Source: Mizuhopecten yessoensis | Lineage: Eukaryota | Assembly (NCBI RefSeq): GCF_002113885.1 | Contig: NW_018407731.1 | Location: 260,863 to 324,862 of the forward strand | Length of the DNA: 64,000 nucleotides | Direction of reading: 5' to 3' | Shown: in pieces, positions 1-64,000 of the stretch | Layout of the letters: each line of letters opens with the position of its first letter | How positions within the stretch are numbered: the stretch's first letter is position 1 | The notes under the pieces: generated by a model | Seen by the model: the letters and a program-made list of their open reading frames with translations, nothing else | What the model was told of the DNA's origin: nothing | Databases searched by the model: none | Made by a program: the position numbers and the translations under genes

Positions 1-2582
1 TCAACCTTATGTAAATAATATTTAAGGTTACCTTGTTAACCCTACAGAGATGATATCTAGTGTTACCTCATCAATCTTATGTAATCAATATTAAAGCTTA
101 CCTTGTTAACCCTACAGAGATGATGTCTAGTGTTACCTCATCAACCTTATGTAAATAATATTTAAGGTTACCTTGTTAACCCAACAAAGATGCTATCTAG
201 TGTTACCTCATCAACCTTATGTAATCAATATTAAAGCTTACCTTGTTAACCCAACAAAGATGATGTCTAGTGTAACCTCATCAACCTTATGTAGATAATA
301 TTTAAGTTTACCTTGTTAACCCAACAAAGATGCTATCTACTGTTACCTCATCAACCTTATGTAATCAATATTAAAGCTTACCTTGTTAACCCAACAAAGA
401 TGATGTCTAGGGTTACCTCATCAACCTTATGTAGACAATATTTAGGGTTACCTTGTTAACCCAACAAAGATGATAGCTAGTGTTACCTCATCAACCTTAA
501 GTAGATAATATTTAAGGTTAACTTGTTAACCCAACAAAGATGATATCTAGGGTTACCTCATCAACCTTATGTAGACAATATTTAGGGTTACCTTGTTAAC
601 CCAACAAAGATGATATCTAGTGTTACCTCATCAACCTTAAGTAGATAACATTTAAGGTTAACTTGTTAACCCAACAAAGATGATATCTAGTGTTACCTCA
701 TCAACCTTATGTAGACAATATTTAGGGTTACCTTGTTAATCCTACAGATCCAGGGTTACCTCATCCACCTTACAACTGTATGTAGACATTAATAAGGGTT
801 ATCTTGTTAACCCAACAAAGATGATATCTAGTGTTACCTCATCAACCTTATGTAAATAATATTTAAGGTTACCTTGTTAACCCTACAGAGATGATATCTA
901 GTGTTACCTCATCAACCTTATGTAGACAAGAGGCCCAATGGGACTGCATCGCTCACCTGGTATTAATCTCACACTTGTAATCTTAAAAGTGAACTAAAAT
1001 ACAGCTACAGGCAGAATATCAGTGTGACCTTGAATGTCAAACAATGACATTAGGTTGAAAGTGGGTCAAGGTCATTCATTTGAACAAATTTGGTAGCCCT
1101 GATTGCTACAGGCCAAATATCAGTACCCTGGGCCTTTTGGTTATTAAGAAGAAGTTGTTTAAAGGTTTTAAACATATTTGACCCCTGTGATCTTGAAAAT
1201 GGATGAAGGTCATTTATTTGAACAAACTTGGTAGCCCTTTATCCCAGCATGCTACCGGCCAAATATCATCACCTTAGGCCTCTTGGTGATTCAGCAGAAG
1301 TTGTTTGAATGTTTTAAACATATTTGACCCATGTGACCTTGAATATAAACCAAGGTCATTTATATGAACAAACTTGGTAGCCCTTTATCCCAGCATGTTA
1401 CTGGCCAAATTTAGGCACCCTAGGTCTCTTGGTTATTTCAGAAGAAGTTGTTTAAAGGTTTTTAACATATTTGACCCCTGTGACCTAGAAATAGGTCAAG
1501 GTCATGTATTTGAACAAACTTGGTAGCCCTTTATCCCAGCATGTTACAGGCCAAATATCATTACCCTTAGGCCTCTTGGTTATTCAGAAGAAGTTGTTGA
1601 AAGGTTTTTAAACATATTTGACCCATGTGACCTTGAATATAAATCAAGGTCATTTATTTGAACAAAATTGGTAGCCCTTCATCCCAGCATATTACTGGCT
1701 AAATATCATCAACCTATGCCTCTTAGTTATTCAGAAGTAGTTGTTCAAAGAATTTAACATATTTGACACCTGTGACCTTGAAAACGGATGAAGGTCATTT
1801 ATTTGAACAAACTTGGTAGCCCTTCATCCCAGCATGCTTCTGGCCAAATATCATCACCCTAGGCCTTTTGGTTACTGAGAAGAAGTTGTTTAAAATATAT
1901 CTAGTGTTACCGCATCAACCTTATGTAGACAATATTTAGGGTTAGCTTGTTAATCATTACAGAGATGATGTCTAGTGTTACCTCATCAACCTTATGTAGA
2001 CAATATTTAGGGTTACCTTGTTAACCCAATAAAGATGATGTCTAGTGTTACATCATCAACCTTAAGTAGATAACATTTAAGGTTAATTTGTTAACCCAAC
2101 AAAGATGATATCTAGTGTTACCTCATCAACCTTATGTAGACAATATTTAAGGTTACCTTGTTAACCCAACAAAGTTGATGCCTAGTGTAACCTCATCAAC
2201 CTTATGTAGATAATATTTAAGGTTACCTTGTTAACCCAACAAAGATGCTATCTAGGGTTACCTCATCAATCTTATGTAAACAATATTTAGGATTACCTTG
2301 TTAACCCTACAGAGATGATATCTAGTGTTACCTCATCAACCTTATGTAGACAATATTTAGGGTTACCTTGTTAACCCAACAGAGATGCTTTCTAGGGTTA
2401 CCTCATCAACCTTATGTAGACAATATTTAATGTTACCTTGTTAACCCTACAGAGATGATGTCTAGTGTTACCTCAACCTTATATTATGTAGATAATATTT
2501 AAGGTTACCTTGTTAACCCTACAGAGATGCTATCTAGGGTTACCTCATCAACCTTATGTAGACAATATTTAGGGTTACCTCA
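1..2582. repeat. 70-bp tandem satellite, interrupted by a HINE at 926-1893; continues off the left edge
   Basis: Unit TCAACCTTATGTAGACAATATTTAAGGTTACCTTGTTAACCCAACAAAGATGATATCTAGTGTTACCTCA starts at 1, 71, 141, 211 and so on. Confidence 0.97.
926..1893 (+). mobile_element. Helentron-associated (HINE/pearl-like) element with ~146-bp internal tandem repeats, 3'-truncated, inserted in the 70-bp satellite
   Basis: 5' end ACAAGAGGCCC...ATCGCTCACCTG followed by six TGACCTTGA...AAGGTCATTTATTTGAACAAACTTGG units. The same 5' end recurs at about 58360. Confidence 0.8.
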
Positions 2583-3812
2583 TAAATCCAGTAAATCTTA
2601 AAAGTTACTGGAAAATCTTATCTTTATAAAGGTGAAGAAGAACAATCATAAGACCAGGTACAGTTGATAAGAAAATTACATTAAGGGGTGCAGTATTCCA
2701 AAAGATAGATAAATAATTGAAAATAAAATAGAATATAGTAATCACGATTTGTTATAGATATATGAGATTTTTAAAATTAAGAGATATGTTACCTGTCACC
2801 GAGAGTATTATCTAATCTTCATCTCATAAGAACAGATCTTATTATAAGCTATCGTTTCGGATATCACATAAACGTGTATACTTTGTTACAATAGAAAATA
2901 ACAAGAATTGATACAATCTTGAGTTTTTATCATTATCCACAATCCTAGTATCCAATATATTTGCATCGATATAAATTCAATAAAAAAATCTTCTTTGACG
3001 CAATCAGGCATTCCTGTTTTGCAAATCACCAGAGACGTATAATACTGAGTGATATTTCACTCTTCAACCACATAATCCATTCAAACATGTACACTGATCG
3101 ATGACTTACCAGGAAGTTAAAACGCTATTATAAAGTTATTATTTGGAGATACATATTAGATTGCAACGTCACTACTTAAGTAAAAGTACTCACAACAAAT
3201 GGTTTAAAATCATGATGAAGTGTACATAAAATAGGCAACAGCGATCAAAGAAATATGAAAGAATCAATACACAAAACCTTACCATCATGATCACGAAGTA
3301 ACTTCCTACTTGCAATCAGATAAATACAGAGTTGTTTCCCCATGTCACCGAAACAGAAATATTCTTAATTTTCAGATTACGAAGAACAAATGATTTTTTT
3401 TAAATCAAGAAATGCATTTAAAGCAATTGTGCAATCCAATATTCCGATGTTGCACAAACTGTATATTTGTACAATAATATTTTAGTTTATCTTCATTAAA
3501 TTATATAAATGATTGAATAAAACCTATTTTTGAACCGCCCATTTCGGCCCGCCCATTTAACCATTCATCATTTTGCAATATGCAAGTAACCAAAGTTCTA
3601 CTTCCGGCGGAAAAAAAGTCGGGACATGATGTTTTGAAACAAAGGTTTGTTTTAATGTTTATGTGTGATCTCTGTTTAAAATGAGGAAAAAAAGGTTGAC
3701 CTGAATGTTTATGTTTATGACAAATACCAAAGTAGTCATCTTGATGTTTGGGAACGCGGTCATGTGGCACATAGTAACACTTCGGTAGCGATCCAGTAGA
3801 GTGAGGTATCAT

Positions 3813-5103
3813 CAGGTCGGGGAAAACCACTAACTTGCGTATAATACGCAAGCTCGCCTATTACACGCCAATAGGTGTATGGATTTGTTACTAAAAATAG
3901 CCAAAATCATTTGAATCATAACTTTTTCAATTTTTTTGTCCATGTCGCTTTTATTCAGTCATGAAACATAATACAAATGCAAGAATAAACTTTATTTACA
4001 TGTCGGAAAGTACCAAAAATAGATGCAATACAGTTGTTACGGCAGTAGCGGATCACTTTGCATATAATTGCTACACACGATTTTGCAAAACTATTTTTTA
4101 AAGACATCATATATTTTCAAAAAGAACATTTTATTACCTCTCCAGTGATACCAAAAGATCTTCATAAAATCAAATATACACAAGGAAATAAGGAAAACAA
4201 GACCTACCGATTTGTCGGCTATAGCGGATCAGTACGGCTATAACGGATCACGCCCTTTGGCGGGCCTCTCACTCACGATTCAAGTTAGATGGGACGTCTC
4301 AAAACACACTTTTCAGAGGTAACTGATCGCATCTTATTATTAATTGAAGCCTTTGCAACGAATACACTTTAAATATAACTCCGTTACATGTGCCAACTCT
4401 CAAAACATATGTAGAAATTTGAAATCGTGAATGCACGTGGAACGATGCTATGCGAATGCATATGCGTGCGCAGATGAACACTGATCCGTTATAGCCGAAT
4501 AATCACACATCGGATACGACACAATAACGCATGTAAGCATTATCCAAGATTACCAAACAATACATGATTCTGAAAAACAATATAATTCATCATTTAAATG
4601 CATATTTATTTGGTTGTAAGTGTGTATTTTAATAGAATTCATTTCTTCATCGAACCGTCCGTTTTCCAAGATGGCGGTCATCTCTAGAGGAGCAGATTGA
4701 GAAAATATAAAATTCGGGATTTCTGGACATGATACGTATATGAAGTTATTTTGTTTGTTTGTACATTATAAGAAACAACTTGTTACCATGTGCACACAAT
4801 TAATTTCTTTCTAGGATCAATACATTTTGTGTAATCAGCTTTTGTTTATTGACTGATCCGCTATAGCCGATGATCCGCTTACTGCCGTAACAACTGTACT
4901 TCCGGTAGCCAACGCTTTCAGTAAACATTTTTTAGCAAAATATTATTTACCTTGTCGTAAATTAATGCGATTTTTAATAACGTCTTGCAAAAGTTACTGT
5001 TAAAGCAATTTGGGTTATTTTAAGTATAAACAAATCCATACTCCAACTGGTGTATAATAGGCGAGTTTGCGTATGATATGCAAGTTACGGTTTCCCCAAC
5101 CTG
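3813..5103. mobile_element. Non-autonomous DNA transposon with ~120-bp imperfect inverted arms and a 5-bp TSD
   Basis: CAGGTCGGGGAAAACC...CTCGCCTATTACAC...TATGGATTTGTT at 3813-3930 is the inverted copy of 4985-5103. ATCAT is at 3808-3812 and 5104-5108. Confidence 0.75.
4031..4896. mobile_element. Tc1/mariner-type MITE nested in the element above
   Basis: TIR CAGTTGTTACGGCAGTA(A)GCGGATCA at both ends with TA on each side (4029-4030, 4897-4898). Sub-terminal CGGCTATA(G/A)CGGATCA repeats occur at about 4216, 4235, 4481 and 4853. Confidence 0.88.
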
Positions 5104-5365
5104 ATCATCTATGTTCCCCCGGTTTACGACCCGACTTAGGTATCAGTGTCCCTCTGGTACTCGGTTAGCTGCGACAACGTAGCTTCTGACGAAGAGACAT
5201 TTTTTGTACTCGGTGGTGGCTCCTTGCCTTTGGCCCCTTCACCACTACGTCCTCCTGAGTTGCCTGAGCATCACACCGTTATTATAATGAAACCGTTCTC
5301 ATGTGCAGTCAGATTCTGTTCTTACCACAAGAGGCTGCATAGTATAGCAACCAACTAGATACATG

Positions 5366-5781
5366 TGTAACAAGAGAATGAGAAATGCAACGGCCAGACT
5401 CTAGTTCGAACACAGGAGCCTCCAAACTCTACTGTAGACCTATCAATTGAGCACAGGTACTATTAAAGGTGTATTGACAGTCGTGGCTAGTACTTGTGAA
5501 TTGAGCTACCTGGTCGCCGACGATTGACCCAGTCCAGTTCAGCTACTGTACATTTCTCCCTCCTTTTTCAAAGTATTTGCCGACGGAGACGCAATTATTT
5601 ACAACCCAGGTTCAGGTATCCCCTTGCCAAGCATATACCAAATGCTTTAAACAAGGGTTGGCAAGCTGGCCAATTTTGTAGCAGGAGAAAGAGAAATGCA
5701 ACAGCTAGACCCGGGTTCGAACCTGGGACCCTCTGAATTCTTAGACGGACGCTCTACCAATTGAGCTATTCGCCGATGATT
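5366..5781 (-). mobile_element. Near-complete tRNA-LTR TRIM, family B (5' LTR 5781-5677, truncated at its start; internal 5676-5553; 3' LTR 5552-5366)
   Basis: Two direct tRNA-like LTR copies. TGG lies 4 nt after the 5' LTR (5672-5670) and PPT GAAAAAGGAGGGAGAAA (5569-5553) abuts the 3' LTR TGTA. CATG flanks both sides (5362-5365, 5782-5785). Confidence 0.85.
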
Positions 5782-5785
5782 CATG

Positions 5786-6015
5786 TTGATCGGCATTTAA
5801 GGCCCAGATACATTCATTCCATTTTATATGGTCTTTAGCTGTTGTCCTTGCTGTTCCATCCAAGTGCCGTTCTTTTTGTCTCGACAGTCTGTCTCAAGGT
5901 GGTTTTGGGTCATCCAACCTTCCTTTTCCCTCTGGTTACCATGTCAGTGCCACTGAACATATACTGTTGGTATCCATTCTTAGTACATGGCCCATCCATC
6001 TCCAACGCCGTTCCA
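5786..6015 (-). mobile_element. Degenerate 3' fragment of an RTE-like non-LTR retrotransposon ORF
   Basis: Minus-strand translation RRWRWMGHVLRMDTNSICSVALTW*PEG.RKVG*PKTTLRQTVET resembles the RTE-clade C-terminal motif (W.GHVLR...ALTW.PEGKR..GRPKTTW), with stops. Confidence 0.75.
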
Positions 6016-6155
6016 TAATATCATCAAAATTAACTAGAAACTTAAAAGCATTTCTGTAGAGTTGGAGGTCCTTCCTTCAAATCAAAACTATCAAGGCACC
6101 AAATGGAACAGTTTATAATATCGATTGTTGTACAAAAGCCCTGTATGAACTAGTT

Positions 6156-6290
6156 GCCGGGGTGGCCATGTGGTCAAAGTGTCTGAAGGTAAATGGTTTT
6201 TCTTAGGGTACTCCGGATTTCCTCCACCACCAAAATTTGGCTTGGTTTTCAGTGATCATAGCTGTCGATGAACTCTAAAGCACAAACAAA
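6156..6290 (+). mobile_element. Internally deleted tRNA-derived SINE with V-domain
   Basis: GGTGGCCATGTGGTCAAAG head joined to GGTTTTTCTTAGGGTACTCCGGATTTCCTCCACC (V-SINE core-like). Confidence 0.6.
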
Positions 6291-6442
6291 TCCTCTCTGA
6301 CTTGAGTTTGTCAATTTGAATATTCATGAAAACAGTAATATTTATATACTACTCTTACCTTCAAAAAGCATTTATTTTCATAAATTGATACATGTGTAAT
6401 GTTCTATTTCTTGTGATACAGTTACTAAGGCAAGCTGTCAAC

Positions 6443-7652
6443 ATGGGAGATACTGGTAACCAAGGCGCTAGCACTAGTGCCTTCCCCAATCCTCCCAACT
6501 ACTACAAACAGTACACTGATGAAAATGTGCGACGAGGCCTGGCACCACCACCACCTCCAGCTCTACAGGTAAGACATGTACCTACATGTACCCATATATC
6601 CAGTTCTGCATTTGAAAAAACAACCTGACCCACATATATATTATACAGCTTTACAGTTGAGAAAAAGTGGCCAAACCCACCTGGCATAAAGAGAAATGTG
6701 TGTAAATGTTCCTACCCACCGACTCAGTTTTATAGGTGAGGTGAAGATGTCCTTACTTATCTCCAGCTGTACATGTGTTTGATGGTAACAAAAGAATGTC
6801 CTTTCCTTTGGGGCTGATGAGGGTAATTTCATGTTTTCAACCCAATGGGAAAGTTCTTAAATTTCCAGACATAAAGCTTGTTGAAATTGATTGATATAGG
6901 TCTATCATCAAGAAAATACTCAAGTTAATCTGTGTATATAGTATATACCATCTTCTATTTCAGATGAGAAAACCCATTCCTTCCTCAAGTTTCAATTAGG
7001 TTTAACTATTTTGTAATATGAATGGACCCAGGTATAGAGTTTGATCATTTTTTAATTACATATATATAGCTGCTTTGTCTATTAAAGCCTGTTTTTGTTT
7101 TGTTCACAGGATTCCTACACTATGTTTGGTGCCCAGTACACATCGGAGGACGCTATCATCAGACCACTAGAGTCACTAGGATTCCGACGACTTCATCCAC
7201 AGAACTACGACCATAAACGAGAGCTGAAAAAGCTTAACCATTCCATTGTGGTGAACTTTCTGGATCTCATAGACATATTGATAAAGGCTCCAAACTCTCC
7301 AAAAAGGACAGAAAAGTTGGAGGATTTAAATCTCTTGTTCATTCACATGCATCATCTCATCAACGAGTATCGTCCCCATCAAGCTAGAGAGACCCTACGC
7401 GTAATGATGGAACACCAGAAAAATCAGCGCCAAGAGATCGGAGAACGTTTCAAAAAGCATTTAGACAAAGTGAAGGAGCTGATACAGACTAGCATTACTC
7501 ACCTGTCTGACGATTACAGTTTTGACTCCAAGTCTCTGGTCAAGACGGAACTTCTTCAGGCTGGTCACTCTCTGGGTGATTACAATATGGAGGTAGAGCC
7601 ATGTGACCAGCTGGATCGTATGATGTGCGACATTGTGGACAGCATGAATTGA
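6443..7652 (+). CDS. MED7: Mediator complex subunit 7; coding exons 6443-6568 and 7110-7652 (222 aa)
   Basis: Spliced product [28 protein letters not shown]...PPPPPALQ|DSYTMFG...IRPLESLG...[19 protein letters not shown]...[26 protein letters not shown] has the Med7 hallmark motifs. The intron 6569-7109 is phase 0 (GTAAGA...CACAG). An acceptor AG at 6420-6421 implies an upstream 5'UTR exon. Confidence 0.96.
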
Positions 7653-8226
7653 TCTGTAAAATTGTGTATTGTATATCTGTTGTGTCGGATATCATGATCA
7701 TAGCCAGTTACTGAGCTAACAGTATTTTCATCAGATCATAATCACCATCCATTCAAAGTCATTACAATCAAATCCGGTCATGGATCGAAAGAAACTTCAT
7801 CATACTGGTATCCCAAAATGTGTATTTTGGATTCTGATGTTTGTGAAAGTGTTGATTCCAAACATGTGATATAGACTTTGTACAGTATAGAGAGTTGTAC
7901 CCAAGTCAAAGGGTGTTCAGAAGCAGGTATTTTAGAAATATCAACTTTGATTATTAAATTCACCATGTACATCAGTAAATATTTCAGTCTGATATCTTTT
8001 ATGTATCTGGTACTGTTAAACACTAGCTAGGGTTGGAGTTCTTAAATGTACTAGTTTATACTGGAGTGAATCTTTGCTAAACATGGAAATAGTCTGAGAT
8101 TTTTGATGTACATGTACCAGTAAATACTGTAGCTAGAGATCTAATACATGTGTATATATACTGTACCAGTAAGGAAACACTTGAATCTGGTACCGTTTTT
8201 ATCACTGCAACATTGCAACCAACAGT

Positions 8227-8380
8227 GTTTGAATCGCTTTGTTCTAGATAATGCGGGTTTGAATCGCTTTGTTCTAGATAATGTGGGTTTGAATCGCTTG
8301 GTTCTAGATAATGTGGGTTTGAATCGCTTTGTTCTAGATAATGTGGGTTTGAATCGCTTTGTTCTAGATAATGTGGGTTT
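8227..8380. repeat. 30-bp minisatellite x5 downstream of the MED7 stop
   Basis: GTTTGAATCGCTTTGTTCTAGATAATGTGG repeated. Confidence 0.95.
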
Positions 8381-9761
8381 CATAAAATGTATACTTATGG
8401 TTGGATTTCCTGGTAACAAAATTCATTGTTGTATTTTGGATAGTAAGTGCAAGATAATATTGAAATATTGATATACCCTTAAATTTTGAATCATCATTCT
8501 CATTTTGTTTTCATCATTTGTTCTACTGTTTGTAATTTGCCTGATGATGTGATGTCTTGACTGTCACTCTTGAGTACAGTTATGTTTGAAAATAGAAATA
8601 ACTTTCACTCTTTTGTATAAAAATAACTTTCACCCCGATGTTTGTTTTTAGTCACCCCTGGGGGATAAATAAACTCAAGAAAAGTAGGCCCAACTTTTCA
8701 GGACGTTACGCTGTGAATTGATAAATACCACGTATGGGGAAACATAACGAAGAATTGCATCATATTTAGCACTCTGGGGTTAAAATGTCGTTCTTGGGTA
8801 AAATCATGCTGAACTATTTAATCTTGACAGTAGGAATGTGTCAAAGCGACTTGGGTAAAGTTAGTGGAGAAGTTAGCAAGTTTGTGTACTGCAAAGAGTC
8901 AAGGTCAGAATTAACAAGGTGACAATCCATGCAAATTGAACCGATAACGATAAAAGTTTGAGTTTGAAAAATAAATATTAACAGGCTCAAAACAGCCAAA
9001 TACATTCCGATCTTTTCCTTCAAAGGAGAATTGCTGAAATCACAATTGTTTGGGATTCTGGATGTCTCGCGAATTCAGCTGTTGGCAGTACCGGTCCTCG
9101 TCGAACCTGTTTGAGTGCCTTTATGCACACTGCCGATATAGATGTCCGATTCAGTCGGATTTGCAGACGATCAGAAAACTACTTGGAAAAGTGTATTTTA
9201 TAACCCCAAAAAAAAGGAAAATATTTATCCGTATATAAGATTGATATTTTTCTGAAACTTATTGTTGTGAAAACAACATCGTTATACATTGTATTCCAAT
9301 TATCTGTTCTCACTGTTCTGTCCATGCCAGGTGACCATGTCAGCGCGCAGATATCCCCATATTCGAGGTTTTGGTCTGCGCCAACGTTATATTTGCCACA
9401 TGCTTTCTTCTTAATTCCATTTGTTGGCATGGCTACCTGAACAGCGTGTATGTATTTACACCTGGTCATTGTTTACCATTTTGATTGACAGGTGGAAATA
9501 TATCAGTTGTAGCTTGGTCAGTGATTTATCTGACATATTTCTAGTTTATAGTAAGTATGTAACTCAAACCATTATTAAACTTCAAAAGTGTAGAGCCACG
9601 TCAGGTAAAGGTATTCAACTTGATCAGTCGGTACTTCGCTGTGAGTACCGATACAAAGAGGTATGCCAGGCGATTAAAGAGGAATTAAATTAAGTAAGGG
9701 GGGCGTCTTAATCACAACATACTCAAGCGTTACCAATAAGAGGGTTTTTGAAGGGTTTTAT

Positions 9762-9806
9762 TTGGTCTTAAGTTTCGCCTCTATCACAGAGGCATCATCA
9801 GGACAA
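9762..9806 (-). ncRNA. Degenerate minimal hammerhead-ribozyme-like motif (Penelope-like repeat remnant)
   Basis: Minus strand reads UUGUC-CUGAUGA-U-GCCUCU-GUGAU-AGAGGC-GAAAC-UUAA-GACCAA, overlapping AAUAAA at its 3' end. Confidence 0.5.
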
Positions 9807-11080
9807 TTTTGACAATTTAGCTGTGATGTTGTGATAAAGTCACCCCTACTCAAACCATTATAAATACAAGGGGCACTATCAAGTTAACATATATCATCAC
9901 CACTGTCACTACTGTTATACAGATTATGCAAGTAGTTTTAGAACAAAAGTGTTGGTGATGCATTTACAGCATTATAGTTGTTCAAAATTAGAATATTTGA
10001 AAACATAAATAAATTTAACTCTTTACCTAGACTTCTAGAAAACTTTTAAAAAGTTATTATTTGAGCACTGGAAACTTGCCAAAGAAGATACATGTACTTT
10101 CCTATTAAACTTGTTACTTGTAGTACCGGACTATAACACATAATCTTCCATACTTAATGGTGTTTGTATATTACATTTTGTACGTCCTGTATTTATCCTG
10201 CAATAAGTCATACCTAGAAATTAGCCCAACCAAATCTATTGCAGTCTAGTAAAAAGGCCAACAAATGTTATTTCATTGTCTGAAATAAGCCAATCCCTTC
10301 AAGATATGTAATAATGTGTTGCCCCCTGGGCTTATTGCAGGATAAATATATATGGTAATATATTCCAACACACACAAACCAGAATCCGAATTTATAATAC
10401 ATAAGTGTAGCTTATTTATTTGACAATTTGAATTCAATATACATGATATTGCGAACAATGAAATGTATACTAAAACAAAATTTGTTTCAAAATAAATATT
10501 TAAAACAGTAAATTGCTGAAAAAGCGACATGTTTTAAATGAATAAAACGTAAAACAATTTTCTCGTACATGTATCTACATGTAAGTTGTATCACATATTG
10601 CACAAAAAGTTCCACAACACTGAATTGTAATAGTATATGAACACAGCTTGGTCCAAGGAAATAATACCTTGATTCATTCATGATAGGTTAACAAAGAATG
10701 ATAAGTACATGTAAGTAAAATATCTATTGTGAACCACTTTCTGTTTTATCAGCGTCTGACCACTCCTAGAAACACTTGCGATTCAGGAACATTTTTTTCT
10801 GTTAGTATTGCAAATAATTTAACACTTCAAACTTTGCTGATCACCGGTAAACTACAGAAACAGGTACTTCTAGACTATTAGAGCATTTAATTCAATAAAT
10901 TTCATATGCCTTGTATAGCTTCTACAATGATCAATGTTAATATATGATTCCATTACAAAGGGGATTTTTTCTCAGGAAAATAAGCTTGAGCTAGTTTCTT
11001 GAAAGTCAGATGGATTGGAAGCTCATATTTACACAACTACAGTATGTGAAATAATATATTTTGCTATAATTATATAGGAG

Positions 11081-12096
11081 AAACAAGAGGCCCAGAGGGC
11101 CTGTATCGCTCACCTGGATGTTTTAAGCACTTGATATGAGGTTAAAATATAGCACTCCCTGGTAGGTACTGTATGTACATATGAAATTTCAGAAAGATCC
11201 ATCCAGTATTTCCTAAGATATAGCGAGAACATCCTTCAAATGTCAAAATTCAAAATGGCAGCCTGGTGGCCATCTTGTTTTAATGAATACACCCTAAGAG
11301 TAACAGGCACTACAAGACAAATTAATGAAGACAAAATTGGGATGAAATCCCTTAATCCCTATGGTAGAAGAAGAATTTTACAGGTTTACCTCTATTCAAA
11401 CCCACCCCTCTGCCCCCAGGGGAGCCACACCTACCGGTACCGTTTCCTTGGCCCAATGATGCTCCAGACTGAAATGGGATAAAATCCCTTTATCCCTACA
11501 GAAGAAGGAGGATTACCTTTATTTCCCCTATTGGGCCCCGCTCCTCTGCTCCCAGGGGGACCACATCCAATGTTGATCAAAATTGTATACCCTTGGAATA
11601 AGGATGCTCCTAACCTAATAGGGATGAAATCTTTTAATCCCTATGGTAAAAGAAGGATTTTAAAGGTTTACCTCCATTTCCCCTAATGGGCAATGCTTCT
11701 CTGCTCGAAGGGGTCCACACCAATCGTTTATACAAAATTGTGCTTCTCTGCCCCCAAGGGTCCACACCCACCGTTTATACAAAATTGAGAGCCCTTGGCC
11801 CAAGGATGATCCAGACTAAATAAGAATAAAATCCCTTAATTCCTGTGGTAGAAGATAAGGATTCTAAAGGTTTTACCTCTATTTCCCTATTGGGCCCTGC
11901 TCCTCTGCCCCCAGGGGTCCACACCCACCGTTTATACAAAATTGAGAGCCCTTGGCTCAAGGATGCTCCAGACCAAATTTAGTTAAAATCCATGACGCTG
12001 TTCAGGACTAGTAGCGTTTTAAAGGAAAAGTTGATGAACGGACGCTGTGCCATGGCATAAGCTCACTTGCCCTCGGCAGGCAGGTGAGCTAAAAAA
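11081..12096 (+). mobile_element. HINE/pearl-like element
   Basis: AAACAAGAGGCCCAGAGGGCCTGTATCGCTCACCTG start, degenerate internal repeats, and 3' hairpin AGCTCACTTGCCC...CAGGTGAGCTAAAAA. Confidence 0.8.
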
Positions 12097-14385
12097 TAGA
12101 AAAGAAAAAATAGTCTGTCTTTCACCATGAATTAACGGCATATTGATGTCACTTGCAACGTCATAGCGAGTGATTTTATCTACGGATATTGATGTGATGT
12201 TTACCACTCGGAACAATAGTCGGACCTTACCATAAAGCAAACTTTTTCTAAATGGACTAGGACTACTACTATATATACTGCCTGTGTATTTAACAGGTTG
12301 TCTATAAACTTCAAGAGACAGAACAAATACATGGTTAACGAATGAAGGATTTAAAATGGTTCTCAAGCAAACTAGGAATGAACACATTTGAAAGGCAACA
12401 AATATATGCTTTACAAAAACAGATTTCTTGTATCACAATGTGTGCATGTTAAAGCAATGCTGACAAAATGAATATACAGTAAAGGTCATTTCAACTGTAC
12501 ATTGTAATTGTACCTGGCTTATTTCATATCTAGTGTATGCAATCCAATATATAACTTCACTTCAGCTCGTATACATAGTCCACACACAACTTCATACCAG
12601 CTAGCTCATCCTAAATCACACACAAATTCCAACAAGACTCCACACCTAGCTTTCAACCTATATAAAGTCTTGTTAATTTGTTGAAAAACAGACATTTACT
12701 TATTAATGAGAAGACCTGTTTTACACATTCGACAACAGAAGAGTTGTGTCACCAGTGACTTTTGACATACAAAACTGACTTTCCATTGTCAACTATATAC
12801 TTCGTACAACACAATCTGTCATCTGTTCCATAAACATACACAACACCCAAATACATATCACATCTCTTCTGATTGTTAGCTCATTCAGTAATGCATAACA
12901 ATACATACTATATATATCATTACACGAAGCCCACTAGCAGATGTAGTAGTGTAGCTACAGGAGGCTGGAGTGACATAATGATAAGTAACTTTTTTGCCTA
13001 CTAGATTGTTTACACCTTCAGCACTGGAAAGTGCCCACAACTCCTACTACTCAGGAGTAGAAAGGTTGACTTACTGTATATAATGAATGACAGCTGAAAT
13101 TCTACACGCTATCCTACAATGTTTTATACTCTTAAGTTAGTAGCTAGAAAATGTTTGAAAAAAATGGATATGTCCACGCCCCCAGTTTAAAGGAGCTTAA
13201 CATGAAATCTATAGCTAGCATCAGTAACAATTTACCGTACTTATTTCAATTTCATTGGTGTTTGATAAAATACTAATTTGCCAAAAAAACATAAGCTAAG
13301 AAAAGACGGAATCTTCGGGGAAAACATGGAATTGGTACTGTCGCTTAAATGTTGTTTTAACATCAAAATTTATCTCAATTTTTCAGACAATTAACAATAT
13401 GTGGAGTGGAGCATTAATTGGGTACTTCTGTGCCAAATATCAGCGGGTCAACAAAATTGCTGATAAATGTCAGCAGATAAAAGTCAGCACTTGCAAGAAA
13501 AACTTTAACCTGGAGGTTTTGGCAAAAATCTGTCCAAAATTAGTAAAAAGTTGGGAAAACAAAATTCTATGTAGACCGCACTGCATGAACAGAATAACTT
13601 TGGACCTCCATGTCAAACGTCATAATACCTAGGACAAATACAGAAGGTTATACATTTTGTATTGTGTAAATGAATGTCGAAACTTCAGCCTGGCAATGCC
13701 AGTATGACTATTAATAAGCGCCCCAATACTACTGATAGGTGAGCTAAAAATATTGACTGGCAGTAACATCATCAACATGGTAAATCTACTTCCTGGACAC
13801 AATTTTTTTGCGAATTATTTTACTAGTAGTTACAATTCAATTGTAGTAATCCATCAAAAATACTCACTTTTTTTTCTTGTCTCTCCCCAGAAATTACAAT
13901 GTATAGACTTAAAATAAAAAGATTCACCATACTTTCACGCAATTAAACATCTAAAATAACTCGGAGTAAAATCAGTAATATCATTACGTGTTATACATAC
14001 ACAACATTTATAACTACAAGATTTTTTATAAAAGCAGTTGGAAAACATTACTATGACCTCAAACTTGTTAATAACCCTTAATAGGAGTCCCTTGATAATC
14101 AAAATGCGTGATCGACAGGCTTTAGTGTAGACATGTGTATCACGACTGTAGACACAACGTTACTGGTGGTGAATTACATACAACAAAGACTTTGTAGAGT
14201 GTTCACTGTTCTATCACAGGTGTCTAGTGGTTCTACTACATCTTGTTGTCCCAGTATTCAAAGGTTGAGACTTGAGATTCAAATTCACATCATATGGCAG
14301 GTCAGAGGTCAAGTATTCCAATCAACAATACCACAGTTGTTTTACAGATCTGTAACTATATCAGAGGTCAAAGGTAAGCAGAAAT

Positions 14386-17300
14386 TTAATTGATCATTGA
14401 CCAGCGGTTCTTGGGACCAGACGATGAGAATAGTTGTGTCCGAATGTTGGGCATGGTGAGACTGGAGGACATGGAGTGTCTCGGACTCCGCGGCGCTACT
14501 GGACTAAATGTGATTGGACTATCTGCCTGGGATTTGGAGGAACCAAGTGGGAAGCTTGAAGATAGATTGGACTGCTTCCTCGCCCTTGCAGGACTCTGCC
14601 AACTGAAGGCAAGAAACAAAAGATATGGTATAAAATAATGATCTGAGAATTCATAAAATACTTTTTATCTTAACTGTATTTTAAACTTTTGTGATTAATT
14701 TGGGATACTTTACAGATGGAGAATGTTTTGGCACCAAACTTCATTGTTTATATATATCTATGTAACCCTCAAATCCTAACAGTAACAAAACGCTGTGAAA
14801 GTCTATCTCTTTCTCTTGATGTCCCTGGTGACTTCAGCCGTGTATTATATAAATCAATCTTTCTACTATTGAATTAAAGCAACTTACATTTCTATAGTAA
14901 AATCTGTGAATTAATGCACATTTCCTCCAAATACTTCCTGATGACTCGTACCACTTATTTCCTTTTATGACTGATGACAATCCGGTGTATTTACAACTTG
15001 TGTACATGTATCGAAGTAAAACTACTTACCGTTCTATTCCAGACATATTATAATAATCATAATGTCTACTCTATTCAAGGAAAAAAAACTTACAATTAAA
15101 ATAGTTTGTACCTTTTCCCAGAAGTTACCCTGCAACTAAGTTGAGAAGAGTTTACATGTCCTATATGTAGCTCATGTATATATAATTAACAATCCAAACT
15201 TGTACTTAATCACTATTTTTGATAGAAACAATACATTTGTTTCCTTAAAACATACAGTAGACCATTAGAAGAGACATACTCCAAGTTTTTGATTGGATAT
15301 ATTAGGCCAATAAAATTTGTGTGTTTCAGGTATCCCGACCTACCCAAGATTTTACAGCCGACCCTAGATATTTTATCACCTACTTAAAATAGATCAATAT
15401 ACTAGCAAGGCAAAGTGTACAGCCACTCATTAAAATGTACTTTTAACCTGTTCTGGGAGTCTCACGACATTATTCTAGACAAATTAATAGCCATTGTTAT
15501 GTGTGGAAATGCATTGTGAAAATTTGAAATACCTCCGGTAAATCATAATATTGATTCATGAAAATATATAAATTTCCATTGAAATAAATTATTTGCCTAC
15601 TGACCTGCCCTATTTTTTTCAGGCAAAACCTGAAACAAACATTTTTTGTTTGGCCTAACCCCCCACGCCTCCCTAATTTTGATTAATGTCAATCACCTGA
15701 AGGTGGAGTCAGTGGTGTAGGACAGGACTTGGGTCCTCCACTTCTGTACTGTAGGGTACCGGTCATTATCCACAGAGGCCCCCTCCATGGCCCGATAGGC
15801 ATCCAGGTCAGACTTGGTCGGGCGGTACCTGGATCAAGCAGTAAACCAGTTAATTTTGCTTCCTTGGGATATATTGTACTCCACATATTTGAACAAATAA
15901 GAGAAACTGCCCATTTCAAATTTAAGCAAACCCAACCTACTGTACACCTTTCAGAACCTTACTTTTTTCTACCATTTTTCTTCAAACAACATACGCCTAT
16001 TGTGCGTTTTCTTTCAAATGCAATACATAATGTAGTCAAACTATGTATGACTTCGGAGCTATGTTCTGTGTGAAATCACCAAAAACATTGTTAACTTATT
16101 CAATAACTAAAAAGCTGCATGAAGGGACGAAGGGCTACCAGTTTCTTTCAAATGAATGACCTCCCTCCATATTCAAGATCACAGATGTCAACTGTTTTAA
16201 AAAGCTTTCAAAAACTTCTGAATAACCAAAAGATCACTAGTGATGATATTTGAACGGTATCATACGGGCTATTAAGATTGTTCATATGAATGACCTTGAA
16301 TCACTTTCAAGGTCACATATGGTGAAATGTGTATAAAAGCTTGACATGACCTCACCTGAATGGTGACATTTGGCAAGTTGCATGCGAACATGAAAGGCTA
16401 TAAAGTTTGTTCAACTTAATAACCTGCTAGACTTCAACGTCATACCTGGGGCCAAATGTATTTGAATCTTTTAACATCTTTTGAATGACTTTTAGAATCA
16501 AAGATACTGATATTTTGCCTGTAGCTTTAGTTTAGATCACTTTTAAGGTTACAAGTTGAGATTAATATCAAGTGAGTGATGCAGGCCTATTGGGCCTCTT
16601 GTTTTTAAGTAAGGTTGTCTTTTGATCTATAGCTTCACTAGAAATGCATTTCATAAAGCAGGAACAAGAGATACATGGATATATAATAACTGGCAGCCTA
16701 TTTTTCTTTGATCATGCAACTTGTAGCTCAAATTCAAAATTCAAATATTCAAGATAAGTGAACTAAAAGAACCTACTCCTGGAACTTGAGAAAGATCTGT
16801 GCCATGCATGTAGACTACTGTACTTTATTTACTTTTTGAGAAATAGCAATAACATCCTTGATGGTAAAAGTCAAGATGGCTGCCTGGTGGCCATCTCTTT
16901 TTTCAATCGGACTGAAATGCAACATTCACACCTCCGAAGCAAGAGTAACCAAGATGGATACCACCTGTACGTGAGGAAAAAGCATATTGCACATCTAAAT
17001 ACCACAGTGTATCACCATGATTTGTATTTTTGATTCCGAGATAAGAACTGGACCCCCATGGTCTATTTTTAATTACTGTGACCTTGAATTTGACCTCAGT
17101 GATTGTTAAATCCCTACTCCACATCAACATACCAAAGTGTATCACGTGCACCTTGTCAGATTTTAGAAATATTGGTCTTTTGGATTCAAAGATAAACTCA
17201 GGAAACTAAAGTGTGGATGGTCAGATAGACACATGCAGTGATTACTATAGGGCCTCAGATCGGCACCTGCGTCACTGACACAGGAGCTTAAATATTTCAA

Positions 17301-20300
17301 GATGACTGCCTGCAAACAGCCATATTTTTGTGATCACTTCTAAAATTGAACATCATGCACAACTTAACTACTTATGAAATTTGAAAACAAGAGTACCGCG
17401 GGGCGGACCAATATATGCCTGTTGAATGCCATAATATAGTGTTATATACTTTCTTACATTGAAATAAGACCCGATCATTCTAAGAGTGGTTAGCTGACAT
17501 GTTATAAAATATGCAGAAGAAAATCTCCGAACAAAAAATCAAATACTGAAATGAAGAAAGGGCAATAACTTTTGCAAAAGTCATTGAATCAAAATTCTTT
17601 TCAAGGAAACACAACAACATATCATGATTATTTAGCCTACTAAGTTTCTCAAAGAAATGCTGATTATTTAGCCTACTAAGTTTCTCAAAGAAATGCTTCA
17701 AAAAATGTAGGAGGAGATCTCCAGACAAAAAATCAAATACTGAAATGAACAAAGGGCAATAACTGTTGCAAATAATTGTTGAAGCAAAATTCTTTCAAAG
17801 GAGACTCAACTTCATATCATGATTATAATGTATACCAAGTTTCAAAGAAATCGGTCTAAAAATGTAGGAGGAGATTGACAGACAAACAAAAGTTTATGCT
17901 GGAAGGACAGACAACCCCATACCATAATCCTTCCGTCAAATTTGACGGGCGTATAAAAGGCTCTATCTCTCTCTTTTTCTTATTCTTGATCTCATCAAAC
18001 TATAACTGTAAAACTCTAATATGGCCACCAGGCAGACATTTTGTTCTTACAATCAGTCTCAAAATTGAGCATGCACATCTTGAGACCTAGGGACATCTAA
18101 TAATGAAATTCAGGAAAGGTCACTTAAATACTTTCCAAGATTATTTATGTGATAACAAAATTCAACTGTCAAAAGCCAAGATTGCCATTAAAAGGCATTT
18201 GGCAGCCATTCTAGTCTTCTATCAACCTCAAAATCAAACATGCAGAACGAAGCAACCTACATGTACATTAATTTTGAAATTTGAAAAAGATCCAGGAAGT
18301 AAAATAGCAATAACAATCTCAACCTGTCAAAATCTAAGATGGCCATATGGCAGGTATCTTGTTCTGTCCCAAAATTAAACATGCATAACTAACTAAGGAC
18401 GTAGGGAAACCTACAAAAGAAATTTGAGACAGTTCTGTCTAATATTTCTGAAGAAGTGTTGATATAAAGAACTGTTTAAGGATGGCAGACAGATGGATAA
18501 CATTTGAAAGGCCATTTGAACAGCCCTCCATCCAATAAGTCTTGTGTTTGAACATTTAAGTGACAACTTTTATAACGTATGGACTTGTTTTCAAAGGTTA
18601 TCGTAATAATATTATGATTAAAGTTGATAAACTTATTTGAACACTTGACCATTAATTGTAAGCTAAAATGAGTGAAGAATGTTATTTATATCCCAATTTC
18701 TTAAAATTTTCCTCAAAAGTATATATAAATTTGTGTAAAACTATTTCTATTTGAGAGTGCATATGGTTCAATTCTATGTTATATGTATAACTATAAGTTA
18801 CTTACCCGTGAATGAAGAACATCTTTGATTTGAGACTGTTACTGATGGCCAGAGCCTGTGTGACGTCACGTCCAATAAAATTAAACTTCACATCAATAAT
18901 AGCAGGCAGAGTTGCCTCCATGTCCATACTCTTGTCCATCTCAACCTCTCCATGAATAACCTTGAATGGAATGTCATTGAAAAGGTGCATCTCTGCGACG
19001 CTACAATGAAATGGTATCACAGCTACGTCAGCAATAATAATGTCACGTTTATACAAAGGTTCCTCCTTCAAATCCACAACAATGTCTCGTCGTGTTTGTG
19101 TTGGAGCAGATCTGTAATTACTCACATTCTCCAGATTTTTTCTCTCATTCAAAGTTTCAAAAAGAGATTCAAACACGATTCCTGAAATCTTGTCTCTGTC
19201 CATTTCTAATGTCACATTTAGACGATTGGAGGCATTCTGCCAATCAATGCTAGATCCATCCTCTGATTGGTTCACAACATCCTCCTCTTTCTGCAACTCC
19301 ACCTTCTTTTTGAAATTGTTTGTCAACTCCTTTATGCTCTCGTCAAGTTCGGAGTTATGTGACTGAGTTAATGAAGAGGGATCAGAATCACTCTCCGAGC
19401 CCAATGATGGCTGTTTGCTATTTCTCCAATTCATGTCGGCTTTTGCAGCAGAGGATTCTCTAAGTTTTTCTGATTCAAGTTCCTCTCGTTCGAGTTTTGT
19501 CAAAGGTGGGCGTTTCCAAACACTAACTGGGACATTACTTGGATTAGCAGTTTCCCCTCCTTCATGGGCGGCAATATGTGCATTATAGGTATCATTAGCT
19601 TCCTTAAAGTAAGGAACTTTGCTGTAGGGTTTTGTTGACACATATGAAGCGTCCATAGGGTGATCTCCTGGTGAGGAGATATGCTGGGAACGATTTCCCA
19701 TACAGGATGTACAAGTTATAAACTTTGAGATCCCTCTTGGAGAAGATCGGGACCGATCTAGCAGAGATAGTTTGGCAAATAGAGCTGAGAGACAGGAGAT
19801 GGGACTGCCATTTCCCGCCATGCTGTCAGTGGACTGAAACATGAGATCGCTTCTCTCCATTGACCGACTGAGGAGACCTGCTCGTCCGTAACCGTAACTC
19901 TCACCACTGATGGGGGTACTGTAGAGATTCTGGGTATTACGTAGATAAGAACTCCTCATAGAGGGAGGGGTTCCATTGGTTGCTATGGCGCCACCGCCAT
20001 TTTCTAACTTACATGCATCTCCATTCTGGATTTGAGGTTCTCGTTTTGGAGAATTCAAAATTTCTTCATCCAGATCAATGGAGTCAAAATCATTTTCATG
20101 ATCAGAGCTTTCCAAGTCTTTCTCCACTTCTTCTCTCAAGGCTAATAGATTCCATGACAAGTTACTATACTGGCTTATCCCAATGTCAGTTCCTGTTCCA
20201 TTGGCATGGTTCATGGCTAATAGGTCAAGTTTCTCTATACCATCAGCAATACAGAGAGCAATTCTTTGTTTCTGGAAATACTCCTCCAAAAGGTCAAATC

Positions 20301-23300
20301 CATCTTCAGAGGAAAGGTCGGCATAAGTTTGTAGGAACTCCCAGTACTCAAGCCAAGGGATCTGCATCTGGTGGGCCAAGTCTCTGTTGTCATGGGAAAA
20401 AGTGGAATTAAAACATACATCATACTTGGTCTTTCCAAAATAAACTGGATTCTTATTTTAAATTGTATAAACATTGTGTTAACACTTATTAACATTATGT
20501 TCTATCAAATACATTGCTACCTGTAACTACCATCTCATGATACAACATCTCAATAGGGATAAACCCATATTGTATGGGGCAGGTCAGGGTGGCAATTGTA
20601 ATTGACATTATATTGGTGGTGGTGTCTAAAATAATTGTTGACATTTATATAGTGGGCCAGAAAATAATAATTGCGGGTGGTGAGGACCAGTCAACTTGAG
20701 TTTGATGATGTTTTCTTTACCTATCTGTATACCAAAAAAAAATCACTTTCTTGTATCATCCCTATCACCTATCATGTATGTACCGTTAAGAATATTTTTC
20801 ATTTGTGTGAAAATTTAAACTAGTTGTATCAATCAACCTAATACTAACCGGCCGAGGCGTTCCATGCCTTTGTCACTGTCCTCGCGCCGGGTAATGACAA
20901 ACTTCCTGCGGATATAATCGGAACTTCCACTGGGAGGTGTGGTCCACTGTTTGTGGAACTGCTCAGCCTGAAATACAACCAGAGGTCTAAATGAAAGTAC
21001 AACCACTAACTTGCCAATGTTTCCTGTCTACAATATAAAACTGAAAGATTACCTAGACTATGTGGCCAATGTTTCCTATCATTACCCTTATGAAATGGTT
21101 ACTTGGAACCAAGTTTTTATTATCAAATAATTGCAGATTATTACATTTTACCAGCGAATTATATCAAAAATATTTTACATCAACATGAAGAATTTTTAAC
21201 TGTTACGCTATGATTTGTTACCCAAATCACCATGAACATTGAAATTTGTGTGTAGATTTTTTTTTCTCTTATTATGCACTGTTCTGGTTTCCAAATATAC
21301 ATTCCATGTCGCTATATGTCCCTACAGTTCCTGAGTATATCAGGAGACATAGCCCATGTATTATTTTATTAACAAGATGGCCATCAGCACCAAATCGCTC
21401 ACCTGGCTAATTTTGGAGTGAGGTTGAAATCAACCCAATAAATTTGAGAGGAAAGCCCCCCCCCCCCAAAAAAAGAGACAATTTGATAACTTTTGGCCTT
21501 GCCTCAGCCCCCACCCCAGGATGTTCAGTCCATTATTTGTAAAACTTTTGATCCCCATTGACTATGAATGCTACTGCAACATGCAACAATTTGGTTGAAA
21601 CTTTTGGAGGTGTCATTTGAAGCAAATCTGCCCAATTGCCCCTCAAACCCTTTGAGAATTAGTCCCATTACTTGCATACTTTTGATCCTCGTGGCCACCA
21701 AATTTTGATTGATCTGTTTAGAAGTATGGGAGAAGTCATATAATACAAAATTTTACAGACAATACATGATGGACAAATGGCAATGGATGACAGCTGACGT
21801 CGGACGAAGCACCACCATATAACTAGCTCACTGTGGCACTTTATACCAGGTGTATCATAAATATAGCTAAAATAGACTTACTCTTGAAGGGGTCATAGGT
21901 CCTGCACATGCCTTAACTGCCATCAGAGGATCCTTAGGACTCCATGAAGAGAACGGAACATTCATGGCAGGGTTCTTACTGTCAGGTGACCAGGGTGGAC
22001 CAATCACAGGCTGTGTTGTGTTATCTTCGGACCTGACCAGTGGCACATAATACTGACCTAAAGAAATAGAAAATTCTTTGGTACATTTACTTTTAAAGGC
22101 CAATGAAGAACCCTCTCTGAAACTGCAATGGGTCACATTTTATGAAAGTTCATATCCACAACCAGTGAAATGTTTGTGTGATGTTGCGATGACTCATATG
22201 TTATTTGGTTCGTCACCTTCATCAGACAATGACCAGTTAAGCATGAAAATTTCACTGATTGGCTTTATAAACTTGTAGACAATCTATTCTCTCACCCTTC
22301 TCAGGTGTGTCTCCTGTTCTAGCCAGGAAAGATCAGCTTGTCACCCACTAGGGGGAGACAGCTTCGTGTCGATTAGCTTGTGTGCAATTGTGACGTCATT
22401 AAAATATAAACCAAGGTCATTTATTTGAATAAACTTGGTAGCCCTTCATCTCGGCATGCTACTGGCCAAATATCATCACCCTAGGCCTCTTGGTTATTCA
22501 GAAGAAGTCATTTAAAGGTTTTAAACATATTTGACCCTTGTGACCTTGAATATAAATCAAGGTAATTTATTTGAACAAACTTGGTAGCCCTTAATCCAAG
22601 CATGTTACTGGCCAAATATCATCACGCTAGGCCTCTCAGTTATTTTGAAGTCGTTTAAAGGTTTTAAACATATTTGACCCCTGTGACCTTGAATATAAAT
22701 CAAGGTCATTTATTTGAACAAACTTGGTAGCCCTTCATTTCAGCATGGTACTGGCCAACTATCATCACATTAGGCCTCTTGGTTATTCAGAAGAAGTTGT
22801 TTAAAGGTTTTAAACATATTTGACCCCTGTGACCTTGAATATAAGTCAAGGTCATTTATTTGAACAAACTTGGTAGGCCTTCATCCCAGCATGTTACTGG
22901 TCAAAGACCATCACCCTAGGCCTCTTGGTTATTCAGAAGAAGTTGTTTAAAGATTTTAACATATTTGACCCCTGTGACCTTGAAAATGGTTGAAGGTCAT
23001 TTATTTGAACAAACTTGGTAGCCCTTCATCCCAGCATGGTACTGGCCAACTATCATCACATTAGGCCTCTTGGTTATTCAGAAGAAGTTGTTTAAAGGTT
23101 TTAAACATATTTGACCCCTGTGACCTTGAATATAACTCAAGGTCATTTATTTGAACAAACTTGGAAGGCCTTCATCCCAGCATGTTACTGGTCAAAGACC
23201 ATCACCCTAGGCCTCTTGGTTATTCAGAAGAAGTTGTTTAAAGATTTTAACATATTTGACCCCTGTGACCTTGAAAATGGTTGAAGGTCATTTATTGAAC

Positions 23301-26300
23301 AAACTTGGTAGCCCTTCATCCCAGCATGCTTCTGGCCAAATATCATTACCCTAGCCCTTTTGGTTACTGAGAAGAAGTTGTTTAAAGTTAAAAAAAGGTG
23401 ACGCCGGACGGACGCCGGACGGACGCCGGACGCCGCACCATGCCATAAGCTCACTTGGCCCTTCGGGCCAGGTGAGCTAAAAATGTATCACCAGTAATTG
23501 TGACATCATTAAAATGTATCACCAGTAATTGTGACGTCATCAAAAGTGAATGACGATATGCATACCCCACATGTGTTTTCCTTTACAAACATGGCAGACT
23601 CTCGTGGAGTTGTGACTGAAATAATAGGATGGGCGAGAAATAATCATTCTCTACCTTAAGGGTGTAACAGAGAAATCTCCAACCCGCGGGCGTTTTATTT
23701 TGGTTGCCCAACCCTCGGCTCTCAATGAAACCACTGATATTTCCCCTCATTTGCCCTATGCTTCATTTGGTAAAACAATAGTATTCACCATGGTAAAATA
23801 TTTATCACTTTGGTCCAACTCTAGTTTTGTCCAAATTCAAAATTAACAAAGTTTGGTCCCCTTGGCCCAAGGATGCTCCATACAAAATGTTGTCAAAACC
23901 ATTTATCTGTTCTAGAAAAGTTGCCCTTTAACAAACAGGTGGCAGTTGGATGATGCATCACATAATAAGCTCATTTGCCCTTTGGACCAGTTGGTTAATG
24001 ATACTGTACCCTCTAGTAATTCTTTAATTTCATCCTTCAAATTTTCTTCTGGTTTTGAACATCTACTGCAAATCACCTGTCAAAACACAGAAACAGTGCT
24101 AATTAACAGGCACAGATACTTTTTGCAAAAAATAAAGATATATCAAATATTAAACATCTTAACCCTTAAATGCAGAGTACTGCTTATTGTAACCTGAGTT
24201 CAGGAATGATCAGGACAGGTTTTCAAACAAACTATGACTGTTATACTCCTACATTCACTCTGACCATTTAGATTTTCATTGAAATTTGGCTGTCATTTAC
24301 ATCTGAGGCAGTCTAAGCACTGCAGTTACTAACCTCTTAGGCAGTCTGACCACTGTTGCTACTTACCTCATAAGCAGTCTGACTACTGCTGTTACTTATC
24401 CCTGAGGCAGTCTGACCACTGCAGTTACTAACCTCTGAGGCAGTCTGACTACTACTGTTACTTACCTCTAAAGCAGTCCGACCACTGCTGTTACTTCCCT
24501 CTGAAGCAGTCTGAACACTGCTGTTACTTACCTCTAAAGCAGTCTTACCACTGCTGTTACTTACATCTGAGCCAGTCTGACCACTGCTGCTACTCACCTC
24601 TAAGGCAGTCTGACCACTGTTGCTACTTTCCTCATAAGCAGTCTGACTACTGCTGTTACTTATCCCTGAGGCAGTCTAACCACTGCTGTTACTTAACTCT
24701 GAGGCAGTCTGACCAATGCTGTTACTTACCCCTGAGGCAGTCTGACCACAGCAGTTACTAACCTCTGAGGCACTCTGACCACTACTGTTACTTGCCTCTG
24801 AGGCAGACTAACCACTGCTGTTACTTACATCTGAGCCAGTCTGACCACTGCTGTAACTTACCTCTAAGGCAGTCTGAGCACTGCTGTTACTTGCCTCTGA
24901 AGCAGTCTGACCACTGCTGTCACTTACCTCTGAGGCAGTCTAACCACTGCTGTTACTTAACTCTGAGGCAGTCTGACCCCTACTATCACTTACCTCTGCG
25001 GCAGTCTGACCACTGCTGTTTCTTACCTCTGAAGCAGTCTGGCCACTGCTGTTACTTGCCTCTGAAGCAGTCTGACCACTGCAGTTACCAACCTCTGAGG
25101 CAGTCTGAACACTACTGTTCCTTACCTCTGAGGCAGTCTAACCACTGCTGTTACTTAACTCTGAGGCAGTCTGACCCCTACTATCACTTACCTCTGCGGC
25201 AGTCTGACCACTGCAGTTCCTAACCTCTGAGGCAGTCTGGCAACTACTGTTACTTACCTCAGAGGCAGACTGACCACTACTATCACTTACCTCTGAGGCA
25301 GTCTAACCACTGCTGTTACTTAACTCTGAGGCAGTCTGACTACTACTGTTACTTACCTCAGAGGCAGACTGACCACTACTATCACTTCCCTCTGAGGCAG
25401 TCTGAACACTACTGTTCCTTACCTCTGAGGCAGTCTAACCACTGCTGTTACTTACATCTGAGCCAGTCTGACCACTGCTGTAACTTACCTCTAAGGCAGT
25501 CTGAGCACTGCTGTTACTTGCCTCTGAGACAGACTGACCACAGCTGTTACTTGCCTCTGAGGCAGACTAACCACTGCTGTTACTTAACTCTGAGGCAGTC
25601 TGACTACTACTGTTACTTACCTCTCGGGCTGTCTGGCCACTACTGTTACTTACCTCTGAGGCAGTCTGACCACTACTATCACTTACCTCTGAGGCAGTCT
25701 GGCCACTACTGTTACTTACCTCTGAGGCAGTCTGGCCACTACTGTTACTTACCTCTGAGACAGACTGACCACTGCTGTTACTTGCCTCTGAGACAGACTA
25801 ACCACTGCTGTTACTTACCTCTGAGGCAGTCTGACCACTGCTGTTACTTACCTCTGAGGCAGTCTGACCACTGCTGTAACTTACCTCTAAGGCAGTCTGA
25901 GCACTGCTGTTACTTGCCTCTGAGACAGACTGACCACTGCTGTTACTTACCTCTGAGGCAGTCTGACCATTGTTGTTACGTAAATTCCGGTCTACTTTTG
26001 GGTGAGACACAATCACAGAAACAACATCCTTGTGTCCAAACTTACACGCAAAGTGTAACGGAGTTTCACAGTTCTGAAATACATACAGATACATGTACAT
26101 GTGTATTTTTACTAAAGAGACAAACAAGCAAGCTTGCCAACTCTCCCTGTTTTTGAGGGATACGCCTGATTTTGGACCCTTAAATAGAACATTTTCAAAA
26201 AGAATTTGCTTAACTATTCCTATTTTATAAGATCTGATGATTTCATCTGAACAGCAAAAAATAAAACTGTAAGTTAAAGGCTAACTAATACCCCCGCTCA

Positions 26301-29300
26301 TATATAAACCAGAACTGTAAACTAAAGGCTTACTAATACCCCTGCTCCTATATAAACAAGTGTTATATTGTCCCTAGGGTGTACATACACACATTTTTGT
26401 ATTCTTTTAATTCAGAGTACGTATAATCTTCCCCATGAAAATATTAAAAAGCTGGCAATTATGAACATGATATATACCCCTTTGTCTGGAGTGTTGAGGT
26501 ATAGGTCCACCACAAAGTTGATTCTGTTGGTGCGTGTCAGCTGTGTTTCCTTGGTGTGTGCATAAAGCTTATCAATCAGGCTAGGATCCTCTAGTGTATC
26601 CAGGATAAGTTGACACATGGCCGCTTGGTTACTCTTGGCCGCTACGTGGAGAGCATTGTAGCGGGCACTTTCCTGAGATATCAATACAGTAAAGAATGAA
26701 TTATCTCTCTATATATATTTATTCACTATATATATATTTATTCTCTATATATATATTTATATATTTATTTTCTATATATATATTTATAAGAAAAAAGTAG
26801 TCTTTGAAACATTTGATGAATAATGTAAAAAATAAGTTTGAAAATTGCTCTCCTCAAGCAGTTCCTCATCATTCCTCCTGAAGATCCTTGAAAAGGGTAA
26901 AATATCTATAGAAGACAGCAGTTTTCAAATTGTTTTGGACTAGATATTTAAACATATTGTTTCAAATTCACCTATGAACATGTACCTAGTACAATAACAT
27001 ACTGGTATTATATGTTTATAAAAAACAATTTGACTGAAGATAATATAACCTCACTGCATTTGAAGGTTCATCCACTACTTTTATTAACAATTTTTATTTA
27101 TCAATTCACTTTGATACACATTCTTAGGGTCACAATCTAAAGATGGATTTTTTTTCATTAGAAACAGCCTTTAGCTCCAAGCCAGCTGAAGGGATATACT
27201 TTAAAATCAGCATAAAAGTTCAATGGTAACTGTTTTTCTCAGTTTTATTTTTTTTGTGGTGTATATGATTATTTTTTCGGTTGCATATATTTTTGTATGT
27301 AATTGTTTTATATACACTATATTTTCTCCGTTGTATATATTGTGATATTCAATTGTTCCATGACTGTGTCTTGATAAAGCGGCAGATTGCATCGAAGATT
27401 TTATTGTTCACAATGTTGATATTACTTCTCTGCTTACATATCTATTTATGCATTCAACAGACATTAGTTTGTGCCCATATTGCAGTCAAATGTCACCCAG
27501 CTTTACCCCAACTTTAATCTTGTTAACCCTATGGTAAGAATGTTAGCAACCCACACAGATTCTATGATAACTGTGTATCCTCATGATCAGTCACAAGGTA
27601 TCGGGTACACAAGTGAAATGTTCTCCAGGTAAATTTCATAATGCTGTTAATTCAATTGCAAACAGGAACAAGATAAGTGACACATGTAGCAATTTTAAAA
27701 GCTAAGTAAGATTAGATATAAAAAGAACAACAGTTGACAGAAAGGAGACATTTTGTCCTCTTTACCTGTAGGATAGTGGGAGTGTCACCACTGCTGATCA
27801 GCATTCGAGGGTTTTCCCAGAACATGTTTTCTACCACTCTACATTCACCCTGCTCTATCCTTGTCCTAAGTACAATTAACTCTTGTATCTTTGGAGCTTT
27901 GTAGGGACAGCTCTCCACACTTACTCCAGGGGTCAGCTCACCAGCAGTCTGGTAAGTGAAAATCAAATGTAAACACCAAAAGAAATACATAGAAAGCTGC
28001 TAACCACAAATATGTATATTATAAATTGGACACTAATTTTGATGCTGTACTTTAATAATTTCTGTGTAGCAACATTGGTAAAGTGTACACTGAAGGATTT
28101 GCAATGTAAAGATCATGAGTTAGAACCCTGCAGTATTTTCTTTTCTTTATATTGTCATACATTCAAATTTCAAACAACTGCAATTCTGTAAAATATTTCA
28201 CAGTAGCTACAACATGGTAAAAATATACATAGTTAAACTTGTTTGTAGCCCTTACCTTAATTAACTTGTCATGAGATGCTAACTTGTTGGTAGCCCTTAC
28301 CTTAATTAACTTGTCATGGGATGCTAATTACATGTTGGTAACCCTTACCGTAACCCTTACCTTAATTAACTTGTCATGGGATGCTAATTACATGTTGGTA
28401 ACCCTTACCTTAATTAACTTGTCATGGGATGCTAACTTGTTGGTAGCCCTTACCTTAATAACTTGTCATGGGATGCTAACTTGTTGGTAGCCCTTACCTT
28501 AATAACTTGTCATGGGATGCTAACTTGTTGGTAGCCCTTACCTTAATAACTTGTCATGGGATGCTTCCTATTTATTTCATGTTCAGAACTTTTTTTAGAA
28601 GCTATTTTGGGAAGACTTAAATCATAACATCTCTTGAATTTCCTTAACTCTAAATACACGGGGTATGCTATTTTCTGTTAAAATGATCACTTAGTCCCCA
28701 GTATAATGTTTTTGGATAAAATAGCAAAGTGTCCCTTTCAGGGTCGGTTAAACCTGATAGAGTGAGCTCCACCACCCAGCTGGAGGTTCAGTGAAGTTCA
28801 GTGTACCCAAGGTTGGTGGATTCCTCATATATGTTTTAATGGAATTCACTTCAGCAGGGGTAATAATCTAGGGTATGTAAATATCAGGATGACCTCAACA
28901 ACATCAACTGAGGTGTATTTCTAAAGTTAATCCAAGTTTACGTGTTTCTTTCCAGTAATTATATATCAGTGGGCAATTGTCAGAACATAACTAAGACTTT
29001 GATTTTACACCGTAGTATAAAACACATCAATATTTCACTAAACATAATACCAGATATAAGGTTAACCCATTGCACATTTTGGATTAGGAATATTAGGAAT
29101 TTGTACACAATTAAATTTAGAGTCAATGAATGTAATAAATAAAGATTTTATCAATAAACATATGTATTACTTTTGAGGGTGTACTAACGCCTTCTAACAT
29201 TTATTATTGTCGTTATATGTATAATAACAGTCAGTAAACAGACCATTTGAAAACTTTACCTTTGACCCCTTTTTCCATGGAGAGTTGACATCAGCAGAAT

Positions 29301-31992
29301 TAAGGGAAAATTCATCAGCTTCCGACTTTGATTTGAACACCTTGAAACGTGCCCCAGTATATTTCTTCACTGATTTTAGGGCCGAGTCTTTATCAGTAAA
29401 GACGAAGCACTGATCTGTGAATAAATCAAGCAAAAACTCTAAAAGAAAACCTTTCGCTATCTTGCTGGGGTACAGATATTTCAGTATCAAGATGTTTCAG
29501 TACTTCACAAAAATCCTTTCAATATTTTATGATATTTTCGACACTTAGCCAAACATTTTAAACTTTTGCCTGTGCTCAATTGTTGAGACCTATATGTTGC
29601 TGTTTTTATTAGTTCTTAAGTATTTTTTGTCTCGACAAAAAATAACAAAATGTCCTTTTCCTAGGTACAAAAACTACCAGGTGCCAAAATTATCCCTTGC
29701 CCCCTCCCCTAACACACACTGTAATAATTTAATTGCAAAAAAAGAAATTGGGCTGGGATGAACTTATTTTGATGTTGTCTTTTTATTGTCATATTCCCTT
29801 TTTCTCAATCAATCCTTGTGTTTATTTTACAGTGTTGTTTTTGTTTATATCTTTCTTGAATATTTCGATTAATATCTCAAGTTTCTTAAAATCAACCTTT
29901 TAGATATTGGAGTAAGTGGTAGAAATTAGTGTTGGGAATTGGTTGAGATTTCAACATTGATGATCGGATATAATCGGTTAGTGTCAACTGATCAATTTTC
30001 GATTATTAATCGGTAAGCCTACCGTTTCATAATCCTTCAAAAAAAAATTACTCTTTATTTAAAACAATGACATGGCTTTTTCTTTTATTATACTACTAAT
30101 GAAATTTTAACTTTTCCGCATAGTTTCCTATCTTTATTTTTTATCATATCATTTCAACATAACAATCTTAATTGATGAACAGTTAACATTTATTTATTTT
30201 TTGCAATTAATTATGTTTACATAGCATGATTGGTAAGAAGTTATAGTTAAGAGTAAAATGACATAGAACTCCCGTTCTCTATTAGTGAAAATGAAAGTAG
30301 AACTTGCACTTCCGGTTTTGAAAACAATCATCAATGTTGACATTTCATAATCGATTGTCGGGAATTGGTTGTCTTTCCAAATAGATATCGATTATAATGG
30401 ATCATCGGGACAACACTAGTAGAAATAACTATCCTAAATTTGCTTTCAATGAAATGCCAACTTCTTGAGATCAGACTGTTGTGATATTAGCATTATTTAC
30501 CGGTATTTAAATTTCTCAACATATAATTGCTGGCTTTATCATTTTGATTTATTGTCATTTCCACTAAAATGTTATCTTCGTTATTTGTAATTATTTTAAA
30601 TCAAACTTTCAGGCTGTAGAAGTACAAGTTGTGTGTTTGCATTGATTTTCAAGCTCTGCATTTCCCTAACAACGTCCATGATCTGGGCCCCTCACAAAGG
30701 TCTGAAATCGGTCATGTCAGCTATCAGGTTTCTGGTCTTGTGTAATGGTATCACCTTATAATTATAAGATGACTACTTAGTCTCACTGGGGCCAGTTGTG
30801 CTATATTTATAACAGTAAATAAGTATTTTCCCCAGGAACTTGAGGGAGAGTTCGAGGCGAGCACTGATGATCTTGCTTCTTTATATATATGAAAGATTTT
30901 TTATTCTCAGAGCCACCAAGAGGGTAGCATGATATGGGCACTGTGTGCTTTCCCTTCTGAATCCGCCACTGGGAGTCCCATCAAGGTACTGGCCACAGGT
31001 ATTGTGAGTTTCATCTACTGCCAAAGTCTGACTCGTCCTTAAATGACCATAGCTGTTACTGTATACTGGGACACTTTCACTCAGTCAAATATTTGCCCTT
31101 TTCTGAGAAAAATACCATGTTTGCCCATTGTTAATTGCGCATACATGTACCAATAGCTATATATTACAGGTTGTAAAGTAAAATTTGCTGTCATAACAAA
31201 TCTGCTCTCATTAGGGTGGGTGAAGAAGGCGAAAGTTAAACTGTGGCGAAAATTTCACAGTATACAGTAAACAAAACCAAATCCTTCCCACTTGTTTGCA
31301 TGGAAAGCTATATACTGGGACATTTTAAACAGAAATAGGGGAAATATATGACTCATTCCATAGAGTGCTATGATGGTTTATCTTGACAAGCTAATGTGAT
31401 TAAAACAATACATTCGGATTGTCACCATAGATAGAGCATCAAAAAAATCAATAAAAACATGAAACAGTAAAGGCAATGAAGTATGATTCAACAATGAACA
31501 ATCAATAATCCTATGGCATTACAATATGTGTTCACCTTCAATCTCTTCTTTACTGACAGTGGCAGGTAAACTGACTCCATAAAAATGAGATGCCTCTAAA
31601 TTTATCTGGGCTATTTTGATTTCGGTGTCTTCAGTTTTTTCACCCTGTGAAACACTTTTTGAACTGGCCACACCGTCCGATAAATCTGATGATGAATCTG
31701 GCAAGGGGTTGTCTGGTTGGAAAGGGGTCCTATTAACACATTCAGTTTTGCAACTGTCACTCCCTTCATCTTTGCCTCCTGACAACGAACAAAGTCGTCT
31801 GCCATCAACGGATGTTTTTGAGTCGGTGGTTAACGTCGTTTGTTGGGATGCAATGATTTTTCTTACCAACCGTTTTTGAAAAAGCGCAATCGTGGTCCGT
31901 AAAATAGGTCCGACAGTCTCTCCGTGTTCCTTTAATTGCGTCCTCAACTCGTCTGCACTGAGTGTTTTCACCTGGTCTAAAATATCCTCCAT
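14386..31992 (-). CDS. ANKLE2: Ankyrin repeat and LEM domain protein 2 (LEM4); exons 31992-31536, 29414-29260, 27948-27766, 26672-26478, 26073-25951, 24076-24010, 22057-21882, 20967-20849, 20383-18806, 15828-15697, 14602-14386 (3402 nt, 1133 aa)
   Basis: N-terminal LEM domain (LSADELRTQLKEHGETVGPILRTTIALFQKRL) is followed by GARFKVF, WENPRMLISSGDTPTILQ, ankyrin repeats (RYNALHVAAK, YLNTPDKG, ETPLHFACKFG), YYVPLVR, AGPM, DKGMERLGRDLAH, PWLEYWEFL and the C-terminal FIHG.RPTKSDLD...W.SP motif, all recognisable ANKLE2 blocks. All 10 introns are GT-AG with matching phases. A small missed exon cannot be excluded. Confidence 0.94.
15305..15655. mobile_element. MITE with GGCC termini (PIF/Harbinger-like)
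   Basis: TIR GGCCAATAAAATTTGTGTGTTTCAGG against its inverted counterpart at the right end; flanks TTA/TAA; same family as 33737-33961. Confidence 0.7.
21371..21872 (+). mobile_element. Degenerate HINE-like element (further partial copies at about 16100-16604 -, 17385-17958 +, 54011-54523 -, 60665-61020 +)
   Basis: AACAAGATGGCC...ATCGCTCACCTG start and TAGCTCACTGTGGC...CCAGGTG...AGCTAAAA end. Confidence 0.6.
22405..23484 (+). mobile_element. HINE/pearl-like element (5'-truncated), seven ~146-bp internal units
   Basis: Same central repeat as 926-1893; GACGCCGGACG microsatellite; 3' hairpin AGCTCACTTGGCCCTTCGGGCCAGGTGAGCTAAAAA. Confidence 0.85.
24289..25983 (-). repeat. 33-bp minisatellite (~50 units) derived from the ANKLE2 exon 5/intron 5 junction
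   Basis: Sense-strand unit GTAAGTAACAGCAGTGGTCAGACTGCCTCAGAG. Confidence 0.96.
28245..28566. repeat. ~44-48-bp minisatellite x7 in ANKLE2 intron 2
   Basis: CCCTTACCTTAAT(T)AACTTGTCATGGGATGCTAACTTGTTGGTAG repeated. Confidence 0.93.
29927..30418. mobile_element. hAT-type MITE in ANKLE2 intron 1
   Basis: TIR TAGTGTTG/CAACACTA with perfect 8-bp TSD GTAGAAAT (29919-29926, 30419-30426). Confidence 0.88.
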
Positions 31993-32059
31993 GTCTAAGC
32001 GTAACTAACCTAACTAACCTATAGCCGACATTCTCATCTCGCCTGATATTTTCATCTCA

Positions 32060-32200
32060 TTTTCATTTTCGCCACTTCCGCTTCTTTCCTGACGAACTTG
32101 GTTTGTCATCTCTTTTCTGATTGGTTTACTGGAAATCATTCTCCAATGAAATGTCATCTAACATAATAACGAGATACTGAGTCGGGAGAAGGAAAACGTG
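32060..32200. promoter_or_regulatory. Probable bidirectional promoter of ANKLE2 and VSP
   Basis: Lies between the ANKLE2 ATG (31992, -) and a candidate VSP 5'UTR donor GG|GTATGC (32278, +). Contains ETS-like CACTTCCG (~32073) and opposed CCAAT boxes (CTGATTGG ~32117, CCAATG ~32143). Confidence 0.55.
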
Positions 32201-32826
32201 AAGAGCTGTCTCTGAAATGTGAGCACGGGTATTTGGTGTAAAAACAACAAAAAAAGTGTTCATGTGTTCAAAAACGGGTATGCTAGCTGTTTTATGTAAT
32301 ATTAAACTTGTAGAAGACGGCTCATTTTATAGATTTCATGTCATTTCTCGAAAAAGAAGTTATGAAGCAGACGATTTTTTCAAGGGTGTGAGAAACACCC
32401 CCTTTTTGCTGTGGCCTTCTTTTGTCGAGTGTTGAATGTCTTTAATATCATTATTGGTGGAGGAAATTAAGTATATGAAGATAAATAATTGAAAGGACTA
32501 TGTGTTTAACCGTCCTGTATAAAAAGCTGCTAGAAACCTGTCAACATCGCAAAAGATTTTTATTTTCGACAAAACAATTGCCTGAATTGGTTCTATCTAT
32601 TATCAACATATTGCTGTCTCCCAAAGTATAAATCATAACCTTGCTTGAAATCCTTTATGACATTTTTGCATGATCTCATTTCTCTGCAATCACAAATGAA
32701 TAATTCTGGGATGTAATGATCACACATTGTTTTGTGTAGAACTGATAACAACCTTTGTAATACTTTGGCATGCAACCATCTGGAGTTAAGAGGTACCGTT
32801 TTGCACTTTTCTTTTCCTATTACTTC

Positions 32827-32960
32827 TGTAGCGAAACTGGACTGGGTCGATCATTGGCGACCTGACGTAGCTCAATTGGTTAGAGTGCCCGATTAGAGTT
32901 TGGAGGGTCCTGGATTCGAACCCTGGTCTGGCCATGCATTTTCCCCTCTCCTTAGTTACA
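32827..32960 (+). mobile_element. Solo LTR of family B tRNA-TRIM
   Basis: TGTAGCGAAACTGG...tRNA-like...AGTTACA; flanks CTTC/CTTT (3 of 4 match); homologous to 61282-61410 and 5366-5552. Confidence 0.82.
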
Positions 32961-33168
32961 CTTTGTATATACATGCATCTACAAAGTACACTGCAGATAA
33001 GAGGAAGTTAAATTGAATTTGCTCTTGAATCAGCATTATCATATCTCCGTGAGGGTGACATTTTAATTGAAAAGATGTTTTTTTCGAAAAACTATACTTC
33101 AGTATATCTTATTTTTCAGTTGTTTTAGTTATTTGTACTTTTTTGTGAATTTTAAGGTGGATGCTAAC

Positions 33169-36100
33169 ATGAGTAACTATGAGAGATTTGACTCGGATCG
33201 GGGTGAGCCTGAGGGGGCAGCTGAAATTGATGTCACTACAGCGGAAGGTAGAGAGAATAAAGATACACACATTCAAGTTAATGACCCTGCGGAGGAAGGA
33301 CAAGTGACATTCTATGAATCGGATAACAAAGCCGGTTTAGAATATGTTGATGATCCTGCCCAGTCTGTTCAACTTACTGGATTGAAGTAATTCTAAATTT
33401 TTCATCGTGTAGGCATAATACAATAGATCACTGCCTTAATATACTTTAATAAAATCCAGAATTCGGATTTTATAAATGATGCAACATTTCTGAGGTAGCA
33501 GTATACAGTAGCCTAACGTGACCATGGGTGATATTTTTGTACAGTGATCGAATAGCCACTGTAATATAACATGTATCAACAAATATTTATTTAATCAGCA
33601 TTAAAATTGGCATATACATATATATGATGAAGTGGACTATGTGGGCTTTATAATTTTTCAAGAAAAAAATACTGCATTTGGTTTATGAGCACAGTTTTGG
33701 CCATTTACAAACCTGTGTCTACACAGCAAAAGCTTAGGCCAGACAAAAATATTTGTTGTTTCCGGTAACCTTACCTACCCTAATTTTGTGTGCCTACCCT
33801 AAACTTTTTTTAGGCAATTTTCAAAGAGGCACTGTTAAAGTCAAGATCACTCTCCTATATAAACCATATAAAATCATTTGTTAAAAAAAAATTGTTACCA
33901 TACCTACCTACCCTAAATTTTTCCAACAATGTTTCAGGAAACACATATATTTTGCCTGGCCTTAGCTTTTTATGTAGTATATTTTTGAAATTGGCACATG
34001 ATTAAATATTGTGCAAAATCCACCAGATGGAGCTATGCTAAAAAGTGAGTATTTCTGTTACTGAGCAGGTGATTTGTAATTTTGAGACATGGTTTAAGGG
34101 GATTAAAAAAAAATGATGGGGGTCAAATTTAGGTTACTTAAGTCTTTTTTATGTAGATTCCTTGTGAGGCATGTATGGCAATTATTGAATATAAATTTGT
34201 AACTAGTTTAGAATATTAGCACTATGTTGTATTATATATGAGTCCTATTTAGTAGCTGATTTGTCTGCATACTTATGATTTGTCTATTTACCCTCAGACT
34301 CATTCAGTCCAAGTTCAAGGCTGTCATTGAGCATATCTTATTCCGCCTCCTGACTGTGGTTTTGATCCTGTTGGATTTGACCCTGACCATTATTGGGCTG
34401 GCTAACACAGACAGTGCCAGCAGTGGCTTAGAGATTGTCTCCCACTGTATCATCACCTATTTCCTACTCGAGGTGGCAGCACGCATATTTTATCTGGAGT
34501 AAGTTAATGTCAGTTGGTATTTACTAAAAGTATTAGAAATTACATTTAATGTTCGCTTGCATGTATTTTCCGCTCTTTTTATGAAGTATCAAAAAGATTG
34601 CCCAAAACCAATTATTCAAAGGGTGTTGATCATTTGAAGCAATGTAAATGTTATCTATTATAGGTTGTATACAAAGATACTTTTATCACATCTATCAGAG
34701 AGATTCCTATGTGAAAGATACACATCTCATTTTACTCCAAATCGATCATTGAAAAAGGTTTACAGTGTAAAACTATCAACGTTTTGAATAATCAGCTTTA
34801 AATTATCAATCAAATGGAATTGTTTTATTCTAACCTTAGCACCCTGAAACACCAATTCAACGTACCAAAGATATGTTCAAAATTCTCCTTTGTATATAAC
34901 AAATGATTTATCAATAATCGGTATCAATCAATATTTACTGTTGCTTTATCTTTGACATTGGAACCCTGAAAGATATAAACTCGTTTGAGTTATTCTCATA
35001 CTTGAAGTTTGTGTAAAATTTTATAAAAATCTCTTTTGAAATGCATCTGCTACAGTGAGGACGGACAGTGAATTCACTCTCATTCCTACAATAACTGTTG
35101 ATGATGATATCAATGTTAATTTACAGATAACTTATCCAACTTACCTTTCATATGTTTGTCTTAAAGTGAGTTTCCTTGTTTTAATTTCTTTGCAGGCGGC
35201 TATTTTTCAGCAGTATCCTGGACATGGTTGATGGAGGGGTAATTGTTGTATCCTTTATCCTAGATATGGTATACATTGGTTTGTCATCAACTGATCAAGA
35301 CATCGATTATATCAGGTAGGTCCTTCATCATTACATTTCCCATGCTATGGGGTTTATATGTGGATTAAGTAACAAGATTTTTGGGTGTATGCTAGAATCC
35401 CAGCAAACTTTTGGGGCTATGTTTATACTATCTGTCTGTCCATCTGGAATCTGGCCAGTTATTGGTACACAGTATACATGCATGTATGCATGTTTAAATA
35501 CGTTTTTCTATGAAATGTTACCTTGACAACTTGCCACTTATTTACCTGGTAAGTTTGTAGTTTTAGACTTGATAGCTTTATAGACTTGTGAGACTGTTAA
35601 TCAAGTATAAAATTATACTACATGTATTGTGAAATTGACATAGGGTACCGTAGTGAAACAAATTCAGCCTAATTTTGTAAATTCTCAAATGAAGGATGGA
35701 GATTTGAAGGTTAAATATGCTCTTGTCAGTTTACAAGGTGGATGGCAATGACCTTCAATTGTCAAAATACCTTGTACTGCATGTACCTTACCACTTTATA
35801 TGTTACTGCATAAAAGTAGGACCAGACCATAGGCTTTGTTGTCTCTCAGGCCACTGTAAAACTTTAATGAGGGAGTAACCAATGTCTGAAATATAACTTG
35901 TAAATTGACATAGATTGTAAAAATACTAAATCCAGTGACACTTTCATCATTTGTTCCATTTTTATTTTCCACTTGGTCTCCCAGACATTGTTATGATAAA
36001 GATTTATAATGATTTAACAAGGTTTTCTGACTGTGAATCTAGATGAAAGAATCTAATCAACTGCCAACTTGTCTTGGAATCAATATTTTTATTACTAAAA

Positions 36101-39100
36101 TCATCAATTTCAAGGTTATTGTAATATTGGATGTTGTAGGTTGGTTGTGATTGGTCGAGTGGTGAGAATTATCAGAGCATTGAGAGTTATCTACCTTATG
36201 GTACAGCAACGGCGACACGTTGCGACAGCTTCCCGTCGTGTTGTGTCCCAGAACAAGCGGCGATACCAAAAGGATGGGTTTGATCTGGATCTGTGCTATA
36301 TTACAGGTAAACTCATTGCTTAAGCTTGATTACAGCATTTACAGTGTAAATAGACCATTTATGTAGCCAAACACCTTTAACTCATTCATCCCTGAAGACA
36401 CATTTGGGCTCTTCCAATTCACAGGTTGGTATAGTTTATTATGGAATATCAGGGATGAATGAGTTAATTAACTAATTTATATAAGAATATGAAATAAAAT
36501 GATAAAAAGAGCTGTTGAAAAGATGGCTTGGGTAGAATGTTATATGAAAATATTTGTTTCTATAATATATTACAAAATATAATTAATTACCAAGTAGAGT
36601 ATCATTGCAAGAGACAAGTTTTCATCGATTGAATCATATACTGTAATTTACATAATTTCAGAAAAAAGCCTTCGTCATTATGGAAATGCTAAAACTGATT
36701 TTAATTTTCCAGAGAGAGTGATTGCTATGTCATTTCCATCTAAAGGGATGATGGCAATGTATAGGAATCCAGTAAGGGTGAGTTAATTAACAGTGACTCA
36801 GAAATTACTGTCTATCTGTCAGGGTGAGTAAATTCATTTTGACTCAAAAATAACTGTCTATCTGTTAGGGTGACTAAATTCACTTTGACTCAGAAATAAC
36901 TGTCTATCTGTCAGGGTGAGTTATTTTACTATGACTCAGAAAGTACAGTTGTATAGTCAGAGCGAGTTGATCACCGACTCAGAAAGTACAGTTGTATAGT
37001 CAGGGCGAGTTGATCACCGACTCAGAAAGTACAGTTGTATAGTCAGAGCGAGTTGATCACCGACTCAGAAAGTACAGTTGTATAGTCAGAGCGAGTTGAT
37101 CACCGACTCAGAAAGTACAGTTGTATAGTCAGAGCGAGTTGATCACCGACTCAGAAAGTACAGTTGTATAGTCAGAGCGAGTTGATCACCGACTCAGAAA
37201 GTACAGTTGTATAGTCAGAGCGAGTTGATCACCGACTCAGAAAGTACAGTTGTATAGTCAGAGCGAGTTGATCACCGACTCAGAAAGTACAGTTGTATAG
37301 TCAGAGCGAGTTGATCACCGACTCAGAAAGTACAGTTGTATAGTCAGAGCGAGTTGATCACCGACTCAGAAAGTACAGTTGTATAGTCAGAGCGAGTTGA
37401 TCACCGACTCAGAAAGTACAGTTGTATAGTCAGAGCGAGTTGATCACCGACTCAGAAAGTACAGTTGTATAGTCAGAGCGAGTTGATCACCGACTCAGAA
37501 AGTACAGTTGTATAGTCAGAGCGAGTTGATCACCGACTCAGAAAGTACAGTTGTATAGTCAGAGCGAGTTGATCACCGACTCAGAAAGTACAGTTGTATA
37601 GTCAGAGCGAGTTGATCACCGACTCAGAAAGTACAGTTGTATAGTCAGAGCGAGTTGATCACCGACTCAGAAAGTACAGTTGTATAGTCAGAGCGAGTTG
37701 ATCACCGACTCAGAAAGTACAGTTGTATAGTCAGAGCGAGTTGATCACCGACTCAGAAAGTACAGTTGTATAGTCAGAGCGAGTTGATCACCGACTCAGA
37801 AAGTACAGTTGTATAGTCAGAGCGAGTTGATCACCGACTCAGAAAGTACAGTTGTATAGTCAGAGCGAGTTGATCACCGACTCAGAAAGTANCACGAGCT
37901 CATTACTGTTGAATTCTTATAGAGTAAACTCCAATAAATTTTTTACTGTAAGTAGACATTTTATTGTAGAGTCAGTGTTGTATTTCATAGTCCACCAGTG
38001 CTCAGTATTATGAGTTAGATTGGAATTTGTTTTGATATGCATTCCAGTAATTTTTGCACCAGAAACGACAAAAGATATTAAAGTGTACTGTTCATATACC
38101 AAAGCTCATAATGGCATTCATAATTACGTTCTATTTTTAGGAAGTGGCAAGATTCTTTGATGAAAAACACAAGGACCATTACAGAATTTATAACCTTTGC
38201 AGTAAGTTTAGATTTATAACATTTCATGGGGCTTCATAACATTTTGTTTGTTTGCCAAAGGCAAAAGTCACAAGAGTTGTAATCAAAAATATACTCCTGC
38301 ATAGGTCAGTATGCCTGAGGTCAGCTTTAGGCTGACAGTAGTAGCTTGGTGGGGAATTGAAACGCATACATTTGTTACCGTTACCGTCCCTGCCAATATC
38401 TGGAGTAGCGCCACCTATCTGTGGCATAGCGAAGCGGCGAAAGAACACCAGAAAATGATGGCTTCCATTCATGAGCAGGGTCTGAACTGGTATACATGTG
38501 AGATTTGAATATACAAAATATAATATTAAGCTCTCCCTTTGTGGGGCTACAGGTGTACGATCAGAGGTATTTAAGGATGAAGGACTTCAAATATTATGAT
38601 TTAAAAGCAATTAAAGAATGATGGTACTGATGCTGATATTTTCTACATTTCAGGTGAAAGAGATTATGATGAGGAATTGTTCCACAACAGAGTGGAACGT
38701 GTTTTCATAGACGATCACAATGTCCCCAGACTAAGGTAACTTTGTAATACAGGTATCTACCAACTATAATTGAAGGGTATCTTTAACAGCTGAATGCTTT
38801 AATAACAGTCATATTGGTATTTGAAGATGTGAAAAAAAGAAAATTGCATGTAAATGTTTGTATTGTCAGCAAATACTCATGTGTAGAATCCACATAAGTT
38901 TTAACATAAAAAATATATATCGAAAATTTGAAATGATTTTTCTTTTTATTCATTGACAGTGAGATGGTAGATTTCACTGCTAATGCACGAGAGTTTATGA
39001 ACCAGGATCCACAGAATGTGATAGCAATCCATTGTAAAGGCGGCAAGGGTAGGACGGGCACAATGATATGTACTTGGCTCATTGACTGTGGCTTGTTTGA

Positions 39101-42100
39101 GGATGCAGAGGTAACGTTTTTGATACCATTGATTAGAGCAAAGAAAAACAAATACATTCTTGTGAACTTTGAAAAATCAGTTTGTTATTTCTTTTTGTTT
39201 ATTAATTGAAACAAGCTTATTCCAGTTGAGGCAATTAACAAAGGAATATTTGTTTTGTATTTAAGTTTACGATGTCCTATTTTACAGGAAAGCTTGGGCT
39301 ACTTTGGTGACAGGAGAACAGATTTAACTGTTGGCAAGACATTCCAGGGAGTGGAGACTCCGAGTCAGGTAGATATCATTGACTGATTTGCCCATACCTA
39401 TAGGATATTGTTATTTCCAGTACTTAGGTGAAGGTAAGAGCTATGTTTCCATATCAGCGAGTAGGATAGAGTTATCTCCCATATCAGTGTGTAGGATAGA
39501 GTTATCTCCCATATCAATGCATATGACATTCGGAATACCCTTTCGTCATTTTCTACGAAACTAGGTAGCATATGCGAGGTGTTCCGAATGTGCATATGGT
39601 AGAGTTATCTCCCATATCAGTGTGAAGGGTCGCATTGGCGTATCCCGGTTGAAATGATTCAGGTGGCAGAAATATTCCATGATAAACGAATGCACTTGGA
39701 CCGAACTATAGGCAGAGCTAAAAATTGCGCAGTTTCGTAGAATAAATTACAATATATAAAGAACAATATGTCATTCTTCCATGCGCCCACTAAATTATGA
39801 AATATATATTAAAATCTACATGTGGATTGATCTTGCAATAGTCTCCATTTTAGTTTCAGTCAGGCATGTCTGAACCCCTCAATCTACACGTGCCCAACAT
39901 TTCTGAGGTCAGCCTCAGTTCAGATCTGCACCTGTCGTTTTCTTTCAGGTTCAACAGTATCAACTGGTTGAACCAGATACGCAAAAGGGGCCTCGGATAG
40001 AGCTTTTCTTCCATATCAGTGTGTAGGATTAATAGAATCTTTCATCATATTGGGAATGAGATAGGGGAATCTCAAGCCAAAGGGGTAGATTCTTAAGTTG
40101 CCAAACACCAGGCTTTGCTAAGGGTTTGACAACTTAAGAATCTTTCCCCAAGGGTTGAGATTCCCAATCAAGGGGTTAGAGAACCTATTTATCTTACCCT
40201 GTTCACCATTTCATGTACATGATGTGATGTTGACGTTACAGGCTAAATGCATTGTCGACATGATGCTGTTGTTGACATGATGTAATACAATGTTATGAAT
40301 TGGGAGAGAATCTCCTGTTTCAATCCTAGGGTGAGACAAGGATATATCACACCATGAAAAGTGTGGATACACCTGTCCAGGGTAAGAGTAATCTCCCATA
40401 TAGGTGTGAAGGATAGAGTTATCGTCCTTTTTGGTTTTGTAGGATAGTTATCTCCAGTATCTCCCATACCTATTTTTAGGCAAGAGATATCTCCTATACA
40501 TGTGTGTTAGATAGAGATGTATCAGAAACCTTTGTGTAGGACAGAGATATCCTCTGTCTGTTAACCTGGTATAGAAGTTACTTGTACAAAGAGAGTGTTC
40601 TCTCAGAGTTTAAGAATTATGGTGATTGTTCAGATATTTCACAGATATGAAAGTATATGATGCGTGTAAATAGTAATGATTTAACGGTGAAGAGACAAGA
40701 AATTTAGAATATCAATGACAATCTATGTTCAAAATTAAGATTTTGACCTTGTTCATTACAATGCTAATGCTACACATAGACTATTGATTTACATAATGAT
40801 CACATGTACACACCTGTATATGTGATGTTTTCCATTTAGAGCATAGCACTTGCATAGCAGCTTGTGTGTCATTACCATAGTACTTGTGTAGTGTTTGCAT
40901 TGCATTTCCATAGCACTGGAGTAGCATTTGCTTCTAAGGTGGAACAACAAATGTGTATGGGTCCCAAGCTAATTACAGTGAGAGTAAAGTTTACACTAAC
41001 AAATCTATTGGCACATGTAAAGTAGAAACATCAACTAGGCCATAAGCATGAGCTTCATTTTTTTTATTTTCATTTTTCAGAGTAGATATGTTGGATATTA
41101 TGAAAAAGTGAAGAAAGATCTGAAAGGACAACTACCTCCACGAAAAGAGAAGAAAATGACATCTGTTAAAATTGAAGGCCTCACAGGTACCAGTAAACAC
41201 TGTGATACTGATTAGACTAATTAATAGATCTGATGACGATGTACATTTTAGTGCACAAATAGGAGTGTTGTGAGTGCTCAGTTTAAGATATGATCTTTAT
41301 CTATAGATAAGTTTAGGAGAAGGAATATTTCAGATCATGTCCTCGTAGACCTATAGCTTTGTTTAGGAGAAGGAATATTTCAGATCATGTCCTCCTAGAC
41401 CTATAGATTTGTTTAGGAGAGGGAATATTTCAGATCATGTCCGCGTAGACCTATAGATTTGTTTAGGGGAAGGAATATTTCAGATCATGTGCTCGTAGAC
41501 CTATAGATTTGTTTTGGAGAAGGAATATTTCAGATCATGTGCTCGTAGACCTATAGATTTGTTTAGGAGAAGGAATATTTCAGATCATGTCCTCCTAGGA
41601 GGTAGCATATTGGAAATGGTGTATATGGCTGTGCTTTTGGTTGTAGGTGTTGGCAATGGAGACGGCTCTGACTTTTCTATGGAGATTAGAGTTGACGGAC
41701 TGCTCATATATGAATGCCGATTTGGTGACAATATCAATTGTCAGGTAGGTTTGGCAGAACCTTAAGTATTGATAATATTCAAATATCTCTAACTTTCCGA
41801 TAAATGTTTGATATGGCACCTCTGCAACTCAGTTCTCAAATTTAACAATCTAACAGCAGACATAACCACTATCATAGCGTACTCCTGAGAGTTCAAAGGT
41901 GTTCTTATGTTAACCAGTGAACTAAAAACAAACTCATTAAACAAGTTGGAAGCCTTCTGTTGAACTGTAGTGGTCAAAGCTTTGATAAATTTAAATCCTT
42001 TGGGACTTCATTTGTTTCTGTGATTAAAAACAGAGATAAGTATTGTTTATGGATGAACATTAAATAATACAAATAAGCAGAATTCCACAAGGCTTAGTAC

Positions 42101-45100
42101 AAGAAGAGCCCCTCAGATTGGAATCGGAGCTCCTCGGGGCTTATTACCAGAATTGCCTCAGATGGGAATGGAGCTCCAGATAGTTCCCTCACTACACGTA
42201 ACAGATACATACCTCTACAGAGATTGAAATAGAAGTAGACTTACTAAGGTGGCCTCGGAGGACACGCCTGAACTACACGTAACAGATACATACCTCTACA
42301 GAGATTCAATTAGAAGTAGACTTACTACCGAGGACACTTCTAAACTAAAACAAGACTGAGCTTGAATGACGTCTCTTATTATTGTAGATGATGAAGTACA
42401 CGGACAGCGACAGCATTGTTGTCAACCTACAGAATTCTCCAACTTTGTTCGCCGACGTCAAACTACGCTTCTTTTCACCTGCAGTAAGTACTTTGTTTAA
42501 ACATTTTTTTATGAGATATGGTAAAAAAAGTTTGGCTTAATCAAAGAGTTGGATAATTTGCTACCACTACTCTGTGAAATACACAATATGTCACCAACAC
42601 TGTCAAACGGAGATGAATGATTTGTCCTTTGTTCGTAATGTTACGTTATATATTATTGAACTTGATGTTAATGACATATTCTGCTGGTATATATAATGTA
42701 TGCTAAAGGTAAGTGATACATTAAGATATACAACATATCCCTACACAATAGAACATATCCCTACACAATAGAACATCCCCCGACACAATAGAATATATCC
42801 CGACACAATAGAACATATCCCTACACAATAGAACATATATCTACACAATAGAACATATCCCGACACAGTAGAAAATATCCCTACACAATAGAACATATCC
42901 CGACACAATAGAATATATCCTGACACAAAAGAATATATCCCGACACAATAGAATATATCCCGACACAATAGAACATACCCCGACACAATAGAACATATAC
43001 CGACACAATAGAACATATCCCGACACACCAGAACATATCCTGACACAATAGAACATATCCCGACACAATAGAATATATCCCGACACAATAGAACATATCC
43101 CGACATAACAGAACATATCCCGACACAATAGAACATATATCTACACAATAGAACATATCCCGACACAATAGAATATATCCCGACACAATAGAATATATCC
43201 TGACACAATAGAACATATCCCTACACAATAGAACATATCCCTACACAATAGAACATATCCCGACACAATAGAACATATCCTGACACAACAGAACATATCC
43301 CGACACAATAGAATATATCCTGACACAATAGAATATATCCCGACACAGTAGAACATATCCCTACACAGTAGAACATATCCCGACACAATAGAACATATCC
43401 AGACACAATAGAATATATCCTGACACAATAGAACATATACCTACACAATAGAACATATCCCTACACAATAGAACATAGCCCTACACAAAAGAACATACCC
43501 CGACACAATAGAACATATCCTGACACAACAGAACATATCCCGACACAATAGAATATATCCTGACACAATAGAATATATCCCGACACAATAGAATATATCC
43601 CGACACAATAGAACATATCCCGACACAGTAGAACATACCCCACCACAATAGAACATATCCAGACACAGTAGAACATATCCAGACACAGTAGAACATATCC
43701 CGACATAGTAGAACATATCCAGACACAGTAGAACATATCCAGACACAATAGAACATATCCCGACACAACAGAACATATCCCGACACAGTAGTACATATCC
43801 CGACACAGTAGAACATATCCCTACACAGTAGAACATATCCCGACACAATAGAACATATCACAGTAGAACATATCCCTACACAATAGAACATATCCAGACA
43901 CAGTAGAACATATCCCTACACAATAGAACATATCCAGACACAGCAGAACATATCCCGACACAGTAGAACATATCCAGACACAATAGAACATATCCCGACA
44001 CAACAGAACATATCCTGACACAATAGAACATATCCCGACACAATAGAATATATCCCGACACAATAGAACATATCCCGACACAGTAGAACATATCCCTACA
44101 CAATAGAACATATCCCTACAAAATAGAACATATCCCGACACAATAGAATATATCCTGACACAACAGAATATATCCCGACACAATAGAATATATCCTGACA
44201 CACACAATAGAACATATCCCGACACAATAGAACATATTTCTAAACAGTAGAACATATTCAGACACAATAGAACATATCCCGACACAACAGAACATATCCC
44301 GACACAGTAGAACATATCCCGATGCACCAGAACATATCCAGACACAGTAGAATATATCCCGACACAGTAGAACATATCCCGACACAATAGACCATATCCA
44401 GACACAATAGAACATATCCTGACACAATAGAATATATCCCGACACAGTAGAACATATCCCGACACAGGAGAACATATCCCTACACAATAGAACATATCCC
44501 TACAAAATAGAACATATCCCGACACAATAGAATATATCACGACACAATAGAATATATCCTGACACAATAGAATATATCCAGACACAATAGAATATATCCC
44601 GACACAATAGAACATATCCCGACATAACAGAACATATCCCGCCACAATAGAACATATATCTACACAATAGAACATATCCCGACACAATAGAACATATCCC
44701 GACACAGTAGAACATATCCCGACACAATAGAACATATCCAGACACAATAGAACATATCCTGACACAATAGAATATATCCCGACACAATAGAATATATCCT
44801 GACACAACAGAATATATCCCGACACAATAGAACATATCCCGACACAATAGAACATATCCCGACACAATAGAACATATCCCGACACAATAGAACATATCCT
44901 GACACAATAGAATATATCCAGACACAGTAGAACATATCCTGACACAATAGAACATATCCCGACACAATAGAATATATCCTGACACAATAGAATATATTTC
45001 TTCACATGAGAACATATTTCTACACAATATGTATATCATATTATTAAACAATAGAACACCGCCCTAAACATTCTCATGTTAAGAATCTATTATGCATGTG

Positions 45101-46804
45101 TCTACTCATTCCTGTCTTATAATTGTTGTGTTTGTATATCAGTTTAATGTAATCTTGTGTTAATGGGCCTTTCAGGTCACTCAGCAAACTTGTTGTAATC
45201 ACATTATGTATTGTTCTATTGCAGAAAAACATTCCTAAGATTTATGACAATTGTGCCTTTTTCCTGTGGTTTCATACCTCCTTCATTGAAAATAATAAGT
45301 AAGTATAGAGATACATAGCTTCCCTAAAGATTTTGTAATGTTGATACACATATATCAACTTCTTGCAGTTTTTTTCTCAATCAATAAATCTTAGATGAGT
45401 TTCCATTTCATGTGACATTTGTGAAACGATTCTTAAGAATTTTTCTTTTAAGCAAGCCTCTGGCAAGCTGAAATGAAAAATTTGTGCTGAGTTTTGAAAT
45501 GATAACGAGTGCAAGATCCTTTTTATCACATAATCAAGATTTGTGGCATTTATTCGTGTAAGACGACAATTTTCATGCACCCTTGAAATGTAAAACCGTC
45601 ATTTTTACTCCAGTGCTTAAGTCTATGACGTCATGTACTTGTCCTAGGCGTGATGTCGCAATTGACACAACTGAAACTTACAACCAATCACAGGGCTGAT
45701 AGGTCATATTACATTGGTTAATAAGCCAAAAAAATATGACATGAGTATATTCACGGGATAACATAGTACCTTATGTGATAAACCGTTTTCTCTCATATCT
45801 CTGTGTGTAAGACAGAGCTGTCCAGGGTAAGAAAGGGGTGTAGGAAATTTCTATCTTACACCCCATTTCACTTGACGTGACGTCACAATGGCTCAACAAT
45901 GACGTGACGTCACAAATTTGAAACTCTACGATGCACAATGCGGAAAAGGCGACGTGATGAAATTAAAACCTTTTACAATATATTTACCGTACACGTTAGA
46001 AAGATGGGATTCATTTTTTTGCGTAATCACTGTTTGAAAATATGGGATAGGCTTAATCTGGCTGGCTAATTCGTTTTCGTCTGAAAAGCTTGGGGGGGAA
46101 AACTTGATATTTTCAAAATGTAGGCCAGTCCAAACGAATTTTCATGGTTTCTGAGCTTATTCTGGTGGATGGAATGAGAGAAAAATACTCTTTCTTGCCC
46201 AAGGGTGTAGGAAAGGGAAATTCCACCCTCAGGATTTTCGAATTTAGCAAAACCCTCGGCAAAGCCTCAGGTTTTACCAAATTTGAAAGCTCCTTGGGTG
46301 GAATTTCTATCTCCTACACCCCTGTGCATGAAAGAGTCTTAAAATATTTCTCAAAGCACAGAAATATAAGAAATAATCAAAGTTACTGAATTTATCAGTT
46401 AAACTACGTTGTAACATTGACTGGTTAATTAGTCTTTGGTAAGCTGGCAATGATCGATACATTACAGTTCATTGTATCAATATTCTCTGGTCAGTACTTA
46501 TAATAATTGTTCCTTTTATGTACTCGTAATAGTCAGTACTCGTAATAATTTTTCCTTTAGTGTACTCGTAATAATTGTTTCTCTAGACAGTACTCGTAAT
46601 AAGTGTTTCTTTAGTGTACTCATAATAATTATTTCTGTAGTGAACTCTTAGTAATTGTTTATCTAGTGTAATTATGATATTTTTTTCTCTAGGCTGCGCT
46701 TAACAAGAGATGAACTCGACAATCCCCATAAGAAGAAAGCCAAGGAGGTTTACAGAGACCATTTTGCAGTGGAACTCAACTTTGAAGATGCTGATGAGGA
46801 CTGA
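33169..46804 (+). CDS. TPTE2: Voltage-sensing phosphoinositide phosphatase (VSP; TPTE/TPTE2 family); exons 33169-33386, 34298-34498, 35196-35315, 36140-36306, 36713-36777, 38141-38201, 38654-38735, 38960-39110, 39288-39368, 41081-41186, 41647-41744, 42388-42483, 45225-45298, 46693-46804 (543 aa)
   Basis: Four TM segments with S4 [19 protein letters not shown], then linker [37 protein letters not shown], the VSP-type active site HCKGGKGR (PTEN has HCKAGKGR), GVETPSQ, and a C2 domain ([26 protein letters not shown]). All junctions are GT-AG and the phases are consistent. Confidence 0.95.
33737..33961. mobile_element. MITE with GGCC termini (PIF/Harbinger-like)
   Basis: TIR GGCCAGACAAAAATAT.../...ATATTTTGCCTGGCC; TTA TSD on both sides; internal CCTACCCTAA repeats shared with 15305-15655. 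Confidence 0.75.
36381..36463. mobile_element. 83-bp MITE flanked by TTAA (piggyBac-like)
   Basis: Perfect 15-bp TIR CTCATTCATCCCTGA/TCAGGGATGAATGAG with TTAA on both sides. Confidence 0.8.
36775..37891 (+). repeat. 46-bp then 43-bp minisatellite starting at the VSP exon 5 donor (~22 near-identical 43-bp units; N at 37892)
   Basis: Unit GACTCAGAAAGTACAGTTGTATAGTCAGAGCGAGTTGATCACC. Confidence 0.96.
41301..41598. repeat. 50-bp minisatellite x~6 in VSP intron 10
   Basis: GTTTAGGAGAAGGAATATTTCAGATCATGTCCTCGTAGACCTATAGATTT repeated. Confidence 0.93.
42733..45030. repeat. 20-bp minisatellite (~115 units) in VSP intron 12
   Basis: GACACAATAGAACATATCCC repeated with point variants. Confidence 0.97.
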
Positions 46805-47259
46805 GGAGGGTTGCTGACCAAGGGAGGATTTCTGCCCAGCCAAAGGAAGGTTTCAGACTGGGGGGTGGGGAGGGGAGAGGAGAGGATGGCTACGGGAGGC
46901 TTTTTTTACTTAAGAGATTGAGATTTGTTTAGTGATGAAGACTTCTTACTGAGTGAAGTATCTTTGTGAGGGAGGGTTTCAGAGTGAGGTATCTAACTGA
47001 GAGGGGGTATCTGACTGAGTGAGTTATCTATGTGAGGGAGGGTTTCAGAGTGAGGTATCTAACTGAGAGGGGGTATCTGACTGAGTGAGGTATCTTTGTG
47101 AGGAAAAGTTTCAGAGTGAGGTATATAACTGAGTGAGGTACAGTATCAGAAGTTGCTTATGAGGAAGAGATTCTTGGGATTTCCTTTGAGGCTTTGAAGT
47201 CAACATGCCTATATTTAGTACACAGGTGGCTTATTAGCCTGGGAGGCTGTGCTTAGGAC

Positions 47260-47965
47260 TTTTTGTTGGGGGAAACATTCCTGGTAAATACTTTGTAATG
47301 AGGTTGGGGGAGACATTCTGCTTTTATAATATAAGGAGTCAGAGGAAACATTCCGTTGTGTGAAAAGTCAGGGAGACATTCCTAATACAAAACAGGTAGA
47401 GGGAGACATTCCTGTTATGTAACAAGATGGGGGGAGAGACATTCCTAATATAAAACAGGTAGAGGGAGACATTCCTGTTATGTCACATGATGGGGGGAGA
47501 CATTCCTAATATAAAACAGGTAGAGGGAGACATTCCTGTTATGTAACAAGAGGGGGGAGACATTCCTAATATAAAACAGGTAGAGGGAGGCATGCATGTT
47601 ATGTAACAAGATGGGGGGAGACATTCCTATTATAAAACAGGTAGAGGGAGACATTCCTGTTATGTCACATGATGGGGGGAGACATTCCTAATATAAACCA
47701 GGTAGAGGGAGACATTCCTGTTATGTAACAAGAGGGGGGGAGACATTCCTAATATAAAACAGGTAGAGGGAGACATTCCTGTTATGTAACAAGATGGGGG
47801 AGACATTCCTAATATAGAACAGGTAGAGGGAGACATTTGTGTTATGTATCAAGATGGGGGGAGACATTCCTAATATAAAACAGGTAGAGGGAGGCATTCA
47901 TGTTATGTAACAAGATGGGGGGAGACATTCCTAATATAAAACAGGTAGAGGGAGACATTCCTGTT
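47260..47965. repeat. ~60-bp dimeric minisatellite (two ~30-bp GGGAGACATTCCT subunits) downstream of the VSP stop; a degenerate TGAGTGAGGTATCT repeat lies at about 46945-47140
   Basis: GGGAGACATTCCTAATATAAAACAGGTAGAGGGAGACATTCCTGTTATGTAACAAGATGGGG repeated about 10 times. Confidence 0.92.
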
Positions 47966-48837
47966 ATTGTAATAACATTATCTACTTACTTTTGTATTGA
48001 ATAATTTAATGTTTATTTTTATACATCAGACAGTTTTGTGATTCTGGATTTTATTATGATACATTCCATTGTTTGAGGCTAGGTTGTAAATTAGTATACA
48101 TGTACTTTAACCAGAGCATACTCTCATGTGCTTTTAATCATCATACTTTATCATGAAGCGGTGGAAGTGAAGGTTATAGTTTACATGTAATTAAGTTAAG
48201 CTGTAACTTGTGTACGTGATGTTTGTCCGTGATGTTTTACAAGTCATGTGCTATCAGAATGAAACACTTTCTAGTCACTAGGAGTGCCACACCAGTCATA
48301 ATTTGAGAGTATTATGTGGTTATGTGTACTTTTGTTGTTATACTCTATCCCCCTAAGAAACCAGCACAGCTAGTGATTATGTAAAATCGTTAAATGTAGG
48401 AACATCATCATTCTAAAATCACCAGATACATTTCAAAAGGAAACCTGGGTTGGGTTCTTTAAAGACAATGTTTCAACTTGTATTTGAGTCAATATGTAAA
48501 TTAGAAGATATATATTCTCTGAAATTGGAATTGTCCTATATAGATTACATTGACAATGGACAATGGACAATGTTAACATACTGTTTTTATACAATACAAA
48601 ACCTGTTATTGACTTTTTGCAATGTTCCAAAATGTTGATTTTTCTCTCATTTAATACACCATTGAAGTTCTAATTGCTATAGGTTGAATATTGAGATCAG
48701 TATTCAAAGATTTTGTTTACCTGGTACCCTTAAATCCTTTTGACAATTGCCTTCGATTTTTTTTATATATACTTCTTGTATAGTTTACTAAAGGATGATT
48801 TTAGAAATCTGATTTCTGGTAACAGAAATATTTTATA

Positions 48838-49070
48838 GGGGCTGCACGGTGGCCAAGTGGTCAAGGCATCTGACTATCTATGACCACCAGCCCTCAACCA
48901 CTGGGTCATGTGTTTGAGGCCTACATTGGGGGCAGTCACCAGGTACTGGCCACAGGTCAGTGGTTATTCTCCAGGCCTTTTGGTTTTCTTCCAACATCAG
49001 AACTTTGCATGTCCTTAAATAACCACAACCGTTACTAGGACGTACGTAAAACACAAAACAAACAAAAAAA
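48838..49070 (+). mobile_element. Full-length tRNA-derived V-SINE-like element
   Basis: GGGGCTGCACGGTGGCCAAGTGG head, GGTCAGTGGTTATTCTCCAGG...TTTTCTTCC core, (A)nC-rich tail. Related fragments lie at about 30975-31075 (+) and 56770-56890 (-). Confidence 0.7.
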
Positions 49071-50791
49071 CTAATCCCTGCAAACTTCTCACTGGCACTA
49101 CTATCACATACCATGAACGGTACAAATCTATTTCCACCAGTTGATAAGAATTTGTAAAGGTGAGGCCAGTTTATTGAGGGAGATACATAAAGTACTTAAG
49201 AAAAAAGAAATATGGAACTTTGACAGATATTGTCAGTAAGTGAGGAGGCAGATGAAAAGAGGAGCGTGAATGTGCCCTCATGCAATGATAAAAAGGGCAG
49301 AAAGAAAATCAGATAATATTTTGGTCTTTTTACTTTTTAACACATTGGTTACATGTAAATCATGCTGTATATATTTGTGCCATATAAATGTGTACTTTAT
49401 ATTAAATGATGTTTTTGCTTAAGTACCAACCAGGTATGTCTGTAAATCACATTTGTTTTGAAATATATTTATTTCATGTTTTTAATTCCTGCTGAAATTC
49501 AAGGACTCAAGGATATTACGAGTGCCTTCCTGATACAAAGAATCAGAACAGTTCTGTCACTCTTTCATGAACTGAAATTCCCACAAATTTCAACAAAGTT
49601 TGAAAAATAATCATAAAAAGAAGTATTATTAAAAAGATAAGTGAATATATAATTTCTCCAATCATAAAAAAAATTCATTGAAAAAGATAAAAGTATTTTG
49701 TAAAGTGCAATAGGTTGTAAAACATTAGATATATTGATGTTTAATTTTATTACATACATATGTACATCTAGTCTGCTTAAAATGATATAACAATATGAAA
49801 GTGACAGTTTAAATAATACAATATGTAGTATATTAATATGAACTTTGAATACTTGTGATAGTATCCTGGTACAGATGTATAGTGAGGTGCTGTGATTGTT
49901 AAGATCAGTCATGTTCTACAAATTGTGATTGTTGTAGCTCTATGGATGCAGATAGCTTAAATCTAGTCCCGTTGTTGTTGTTTTCAGTAAATGTTTGGTT
50001 TTTGTTTGATTTGTTTTCACGGACATGCGGCTTTGAGGTGCGACGACCTCTTACAAAGTATGTACATTGCAGTACACATTTGCCTTAGATGTTCAAAATA
50101 GTATTATACAATTAGATACACATGTAGTTATATTATATATCTGTCGGTTAGTCTGGTGTAGTGGATTGGTATCCTGAATTAGTAACCTCTAATGTCAATT
50201 AAATTGTTTGTTAATTTTATATACTTTACATATAGGATAATCATGTATTTGAAATATTTTCACTGAGGTTAATAGTAAGTTAACAATTGCTATACTCAAT
50301 GATTTATTAGTGGATAAGATTGCTGATGATTATTGTGATATTATAAATGCCCCCTTTGCCAGGATGTATCACAACATAAAATTATTTAAATATGCAAAAT
50401 TAATATATATTACTATAACCGTAGAATAGAACAAATATTGTTAAAATTATAAATTTTATATTAATTTTGAACACTAATTATTTGGTGATAAATCAAAATA
50501 TTAATGGAATGGTGCTAACAATATGAAATCTGTTTTAACTTGCCTCAAAAGGGCCAAGCTCGCCCCAAAAGGGCCAAGTTAGCTTACACCATGGTGCAGC
50601 GTCTGTCATCAGTTAATCTGTTGTAACTTTCCCTTTATACACTACTAGTCCAGCACAGCTCAGTGGATTTAGACTTCTTTTGGTCTTGAACATCTTTAAT
50701 AGTGCCAAGGAGACACGTCAGTGTATACATGGAGGTTGTATAATCCTTCTTTGGGGCAGAGGGGTGTAGGGTCAAATAGGGGAGTTATGTA

Positions 50792-50995
50792 TGTGGCAGG
50801 GTTCAATTGTACATAGGATTAAGGTCACCTTCTAGCTTAGAGCTAGAGGGAATTTCCCTTCAGCTCAGTTGTAGAATTTCCCTTTAGCTCAGTGGTAGAA
50901 TTTCCCTTTAGCTCAGTGGTAGAGTGTCCGACTAGGAACCAGGAGATCGAGGGTTCGATCCCCGTCAGAAGCACACTATTCTCTTTCCTGTTACA
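50792..50995 (+). mobile_element. Solo LTR of family A tRNA-TRIM, with a triplicated 24-bp A-box segment
   Basis: TGTGGCAGGG...CTGTTACA with perfect TSD TGTA (50788-50791 and 50996-50999). Length 204 = 156 + 2x24. Confidence 0.92.
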
Positions 50996-51166
50996 TGTAC
51001 ATTCTTATGTATATGACAATCTTTAAAATCCTACTCCATAAGTACTGTAAAGGAATATTATCCTGACATGGTCTGGAGCATCCTTGGGCCAAGGGGAGTC
51101 AACTTTGTAACATGAAGGGTGTTGTCCGCTATAGGAGAAGAAAAGTTAGGATTAGGTTCAGGGGGG

Positions 51167-51270
51167 NNNNNNNNNNNNNNNNNNNNNNNNNNNNNNNNNN
51201 NNNNNNNNNNNNNNNNNNNNNNNNNNNNNNNNNNNNNNNNNNNNNNNNNNNNNNNNNNNNNNNNNNNNNN
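51167..51270. other. Assembly gap (104 N) flanked by poly-G
   Basis: Run of N in the sequence. Confidence 1.
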
Positions 51271-52954
51271 GGGGGGGGTAAATCTTTATAAAATTCCTAT
51301 TCATTCTGTACAGTGTACAGGTTAAGGGTAAAGACTGCATGGTACTGTATTTGGGCAAATGGGTAAATGAATAAAGACAAATCATAAAATTCTACTAACT
51401 CAGTACAAATAAAAGGATTTTAACCCAATTTGGTATGGAGCATCCCTAGGCTAAGGCATTGCAATGTAAGAGGTAGATGGTAGGCCCAGTAGGGTAGGTA
51501 AAAGTAAGTTTCTTAAATCTTTTCCTTGATTGTGGATAGGGATTTTAACCTAGTTACGTCTTGAGCATCCCCAGGCCAAGAGTATGCATACGTTATGTAA
51601 ACTGTAATGGTGGTACTAAAATGTGTAAAAGAAGGCTCTGTCGTGTCCACCACCCCAATTTTTGACTGTTCACAGTTAGATTTTAAATCGAACCAAAAGA
51701 CCAGGTGAGCTTTTAAGGCTACTGTGCCTCTTGTTCTTGTTGTGAGATATGTATACCTTTACAATTAATGCTGCTAACATTAAAAGTGCAATGTTTCTTT
51801 ACGGGAAGCTATTTTGATCAAGTTGTTAGATTTTTACATTTTACTGCATATATACACAAAGGTTGTTTGTTTAGTGAGGTACCATAGAATAGTTTCAGTC
51901 GTGCCTAAGACACCACAACAAGAATGATACCATGTCATTCATTTCAGGTCAGTTTATTCGTTTAAATGATACTCGCCTGATGTGTCTCTAAATGGAACTC
52001 TTGCGTATCTCACAGTCACTATAGGGTAAATATACCTTATTCCCTTCAGCTAAAAAGTACTTAGTGCAATTGATGTTTCAAACAAATAGATTGTTTATAA
52101 AAAAAAATATCGCATTTTATTGCTTTATGAATACATGCCCATGAACTTTTAATTTACAAATAGAAAAATAATGAATACTCACAAATTCAATGTTCATGTT
52201 TTATAAGTAATGCAGTTAAGTTGTTAATTTGTATGCAACTTCTAAATGACTGAAGATATACTCGTAATGATACCATAACATCCTGTTAGGATGGACACAT
52301 ACTACATTTGTGAAACGAAGATCCTAAAACAGAGGTCAAGCTTTAAATCATTTTTATCATCAATTTTAAATCATGTGCTCATAATTGAGTGCAATAACTT
52401 CATCAGATATCTTAATTTTAAAGTCCAGCTAGTGATATTTTATAGAGACTAATATAGCAATTATACTAGGTAAAATATCTATACAGATGTGTCTATCAAG
52501 GCCATACAGCCTGAGCTACAGTAGAGATTATGACGATACAACATAGACCTGTGTACTAAACTCAACAAATCCATGCCAAGCTAGAGGACACATGTCCAGT
52601 AACTGCTTTTAATCTGATGGGCACACCACAAATTATTACATCTTGCAAGAGATATTAACAGTGTTGCATAACTTTCATCATGATTTTTAATGAATGGGAC
52701 CAATTGATTTCAACAATGGTATTATATAATGAAATTTTGAATTTACTATATCCATTGGTATACTTAAAGGAGTTTGTAATTGATCTTGAAGCTGTTTTAT
52801 CTCAAATATTTTCATGTCATTGTTTCACGGATAAAGGTTGTTTGTAAACAAAATATTTGTCATAATCATACAGATGTTTATATATTTTGGATTCATTAAA
52901 AAGCCTGACTTTCAATATATTGGCTTGTGTCTTGTATAGTATACCACTACTATT

Positions 52955-53886
52955 TGGAGACATGATCTGTGTCACACATGGTGATGACAGGAAAAATCAT
53001 AATGAACCACATGTGGTGACGGGAGAACCACATACGATGATGAGGGACATCATACTGAGTGCCACATGTGGTGACAGAAGACATCATGATGAACCACATG
53101 TGGTGATGGGAGACATGATGAAAACCACATGATGTGGAAAGACATCTTGATGAGAACCACATGTGCCCATGAGAACCACATGTGCCCATGAGAACCACAT
53201 GGTGACAGATGACATGTTGAGAACCACATGTGATAATGGGAGACATCATGGTGAGTGCCACATGTGGTGACAGGATACATGATAACGCCATCATTAGGAG
53301 AACCAAATGTGGTGAGGGGAAACTTGATAAAAACCACATTTGGTGACAGGAGACATCTTGATGAGAGCCACATGTGGTGATGAGAGACATTATCAGAACA
53401 ACATGTGGTGACAGGAGACATCTTGATGAGAGCCACATGTGGTGATGGGAGACATTATCAGAACAACATGTGGTGACAGGAGACATCTTGATGAGAGCCA
53501 CATGTGGTGACAGGAGCCATCTTTATGAGAGCCACATGTGGTGACAGGAGACATCTTGATGAGAGCCACATGTGGTGACAGGAGACATCTTGATGAGAGC
53601 CACATGTGGTGACAGGAGACATCTTGATGAGAGCCACATGTGGTGACAGGAGACATCTTGATGAGAGCCACATGTGGTGACAGGAGACATCTTGATGAGA
53701 GCCACATGTGGTGACAGGAGACATCTTGATGAGAGCCACATGTGGTGACAGGAGACATCTTGATGAGAGCCACATGTGGTGACAGGAGACATCTTGATGA
53801 GAGCCACATGTGGTGATGGGAGACATTATCAGAACAACATGTGGTGACAGGAGACATCTTGATAAGAATCACATGTGGTGACAGGA
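52955..53886. repeat. 34-bp minisatellite (~27 units) with the palindrome CCACATGTGG
   Basis: GGAGACATCTTGATGAGAGCCACATGTGGTGACA; degenerate on the left, homogeneous on the right. Confidence 0.95.
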
Positions 53887-55156
53887 AATTCTTACCTTTC
53901 TTGAGCACCTAGATTTACCTGGGGTTTTATTTTAGGGGGGGGGGGGGGGGTTGGCATAAATCTTTTTGTGTACATAATGCTCATGAATTACTGTAATTGT
54001 CTTTGTCAATGGGCCAGGTGAGCTTATGCTGTACTCCGGCGTCTGTGTCAAGTTTTTTCTTTTGAATGACTTCTGAAAAACTGGAGGACCTAGGGTCATG
54101 ATCTTTGGGATGAGGGTGCTATATAAAGTTTCCTCATTAAAATTATCTTGACCTAGTTTCAAGGACACATGGGTCAAATATGTTAAAAACTTAAAACAAC
54201 AATATCCTAAGAACCATTTTGACTAGTCATAATCCTTGGGTATGTTATGCAGACAAGCTCACTGCTGTGTGAATCGTTTTCTTAATTACAGTGATGAGGT
54301 CAAAGATCAACTTTAAGTGCTAGCCATAGTCAAAGGTTAACGTAGGTTAATAGCTTTAAAATTCAAATTTCAAATTTCAAACAACAATATCTTAAGAAGC
54401 GTTTAAGAGATGTTAAAATGTCTTGTGTTCTAGTTACCAAATTTGGTCTGAAGTTACCTATGTCAGTTTCATGAAACAAAAGAAACAGGTGAGCGATACT
54501 ACAGGCCCTCTGGACCTCCTTGTTTTGTTCACTCTTAGTTCTGTCATTGTGTATGTGTTGACCGTACAGTAGAGTTTTTTCAGTTGGTAAAAATCTAATG
54601 TCTGTCAAGGGTTAAGATTCAATCGCCTGCAGTGCAGCAACCAAGTAGCTTTAATTGCATGGTTGTTGGGTTCTAATGTCTCTTTAGAGTTGGAATTCAG
54701 ACACCTATGATGGCCAGGTAACTAAGTTTCTAAAATGTGGAATAGAATTATAAACCTTATTTAATTTACAACAATTATGAAACAAATTATTGTAACTTAC
54801 ATTAACCACTCGATCTTGTTGGCTTGGATGATAGTGTGCAATATCTGTCTAGAGTTTGAGATCTATCTCCAAGTAGCTCAGTTGCTTCAAGAGTATGACA
54901 TCGAACAGCTCATGTTCAATTACCAATGACCTAAGGTAGCATAGTTGGTTTGAGCAAGTAATATATGTCCATTGTTCGAGTTCAAATTCCAATATACATT
55001 GCTTAAAGTGTCTGCATAGATTTTAAAGGCCCTGGAGCCAGGCCTTTCGACTAAAATACAGTTAGGAAATGCAGAATATAAACTGTTCAAACAGTTCATG
55101 TACAACGATGGTTAGGCGGTACATTTTTTGCCAAGAGATGTTATATAAACTTGAAA

Positions 55157-56283
55157 AACAAGAGGCCCAGAAGGCCTATATCGCTCACCTGAATATTTAA
55201 GCAGTCACAGCAAAATATTCTCATTAAATACTATATTGCACTACAAATATTTCACTCGCAAACTTTGTCGGCTCAATCTGTTGAAACTACCAGCCAAATA
55301 TTATTATAAGATTCTATGCTTTTTGGTTCTTCTTCTGAAGTTGTTTGACATATTTTCTCCTTTGACCTTGTAAGTAAGTCAATGTCATTTTCCTTCTCAT
55401 ACTTTGTTAGCTCTATCCCAAGAAGCTACCAGCCAAATCTTATGAATCCATTCCTTTTGGTTCTTCAGAACAAATCCTTTGAAATGTTGTTGACCTCTGT
55501 GGCCTTTAAAGTAGGTTGAGGTCATTTTCATTTGCAAACTTTGGTTAGCTCTATCCCAGGCAGCCACCCGCCAAATATCATAATTTTATACCTTTCGATA
55601 ATTCAGAAGAAGTCGTTTGATGTTTTTGACATATTTCACACCTGTGACATTGTAGGTCAAGTAGGTCAAGGTCATTTTCATTCTCAAACTTTGTCGGGCT
55701 CTATCTCAGGAAGACAACAGCCAAATATGAAGGTTCTATAACTTTTAGTTCTTCAGAAGAAGTCGTTTAAAGAGTTTAAACTATTTGACCGCTGTGACCT
55801 TGAAAGTAAGTCAAGGTCATTTTTAGTCTCAAACTTTGTTGGACTCTATCCCAGGAAGCCACCAGGCATATATAAAGATTCCATACCTTTCAGTTCTTCA
55901 GAAGAAGTCGTTTGAAGAGTTTGACATATTTAACCCCTGTGACCTTGAAAGTAGGTCAGGGTCATTTTCATTCTCAAACTTTGTATGGCTCTATCCCAGG
56001 AAGCCACCAGCCAAATATGAAGATTCTATACCTTTCAGTTCTTCAGAAGAAGTTGTTTGAAGAGTTTGACATACTTAACCCCTGTGACCTTGAAAGTAGA
56101 TCAAGGTCATTTTCGTTTTCAAACTTTGTCGGGCTCCTACCAACGAAGCTTTCAGTTAAATATCATGGCTCTATGCCTGTTTGTTATTCAAAAGAAGTTG
56201 TTTAAAGGAAAAGTTGACGGACGACTACGGACGATGCACCATGACATAAGCTCACTTACCCTTCGGGCAGGTGAGCAAATAAA
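55157..56283 (+). mobile_element. HINE/pearl-like element with ~147-bp internal units
   Basis: AACAAGAGGCCCAGAAGGCCTATATCGCTCACCTG start; GACGGACGAC microsatellite; 3' hairpin AGCTCACTTACCCTTCGGGCAGGTGAGC. Confidence 0.85.
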
Positions 56284-56564
56284 AACAGAAGGCTTCTCTG
56301 GGTAGTATGCATAGTTAAAAATATCATTTTATTATCACAACTCATTGTTATGGTGTACAAAAGGAAAGACTGTACAAGCAAATGATTATCAAACATACAA
56401 GCCCCGCATCACCTAACTGGAATGAATTAGAATGTCAATGTAATCCTCAATGGTTACCTAATAATGTTCCACTGAAGTAACTCTTGTATTCACTCCTACT
56501 TCCAGGACCTCACAGTTCAAATAGCTGTGTAGCGGGCACAGTGACAGTAACACATTATAACACA

Positions 56565-59399
56565 CTATTTCTGAGGATTGTTAATGCTGTCAAAGGCCTT
56601 GAATTCATACACATATACCTTGTTGCCCTTTGTGACACTGGTCACCCTCGCGGTGTCCTTTAACTCCTCCAGACATGTAGCAATGACTTGTTCAGCATCA
56701 GCCTTCACTTTCTGCCAAAAACAACACAATTAATATTCAGAAATGAAACAATTACAGTTATCTTAACTTATATTATTCACTTTTGTTGGCCTGGATGTTA
56801 GTGTGCGGGGGTTTTGATGTGGGAGGAGACCAGAGTACAGGAGAAAACCAAAATGGTTGGCAGGTGACCCCGTATCTTTTCACGTCCAATTGTATGAAAC
56901 TCCAAATTAACATATACAGTAGAACCCACTTATTATGATATCAGTTATTATGATATATCGCTTATTATATTTTTCCCATGTACTGATTTTTTCCTTCTTT
57001 ACTAGTAACTAAGCAAAAAAAAATGTTCATAATGATATGGTCAAAGGTGGGACCCCGCTTATTATGACATTTTTTTCTGCCGTGAATGGATTTTAATCTG
57101 TATTCAAATAATTGCAATTAAATTGAAGATAGGTGTACAATTCATTGAAGATAGGTCCAATTTAATAAAGGAAAGGTACAATTGAATTGAACCTATGTAT
57201 CTTTAATTAATTGTACCATTCTTCAATTATTTGAAGATAGGTACAATTAATTGAATATATGTTAATTTGGCGTTCCATGCTATTGTGGAATCAAACTGTG
57301 GGTGTCTTGGAGCTACCTTACAACCCTCAATAGGATAGTGGAAGATGTGCTGTTTCAGCAGAATATATACAAGTGCTCATAATTTATATACAGTTGTGTG
57401 AGCGCACAACGCACCAAACACAGGGTCCATATATACATTGTGCACTAATCTAATCGGTACAATTGTTTAATGGACATAACGGAATGAAAATAATCTGGAA
57501 GGCTCATATAAAATAAGATACCTTGTATATATTATTTTTTTCATCGCAATAATTACGATGGATATGTTCAATTTTACAATACGTGTTACCCAGTATTACA
57601 ATGGGTTTGGCTCCAATGCCACAGAACAGGTAAACAACATTTTGATGAGTGCCTTGAGTTTTACTTTGCCTGTGCCTAACAGAGAGCTGATATGTGATAG
57701 TACTGAATGATTTTTCACTCATACACCACACTTCAGAAGATATTAAACAGTCAAGAATCTTTTTTTTGACTGGTACAATGCAGACTTGATGTTGAGTGCT
57801 TAGCTGTTTCTTGATTGGTTCATGAAACATTTTCTGCGATATACAAACTTGGAATTAGATATATGAAAGAAAGGTGCCCTGTGCCATCTGGTATGTTCAT
57901 GTTATGATCCATATCCCACTTTACTGTGTTTTTCCTACATGCAGTAACCTCCCCTTAACTTCCATTTAGATATATCTGTAGAACAGTTGGGCCAGCACAC
58001 TTCCTTGGACCAGGTAGCTTAATCTGTTACAGCAATAGTTAAGCAACCTGAAGTTCAGGGTTCGAATCTAGATCTAATTACCCCACACCGTTTCGTTTTT
58101 ACATTCAGATCATATCTTATTTATTTCAACTTAATCGTTTCTCATATTAGTCCCGCAAGGTATGGTTTTCTTTTCAGAAATGATGAATAAAATCATACTA
58201 GTCATCTAGTCATTCAAGAACAAGAGCCCTAATGGGCCTGCATCGCTCAGATCATATCTTATTTATTTGATAATTTCAACTTAATCATTTCTCATGTTAT
58301 TCCTGCAAGGAATGGTTTTCTTTTTCTGAAATGATGGATCAAATATATAGTCATTCGAGAACAAGAGGCCTAATGGGCCTGCACTGCTCACCTGGTACTA
58401 ATCTCACACTTGTAACCTTAAAAGTGGACCAAATTCATTTCTAGTACTATTTACAGTTTGAGGACTGGCTCCTGACAACTTTTCAGCCTGAGGGTATTAG
58501 GTTCTGATTTGTTCAAACTGGAATCACCATACTTAGTCTTACACATTGCATTTGCCAACTATTTGAAATTCAAATTACCATACTTTTATAACTATTTGTT
58601 ATAATACGCTTTTGGCAAAAATTTACTTAACCTATGTTCTATTTATGATGGTAAAGGTTACACCATTTGGCAGACTATTAAAATCATCAGGCTTTTAATT
58701 CTAAATTTTAAAATAAAATAATTAGATGGACATCTGATGAAGTATGAGGGAATTGTCATGAGAGCATTAATTAGTGACCACCAATATACATCATGTACTT
58801 ACCCCTTCCATGGAGTGCTGTCTGACTGGCTTCTTAGAATATCCTTGTGAAGACAACACTAGTTTCACACGAGACCCTTTAAGGAGATTCCTTTTCATAA
58901 GCTTTAGTTTCAGTGTAAGGTCTCTATCATGAATGTTAACACTAATATTATATTCTTTAAATTTCTCTCTGTGCTGATCTTTATCTTTTAAAATTGCTTT
59001 TTTTATATCAACTTCTGATAAAAGTTTGTATTCATCAACATGCGCCTCTTGTAACCTCTCTTTCCGAACATGAAACAATTTCATTCCTTCCTTTTGTGCC
59101 ATGATATGTGCCCTTTTTAGTGTCATTTTCTGTACAAGTTCGTTATTAGAATCTAGAATGTGCACCATTTTTGAATCTGGATCTGTTGAGAAAGAACGAA
59201 CTGGTCTCAAGTTCAGACAACAGACCTTCTGTTGAGAATTGAAACACACTACAGACACACATCGTGTCCACTGGGGTGTACATTGTGCAGCACAAGTCTT
59301 ATGTAGTCCAAGTTTCCTTTGTAAATGGATACCTCTGGAAATTATAGAACGCAGTTGGCAAAAATTTTGCAGTCTGCAAATAGATGACAAAGGAATCAT
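56565..59399 (-). CDS. MTIF3: Mitochondrial translation initiation factor IF-3; coding exons 59399-58803 and 56711-56565 (247 aa)
   Basis: An Arg/Ser/Leu-rich presequence precedes the IF3 N-domain (VHILDSNNELVQKMTLKRAHIMAQKEGMKLFHV...YKL) and C-domain (KEYNISVNIHDRDLTLKLKLMKRNLLKGSRVKLVL). The intron is phase 0 (GTAAGT...GGCAG). A strong acceptor at 59446-59447 implies an upstream 5'UTR exon. Confidence 0.85.
57977..58103 (+). mobile_element. Putative degenerate solo LTR of a further tRNA-TRIM family
   Basis: TGTAGAAC...GTTTTTACA ends enclose GACCAGGTAGCTTAATCTG (A-box-like) and GGGTTCGAATC (B-box). No TSD match. Confidence 0.4.
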
Positions 59400-61281
59400 C
59401 TTGGCTTCTTGGTCCCAAACTCATTAATGCTCGGAGACACAGCTTCTAAAAAGAAAAGAAAGAAGATATTGACATTTAACATGTACAGGTACATGTAGAT
59501 CAAAAGACTTTTTCATACTATTCTGTGCCTTTACACAACAGAGAAATTCCCTAATATATTATCAATAGATAATTATTTTTTTCTCTAACATGATGTGTAA
59601 AAATAATGTCAAAACAAATTATATAGTTACACTAGCCAATGCAAATGACAATAACCTAGTCGCTCAAAACTGCAAATTAAACGCATTCTGAATTCCCTCC
59701 AGTATTTTAGGAAATATATATGTTGCTTTTCTATTGTAACAAAATGGTCTGATTATTATTGTGTAGGTAATTAATGAAAAAGTATAGAAACATTTATGTA
59801 TTGTAAAGTATAAAGTATTATTAGAGAGCAGCACTTTGGTCAAAAGTTCAAATCCTATAATCCGTCTAAAGCTGTGCCTTGGTTGACACAGACTGTTGCA
59901 GAGGTAGATAGTCCAGGCAAGCACATCCATGGCAGTTACAATGTAGGGGAGCGGCCACAGGGTTAAAATTAGAGATAACTATAGAAAATAAGACGGGATC
60001 TCTCTCAGAGATAGAGAGAGAGTGAGAGTACTCCAAGATAGGGCTATGGTCTCTGACTGTTATGGCCACAATTTGAAGTTAATTAACAAGAAGTCAACAA
60101 TGAGTTGTTCAGTGTGCTATATAATACTATGTTAGACCGAGTCACAATAGATTGAATTTTATTTCGACTCAGGAGCCCATCGGGTAAAATACAGATAAGA
60201 AAAAGGTAAAAAGGCTGTTTCCTATCTGCGTCATTGCATTTTTTCCGGCACTGAAGTAAACTATATAGATGCAGGGTAAGCTACTATAGGTTCTTGTGTG
60301 TTCAGGATCTGTGTGGAAGGCCCAAGTAGTATAGCAGAAATAGGACTGGATAAATTACCTGCCACCATACAGACCTACTGTAGGTCCTGTTGGTAAAAAC
60401 ATATGTTTATGCGTTTAAGAGTCCAAATTGCAAATATTGTTAATTAGACCATGCCAAATCAGAACAAAATTCCTTTGACCTAAATTAGAAAAGAAGTCTT
60501 CAAAAGGTTAACCCCCTATACTAGTATTTCCCCTTTTTGGCCCTGCCTTATGCTTGAGTACTAATATTGTTGATGTGTGAAAGCTAAAGGAATATCAAGG
60601 AAACCAGCCGTATCCATCTCTGTGTTTCCTGCTGTACCCCAAAGTGGGAGAACTTTTCAATATACACCTTAGCGGCATGTTGGTAGGTCAAGGTCATTAA
60701 CTTGAGGAAACTTTATGCTGTATATTCTATCCAACCATGCCACTGGTCAAATACTATCACCCTGGACCTACTAGTAATGTTGAAGGAGTTGTTTCAAGGT
60801 TCTTTTAACACATTTGACCCTTGTGATCATGAAGTAATATTATGTCAAGGTCATTTATTAGAGGAAATGATATAACACTCCATCTCAGATACCTTACTGT
60901 CCAAATATCACAGGTTTTCCAGTTCTTAAAAAGAAATCATTCAAAGCAAAAGGTTGGCAGATGGTGAACAAATAACACACCATACCATAAGCTCACTGCA
61001 GGCACTTTGAGAGCTAAAAATGACCAAACATCTTCTCATAAAGAACCAAAATACCTTAAGTCATTGTATCAGCCAATCACTTGCTGAGAAAAATCAAACA
61101 TAATTTGCTCAGGTTCTGCAATATTTTCTTTTTTTTCCGAGATCAGCAAAGGAGCTATTTGCAATTGGTACTGTACCATTAACAGCACAACTCTGAACCT
61201 AGCTGTAGAACCAGGTGGGGATAATGAATGTATAGATAAACAAACTACATGAATGTTGCATTTATTGCCATCTTGGATTAG

Positions 61282-61410
61282 TGTAGCGGAACTGGACTGG
61301 ATCGATCTTCAGCGACCAGATAGCTCAACTGGTAGAGCACCTGTCTAAGAGTTCGGAAGGTCCGGGGTTCGAACCCCGGTCTGGCCGTGCACTTTTCCTC
61401 TCCTGGTTCA
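61282..61410 (+). mobile_element. Solo LTR of family B tRNA-TRIM
   Basis: TGTAGCGGAACTGG...GACCAGATAGCTCAACTGGTAGAGC...GGTTCGAACCCCGGTCTGGCC...CCTGGTTCA; flanks TTAG/TTGG (3 of 4 match). Confidence 0.82.
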
Positions 61411-61425
61411 TTGGTTCATTGCAGG

Positions 61426-61828
61426 TTTGGCAGGGTTCAATTGTACATAGGATTAAGGTCGCCGTCTAGCTTCGAGCTAGAGGGAATTTCCCTTTAGCTC
61501 AGTGGTAAAGCGTCCGACTAGGAACCTGGAGATTGAGGGTTTGATCCCCGTTGGAAGCACACTATTCTCTTTCCTGTTACAAATGGTGTCTGTGGCCTGC
61601 TCTGTGGTGACAGGGAGTTAGAACCTGGGTTGTGGTGATTGAGGGCGAACACATTTAAAAAGGGGGGAGTAGTGTGGCAGAGTTCAATTGTACATAGGAT
61701 TAAGGTCGCCGTCTAGCTTCGAGCTAGAGGGAATTTCCCCTTAGCTCAGTGGTAGAGCGTCCAACTAGGAACCTGGAGATCGAGAGTTCGATCCCCGGTG
61801 GAAACACACTATTCCCTTTCCTGTTACA
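61426..61828 (+). mobile_element. Complete TRIM (miniature non-autonomous LTR retrotransposon) with tRNA-like sequence in each LTR, family A
   Basis: 156-bp LTRs at 61426-61581 and 61673-61828 (T[G/T]TGGCAG...CTGTTACA; 11 differences). PBS-like TGGTGTC at 61584, PPT AAAAAGGGGGGAG at 61657-61669, TSD CAGG at 61422-61425 and 61829-61832. A-box TAGCTCAGTGG and B-box GTTCGATCC lie inside the LTR. Confidence 0.93.
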
Positions 61829-62242
61829 CAGGTAACACCGTCGTAAGCGTCTAGTCGCTTCTTGAGGTGCTTCTTAATACTGTCCACTTCACTTCAGGTT
61901 GCATTTGTAGGCATTTGAAAAAGACATTTTTCTCAAAAACTAGTGAAAATGATTGACATGTGCAGTGGTTGGTAACAAAAGTTGCATCCTAATTCAATAT
62001 AAAATAAGAGTATTCATTTATAAAAAAAGACTGACAGGCCTGTATAGATCACAAATCTCAAAACAAAAAAAAACAAAAAAAATATTTAGTATGAATACAC
62101 ACATTGTGGTTAAGTTTTTACAGACCTTTCAATGAGCTGTACATGGAAGTATAGATAATAAAAGGTTGCACGAGTTAAAAAATACTGAATTTAGATTGGA
62201 CTAATTTTATTGATGCCGGAAGTCTGTATGTATTACCCCAGC

Positions 62243-62413
62243 CACAGGGGCATGGATCGCTTTACTTATAATATTAAAAAATAGGGGTCTCCTATACTAA
62301 TATATACATTAGTAAAGGAGACCCCTATTTTTTAATATAATAAGTAAAGCGGTATATTATATAGGAGACCCCTATTTTTTTAAATTATAAGTAAAGCGAT
62401 CCATGCCCCTGTG
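62243..62413. mobile_element. 171-bp fold-back MITE with 8-bp TSD (hAT or P-like)
   Basis: ~50-bp TIRs CACAGGGGCATGGATCGCTTTACTTATAAT...; TSD ACCCCAGC at 62235-62242 and 62414-62421; part of the right arm is duplicated internally. Confidence 0.88.
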
Positions 62414-62949
62414 ACCCCAGCTAGTTAGTAGAAGCTGGTCTCAAACTTGTTGGGGTGATTTTTCCAGTGTTTATTTAACCTGGTCTTAAAAGAAAACAGA
62501 GATGGGGCATTTATAAATAATTACTGCACTTGATCAGAGAAACCATTCCAGTTATTTACAAGTCTTAATTGATTTATTGCACATAATAATCTAATATCAT
62601 AATTTGCCATAAAATGTGTGTTTATGTTTATAGCATATCTACTGTGTCATTTTGTTGTATATTACAGCAAATATTAAAAAATAAAACTATAAATAGCTGC
62701 AATAACCAGATAGGAGAAGATGTCACAAGTTACTTTCTGTTTGGGCCGAAGTTGATACAATTGGTTTGTCAGGTCATTTATCAACAGTTACAGAATACAT
62801 GAAATAAAGGACGACACACAGCAGATCTGTCATATGGATGTATGAAGAAATAATATCAAATATGTCTAGCAGGCGAAGTCTGATGTGTCTCACCTTCACG
62901 GAGTAATGGGCCCTTTATGCCTATTTTTGTAGTTTTGTCCCTTAACTTA

Positions 62950-63146
62950 CTGACCACAGTTTCGTACACACTCGATGTACTTTATTTCGGAATATTTTGT
63001 ATTCCATATTCCGACTGGTAGGGTTGGTGTATTGAAAATAATATCACTGATTGGTGTAATCTGATAATTTATTATTTTGATGAGTAATAACTCTTTTGCT
63101 GATCTTCGAAAAAGCGAAACTGTTACACCGGCATTTATAAATAAAA
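62950..63146. promoter_or_regulatory. Probable bidirectional promoter of MTIF3 and FIP1L1
   Basis: Minus-strand donors GTGAGA (62893) and GTAAGT (62950) could end an MTIF3 5'UTR exon. CTGATTGG lies at about 63047 and the FIP1L1 ATG at 63147. Confidence 0.5.
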
Positions 63147-63213
63147 ATGGCTGCGGTTGAAGCACCAGCCGCGCCAGCCGTAACAGAAGATGATGAAGCC
63201 TGGCTCTATGGAG
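63147..63213 (+). CDS. FIP1L1: First coding exon of pre-mRNA 3'-end processing factor FIP1 (gene continues beyond the window)
   Basis: AAAATGGCT start context; translation MAAVEAPAAPAVTEDDEAWLYG|G with GT at 63214. The acidic ...WLYG motif at the end of exon 1 is characteristic of FIP1 proteins. Only 22 codons are visible. Confidence 0.75.
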
Positions 63214-64000
63214 GTAGCGTGAATGTGGACATGTTGTTGTACTTAAATATATTATTATATGTGATCTTAAATACTTAAATGAGTACTTATTCCATGTCTT
63301 ATTTATTCGATAGTTACACATGTTGGTCGACAATCGTATCACAATCGTGCTTGTCCGTAAAGCTTGTGTACAGTAGACAGGAGTCTGACGTTCTTCCTCT
63401 TCTTAGCTGTACAGGGGTGTTTAGGTGTCAGGTCATTTCGATAACAAGTCGTTTCGGGACTTTTTTCGGGTCGTTTCGGGACATGTCAAAAGTAGTTTCG
63501 TTTTTTTTCATTTTTTTCCCATTGTCTTTTTTCTTTAAACATATTTTAATGTCAACTAAATTAAGACAATCGATTGGATAAATATTATTACAACTTATAA
63601 TAGTCATCTCCCTTCATACATTTACCATTACATGATTTTGATAACACATGAATAAATATATATAATATTATCACCGACACAAATACACAACATTATGAAC
63701 ATAGAAACATCGTTCAAACTATATTGGTGGATTTGATGAATTGATTCACATGTCTAAAATATATTCTGCGTGTATCACGTTTTTACTTTCATGAAGTTTA
63801 ATTTCAATATAGCAAAAATAAAATGCTTAATTAAAACATTGTTAGAATCAGTGTTAACTCATTTGTCTCTTAATGTCAATAACAATTATAACGGAGAATA
63901 AAGTGAATTGAAAACATATTATTACAATTTCAAACAAGAAATTAACCTATCATTAATGAAAGAAATTGATGTTGAATATCATAAGTTCCTCTAGATCTGT

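What the first reader, a model, noticed from the sequence alone, without database searches (positions are those of the whole stretch)
5366..5781. Second tRNA-LTR TRIM family sharing internal cis-motifs with family A
Seen in sequence (minus strand): LTR, AAATTGG, a stem CTTGCCAA...TTGGCAAG, GGGA, GAACCTGGGTTGT (5613-5601), GGCAAATACTTTGAAAAAGGAGGGAG, LTR, with CATG on both sides. Family A has a different LTR outside the tRNA boxes, yet its interior also reads GGGA..GAACCTGGGTTGT (61621-61633)..GGCGAACACATTTAAAAAGGGGGGAG. An identical 13-mer and a conserved pre-PPT block in two families with diverged LTRs suggest a functional signal for packaging, dimerisation or plus-strand priming recognised by a common helper (inference). 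The first ~20 bp of the 5' LTR are missing, so the CATG match could be chance.
Basis: partly seen in the sequence, partly recalled or inferred. Interest (0 to 1): 0.82.

Follow-up and report, generated by a model that had tools for sequence, protein, structure and literature searches.

The report
Scallop mini-retrotransposon with second tRNA-His site
This is a decayed copy of a known kind of tiny, non-coding retrotransposon (Helenus, with tRNA-like repeats at both ends), and the 13-letter motif it shares with a second family is the exact complement of an inner arm of the host's histidine tRNA, so it is most likely a second docking site for the tRNA that primes copying of the element.

Summary
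Window 5366-5781 (minus strand) is a degraded LTR-interior-LTR element. The 13-mer sits at 5613-5601 and again at 61621-61633.

Both elements are Helenus TRIMs, described by Kojima in 2024 (PMC10886601). Earlier notes of this scan already flagged them in this genome.
- Family A is the published Helenus-2_MiYe.
- Family B is not among the four families listed for this scallop. Its LTR matches Helenus-1_ArIr and Helenus-2_PeMa.
- B is abundant (2828 candidate hits). In the 29 loci fetched it appears as LTR-interior-LTR in most, and several copies have 4-bp target duplications.

What I add:
- **The 13-mer.** It is the exact reverse complement of nucleotides 43-55 of the host tRNA-His (variable loop, 5' T-stem, TTC). 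The primer-binding site of A and of two B subfamilies matches the 3' end of the same tRNA. So the 13-mer is most likely a second primer-tRNA contact, as in Ty1, Ty3 and the HIV-1 PAS. It is less likely a packaging or plus-strand signal.
- **A candidate helper.** A Gypsy family with the same LTR end (CTGTTACA) and a tRNA-His primer site carries the same 12-mer in U5.
- **The pre-PPT block.** It is a hairpin with a G-rich loop followed by the polypurine tract. Its stem differs between published families by paired changes. Its role is unknown.

Function is inferred, not shown. This is a new member of a known kind, of moderate interest.

The parts
5677..5781 (-). 5' LTR remnant of the family B Helenus copy. 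It is tRNA-like with box A and box B, ends in ..CTGCTACA, and lacks its first ~22-25 nt.
   Evidence: alignment to intact B LTRs from L016 and L018.
5658..5676 (-). Position where the primer-binding site should be. This copy is of subtype B1x and reads AAATTGGCCAGCTTGCCAA, which matches no tRNA 3' end that I tested. Subfamilies B2 and B3 carry a tRNA-His PBS at this place.
5621..5657 (-). Hairpin 1 of family B: CCCTTG..AAGCAT-loop-ATGCTT..CAAGGG. It lies between the PBS position and the 13-mer.
5601..5613 (-). 13-mer GAACCTGGGTTGT, the exact reverse complement of host tRNA-His nt 43-55. Proposed second tRNA-His binding box.
5571..5592 (-). Decayed pre-PPT hairpin. Intact copies read GTCTTCG-GGGG-CGAAGAC.
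5556..5569 (-). Polypurine tract GAAAAAGGAGGGAG.
5366..5552 (-). 3' LTR of the B copy, with a ~50-nt insertion inside the tRNA-like module. It ends in ..TGTTACA.
61426..61828 (+). Family A element, a copy of Helenus-2_MiYe. LTRs at 61426-61581 and 61673-61828, interior at 61582-61672, 4-bp target duplication CAGG at 61422-61425 and 61829-61832.
61584..61597 (+). Family A PBS, TGGTGTCTGTGGCC. It is an imperfect match to the tRNA-His 3' end (complement TGGTGCCGTGACC).
61621..61633 (+). The same 13-mer in family A.
61635..61669 (+). Family A pre-PPT hairpin (GTGATTG-AGGG-CGAACAC in this copy; the published consensus reads GTGTTCG..CGAACAC), then a spacer and the PPT AAAAAGGGGGGAG.
61282..61405 (+). 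Solo LTR of family B lying just upstream of the A element. ARAGORN calls it tRNA-Leu(aag) and Rfam scores it as tRNA at 39.7 bits.

Best explanation
Window 5366-5781 is an old, damaged copy of a Helenus-type TRIM. This is a ~380-bp non-coding LTR retrotransposon whose ~130-bp LTRs (TG..CA) carry a tRNA-like module with Pol III boxes A and B. It would be mobilised in trans by an autonomous Ty3/Gypsy element.

The interior has a fixed layout: primer-binding site, variable hairpin 1, the 13-mer, hairpin 2, polypurine tract.

The 13-mer shared with family A (Helenus-2_MiYe) pairs perfectly with nucleotides 43-55 of the host tRNA-His (variable loop, 5' strand of the T-stem, and TTC of the T-loop). 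The PBS pairs with the 3' end of the same tRNA. The 7 tRNA nucleotides between the two contacts are left unpaired and include position 58. In eukaryotic tRNAs generally, position 58 carries the m1A at which reverse transcriptase stops (textbook knowledge, not tested here).

I therefore read the 13-mer as the second half of a bipartite primer-binding site. It would help to open, place or activate tRNA-His for minus-strand DNA synthesis. Hairpin 1 would bring the two halves together.

The pre-PPT block is a stable hairpin with a purine-rich four-base loop, followed by the PPT, which is the plus-strand primer. The hairpin's role (binding of the helper's nucleocapsid, or marking the PPT) is a guess.

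Shown: the element's structure, its family, the complementarity, and the conservation. Inferred: the function of the 13-mer, the role of the hairpins, and the identity of the helper.
For: 1. **Family.** B gives 2828 candidate hits. Most of the 29 fetched loci show LTR-interior-LTR, and several have 4-bp target duplications. Family A equals the published Helenus-2_MiYe. The B LTR matches Helenus-1_ArIr and Helenus-2_PeMa.
2. **Host tRNA-His.** Six identical genes were read (L031:1451-1522 and others). The reverse complement reads TGGTGCCGTGACC, then AGGATTC, then GAACCTGGGTTGT. The 13-mer is therefore a 13/13 match. In B2 and in copy L017 it is 14/14 (CGAACC..).
3. **Chance.** The longest complementary word between the interior (PBS excluded) and tRNA-His is 13-14 nt. 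It was reached in 0-2 of 3000 shuffles. Against tRNA-Lys the longest word is 5-6 nt.
4. **Same tRNA at the PBS.** B3 copies have a perfect 13-14-nt tRNA-His PBS plus the 13-mer (L041; L047, L051 and L062 with 1-2 changes in the 13-mer). B2 and A have near-perfect tRNA-His PBSs. Kojima's Fig. S2 also assigns tRNA-His.
5. **Conservation across families.** Hairpin 1 is not alignable between the His-type families, yet the 13-mer is kept. It is 13/13 in Helenus-2_MiYe, -4_ArIr, -4_PeMa and -5_PeMa. It is 12/13 in -4_MiYe, -3_PeMa and -2_SaGl. It is 11/13 in the oyster families -2_CGi, -2B_CGi and -1_SaGl.
6. **Independent placement.** Other LTR elements with a tRNA-His PBS but no tRNA-like LTR carry boxes in U5, upstream of the PBS. 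GAACCTGGGTTG occurs in L057 and in a Gypsy family. ACTATACGATCAC, the complement of tRNA-His nt 4-16, occurs in six exact copies against 0 for the control. A box upstream of the PBS cannot be a read-through relic.
7. **Match between PBS type and box type.** Many published Lys-type Helenus read TGGCGCCCAAC, then 5-6 nt, then ACCCACGG. The second part is the complement of the 5' T-stem of the scallop tRNA-Lys.
8. **Precedent.** Ty1 and Ty3 use bipartite PBSs that contact the T-arm (PMC5371799). The HIV-1 PAS pairs with the T-arm of tRNA-Lys3 (PMC1865047).
Against: - No experiment and no RNA data.
- The window copy itself and the numerous B1 subfamily have a non-His sequence at the PBS position (AAATTGGCGAGCTTGCC) yet keep the 13-mer. 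Either the box is only inherited there, or it has another role.
- Within family B there is no covariation beyond shuffles. Whole-interior folds are not more stable than shuffles (z from -1.4 to +0.5). RNAduplex energies against tRNA-His do not beat shuffled tRNAs.
- Some variants of the box (Pinctada, oyster) have 2 mismatches that are not wobble pairs.
- The first 9-10 nt of the box can also pair with the element's own tRNA-like T-arm in B.
- Helenus-4_MiYe has no hairpin 2, so that hairpin is not universally needed.
- The candidate helper could not be fetched, so its coding state and its pre-PPT region are unknown.
Confidence: 0.62

Rival explanations
1. The 13-mer is a non-functional relic. 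An ancestor acquired a long PBS by read-through copying of the tRNA-His primer past position 58. A hairpin was later inserted into it. The distal part survives by descent only.
For: The PBS and the 13-mer are collinear with the tRNA complement, with only 7 tRNA nt missing between them. Elements with 18-24-nt tRNA-His PBSs exist in this genome. B1 keeps the box without a tRNA-His PBS.
Against: The box is kept at 11-13 of 13 in family consensus sequences from scallops and oysters, while the adjacent hairpin 1 has been replaced beyond alignment. The same 12-mer, and a D-arm complement, occur upstream of the PBS in U5 of other elements, where read-through cannot place them. Nothing after the 13-mer resembles the tRNA complement (p 0.06-0.99).
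Confidence: 0.17
2. One reading: the 13-mer is a packaging, dimerisation or plus-strand priming signal that is read by proteins of a shared helper, independently of any tRNA.
For: It is conserved between families with different LTRs. It lies ~25-35 nt from the PPT. The candidate helper Gypsy carries the same 12-mer.
Against: A 13/13 match to the very tRNA that the PBS selects is not expected for a protein-binding site. The 13-mer is not a palindrome, so it is a poor kissing or dimer site. In the helper candidate it lies in U5 beside the PBS, far from any PPT.
Confidence: 0.1
3. The 13-mer pairs within the element's own RNA, with the T-arm of the tRNA-like module in the LTR. This would shape the transcript, for example by masking the Pol III-type module or aiding strand transfer.
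For: In B, CGAACCTGGG can form 10 pairs (one of them G-U) with CCCGGGTTCG of the LTR. In the window copy the LTR reads CCCAGGTTC, an exact 9-nt partner.
Against: In family A only about 6 pairs are possible with its LTR (GAGGGTTCGAT), yet A keeps all 13 nt. The distal part TGGGTTGT matches tRNA-His and neither LTR. Gypsy and L057 LTRs have no tRNA-like module but carry the box.
Confidence: 0.05
4. The shared motifs are a chance resemblance between two unrelated repeats.
For: With up to 2 mismatches the window has 4 matches, and 7 of 100 shuffles reach that number.
Against: There are two perfect copies in homologous positions. There are 583 exact copies in the genome against 10 for the control. 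The motif is present in the published consensus sequences.
Confidence: 0.01

Closest known systems
Helenus (TRIMp3), tRNA-LTR TRIMs of Kojima 2024 (PMC10886601); in particular Helenus-2_MiYe, Helenus-1_ArIr and Helenus-2_PeMa
   Same: Two short LTRs with a tRNA-like box A/box B module and TG..CA ends. A ~90-125-nt non-coding interior with PBS and PPT. 4-bp target duplications. Occurrence in Pectinidae. Family A is Helenus-2_MiYe itself. The B LTR is the counterpart of the Helenus-1_ArIr and Helenus-2_PeMa LTR.
   Different: B is not one of the four families listed for this species. It joins that LTR type to a His-type interior, whereas the Argopecten and Pecten counterparts have a Lys-type interior. 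In what I read of the paper (Results, Discussion, Fig. S2), only the first ~20 nt of each PBS are aligned to tRNA 3' ends, and I saw no mention of the second box or the pre-PPT hairpin.
Bipartite or extended primer-binding sites of yeast Ty3 and Ty1 (PMC5371799)
   Same: Besides the 3'-end site, a second template segment pairs with the T-arm of the primer tRNA (in Ty3 also the D-arm). The elements belong to, or depend on, the Ty3/Gypsy group.
   Different: The primer here is tRNA-His, not initiator tRNA-Met. The second box is 13-14 nt long and perfect. It lies 23-46 nt downstream of the PBS across a hairpin, not ~4.8 kb away in U3 as in Ty3. Function is untested here.
Primer activation signal (PAS) of HIV-1 (PMC1865047)
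   Same: A short motif complementary to the 5' side of the T-arm of the primer tRNA. In the candidate helper Gypsy and in L057 it sits in U5 upstream of the PBS, as the PAS does.
   Different: 12-14 nt instead of 8. In the TRIMs it lies downstream of the PBS. This is a retrotransposon of a mollusc, not a retrovirus.
Cassandra (5S-rRNA-LTR TRIM of plants)
   Same: A TRIM whose LTRs carry a Pol III-type small-RNA module.
   Different: The module is 5S rather than tRNA, and the hosts are plants. No shared sequence.

Membership tests
Helenus (TRIM with tRNA-like LTRs) | Two direct terminal repeats around a short non-coding interior, total length about 311-1263 bp | tested here: met
   The window copy is 416 bp. 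Intact relatives are ~380 bp with ~130-bp LTRs and 122-130-nt interiors.
Helenus (TRIM with tRNA-like LTRs) | LTR contains a tRNA-derived sequence with box A (TRGCY..YGG) and box B (GGTTC) | tested here: met
   TAGCTCAATTGGTAGAGC and GGTTCGAACCC are present in the LTRs. The solo B LTR at 61313-61388 is called tRNA by ARAGORN and by Rfam.
Helenus (TRIM with tRNA-like LTRs) | PBS complementary to a tRNA 3' end, directly after the 5' LTR | tested here: inconclusive
   Met in subfamilies B3 (13-14 nt perfect to tRNA-His) and B2 (one extra T). Not met in the window copy or in B1, which read AAATTGGCSAGCTTGCC and match no tRNA 3' end that I tested.
Helenus (TRIM with tRNA-like LTRs) | Polypurine tract directly before the 3' LTR | tested here: met
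   GAAAAAGGAGGGAG at 5569-5556. AAAAAGGAGGGAGG is the majority state in B copies.
Helenus (TRIM with tRNA-like LTRs) | 4-bp target-site duplication (animal Helenus) | tested here: met
   For the family: CATG (L004), CTAG (L010), AAAA (L015), CTTA (L016), ATAG (L020). For A in the window: CAGG. For the window B copy this cannot be verified, because the 5' LTR is truncated.
Bipartite or extended PBS (Ty1/Ty3 type, PAS-like) | A second template segment complementary to the T-arm of the same tRNA that the PBS binds | tested here: met
   13/13 (A, B) or 14/14 (B2 and copy L017) to tRNA-His nt 43-55/56. 0-2 of 3000 shuffles reach this length. The PBS is of the tRNA-His type in A, B2 and B3.
Bipartite or extended PBS (Ty1/Ty3 type, PAS-like) | The second segment is conserved where neighbouring sequence is not, and changes with the primer tRNA | tested here: met
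   Published consensus sequences keep 11-13 of 13 across ten His-type families whose hairpin 1 sequences are unrelated. Lys-type families instead carry ACCCACGG, which matches tRNA-Lys. This comparison was done by eye on published sequences.
Bipartite or extended PBS (Ty1/Ty3 type, PAS-like) | The second segment is needed for efficient initiation of reverse transcription | not testable with these tools
   This needs primer-extension or retrotransposition assays.

The most novel reading that the evidence does not exclude
Bivalve Ty3/Gypsy elements and the Helenus TRIMs that depend on them use an unusually long (12-14 nt), perfect second contact with the primer tRNA. This contact behaves as a movable module. 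It sits in U5 of the helper, but has moved to the interior in the TRIMs, where U5 is occupied by the Pol III tRNA-like module. It is paired with a hairpin carrying a G-rich four-base loop before the PPT, which would serve as the packaging handle. If so, helper-TRIM pairs could be predicted from three features: PBS type, box type and LTR ends.
Probability: 0.3. Interest if true: 0.55.

Novelty: new member of a known kind. Interest (0 to 1): 0.4.

Why it matters
How TRIMs stay tied to their autonomous helpers is an open point that Kojima's paper states directly. This finding offers a concrete, testable link: the same primer tRNA, the same auxiliary tRNA-binding box, and the same LTR terminus in a TRIM and in a Gypsy family.

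It also extends the idea of a bipartite primer-binding site from yeast Ty elements and retroviruses to mollusc retroelements.

On the practical side, Helenus LTRs are scored as tRNA genes by standard tools. One in this window is called tRNA-Leu, so tRNA gene counts in bivalves are inflated by these elements.

The element class itself is already published, so the gain is incremental.

Tried and rejected
1. **Hairpin 2 as a diverged copy of the tRNA-His anticodon-arm complement.** Local alignment of the stretch after the 13-mer to the rest of the tRNA complement was no better than shuffles (p 0.06-0.99). Rejected.
2. **RNAduplex energies of whole interiors against tRNA-His or tRNA-Lys.** Not better than shuffled tRNAs. 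This measure does not discriminate, so I used the longest exact complementary word instead.
3. **Thermodynamic support for the whole interior.** z-scores range from -1.4 to +0.5, so there is no support. Hairpin 2 alone is stable: -10.2 kcal/mol, with 0 of 500 shuffles as stable.
4. **Covariation within family B.** None beyond shuffles. This is expected for neutrally decaying copies. RNAalifold also offered an alternative pairing, CCCGAA with TTCGGG.
5. **The L043/L052 element (L084, L085) as helper.** It is a ~3-kb element without long reading frames and without a clear PPT or hairpin. Set aside.
6. **L050/L083.** A Helenus-2 LTR and a perfect 18-nt tRNA-His PBS are joined to the middle of a Gypsy protease region. 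One replication cycle cannot produce a pair of unlike LTRs, so I do not count this as evidence of co-packaging.
7. **Reading frames beside the L054 and L067 elements.** No Pfam match.
8. **Fetching the candidate helper** (contig C3892, about 962.4-971.1 kb) and other copies. I did not try to get round this.

Full report
**What is in the window**

On the minus strand, 5781-5366 reads as follows:
- a partial LTR (5781-5677, ending ..CTGCTACA);
- AAATTGG and a short interior;
- the 13-mer GAACCTGGGTTGT (5613-5601);
- a decayed hairpin region (5592-5571);
- a polypurine tract (5569-5556);
- a second LTR (5552-5366, ending ..TGTTACA).

The same 13-mer is at 61621-61633, in the interior of a second element. 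These are the only two perfect copies in the window.

Aligned to intact relatives, the 5' LTR lacks its first ~22-25 nt and 4 more. The 3' LTR has a ~50-nt insertion in the tRNA-like part. The two LTRs are 77% alike over 65 nt, so this is an old, dead copy. Because the 5' LTR is truncated, the upstream CATG is not at an LTR edge, and the CATG pair is best read as chance.

The LTRs of the two families resemble each other only in the tRNA-like module and at the termini.

**What kind of element it is**

The genome has 988 Mb in 82,659 contigs. A search of it with the 416-bp stretch gave 2828 candidates. Of the 29 loci fetched, most show the order LTR, interior, LTR. Several have clean 4-bp target duplications, for example CATG, CTAG, AAAA, CTTA and ATAG.

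A literature search found Kojima 2024 (PMC10886601). It names TRIMs with tRNA-like LTRs "Helenus". It reports them in Pectinida, including Mizuhopecten yessoensis assembly ASM211388v2. It reports 4-bp duplications in animals, and it proposes Gypsy helpers from PBS similarity alone.

In its supplementary FASTA:
- Family A of this window equals Helenus-2_MiYe, in both LTR and interior, including the 13-mer and the pre-PPT block.
- Family B is not among Helenus-1 to -4_MiYe.
- The B LTR matches Helenus-1_ArIr and Helenus-2_PeMa, whose interiors are of the tRNA-Lys type.

So B is an unlisted member of a known kind, and LTR types and interior types have been reshuffled among scallops. Earlier notes of this scan reached the same identification for family A and for the tRNA-His primer.

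**Subfamilies of B**

The interiors fall into four groups:
- B3 has a perfect 13-14-nt tRNA-His PBS.
- B2 reads TGGTGCCTGTGACC (one extra T).
- B1 reads AAATTGGCGAGCTTGCC.
- B1x, which includes the window copy and L017, reads AAATTGGCCAGCTTGCC.

The majority state downstream is the same in all four: a nested hairpin (CCCTTG..CAAGCAT-loop-ATGCTTG..CAAGGG), then ..ACCC, then the 13-mer, then AAATAG.., then GTCTTCG-GGGG-CGAAGAC, then TTAG, then the PPT.

It is paired in 72% of cells, shows no compensatory change, and overlaps the 3' arm of the better conserved hairpin.

**The 13-mer explained**

I searched the genome for the 3' part of tRNA-His and found 14 exact matches in gene clusters. ARAGORN calls six of them tRNA-His(GTG), and all six are identical (L031:1451-1522).

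The reverse complement of this tRNA with CCA reads TGGTGCCGTGACC, then AGGATTC, then GAACCTGGGTTGT. So the PBS of the His-type elements pairs with the 3' end. The 13-mer pairs, 13 of 13, with nt 43-55 (variable loop, 5' strand of the T-stem, TTC of the T-loop). In B2 and in copy L017 the preceding C extends this to 14.

The longest complementary word between interiors (PBS removed) and tRNA-His is 13-14 nt. It was reached in 0-2 of 3000 shuffles. Against tRNA-Lys it is 5-6 nt. In the genome the 13-mer occurs 583 times, against 10 for the reversed control.

**Why I read it as functional**

1. Published family consensus sequences keep the box although the hairpin before it is unrelated between families. 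It is 13/13 in Helenus-2_MiYe, -4_ArIr, -4_PeMa and -5_PeMa. It is 12/13 in -4_MiYe, -3_PeMa and -2_SaGl. It is 11/13 in three oyster families.
2. The stems of hairpin 1 differ by paired changes: CTCCCTG/CAGGGAG, CTCCCCG/CGGGGAG, CTCCAAG/CTTGGAG, CCCCTGG/CCAGGGG, CCCTTG/CAAGGG. I read these by eye. They fit a spacer that brings the PBS and the box together.
3. Elements that have a tRNA-His PBS but ordinary LTRs carry tRNA-His complements in U5, upstream of the PBS.
   - L057 has GAACCTGGGTTG at -47, followed by a near-complement of the D-arm.
   - L054 and L067 have ACTATACGATCAC, the exact complement of nt 4-16. This combination has six exact copies genome-wide against none for the control.
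   - A relic of read-through copying cannot lie upstream of the PBS.
4. Many Lys-type Helenus read TGGCGCCCAAC, then 5-6 nt, then ACCCACGG. The second part is the complement of the 5' T-stem of the scallop tRNA-Lys(CTT). Two exact instances exist in this genome. So the box follows the primer.
5. The design has precedent. Ty1 and Ty3 have bipartite PBSs that contact the T-arm, and Ty3 also contacts the D-arm (PMC5371799). The HIV-1 PAS pairs with the T-arm of tRNA-Lys3 and enhances priming (PMC1865047).
6. The seven tRNA nucleotides left unpaired between the two contacts include position 58. In eukaryotic tRNAs generally this is the site of the m1A that stops reverse transcriptase (established knowledge, not tested here). 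The canonical 18-nt PBS seen in L043, L050 and L052 ends there.

**A candidate helper**

The pattern "12-mer, 20-50 nt, tRNA-His PBS" hit contig C3892. There the sequence reads GAACCTGGGTTG, then 33 nt ending in CTGTTACA, then TAAT, then TGGTGCCGTGA.

This LTR end occurs 12 times within 3 mismatches. Eleven of the 12 have the 12-mer intact. Two of them lie 7.9 kb apart on C3892, on either side of a protease/RT match.

Fragments of a degraded copy (L083) match RVT_1 and then Integrase_H2C2. That order fits Ty3/Gypsy.

The terminal CTGTTACA is also the end of the A and B LTRs. This makes the family the best candidate for the shared helper, at about one chance in three. I could not fetch it.

**The pre-PPT block**

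In intact copies this is a hairpin. GTCTTCG-GGGG-CGAAGAC at L017:1644-1661 folds at -10.2 kcal/mol, and 0 of 500 shuffles are as stable. It is followed by 3-4 nt and then the PPT.

Family A has GTGTTCG-AGGG-CGAACAC in its published consensus, a paired C-G to G-C change relative to B. Oyster families have GATCTTCG..CGAAGATC and GGTCTTTGG..CCAAAGACC. Lys-type families have AACTCG-AGGA-CGAGTT, AATTCG-AGGA-CGAATT and ATATCG-AGGA-CGATAT (read by eye).

So the feature is structural and widespread in bivalve Helenus. However, Helenus-4_MiYe lacks it. It is not derived from the tRNA.

Its purine-rich four-base loop resembles the G-rich tetraloops that retroviral nucleocapsid proteins bind in packaging signals. 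This resemblance comes from my own knowledge, not from a tool. A role in marking the PPT is equally possible.

**Weak points**

- Function is inferred only.
- B1, the subfamily that is commonest among the fetched copies (a sample biased toward it, since the query was a B1x copy), keeps the box without a tRNA-His PBS. Its PBS region matches no tRNA that I tested.
- Copies within a family show no covariation.
- Global folding and duplex energies give no support.
- The box can also pair 9-10 nt with B's own tRNA-like T-arm, although only about 6 nt in A.
- RNA data could not be obtained.

**Verdict**

The element is a new member of the published Helenus kind. The useful addition is that the shared 13-mer is a tRNA-His T-arm complement, most likely a second primer-binding box, and that a Gypsy family with the same box, primer and LTR end is a candidate helper.

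Noticed in passing
L050 / L083 (G000:C2051:781270-791336): A Helenus-2_MiYe LTR and a perfect 18-nt tRNA-His PBS are joined, after 15 nt, to the middle of the protease region of the candidate helper Gypsy. A Gypsy-type LTR end lies 9.9 kb downstream. The two ends are unlike LTRs, so this looks like a DNA-level rearrangement or a nested insertion with a deletion. The origin is unresolved.
   Followed up: partly
B1 copies, e.g. L002:1550-1673, L004:1609-1738; window 5676-5658: Subfamily B1 (the commonest among the fetched copies) has, where the PBS should be, AAATTGGCGAGCTTGCCAA. This is a small palindrome-like hairpin (TTGGC/GCCAA). Its start resembles the Lys-type PBS of Helenus-2_PeMa, but it matches no tRNA 3' end that I tested. 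How this subfamily was primed is unexplained.
   Followed up: partly
L054, L067; also G000:C5162:233846, C5525:1107331, C59341:351, C76692:323195: Another LTR element family with a tRNA-His PBS has in U5 a 13-nt exact complement of tRNA-His nt 4-16 (5' acceptor strand and D-arm). Its LTR end, CGTCCTATTACA, equals that of Helenus-4_MiYe.
   Followed up: partly
window 61282-61405, 32827-32952, 50792-50994: Three solo Helenus LTRs (B, B, and A with a ~40-bp insertion). The first is called tRNA-Leu(aag) by ARAGORN and passes Rfam's tRNA threshold. Such LTRs will inflate tRNA gene counts in this genome.
   Followed up: partly
LTR ends of B2 copies, e.g. L018:1423-1552: B2 LTRs end in ..GTGCATTTTTCCTCTCCTGTTACA. 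The T5 run would be a Pol III terminator inside every LTR. A replication-competent transcript starting in the 5' LTR would have to read through it. B1 LTRs mostly have T3-T4 at this place.
   Followed up: no
L084:4938-8002 (G000:C262), L085: A ~3-kb element with two LTRs, an 18-nt tRNA-His PBS, GAACCTGGGT in U5 and a short protease-like stretch, but no long reading frame. It is probably a non-autonomous derivative of another Gypsy lineage.
   Followed up: partly

Follow-up and report, generated by a model that had tools for sequence, protein, structure and literature searches.

The donor site of exon 5 in the ANKLE2 gene of the scallop Mizuhopecten yessoensis lies at the head of a 33-bp tandem repeat in which the exon–intron junction has been copied about fifty times, and the main mRNA is made from the first of these donors, at position 25950 of the window (the whole 64,000-nucleotide stretch of DNA analyzed here). 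The array is a junction-spanning minisatellite with a large copy number, and repeats of this type have been described before in human genes and in lancelets. We consider it probable that the repeat was built from the junction itself, that its first donor is the one used, and that the later copies are silent, decaying neutrally and spliced out with the intron. The anatomy of the array, the identity of the gene and the use of the donor at 25950 are shown by the results below; tests for selection, which are weak, gave no signature of it.

The array and its host gene

Translation of the ANKLE2 model with the donor at 25950 gives exactly the RefSeq protein listed in Table 1, and a protein search with exon 5 led to this record and to the GenBank entry OWF45782.1, both from M. 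yessoensis. Pfam searches of the window exons identified LEM in exon 1, Cauli_VI in exon 2 and an ankyrin match in exon 5; together with the third domain of ANKLE2 (ANKLE2_3rd), which was found on the Pecten protein (87% identical to the scallop ANKLE2), these follow the order of an ANKLE2/LEM4 orthologue. Exon 9 shares 89% identity with the ANKLE2 protein of Pecten maximus. The host gene is therefore ANKLE2. The GenBank model OWF45782.1 (812 aa) begins in intron 4 and, unlike RefSeq, is without exons 1–4; the joining of exon 4 to exon 5 in the contigs described below is contrary to that model. Two further repeats were seen in the gene. Intron 2 holds a 44/60-bp repeat (28290–28565, minus strand) with a donor-like AAG/GTAAGG in every unit (the slash marks the junction), away from the modelled junctions, and intron 4 holds a high-copy dispersed element (26202–26397) over which contig depth reaches thousands in all four runs aligned.

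Table 1. Features of the ANKLE2 exon 5–exon 6 region, in window positions.
Feature	Position	Strand	Description
ANKLE2 coding span	14386..31992	-	11 exons, 10 GT-AG introns, 1133 aa; identical to XP_021363036.1
ANKLE2 exon 5	25951..26073	-	123 nt, phase 0, aa 331–371; second ankyrin repeat and next hairpin
Exonic repeat template	25951..25983	-	last 33 nt of exon 5; 29/33 match to the unit consensus
Authentic donor GAG/GTAAGT	25945..25953	-	first intron base 25950; sole donor with observed use
50 full units	24301..25950	-	33 bp each, indel-free, 39 distinct
Units 1–4	25819..25950	-	in frame, stop-free; candidate donors after them at 25917 (GC), 25884, 25851 and 25818, predicted gain 11–44 aa
First in-frame TAG	25798..25800	-	in unit 5
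Partial unit GTAAATGACAGC	24289..24300	-	12 nt, preceded by GAT; likely original intron start
Non-repeat intron 5	24077..24288	-	212 nt; closed by the acceptor AG at 24078–24077
ANKLE2 exon 6	24010..24076	-	67 nt; frame shift if skipped

TRF reported the array at 24289–25979 with a period of 33, 51.2 copies, 84% matches, 0% indels and a score of 2304. Read on the minus strand in a donor-first register, it consists of the full units of Table 1 followed by the partial unit, and with this tail it takes up 1662 nt of intron 5, which is 1874 nt long. An initial annotation had described an in-frame amplification of about fifty-fold over the exon 5 donor, with the last 33 nt of the exon resembling the unit, and both features are borne out by these results. 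The units differ from their consensus at a mean of 3.0 positions and from one another at 5.3 on average, with divergence climbing weakly toward the 3' end (rho 0.27, P=0.054). Within the 50 units no clear higher-order periodicity was found, the one higher-order structure being a single near-identical block (units 14–16 versus 33–35), and no 31-mer of the reference array occurs more than 5 times. No other copy of the unit was detected within the 64-kb window with up to 7 mismatches allowed, and one unit, sought as an exact string among metagenome contigs, had 0 matches. A masking RNA structure was likewise not found: the exon end plus six units folds no better than chance (z=-0.88).

A donor is rebuilt at each join, from the end of one unit and the start of the next. 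Counting the authentic site, there are 51 donor positions, with GT at 34, GC at 7 and other, dead dinucleotides at 10, and GAG/GTAAGT stands at 20 of them; the 50 extra positions hold 33 GT, 7 GC and 10 dead sites, 19 being exact copies of the authentic 9-mer, so that the splice signal is repeated in many of the units and not in all. Three of the stop-free copies share the authentic 9-mer letter for letter. The four stop-free donors, the TAG behind which all later donors lie, and the first base of exon 6 were all found where the initial annotation had located them. It had also predicted that each added copy would read VSNSSGQTASE, which is true of unit 4, while units 1–3 encode VSNSSGQSVSE, ASNSSAQTALE and VSYSSGQTASE.

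Stop codons occur in 10 of the 50 units (5, 12, 16, 20, 25, 31, 35, 39, 49 and 50), and on this ground a reading of the array as a coding repeat was rejected. Synonymous changes are also not in excess: they make up 8 of the 42 distinct alleles, where 21 of 99 possible changes would be synonymous (P=0.85), so that the array does not behave as a coding repeat kept by selection. At the donor G and T, 7 and 10 of the 50 units depart from consensus, while an average position has 4.5 such units; taken over all 9 nt, the donor varies slightly less (3.9 per position) than do the other 24 positions (4.8). When the order of the units is shuffled, the first stop comes no earlier than unit 5 in 40% of cases. 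None of these results on donors, codons or stop position points to selection, and the tests are weak because the units share a history and are not independent. The authentic donor itself matches the donor consensus at 8 of 9 positions, and has the top score among the 23 real donors of the window.

An assembly artefact was considered and rejected, as the array contains no N and the variant letters in four other runs match alleles of the array. Over units 3–4, 10 of the 11 variant letters listed in these runs are alleles of other units, and the array is therefore also carried by other individuals.

The exon sequence at -33 to -22 (TTACGTAACAAC) and the intron sequence at +1 to +12 (GTAAGTAACAGC) match at 9 of 12 positions. 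A slipped-strand or unequal-exchange duplication of 33 bp, seeded by this match and amplified later, would produce the arrangement seen. The partial unit at the far end is like the consensus at 10 of 12 positions, and likely represents the old intron start. The final full unit closes with GAT; the corresponding codon specifies Asp in three other scallops and Glu here. The 3' end of the array may therefore keep the older junction, and this is a hint only because 4 of the 50 units end in GAT. The frame-keeping period would be a one-in-three coincidence, and the array would drift like ordinary intronic minisatellite DNA.

Donor use in transcripts and the protein at the junction

The gene is present in 20 of 23 listed runs (12 studies), which are kept as contigs and one of which is recorded as RNA. 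Logan contigs of four runs from four studies (X4, X6, X14 and X18), three of them not on record as RNA, were aligned on positions 25786–26700. This stretch comprises exon 4, exon 5 and units 1–5, with exon 6 and the distal units outside it; contigs of this kind lose minor isoforms, and those built on 31-letter words cannot span a 33-bp array. In all four runs one contig joins exon 4 to exon 5 (26478 to 26073), covers exon 5 with 0 differences, matches until 25949 and then continues elsewhere. The end of the match corresponds to the exon end at 25951 plus a GT common to exon 6 and intron 5. The contig measures 5736 nt in X4 and 5583 nt in X14, of which 4588 and 4406 nt, respectively, lie beyond exon 5, where the coding remainder is 2289 nt.

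The remaining two contigs are shorter, and their ends are informative. That of X18 stops 28 nt past exon 5, i.e., 28 nt into exon 6, which, if 31-letter words are assumed, is where a path from the unspliced 3' end of this intron is predicted to join the exon; the merge lengths predicted for the 50 unit donors are 11–27, 29 and 30, and none equals 28. That of X6 stops 69 nt past exon 5, where exon 7 and intron 6 part ways under the same assumption. From these two ends, which fit to the base, the contigs are deduced from their lengths to carry the splice from 25950 to 24076. RefSeq XP_021363036.1 and GenBank OWF45782.1 both read GQTASE-VICSR, the product of the donor at 25950. The regular mRNA is thus made from the most upstream donor, as seen in the contigs of all four runs and in two database gene models, and the first head-to-tail unit of the array spans a real exon–intron boundary, as given by the RefSeq protein and the contigs.

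Low-level use of later donors is compatible with the contig data, minor forms being dropped. A leaky, unregulated series of donors, with a small and steady amount of splicing from the proximal GT copies (25884, 25851 and 25818) or from the GC copy, would yield minor forms with 11–44 aa inserts and some substrate for nonsense-mediated decay (NMD), with no selected function. The identity of three stop-free copies to the authentic 9-mer fits such leakage, as does the reported use of proximal pseudo-sites in IFI6 and CBS (PMC1557585) and the retention of one ABCA7 unit at 2 +/- 1% (PMC5954066), a level of the kind that would be invisible in contigs. Against it, the main contig of all four runs passes the fork between exon 5 and unit 1 and every merge point predicted for units 1–4, the nearest copy (25917) is GC, and in F7 copies identical to the authentic site are reported to stay silent (PMC1557585). 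We regard regular leakage of this kind as unlikely; it differs from silent copies in degree, and a leak of a few percent fits both. No unit-bearing protein was present among the four scallop ANKLE2 proteins in 26 matches to a query of exon 5 plus units 1–4, which is weak evidence, the search having covered longer proteins only with 8000 candidates scored.

Contig depth over the array itself was of mixed value. In the bin 25910–25940 (units 1–2) it was 0.16, 0, 0 and 0 in the four runs, and in the bin 25972–26002 it was no higher than over bases specific to exon 5; one extra X4 contig fits 25969–25940, a part common to array units. The low cover over units 1–2 was set aside as evidence, as unique parts of intron 4 are nearly uncovered too and the contig sets therefore drop short connectors of low depth. 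Short contigs (59–91 nt) from other units stack on units 3–5. The depth of these array-derived contigs over 25786–25900, compared with that of the mRNA contig, was 21.1 versus 15.3 in X14 and 30.3 versus 36.8 in X6, more than the 31-mer multiplicity of the reference (at most 5) readily explains. This depth could come from longer alleles, from slow splicing, or from unspliced RNA or DNA.

An indirect effect, in which the cluster of copies able to bind U1 slows the removal of intron 5 or promotes skipping of exon 6 in a length-dependent manner, is the least probable of the readings weighed here: the depth of array-derived contigs in X6 and X14, the unspliced 3' end of intron 5 implied by the X18 contig end and the rise of ABCA7 exon 19 skipping with VNTR length (PMC5954066) favor it, but the X6 contig end implies intron 6 as well, so that unspliced RNA or DNA suffices and the array need play no special role, depth summed over contigs is not a good measure, and the 5.6–5.7 kb contigs of X4 and X14 are unbroken.

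Three ankyrin repeats, together about 170 aa long, are described for ANKLE2 (PMC13179284), and in Drosophila its ankyrin domain is reported to bind PP2A (PMC11835388). The scallop junction E371/V372 follows the Pfam ankyrin match, and the initial annotation had placed any insert after the ankyrin repeat; in an alignment to designed ankyrin proteins, however, these residues fall on the next repeat, the capping one, at its hairpin and first helix. The junction thus likely lies inside the ankyrin domain and not after it, a placement that follows from the sequence alignment and the general ankyrin fold. Among the 148 representatives with a match (150 examined), the span from G366 to C374 is 9 aa in 146 and that from H337 to C374 is 37–38 aa in 145, and inserts of 11–44 aa at this position are, on these alignments, without evolutionary precedent in the 148 ANKLE2 relatives. 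Two relatives (P0277 and P0279) are longer at the junction position, by 3 and 29 residues. These look as if the donor of the same intron had been read through, which suggests that the intron position is old, and they may equally be gene-model errors.

Comparison with known and neighbouring junction repeats

The 37-bp VNTR in intron 7 of human F7 is, like the ANKLE2 array, described as having its first unit over the exon/intron boundary and identical donors downstream, with only the most upstream donor seen used (PMC1557585). Its units number 5–9, each contains 4 exonic nt, and its donor is of middling strength (PMC1557585), in contrast to the 50 extra units, mostly exon-derived letters, frame-keeping period and strong donor of ANKLE2; length polymorphism and mutational proof of scanning are available for F7 alone (PMC1557585). 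Even improved F7 copies are reported not to compete unless perfect, and the same source gives LMNB2 and PDGF, with F7, as cases in which the authentic donor alone is used, while in IFI6 (6-16) and CBS two proximal copies are used too (PMC1557585). The 31-bp unit in CBS intron 13, written c.1444_1467+7(16_21) (PMC2630376), consists of 24 exonic and 7 intronic nt (PMC1557585) and so is close to the ANKLE2 unit in make-up, but its period breaks the frame, unlike the 33 of ANKLE2. The initial annotation had likened the array to CBS, and the analogy holds insofar as two pseudo-sites are used there (PMC1557585). CBS and IFI6 (both human, the IFI6 repeat being in intron 2) thus differ from ANKLE2, whose contigs show the first donor. 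A substitution in the second CBS repeat reportedly prevents multiple alternate splicing, to go by the title of a study. The GC of the second ANKLE2 donor recalls this, and proves nothing, because the chance that the second donor would be something other than GT is 17 in 50.

The 25-bp VNTR in ABCA7 intron 18 also starts at the donor and permits unit retention, but its units break the frame, and its length is reported to track downstream exon skipping and expression (PMC5954066). A splicing-regulatory tandem repeat (spl-TR) of the ABCA7 type is one whose length is tied to a change in splicing or expression (PMC10078293, PMC5954066). Invertebrate counterparts are the amphioxus "mirage" minisatellites, which like the scallop array are tandem exon–intron boundaries in a marine invertebrate, may lie on the donor or the acceptor side, include some dead signals and keep regular splicing (PMC3087553, PMC3902484). 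They are described in Adh3, the globins BflGb6/9, troponin C and PGBD5, with length and somatic instability reported; the host here is a mollusc and the copy number 50, compared with 3–6 in the BflGb6 mirage (PMC3087553, PMC3902484). A literature search in the bivalve, scallop and oyster scope, with few subscription papers and no supplements, had no junction-spanning case from a mollusc among the papers listed; none of 15 listed out of 4,214 papers mentions ANKLE2, which is a weak negative.

Several mirages per genome region have been described, and the scallop region is similar in that two more junction repeats lie in the neighbouring gene, TPTE2. This gene, of the voltage-sensing phosphatase type (33169–46810, plus strand), is head to head with ANKLE2 (31992, minus strand), the two starts being ~1.2 kb apart; its model has 14 coding exons and 13 GT-AG introns, and encodes 543 aa with 88% identity to the Argopecten protein. 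A 46-bp repeat of 3.7 copies (36775–36942, plus strand) begins from the donor whose first intron base is 36778, and recreates AGG/GTGAGT at 36824 and 36916 and AGG/GTGACT at 36870. Its period is not a multiple of 3, and junction repeats therefore need not keep the frame. Adjoining it is a 43-bp array of 22 copies (99% identity, 36933–37891), which stops at a single N (37892), leaving the length of that array uncertain. On the acceptor side, a degenerate 26–27-bp repeat (46490–46692, plus strand) with several earlier pyrimidine-AG copies ends exactly at the last acceptor, 46692, as an acceptor-side counterpart. Across the ANKLE2 and TPTE2 spans, 3 of 14 arrays touch a junction, an enrichment that is not significant (null mean 1.13, P=0.10).

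Other repeats and genes in the window were recorded in passing. Most of one TPTE2 intron is filled by a 20-bp repeat of 115 copies (42728–45029), which gives rise to long, spurious Cys/Tyr-rich open reading frames on the minus strand. Related 145–146-bp tandem repeats occur at 1055–1894, 22403–23387 and 55343–56207, two of them with 70-bp arrays or short GC-rich repeats alongside, and we take these to resemble the dispersed satellite-bearing elements of bivalves. An exon of MED7 lies at 7086–7652 (plus strand; Pfam Med7, E 1e-44), and an exon at 58791–59420 (minus strand) resembles IF3_C weakly, with a score that does not reach the Pfam cut-off.

Splicing of the array and its significance

The array is likely a tolerated repeat of an already known type and not a regulatory switch. 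The upstream donor would win because it is met first, is as strong as any copy and yields the normal 123-nt exon, as described for human F7 (PMC1557585), a case from mammalian cells and not from molluscs. Splicing that leaked to one of the 46 positions behind the TAG would produce an mRNA with a stop at codon 422, six junctions lying downstream. NMD would clear such an mRNA if molluscs follow the usual rule, and this would be a side effect rather than a designed switch.

It is improbable, and more so than simple leakage, that heat or other stress, or long alleles, pull splicing off 25950 to the 30-odd strong donors and that array genotype thereby sets the dose of ANKLE2. In this reading the first four donors would add 11–44 residues, and the rest would lead to NMD, skipping of exon 6 or retention of intron 5. 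The initial annotation had raised a tuning of isoform mix and NMD-based dosage by the array; we consider very improbable a version maintained by selection, in which the proportions of full-length, insert-bearing and NMD-bound forms depend, perhaps under stress, on how long the array is and where its first stop lies. The period is a multiple of 3, the 50 units are indel-free and four stop-free donors precede the first TAG, as such a mechanism would have it; heat is reported to activate latent donors in human cells (PMC3510495), and inserts in a domain that binds PP2A in Drosophila could matter (PMC11835388). However, donors, codons and stop position bear no signature of selection, the length of the junction is nearly invariant among 148 relatives, and no gene model or protein match contains a unit. 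Unit retention in ABCA7 is reported not to change with array length (PMC5954066), and F7, the closest worked case, is described as using the first donor alone (PMC1557585). Were genotype to act in this way, it would determine how much of a PP2A/BAF regulator is made in a species that is farmed, and length-dependent regulation, if shown, would be of importance to scallop genetics and to the study of how splicing control evolves, though nothing here points in that direction.

Under the preferred reading, that of silent copies decaying within the intron, the array is most likely one more clean case of a tolerated junction repeat, in which a donor has been copied fifty-fold at no visible cost. As far as the literature was searched, it extends "mirage"-type repeats to molluscs. 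It also offers a natural test of first-donor choice outside mammals: the three copies identical to the authentic donor are stop-free, any use of them would therefore not be masked by NMD, and M. yessoensis is well represented in public RNA data.

What the first reader, a model, noticed from the sequence alone, without database searches (positions are those of the whole stretch)
61426..61828. A 403-bp complete LTR retrotransposon whose LTRs are built around a tRNA-like Pol III cassette
Seen in sequence: two 156-bp direct repeats (about 93% identical) with TG...CA-type inverted ends, a 91-bp non-coding interior with PBS-like TGGTGTC 2 nt after the 5' LTR, a PPT before the 3' LTR, and a perfect 4-bp TSD (CAGG). 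Each LTR has a hairpin TCTAGCT-TCG-AGCTAGA followed by a tRNA-like segment (D-arm GCTC-AGTGGTA-GAGC, B-box GTTCGATCC). Established: this is TRIM architecture; plant Cassandra TRIMs carry 5S rRNA in their LTRs; and, from memory, tRNA-bearing TRIMs with 4-bp TSDs in animals have been named Helenus, so the class may be known even if this family is not. Inference: a SINE-like internal promoter drives an element that borrows RT/integrase from an autonomous partner, probably Gypsy given the 4-bp TSD; TGGTGTC fits a tRNA-Leu primer.
Basis: partly seen in the sequence, partly recalled or inferred. Interest (0 to 1): 0.9.

Follow-up and report, generated by a model that had tools for sequence, protein, structure and literature searches.

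The report
Known tRNA-bearing miniature LTR retrotransposon
This is a real 403-bp non-coding LTR retrotransposon whose repeats carry a tRNA-like module, but it is an old copy of Helenus-2_MiYe, a family already published in 2024, apparently from this same scallop genome assembly, so it is ordinary.

Summary
Two 156-bp direct repeats (145/156 identical) flank a 91-bp interior with a primer-binding site and a polypurine tract, and the whole is bounded by a perfect 4-bp duplication (CAGG).

The genome holds many copies. At least 44 are full length, and about 400 LTR motifs and 470 interior motifs were counted. Of 23 distinct copies, 19 have perfect 4-bp target duplications, with a symmetrical TA|NNNN|TA target preference. 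A solo LTR with its own duplication lies in the same window. It is therefore a TRIM, not a duplicated SINE.

It is not new. Two motifs from it occur exactly once in the supplementary sequences of Kojima 2024 (PMC10886601), in Helenus-2_MiYe from Mizuhopecten yessoensis ASM211388v2. Compared by eye, the window copy is 93-96% identical to that consensus.

No tRNA gene in this genome matches the primer-binding site exactly, and tRNA-His fits best. Sister copies carry a perfect 18-nt tRNA-His site.

Pol III transcription remains untested, because the RNA-seq reads gave no defined starts. The window copy is old, and the B box of its 5' LTR is mutated.

Two other first-stage notes on this genome describe similar elements elsewhere.

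The parts
61422..61425 (+). Left copy of the 4-bp target-site duplication (CAGG)
   Evidence: It is identical to 61829-61832.
61426..61581 (+). 5' LTR, 156 bp. It begins TTTGGCAG (mutated from TGTGGCAG) and ends CTGTTACA.
   Evidence: It shows 6 differences by eye from the published Helenus-2_MiYe LTR.
61465..61481 (+). Hairpin in the upstream part of the LTR: TCTAGCT-TCG-AGCTAGA
   Evidence: The same hairpin is in the 3' LTR. Related published families carry variant stems at this place (by eye).
61488..61557 (+). tRNA-like segment of the 5' LTR. The A box TAGCTCAGTGG (61495-61505) is intact. The B box at 61538-61548 reads GGTTTGATCCC (C to T at 61542).
   Evidence: RF00005, 19.5 bits against a 29-bit gathering score. 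ARAGORN does not call it.
61582..61672 (+). Non-coding interior, 91 bp: AA linker, PBS, GAACCTGGGTTG motif, hairpin, PPT
   Evidence: It shows 6 differences by eye from the published 89-nt Helenus-2_MiYe interior.
61584..61597 (+). Primer-binding site TGGTGTCTGTGGCC. Most family copies read TGGTGTCCGTGGCC.
   Evidence: tRNA-His fits best, with a 1-nt bulge and one mismatch. No tRNA gene matches exactly.
61635..61652 (+). Hairpin just upstream of the PPT. This copy reads GTGATTG-AGGG-CGAACAC and is weakened. 19 of 23 family copies fold the 7-bp stem.
61657..61669 (+). Polypurine tract AAAAAGGGGGGAG
   Evidence: It is conserved in nearly all copies.
61673..61828 (+). 3' LTR, 156 bp, TGTGGCAG...CTGTTACA. 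Its tRNA-like segment is 61735-61804 and its B box is GTTCGATCC.
   Evidence: It shows 7 differences by eye from the published LTR.
61829..61832 (+). Right copy of the 4-bp target-site duplication (CAGG)
50792..50995 (+). Solo LTR of the same family in the same window. It is 204 bp because a ~25-nt piece around the A box is triplicated. Its TSD is TGTA (50788-50791 and 50996-50999).

Best explanation
Window 61426-61828 is one old, probably inactive copy of Helenus-2_MiYe. This is a terminal-repeat retrotransposon in miniature (TRIM) of the Helenus/'TRIMp3' class, described by Kojima (2024) from the Yesso scallop Mizuhopecten yessoensis. It encodes nothing.

Proposed mechanism, step by step:
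1. RNA starts inside the 5' LTR. It is proposed, not shown, that RNA polymerase III starts at the tRNA-derived A and B boxes.
2. The RNA runs through the interior and the 3' LTR.
3. A reverse transcriptase supplied in trans primes minus-strand DNA from a host tRNA bound at the PBS. That tRNA is most likely tRNA-His.
4. The polypurine tract primes the plus strand.
5. An integrase that recognises the TG..CA ends inserts the DNA with a 4-bp staggered cut, preferring TA|NNNN|TA sites.

Shown here: the anatomy, the copy family, the TSDs, the target preference, solo LTRs, tandem LTR-interior arrays, the spread of ages, and identity with the published family. Inferred: Pol III start, tRNA-His priming, and a Gypsy-type helper.
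For: Anatomy.

Family: 44 full-length matches at 92-95% identity among only 40 candidates scored out of 1969. The LTR motif occurs 402 times and the interior motif 467 times, with 0 in the controls.

Integration: 19 of 23 distinct copies have perfect 4-bp TSDs, against a chance of 1/256 each. Among those 19, the flanks read T (14) A (13) before the TSD and T (12) A (15) after it.

Other LTR-element hallmarks: a solo LTR with a TSD, and arrays of 3-4 LTRs at a 247-bp period.

Age: LTR pairs range from 92.9% to 100% identical, with a median of 98%, and 4 of 23 pairs are identical. The window copy, at 92.9%, is among the oldest.

Identity: a 17-mer and a 14-mer from the element each occur once in Kojima's DataS1, both in Helenus-2_MiYe-LTR. 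Table S1 lists that family for M. yessoensis ASM211388v2 with a 4-bp TSD.

Primer:
- The genome has 16 loci ending GTTCGAATCCTGGTCACGGCA; two of the three sampled are called tRNA-His-GTG by ARAGORN.
- 11 dispersed loci carry the same LTR end, the AA linker and a perfect tRNA-His PBS.
- In the three such loci fetched (L085-L087) the match to tRNA-His runs 18-19 nt, the length copied from a tRNA primer.
- Kojima aligns this family's PBS under tRNA-His.

Helper type: one locus joins this LTR and a tRNA-His PBS to decayed RVT_1 and Integrase_H2C2 pieces in RT-then-IN order.
Against: - The PBS of this family (TGGTGTCCGTGGCC) matches no tRNA gene exactly, yet copies with identical LTRs carry it. The primer assignment is therefore not clean.
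- There is no run of four or more T in the LTR or the interior of the window copy (read), so there is no canonical Pol III terminator.
- Even the youngest copies score 27.2 bits on the tRNA model, below the 29-bit threshold.
- RNA-seq reads laid on the locus come from other copies. Almost none are 99% or more alike, mates lie equally on both strands, 84-98% of the raw reads run on into unlike sequence, and no place shows a pile-up of starts.
- No intact autonomous partner was found.
- The comparison with the published consensus was made by eye.
Confidence: 0.93

Rival explanations
1. The element is a TRIM, but the tRNA-like module is a passenger, such as an old SINE insertion fixed in the LTR. 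It would not be the working promoter. The template RNA would come from Pol II or from read-through of host transcripts.
For: There is no T4 terminator in the element. The tRNA-like part scores below the Rfam threshold even in young copies. RNA-seq reads containing the family mostly continue into unrelated flanking sequence and show no defined 5' ends.
Against: The A and B boxes are kept in young copies, and according to Kojima across bivalve families for hundreds of millions of years. Read-through RNA that starts outside the LTR would not give a usable strong-stop transfer. The libraries laid are ordinary RNA-seq libraries that capture short Pol III products poorly, so the blank is weak evidence.
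Confidence: 0.2
2. It is a locally duplicated ordinary tRNA-derived SINE: two SINE copies side by side, moved by a LINE.
For: Each repeat contains a tRNA-like head. tRNA-like repeats are very abundant in this genome.
Against: The same two-repeat unit, with the same 91-bp interior, PBS and PPT, occurs at dozens of unrelated loci with 4-bp TSDs that bracket the whole unit. It has TG..CA ends and no poly-A or simple-repeat tail. Solo repeats carry their own 4-bp TSD.
Confidence: 0.01
3. It is a unit of a 247-bp tandem repeat (satellite) rather than a mobile element.
For: Arrays of 3-4 LTRs with a 247-bp period exist. Arrays with a 216-bp period exist for the neighbouring family.
Against: Most copies are exactly one LTR-interior-LTR unit, at dispersed sites, with TSDs. 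Such short arrays are a known by-product in TRIMs; Kojima reports tandem arrays for LTR-11_DR.
Confidence: 0.01

Closest known systems
Helenus-2_MiYe (Kojima 2024, Biology 13:119, PMC10886601; Mizuhopecten yessoensis ASM211388v2)
   Same: It is the same family. The LTR is about 95.5-96% identical and the interior about 93% identical by eye. Both have the same hairpin, tRNA-like core, PBS TGGTGTCCGTGGCC, PPT and 4-bp TSD.
   Different: The published LTR is given as 158 nt ending ..ACACA, and the interior as 89 nt. In the genomic copies the TSDs fit an LTR of 156 nt ending ..ACA, followed by an AA linker. This is a small boundary difference. The window copy is decayed: its 5' end reads TT, its B box is mutated and its pre-PPT hairpin is weakened.
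Helenus-5_PeMa (Pecten maximus) and Helenus-4_ArIr (Argopecten irradians)
   Same: These are clearly related LTRs. They share the start TGTGGCAGG/TGTAGCAGG..TTTTAATTGTACATAG, the CTAGC hairpin, GGGAATTTCCCTTTAGCTCAGT and the end ..CCTGTTACA. For Helenus-5_PeMa, whose interior was seen, a tRNA-His-type PBS, the GAACCTGGGTTG motif, a hairpin and a PPT are also shared.
   Different: They come from other scallop species. Their anticodon-arm region is diverged, and their PBS reads TGGTGCCGTTGACC / TGGTGCCGTAGACC rather than TGGTGTCCGTGGCC.
Cassandra (plant TRIM with 5S rRNA in the LTRs) and Ajax (nemertean TRIM with 5S)
   Same: They share the design: a miniature LTR element with a small-RNA-gene-derived Pol III promoter in each LTR.
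   Different: Their module derives from 5S rRNA rather than tRNA, their TSDs are 5 bp, and Cassandra has a conserved Pol III terminator. This element has none.
tRNA-derived SINEs (SINE2)
   Same: They also have a tRNA-derived head with A and B boxes, are short and non-coding, and occur in high copy number.
   Different: SINEs have no LTRs, PBS or PPT. They are moved by LINE target-primed reverse transcription, with variable TSDs and A-rich or simple-repeat tails.

Membership tests
Helenus (tRNA-bearing TRIM, 'TRIMp3') | Two direct LTRs with TG..CA ends flanking a short non-coding interior, with total length in the TRIM range (311-1263 bp for Helenus) | tested here: met
   The LTRs are 156 bp, the interior is 91 bp and the total is 403 bp. 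Family termini are TGTGGCAG..CTGTTACA.
Helenus (tRNA-bearing TRIM, 'TRIMp3') | A tRNA-derived sequence with box A (TRGCY..YGG) and box B (GGTTC) inside each LTR | tested here: met
   RF00005 aligns over its full model length in both LTRs (19.5 and 20.4 bits; 27.2 bits in young copies). The A box is TAGCTCAGTGG. The B box is GGTTCGATCC in young copies and in the published consensus; in the window copy it reads AGTTCGATCC in the 3' LTR and GGTTTGATCC in the 5' LTR.
Helenus (tRNA-bearing TRIM, 'TRIMp3') | A PBS just after the 5' LTR and a PPT just before the 3' LTR | tested here: met
   The PBS is AA+TGGTGTC(C/T)GTGGCC and the PPT is AAAAAGGGGGGAG, in 20 or more copies.
Helenus (tRNA-bearing TRIM, 'TRIMp3') | 4-bp TSDs in animal members | tested here: met
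   19 of 23 distinct copies have perfect 4-bp TSDs. The window copy has CAGG and the solo LTR has TGTA.
Helenus-2_MiYe specifically | Sequence identity to the published consensus | tested here: met
   There are unique exact hits of a 17-mer and a 14-mer in DataS1. By eye, differences from the published sequence number 7/156 (3' LTR), 6/156 (5' LTR) and 6/89 (interior) (against 1, 7).
Helenus (tRNA-bearing TRIM, 'TRIMp3') | Transcription from the LTR's Pol III promoter | tested here: inconclusive
   Reads from three raw-read RNA-seq runs and the contigs of one metatranscriptome run gave no defined starts, and the reads came from other copies. This is also unproven in the literature.
Helenus (tRNA-bearing TRIM, 'TRIMp3') | Mobilisation in trans by an autonomous Gypsy-type element | tested here: inconclusive
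   Only one decayed chimera was found, joining a Helenus-2 LTR and a tRNA-His PBS to RT and IN pieces (L085). Four related pol copies could not be fetched.
tRNA-derived SINE | A single tRNA-derived head, a LINE-like or A-rich tail, variable-length TSDs, and no LTR, PBS or PPT | tested here: not met

The most novel reading that the evidence does not exclude
The family is known, but three details seen here are not in the 2024 paper and could bear on how TRIMs are recognised by their helpers.

1. A 6-9-bp hairpin with a purine-rich loop sits immediately upstream of the PPT. Between families the stem sequence changes while pairing is kept: GTGTTCG/CGAACAC here against GTCTTCG/CGAAGAC in the neighbouring family, and other stems in published bivalve consensuses. 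A conserved GAACCTGGGTTG motif lies beside it. Together they may be the cis signal for packaging or for plus-strand priming by the helper.

2. The PBS of this family persists in young copies although it matches no tRNA gene exactly. This is unexpected if the PBS is recopied from the primer at each cycle.

3. A chimera of this LTR and a tRNA-His PBS with a Gypsy-type pol may mark the helper lineage through a template switch in a shared particle.
Probability: 0.25. Interest if true: 0.35.

Novelty: already known. Interest (0 to 1): 0.1.

Why it matters
It matters little as a discovery. Both the class (Helenus/TRIMp3) and this exact family (Helenus-2_MiYe) were published in 2024, apparently from the assembly that this window belongs to.

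It has practical value for annotation. These elements, and the neighbouring family even more so, are easily scored as tRNA genes or as pairs of SINEs: the neighbouring family's LTRs pass the Rfam tRNA threshold at 50-53 bits.

The open biological questions are whether the tRNA module really drives Pol III transcription, which tRNA primes, and which Gypsy element helps.

Tried and rejected
Only TGGTGTC would pair. Patterns requiring a canonical T-loop followed by ..CACGGACA gave 4 hits against 4 in the control, and none of those sampled was a tRNA. Patterns requiring ..GGACA gave 37 hits against 29. No tRNA gene gives 8 nt or more of contiguous complementarity. Rejected in favour of tRNA-His with a bulge.
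- **First tRNA-His pattern.** It was swamped by an unrelated repeat of about 2100 copies. A tighter pattern then found the 16 tRNA-His-type loci.
- **Autonomous partner.**
  - A search for the LTR end plus a perfect tRNA-His PBS found 11 dispersed loci and one 37-bp tandem array.
  - Of the three loci fetched, two are shorter TRIM variants. One (L085) is an LTR-PBS joined to decayed RT and IN pieces, with no 3' LTR within 8 kb.
  - Four other copies of that pol match only from 34 nt after the LTR, so L085 is a one-off chimera or deletion, not a family with this LTR.
- **RNA evidence for a Pol III start.** Inconclusive.
- **Ratio of solo to full copies from motif counts.** It is not interpretable, because the interior motif (467) is shared with sister subfamilies and outnumbers the LTR motif (402).
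- **Tool alignment to the published consensus.** The comparison was made by eye.
- **Consensus.** No consensus of the copies was built.

Full report
**1. What is in the sequence**

The window holds two direct repeats, at 61426-61581 and 61673-61828. Each is 156 bp. They differ at 11 positions with no gaps (92.9% identity).

Between them lie 91 bp (61582-61672) with these parts:
- an AA linker;
- a PBS-like TGGTGTCTGTGGCC (61584-61597);
- a GAACCTGGGTTG motif;
- a weakened hairpin (61635-61652);
- a polypurine tract AAAAAGGGGGGAG (61657-61669);
- the trinucleotide TAG.

CAGG stands directly on both sides (61422-61425 and 61829-61832).

Each repeat holds the hairpin TCTAGCT-TCG-AGCTAGA. About 60 nt into each repeat is a segment that Infernal aligns to the whole tRNA model at 19.5 and 20.4 bits, below the 29-bit gathering score. 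ARAGORN does not call it.

The 5' repeat now starts TT instead of TG. Its B box reads GGTTTGATCC. Its D-arm reads GGTAAAGC.

**2. It is a mobile family, and an LTR-type one**

A search of the window's own genome (987,588,634 bases in 82,659 contigs) returned 44 full-length matches at 92-95% identity. Only 40 of 1969 first-look candidates were scored.

A 24-nt LTR motif occurs 402 times and a 24-nt interior motif 467 times, allowing up to 2 mismatches. Neither occurs in the reversed-pattern controls.

Among 23 distinct fetched copies, 19 have a perfect 4-bp duplication directly outside TGTGGCAG...CTGTTACA. Chance would give 1 in 256 per copy. The four exceptions are:
- one copy with its flank in an assembly gap;
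- two copies whose right end, as set by the script, falls inside a longer array or beside a further interior;
- one four-LTR array without a TSD.

Among those 19 copies the flanks show a symmetrical preference. T (14/19) and A (13/19) precede the duplication, and T (12/19) and A (15/19) follow it. That is what an integrase making a 4-bp staggered cut would leave.

None of the copies has a poly-A or simple-repeat tail. Some loci hold three or four LTRs alternating with interiors at a 247-bp period.

The window itself holds a solo LTR of the same family at 50792-50995, with its own duplication TGTA. A ~25-nt piece around its A box is triplicated.

**3. Age**

LTR pairs within single elements range from 92.9% to 100% identity, with a median of 98%. 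Four of 23 pairs are identical. The family has therefore been active over a long span and until recently.

The window copy, at 92.9%, is among the oldest. It has lost the terminal TG, the invariant C of the 5' B box, and part of the pre-PPT hairpin. Three of its 11 LTR differences are CpG-type transitions.

**4. It is already published**

Kojima (2024, Biology 13:119, PMC10886601) defined Helenus as TRIMs with a tRNA-derived sequence in the LTRs. The paper reports 4-bp TSDs in animals and 5-bp TSDs in fungi and plants. It reports 51 families in pteriomorph bivalves, including Mizuhopecten yessoensis.

A 17-mer (the LTR hairpin) and a 14-mer from the window element each occur exactly once in that paper's sequence file. 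Both lie in Helenus-2_MiYe-LTR. Table S1 lists Helenus-2_MiYe for assembly ASM211388v2 with an LTR of 158, an interior of 89, a total of 405 and a TSD of 4.

Reading the printed consensus against the window by eye gives these differences:

| Part | Differences from the published consensus |
|---|---|
| 3' LTR | 7 of 156 |
| 5' LTR | 6 of 156 |
| Interior | 6 of 89 |

This comparison was not run through an aligner.

The match also implies that the window comes from M. yessoensis or a very near relative.

One small discrepancy remains. The published LTR ends ..ACACA and the interior starts at TGG. In the genomic copies the TSDs fit an LTR ending ..ACA, with an AA linker before TGG.

**5. Which tRNA primes**

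I searched the genome for tRNA genes with a canonical T-loop that end in ..CACGGACA or in ..GGACA.
- The first pattern gave 4 hits against 4 in the control, and none of those sampled is a tRNA.
- The second gave 37 hits against 29 in the control.

No tRNA gene therefore gives more than about 7 nt of contiguous complementarity.

The genome has 16 loci ending ..GTTCGAATCCTGGTCACGGCA. ARAGORN calls two of the three sampled tRNA-His-GTG. Against the complement of tRNA-His-CCA, the family PBS TGGTGTCCGTGGCC has one extra T and one mismatch.

Three further points favour tRNA-His:
- Kojima aligns this family's PBS under tRNA-His, and the sister families in other scallops read TGGTGCCGTTGACC.
- Eleven dispersed loci carry the same LTR end, the same AA linker and a perfect TGGTGCCGTGACCAGG.
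- In the three of those fetched, the match to tRNA-His runs exactly 18-19 nt. By established retroviral knowledge, that is the length copied from a tRNA primer up to the modified A58.

tRNA-His is thus the best-supported primer for the lineage.

One point is unexplained. The imperfect PBS persists in copies with identical LTRs, although plus-strand strong-stop synthesis should often rewrite it to the primer's sequence.

**6. The helper**

The 4-bp TSDs and the published PBS similarities point to Gypsy-type elements.

One locus (L085, contig C2051) joins a Helenus-2-type LTR, 93% identical to the window's, and an 18-nt tRNA-His PBS to decayed coding pieces. Those pieces match RVT_1 (E = 4.5e-14 and 2.4e-7) and Integrase_H2C2 (E = 4.4e-18), in RT-then-IN order. 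No gag or RNase H domain was detected among the ORFs, and no 3' LTR or PPT is recognisable within 8 kb.

Four other copies of this pol exist, but they match only from 34 nt after the LTR. L085 is therefore a single chimera or deletion, possibly a template switch between co-packaged RNAs. It is a lead, not a demonstration.

**7. Transcription**

The A box (TAGCTCAGTGG) and the B box (GGTTCGATCC in young copies) are spaced as in a tRNA gene. Even the youngest copies score 27.2 bits on the tRNA model, so the module is tRNA-derived but not a tRNA.

Neither the LTRs nor the interior of the window copy contains a run of four T (read). A Pol III transcript would then end in flanking DNA. By inference this need not prevent replication, because minus-strand strong-stop DNA can transfer to the internal copy of the same LTR segment in the 3' LTR.

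Reads from three raw-read RNA-seq runs, and the contigs of one metatranscriptome run, were laid on 61150-62050.
- Almost no raw reads are 99% or more alike, so the window copy itself is not detectably expressed.
- Most of the raw reads are 90-95% alike and continue into unlike sequence.
- First mates lie equally on both strands.
- No place shows many molecule ends.

A sister subfamily, whose LTR starts TATGGCAGGTTTTAATCTG, is well represented. Its reads span the PPT-LTR junction. This shows that RNA containing such elements exists. It cannot tell a Pol III start from read-through, and such libraries capture short Pol III products poorly. Kojima likewise states that promoter function is unproven.

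**8. Details not in the paper**

The paper does not mention hairpins.

In 19 of 23 copies a 7-bp stem, GTGTTCG-AGGG-CGAACAC, folds immediately upstream of the PPT. The neighbouring family has GTCTTCG-GGGT-CGAAGAC at the same place, a G:C to C:G exchange. The published consensuses of other bivalve families show different stems at the same position (by eye).

The GAACCTGGGTTG motif beside the hairpin recurs in families with different LTRs. These may be cis signals for the helper. This is inference and was not tested further.

**9. Verdict**

The tRNA-Leu primer is not supported. The Pol III promoter and the Gypsy helper remain inference. Both the class and this very family are already known, so the novelty is nil and the interest is low.

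Two other first-stage notes on this genome (s1-514851, s1-507958) describe similar elements on other pieces. I did not check them.

Noticed in passing
window 61282-61410 (+), 15 bp upstream of the element: This is a solo LTR of a second tRNA-bearing TRIM family. Its flanks read TTAG and TTGG. It contains the only ARAGORN tRNA call of the window (61313-61388, 'Leu-AAG', Rfam 39.7 bits). Elsewhere in the genome the family is an element of about 346 bp: LTR ~130 bp, PBS TGGCGCCCAACG (tRNA-Lys type), PPT AAAGGAGGGAGGAA, 4-bp TSDs and arrays at a 216-bp period, with 2268 first-look candidates. By eye it resembles Helenus-1_ArIr of Argopecten irradians. It is not among the four families that Kojima lists for M. 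yessoensis. Its LTRs pass the Rfam tRNA threshold (50-53 bits) and are called Ser, Tyr or Leu by ARAGORN, so they would inflate tRNA gene counts.
   Followed up: partly
window 50792-50995 (+): This is a solo LTR of the same Helenus-2 family with a perfect TGTA duplication. A ~25-nt segment around the A box (GAATTTCCCTTyAGCTCAGTkGTAGA) is repeated three times.
   Followed up: partly
window 5381-5830 (-) and 32828-32952 (+): These are further decayed Helenus-type pieces. One has LTR-PBS (TTGGCCAGCTTGCC..)-GAACCTGGGTTG-PPT-LTR. The other is a lone LTR about 80% identical to the second family. Together with the others, the 64-kb window holds at least five such pieces.
   Followed up: no
L085 (G000:C2051:780900-788900), LTR at 370-524, PBS at 527-544: A Helenus-2-type LTR and a perfect 18-nt tRNA-His PBS are joined to decayed Gypsy-type RT and integrase pieces. 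No gag, RNase H or 3' LTR was found. Four other copies of the pol (C2268, C5426, C3892, C5260) lack this junction. It may be a template-switch chimera that marks the helper lineage.
   Followed up: partly
L086 (G000:C5462) and L087 (G000:C5535): These are shorter sister TRIMs. The LTR and AA linker are followed by a perfect 19-nt tRNA-His PBS, which runs directly into the pre-PPT hairpin and the PPT. The interior is about 60 nt.
   Followed up: partly
G000:C4990:619802-620233: This is a 37-bp tandem array with 12 matches listed. Its unit is the last 21 nt of the LTR and linker plus 16 nt of a CpG-decayed tRNA-His PBS. RNA-seq reads show the same joint ('goes back 21' with CTGTGACCAGGATTTG between).
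   Followed up: no
genome-wide: There are about 2100 copies of a tRNA-like motif GTTCGAGTCACGGCACGGCA. This is another high-copy tRNA-derived repeat, which was not identified.
   Followed up: no
RNA runs X23 and X24 laid on window 61446-61666: A sister subfamily whose LTR starts TATGGCAGGTTTTAATCTGCATAGG is strongly represented in two transcriptome runs. Hundreds of its reads span the PPT-LTR junction, with 98-99% agreement.
   Followed up: no
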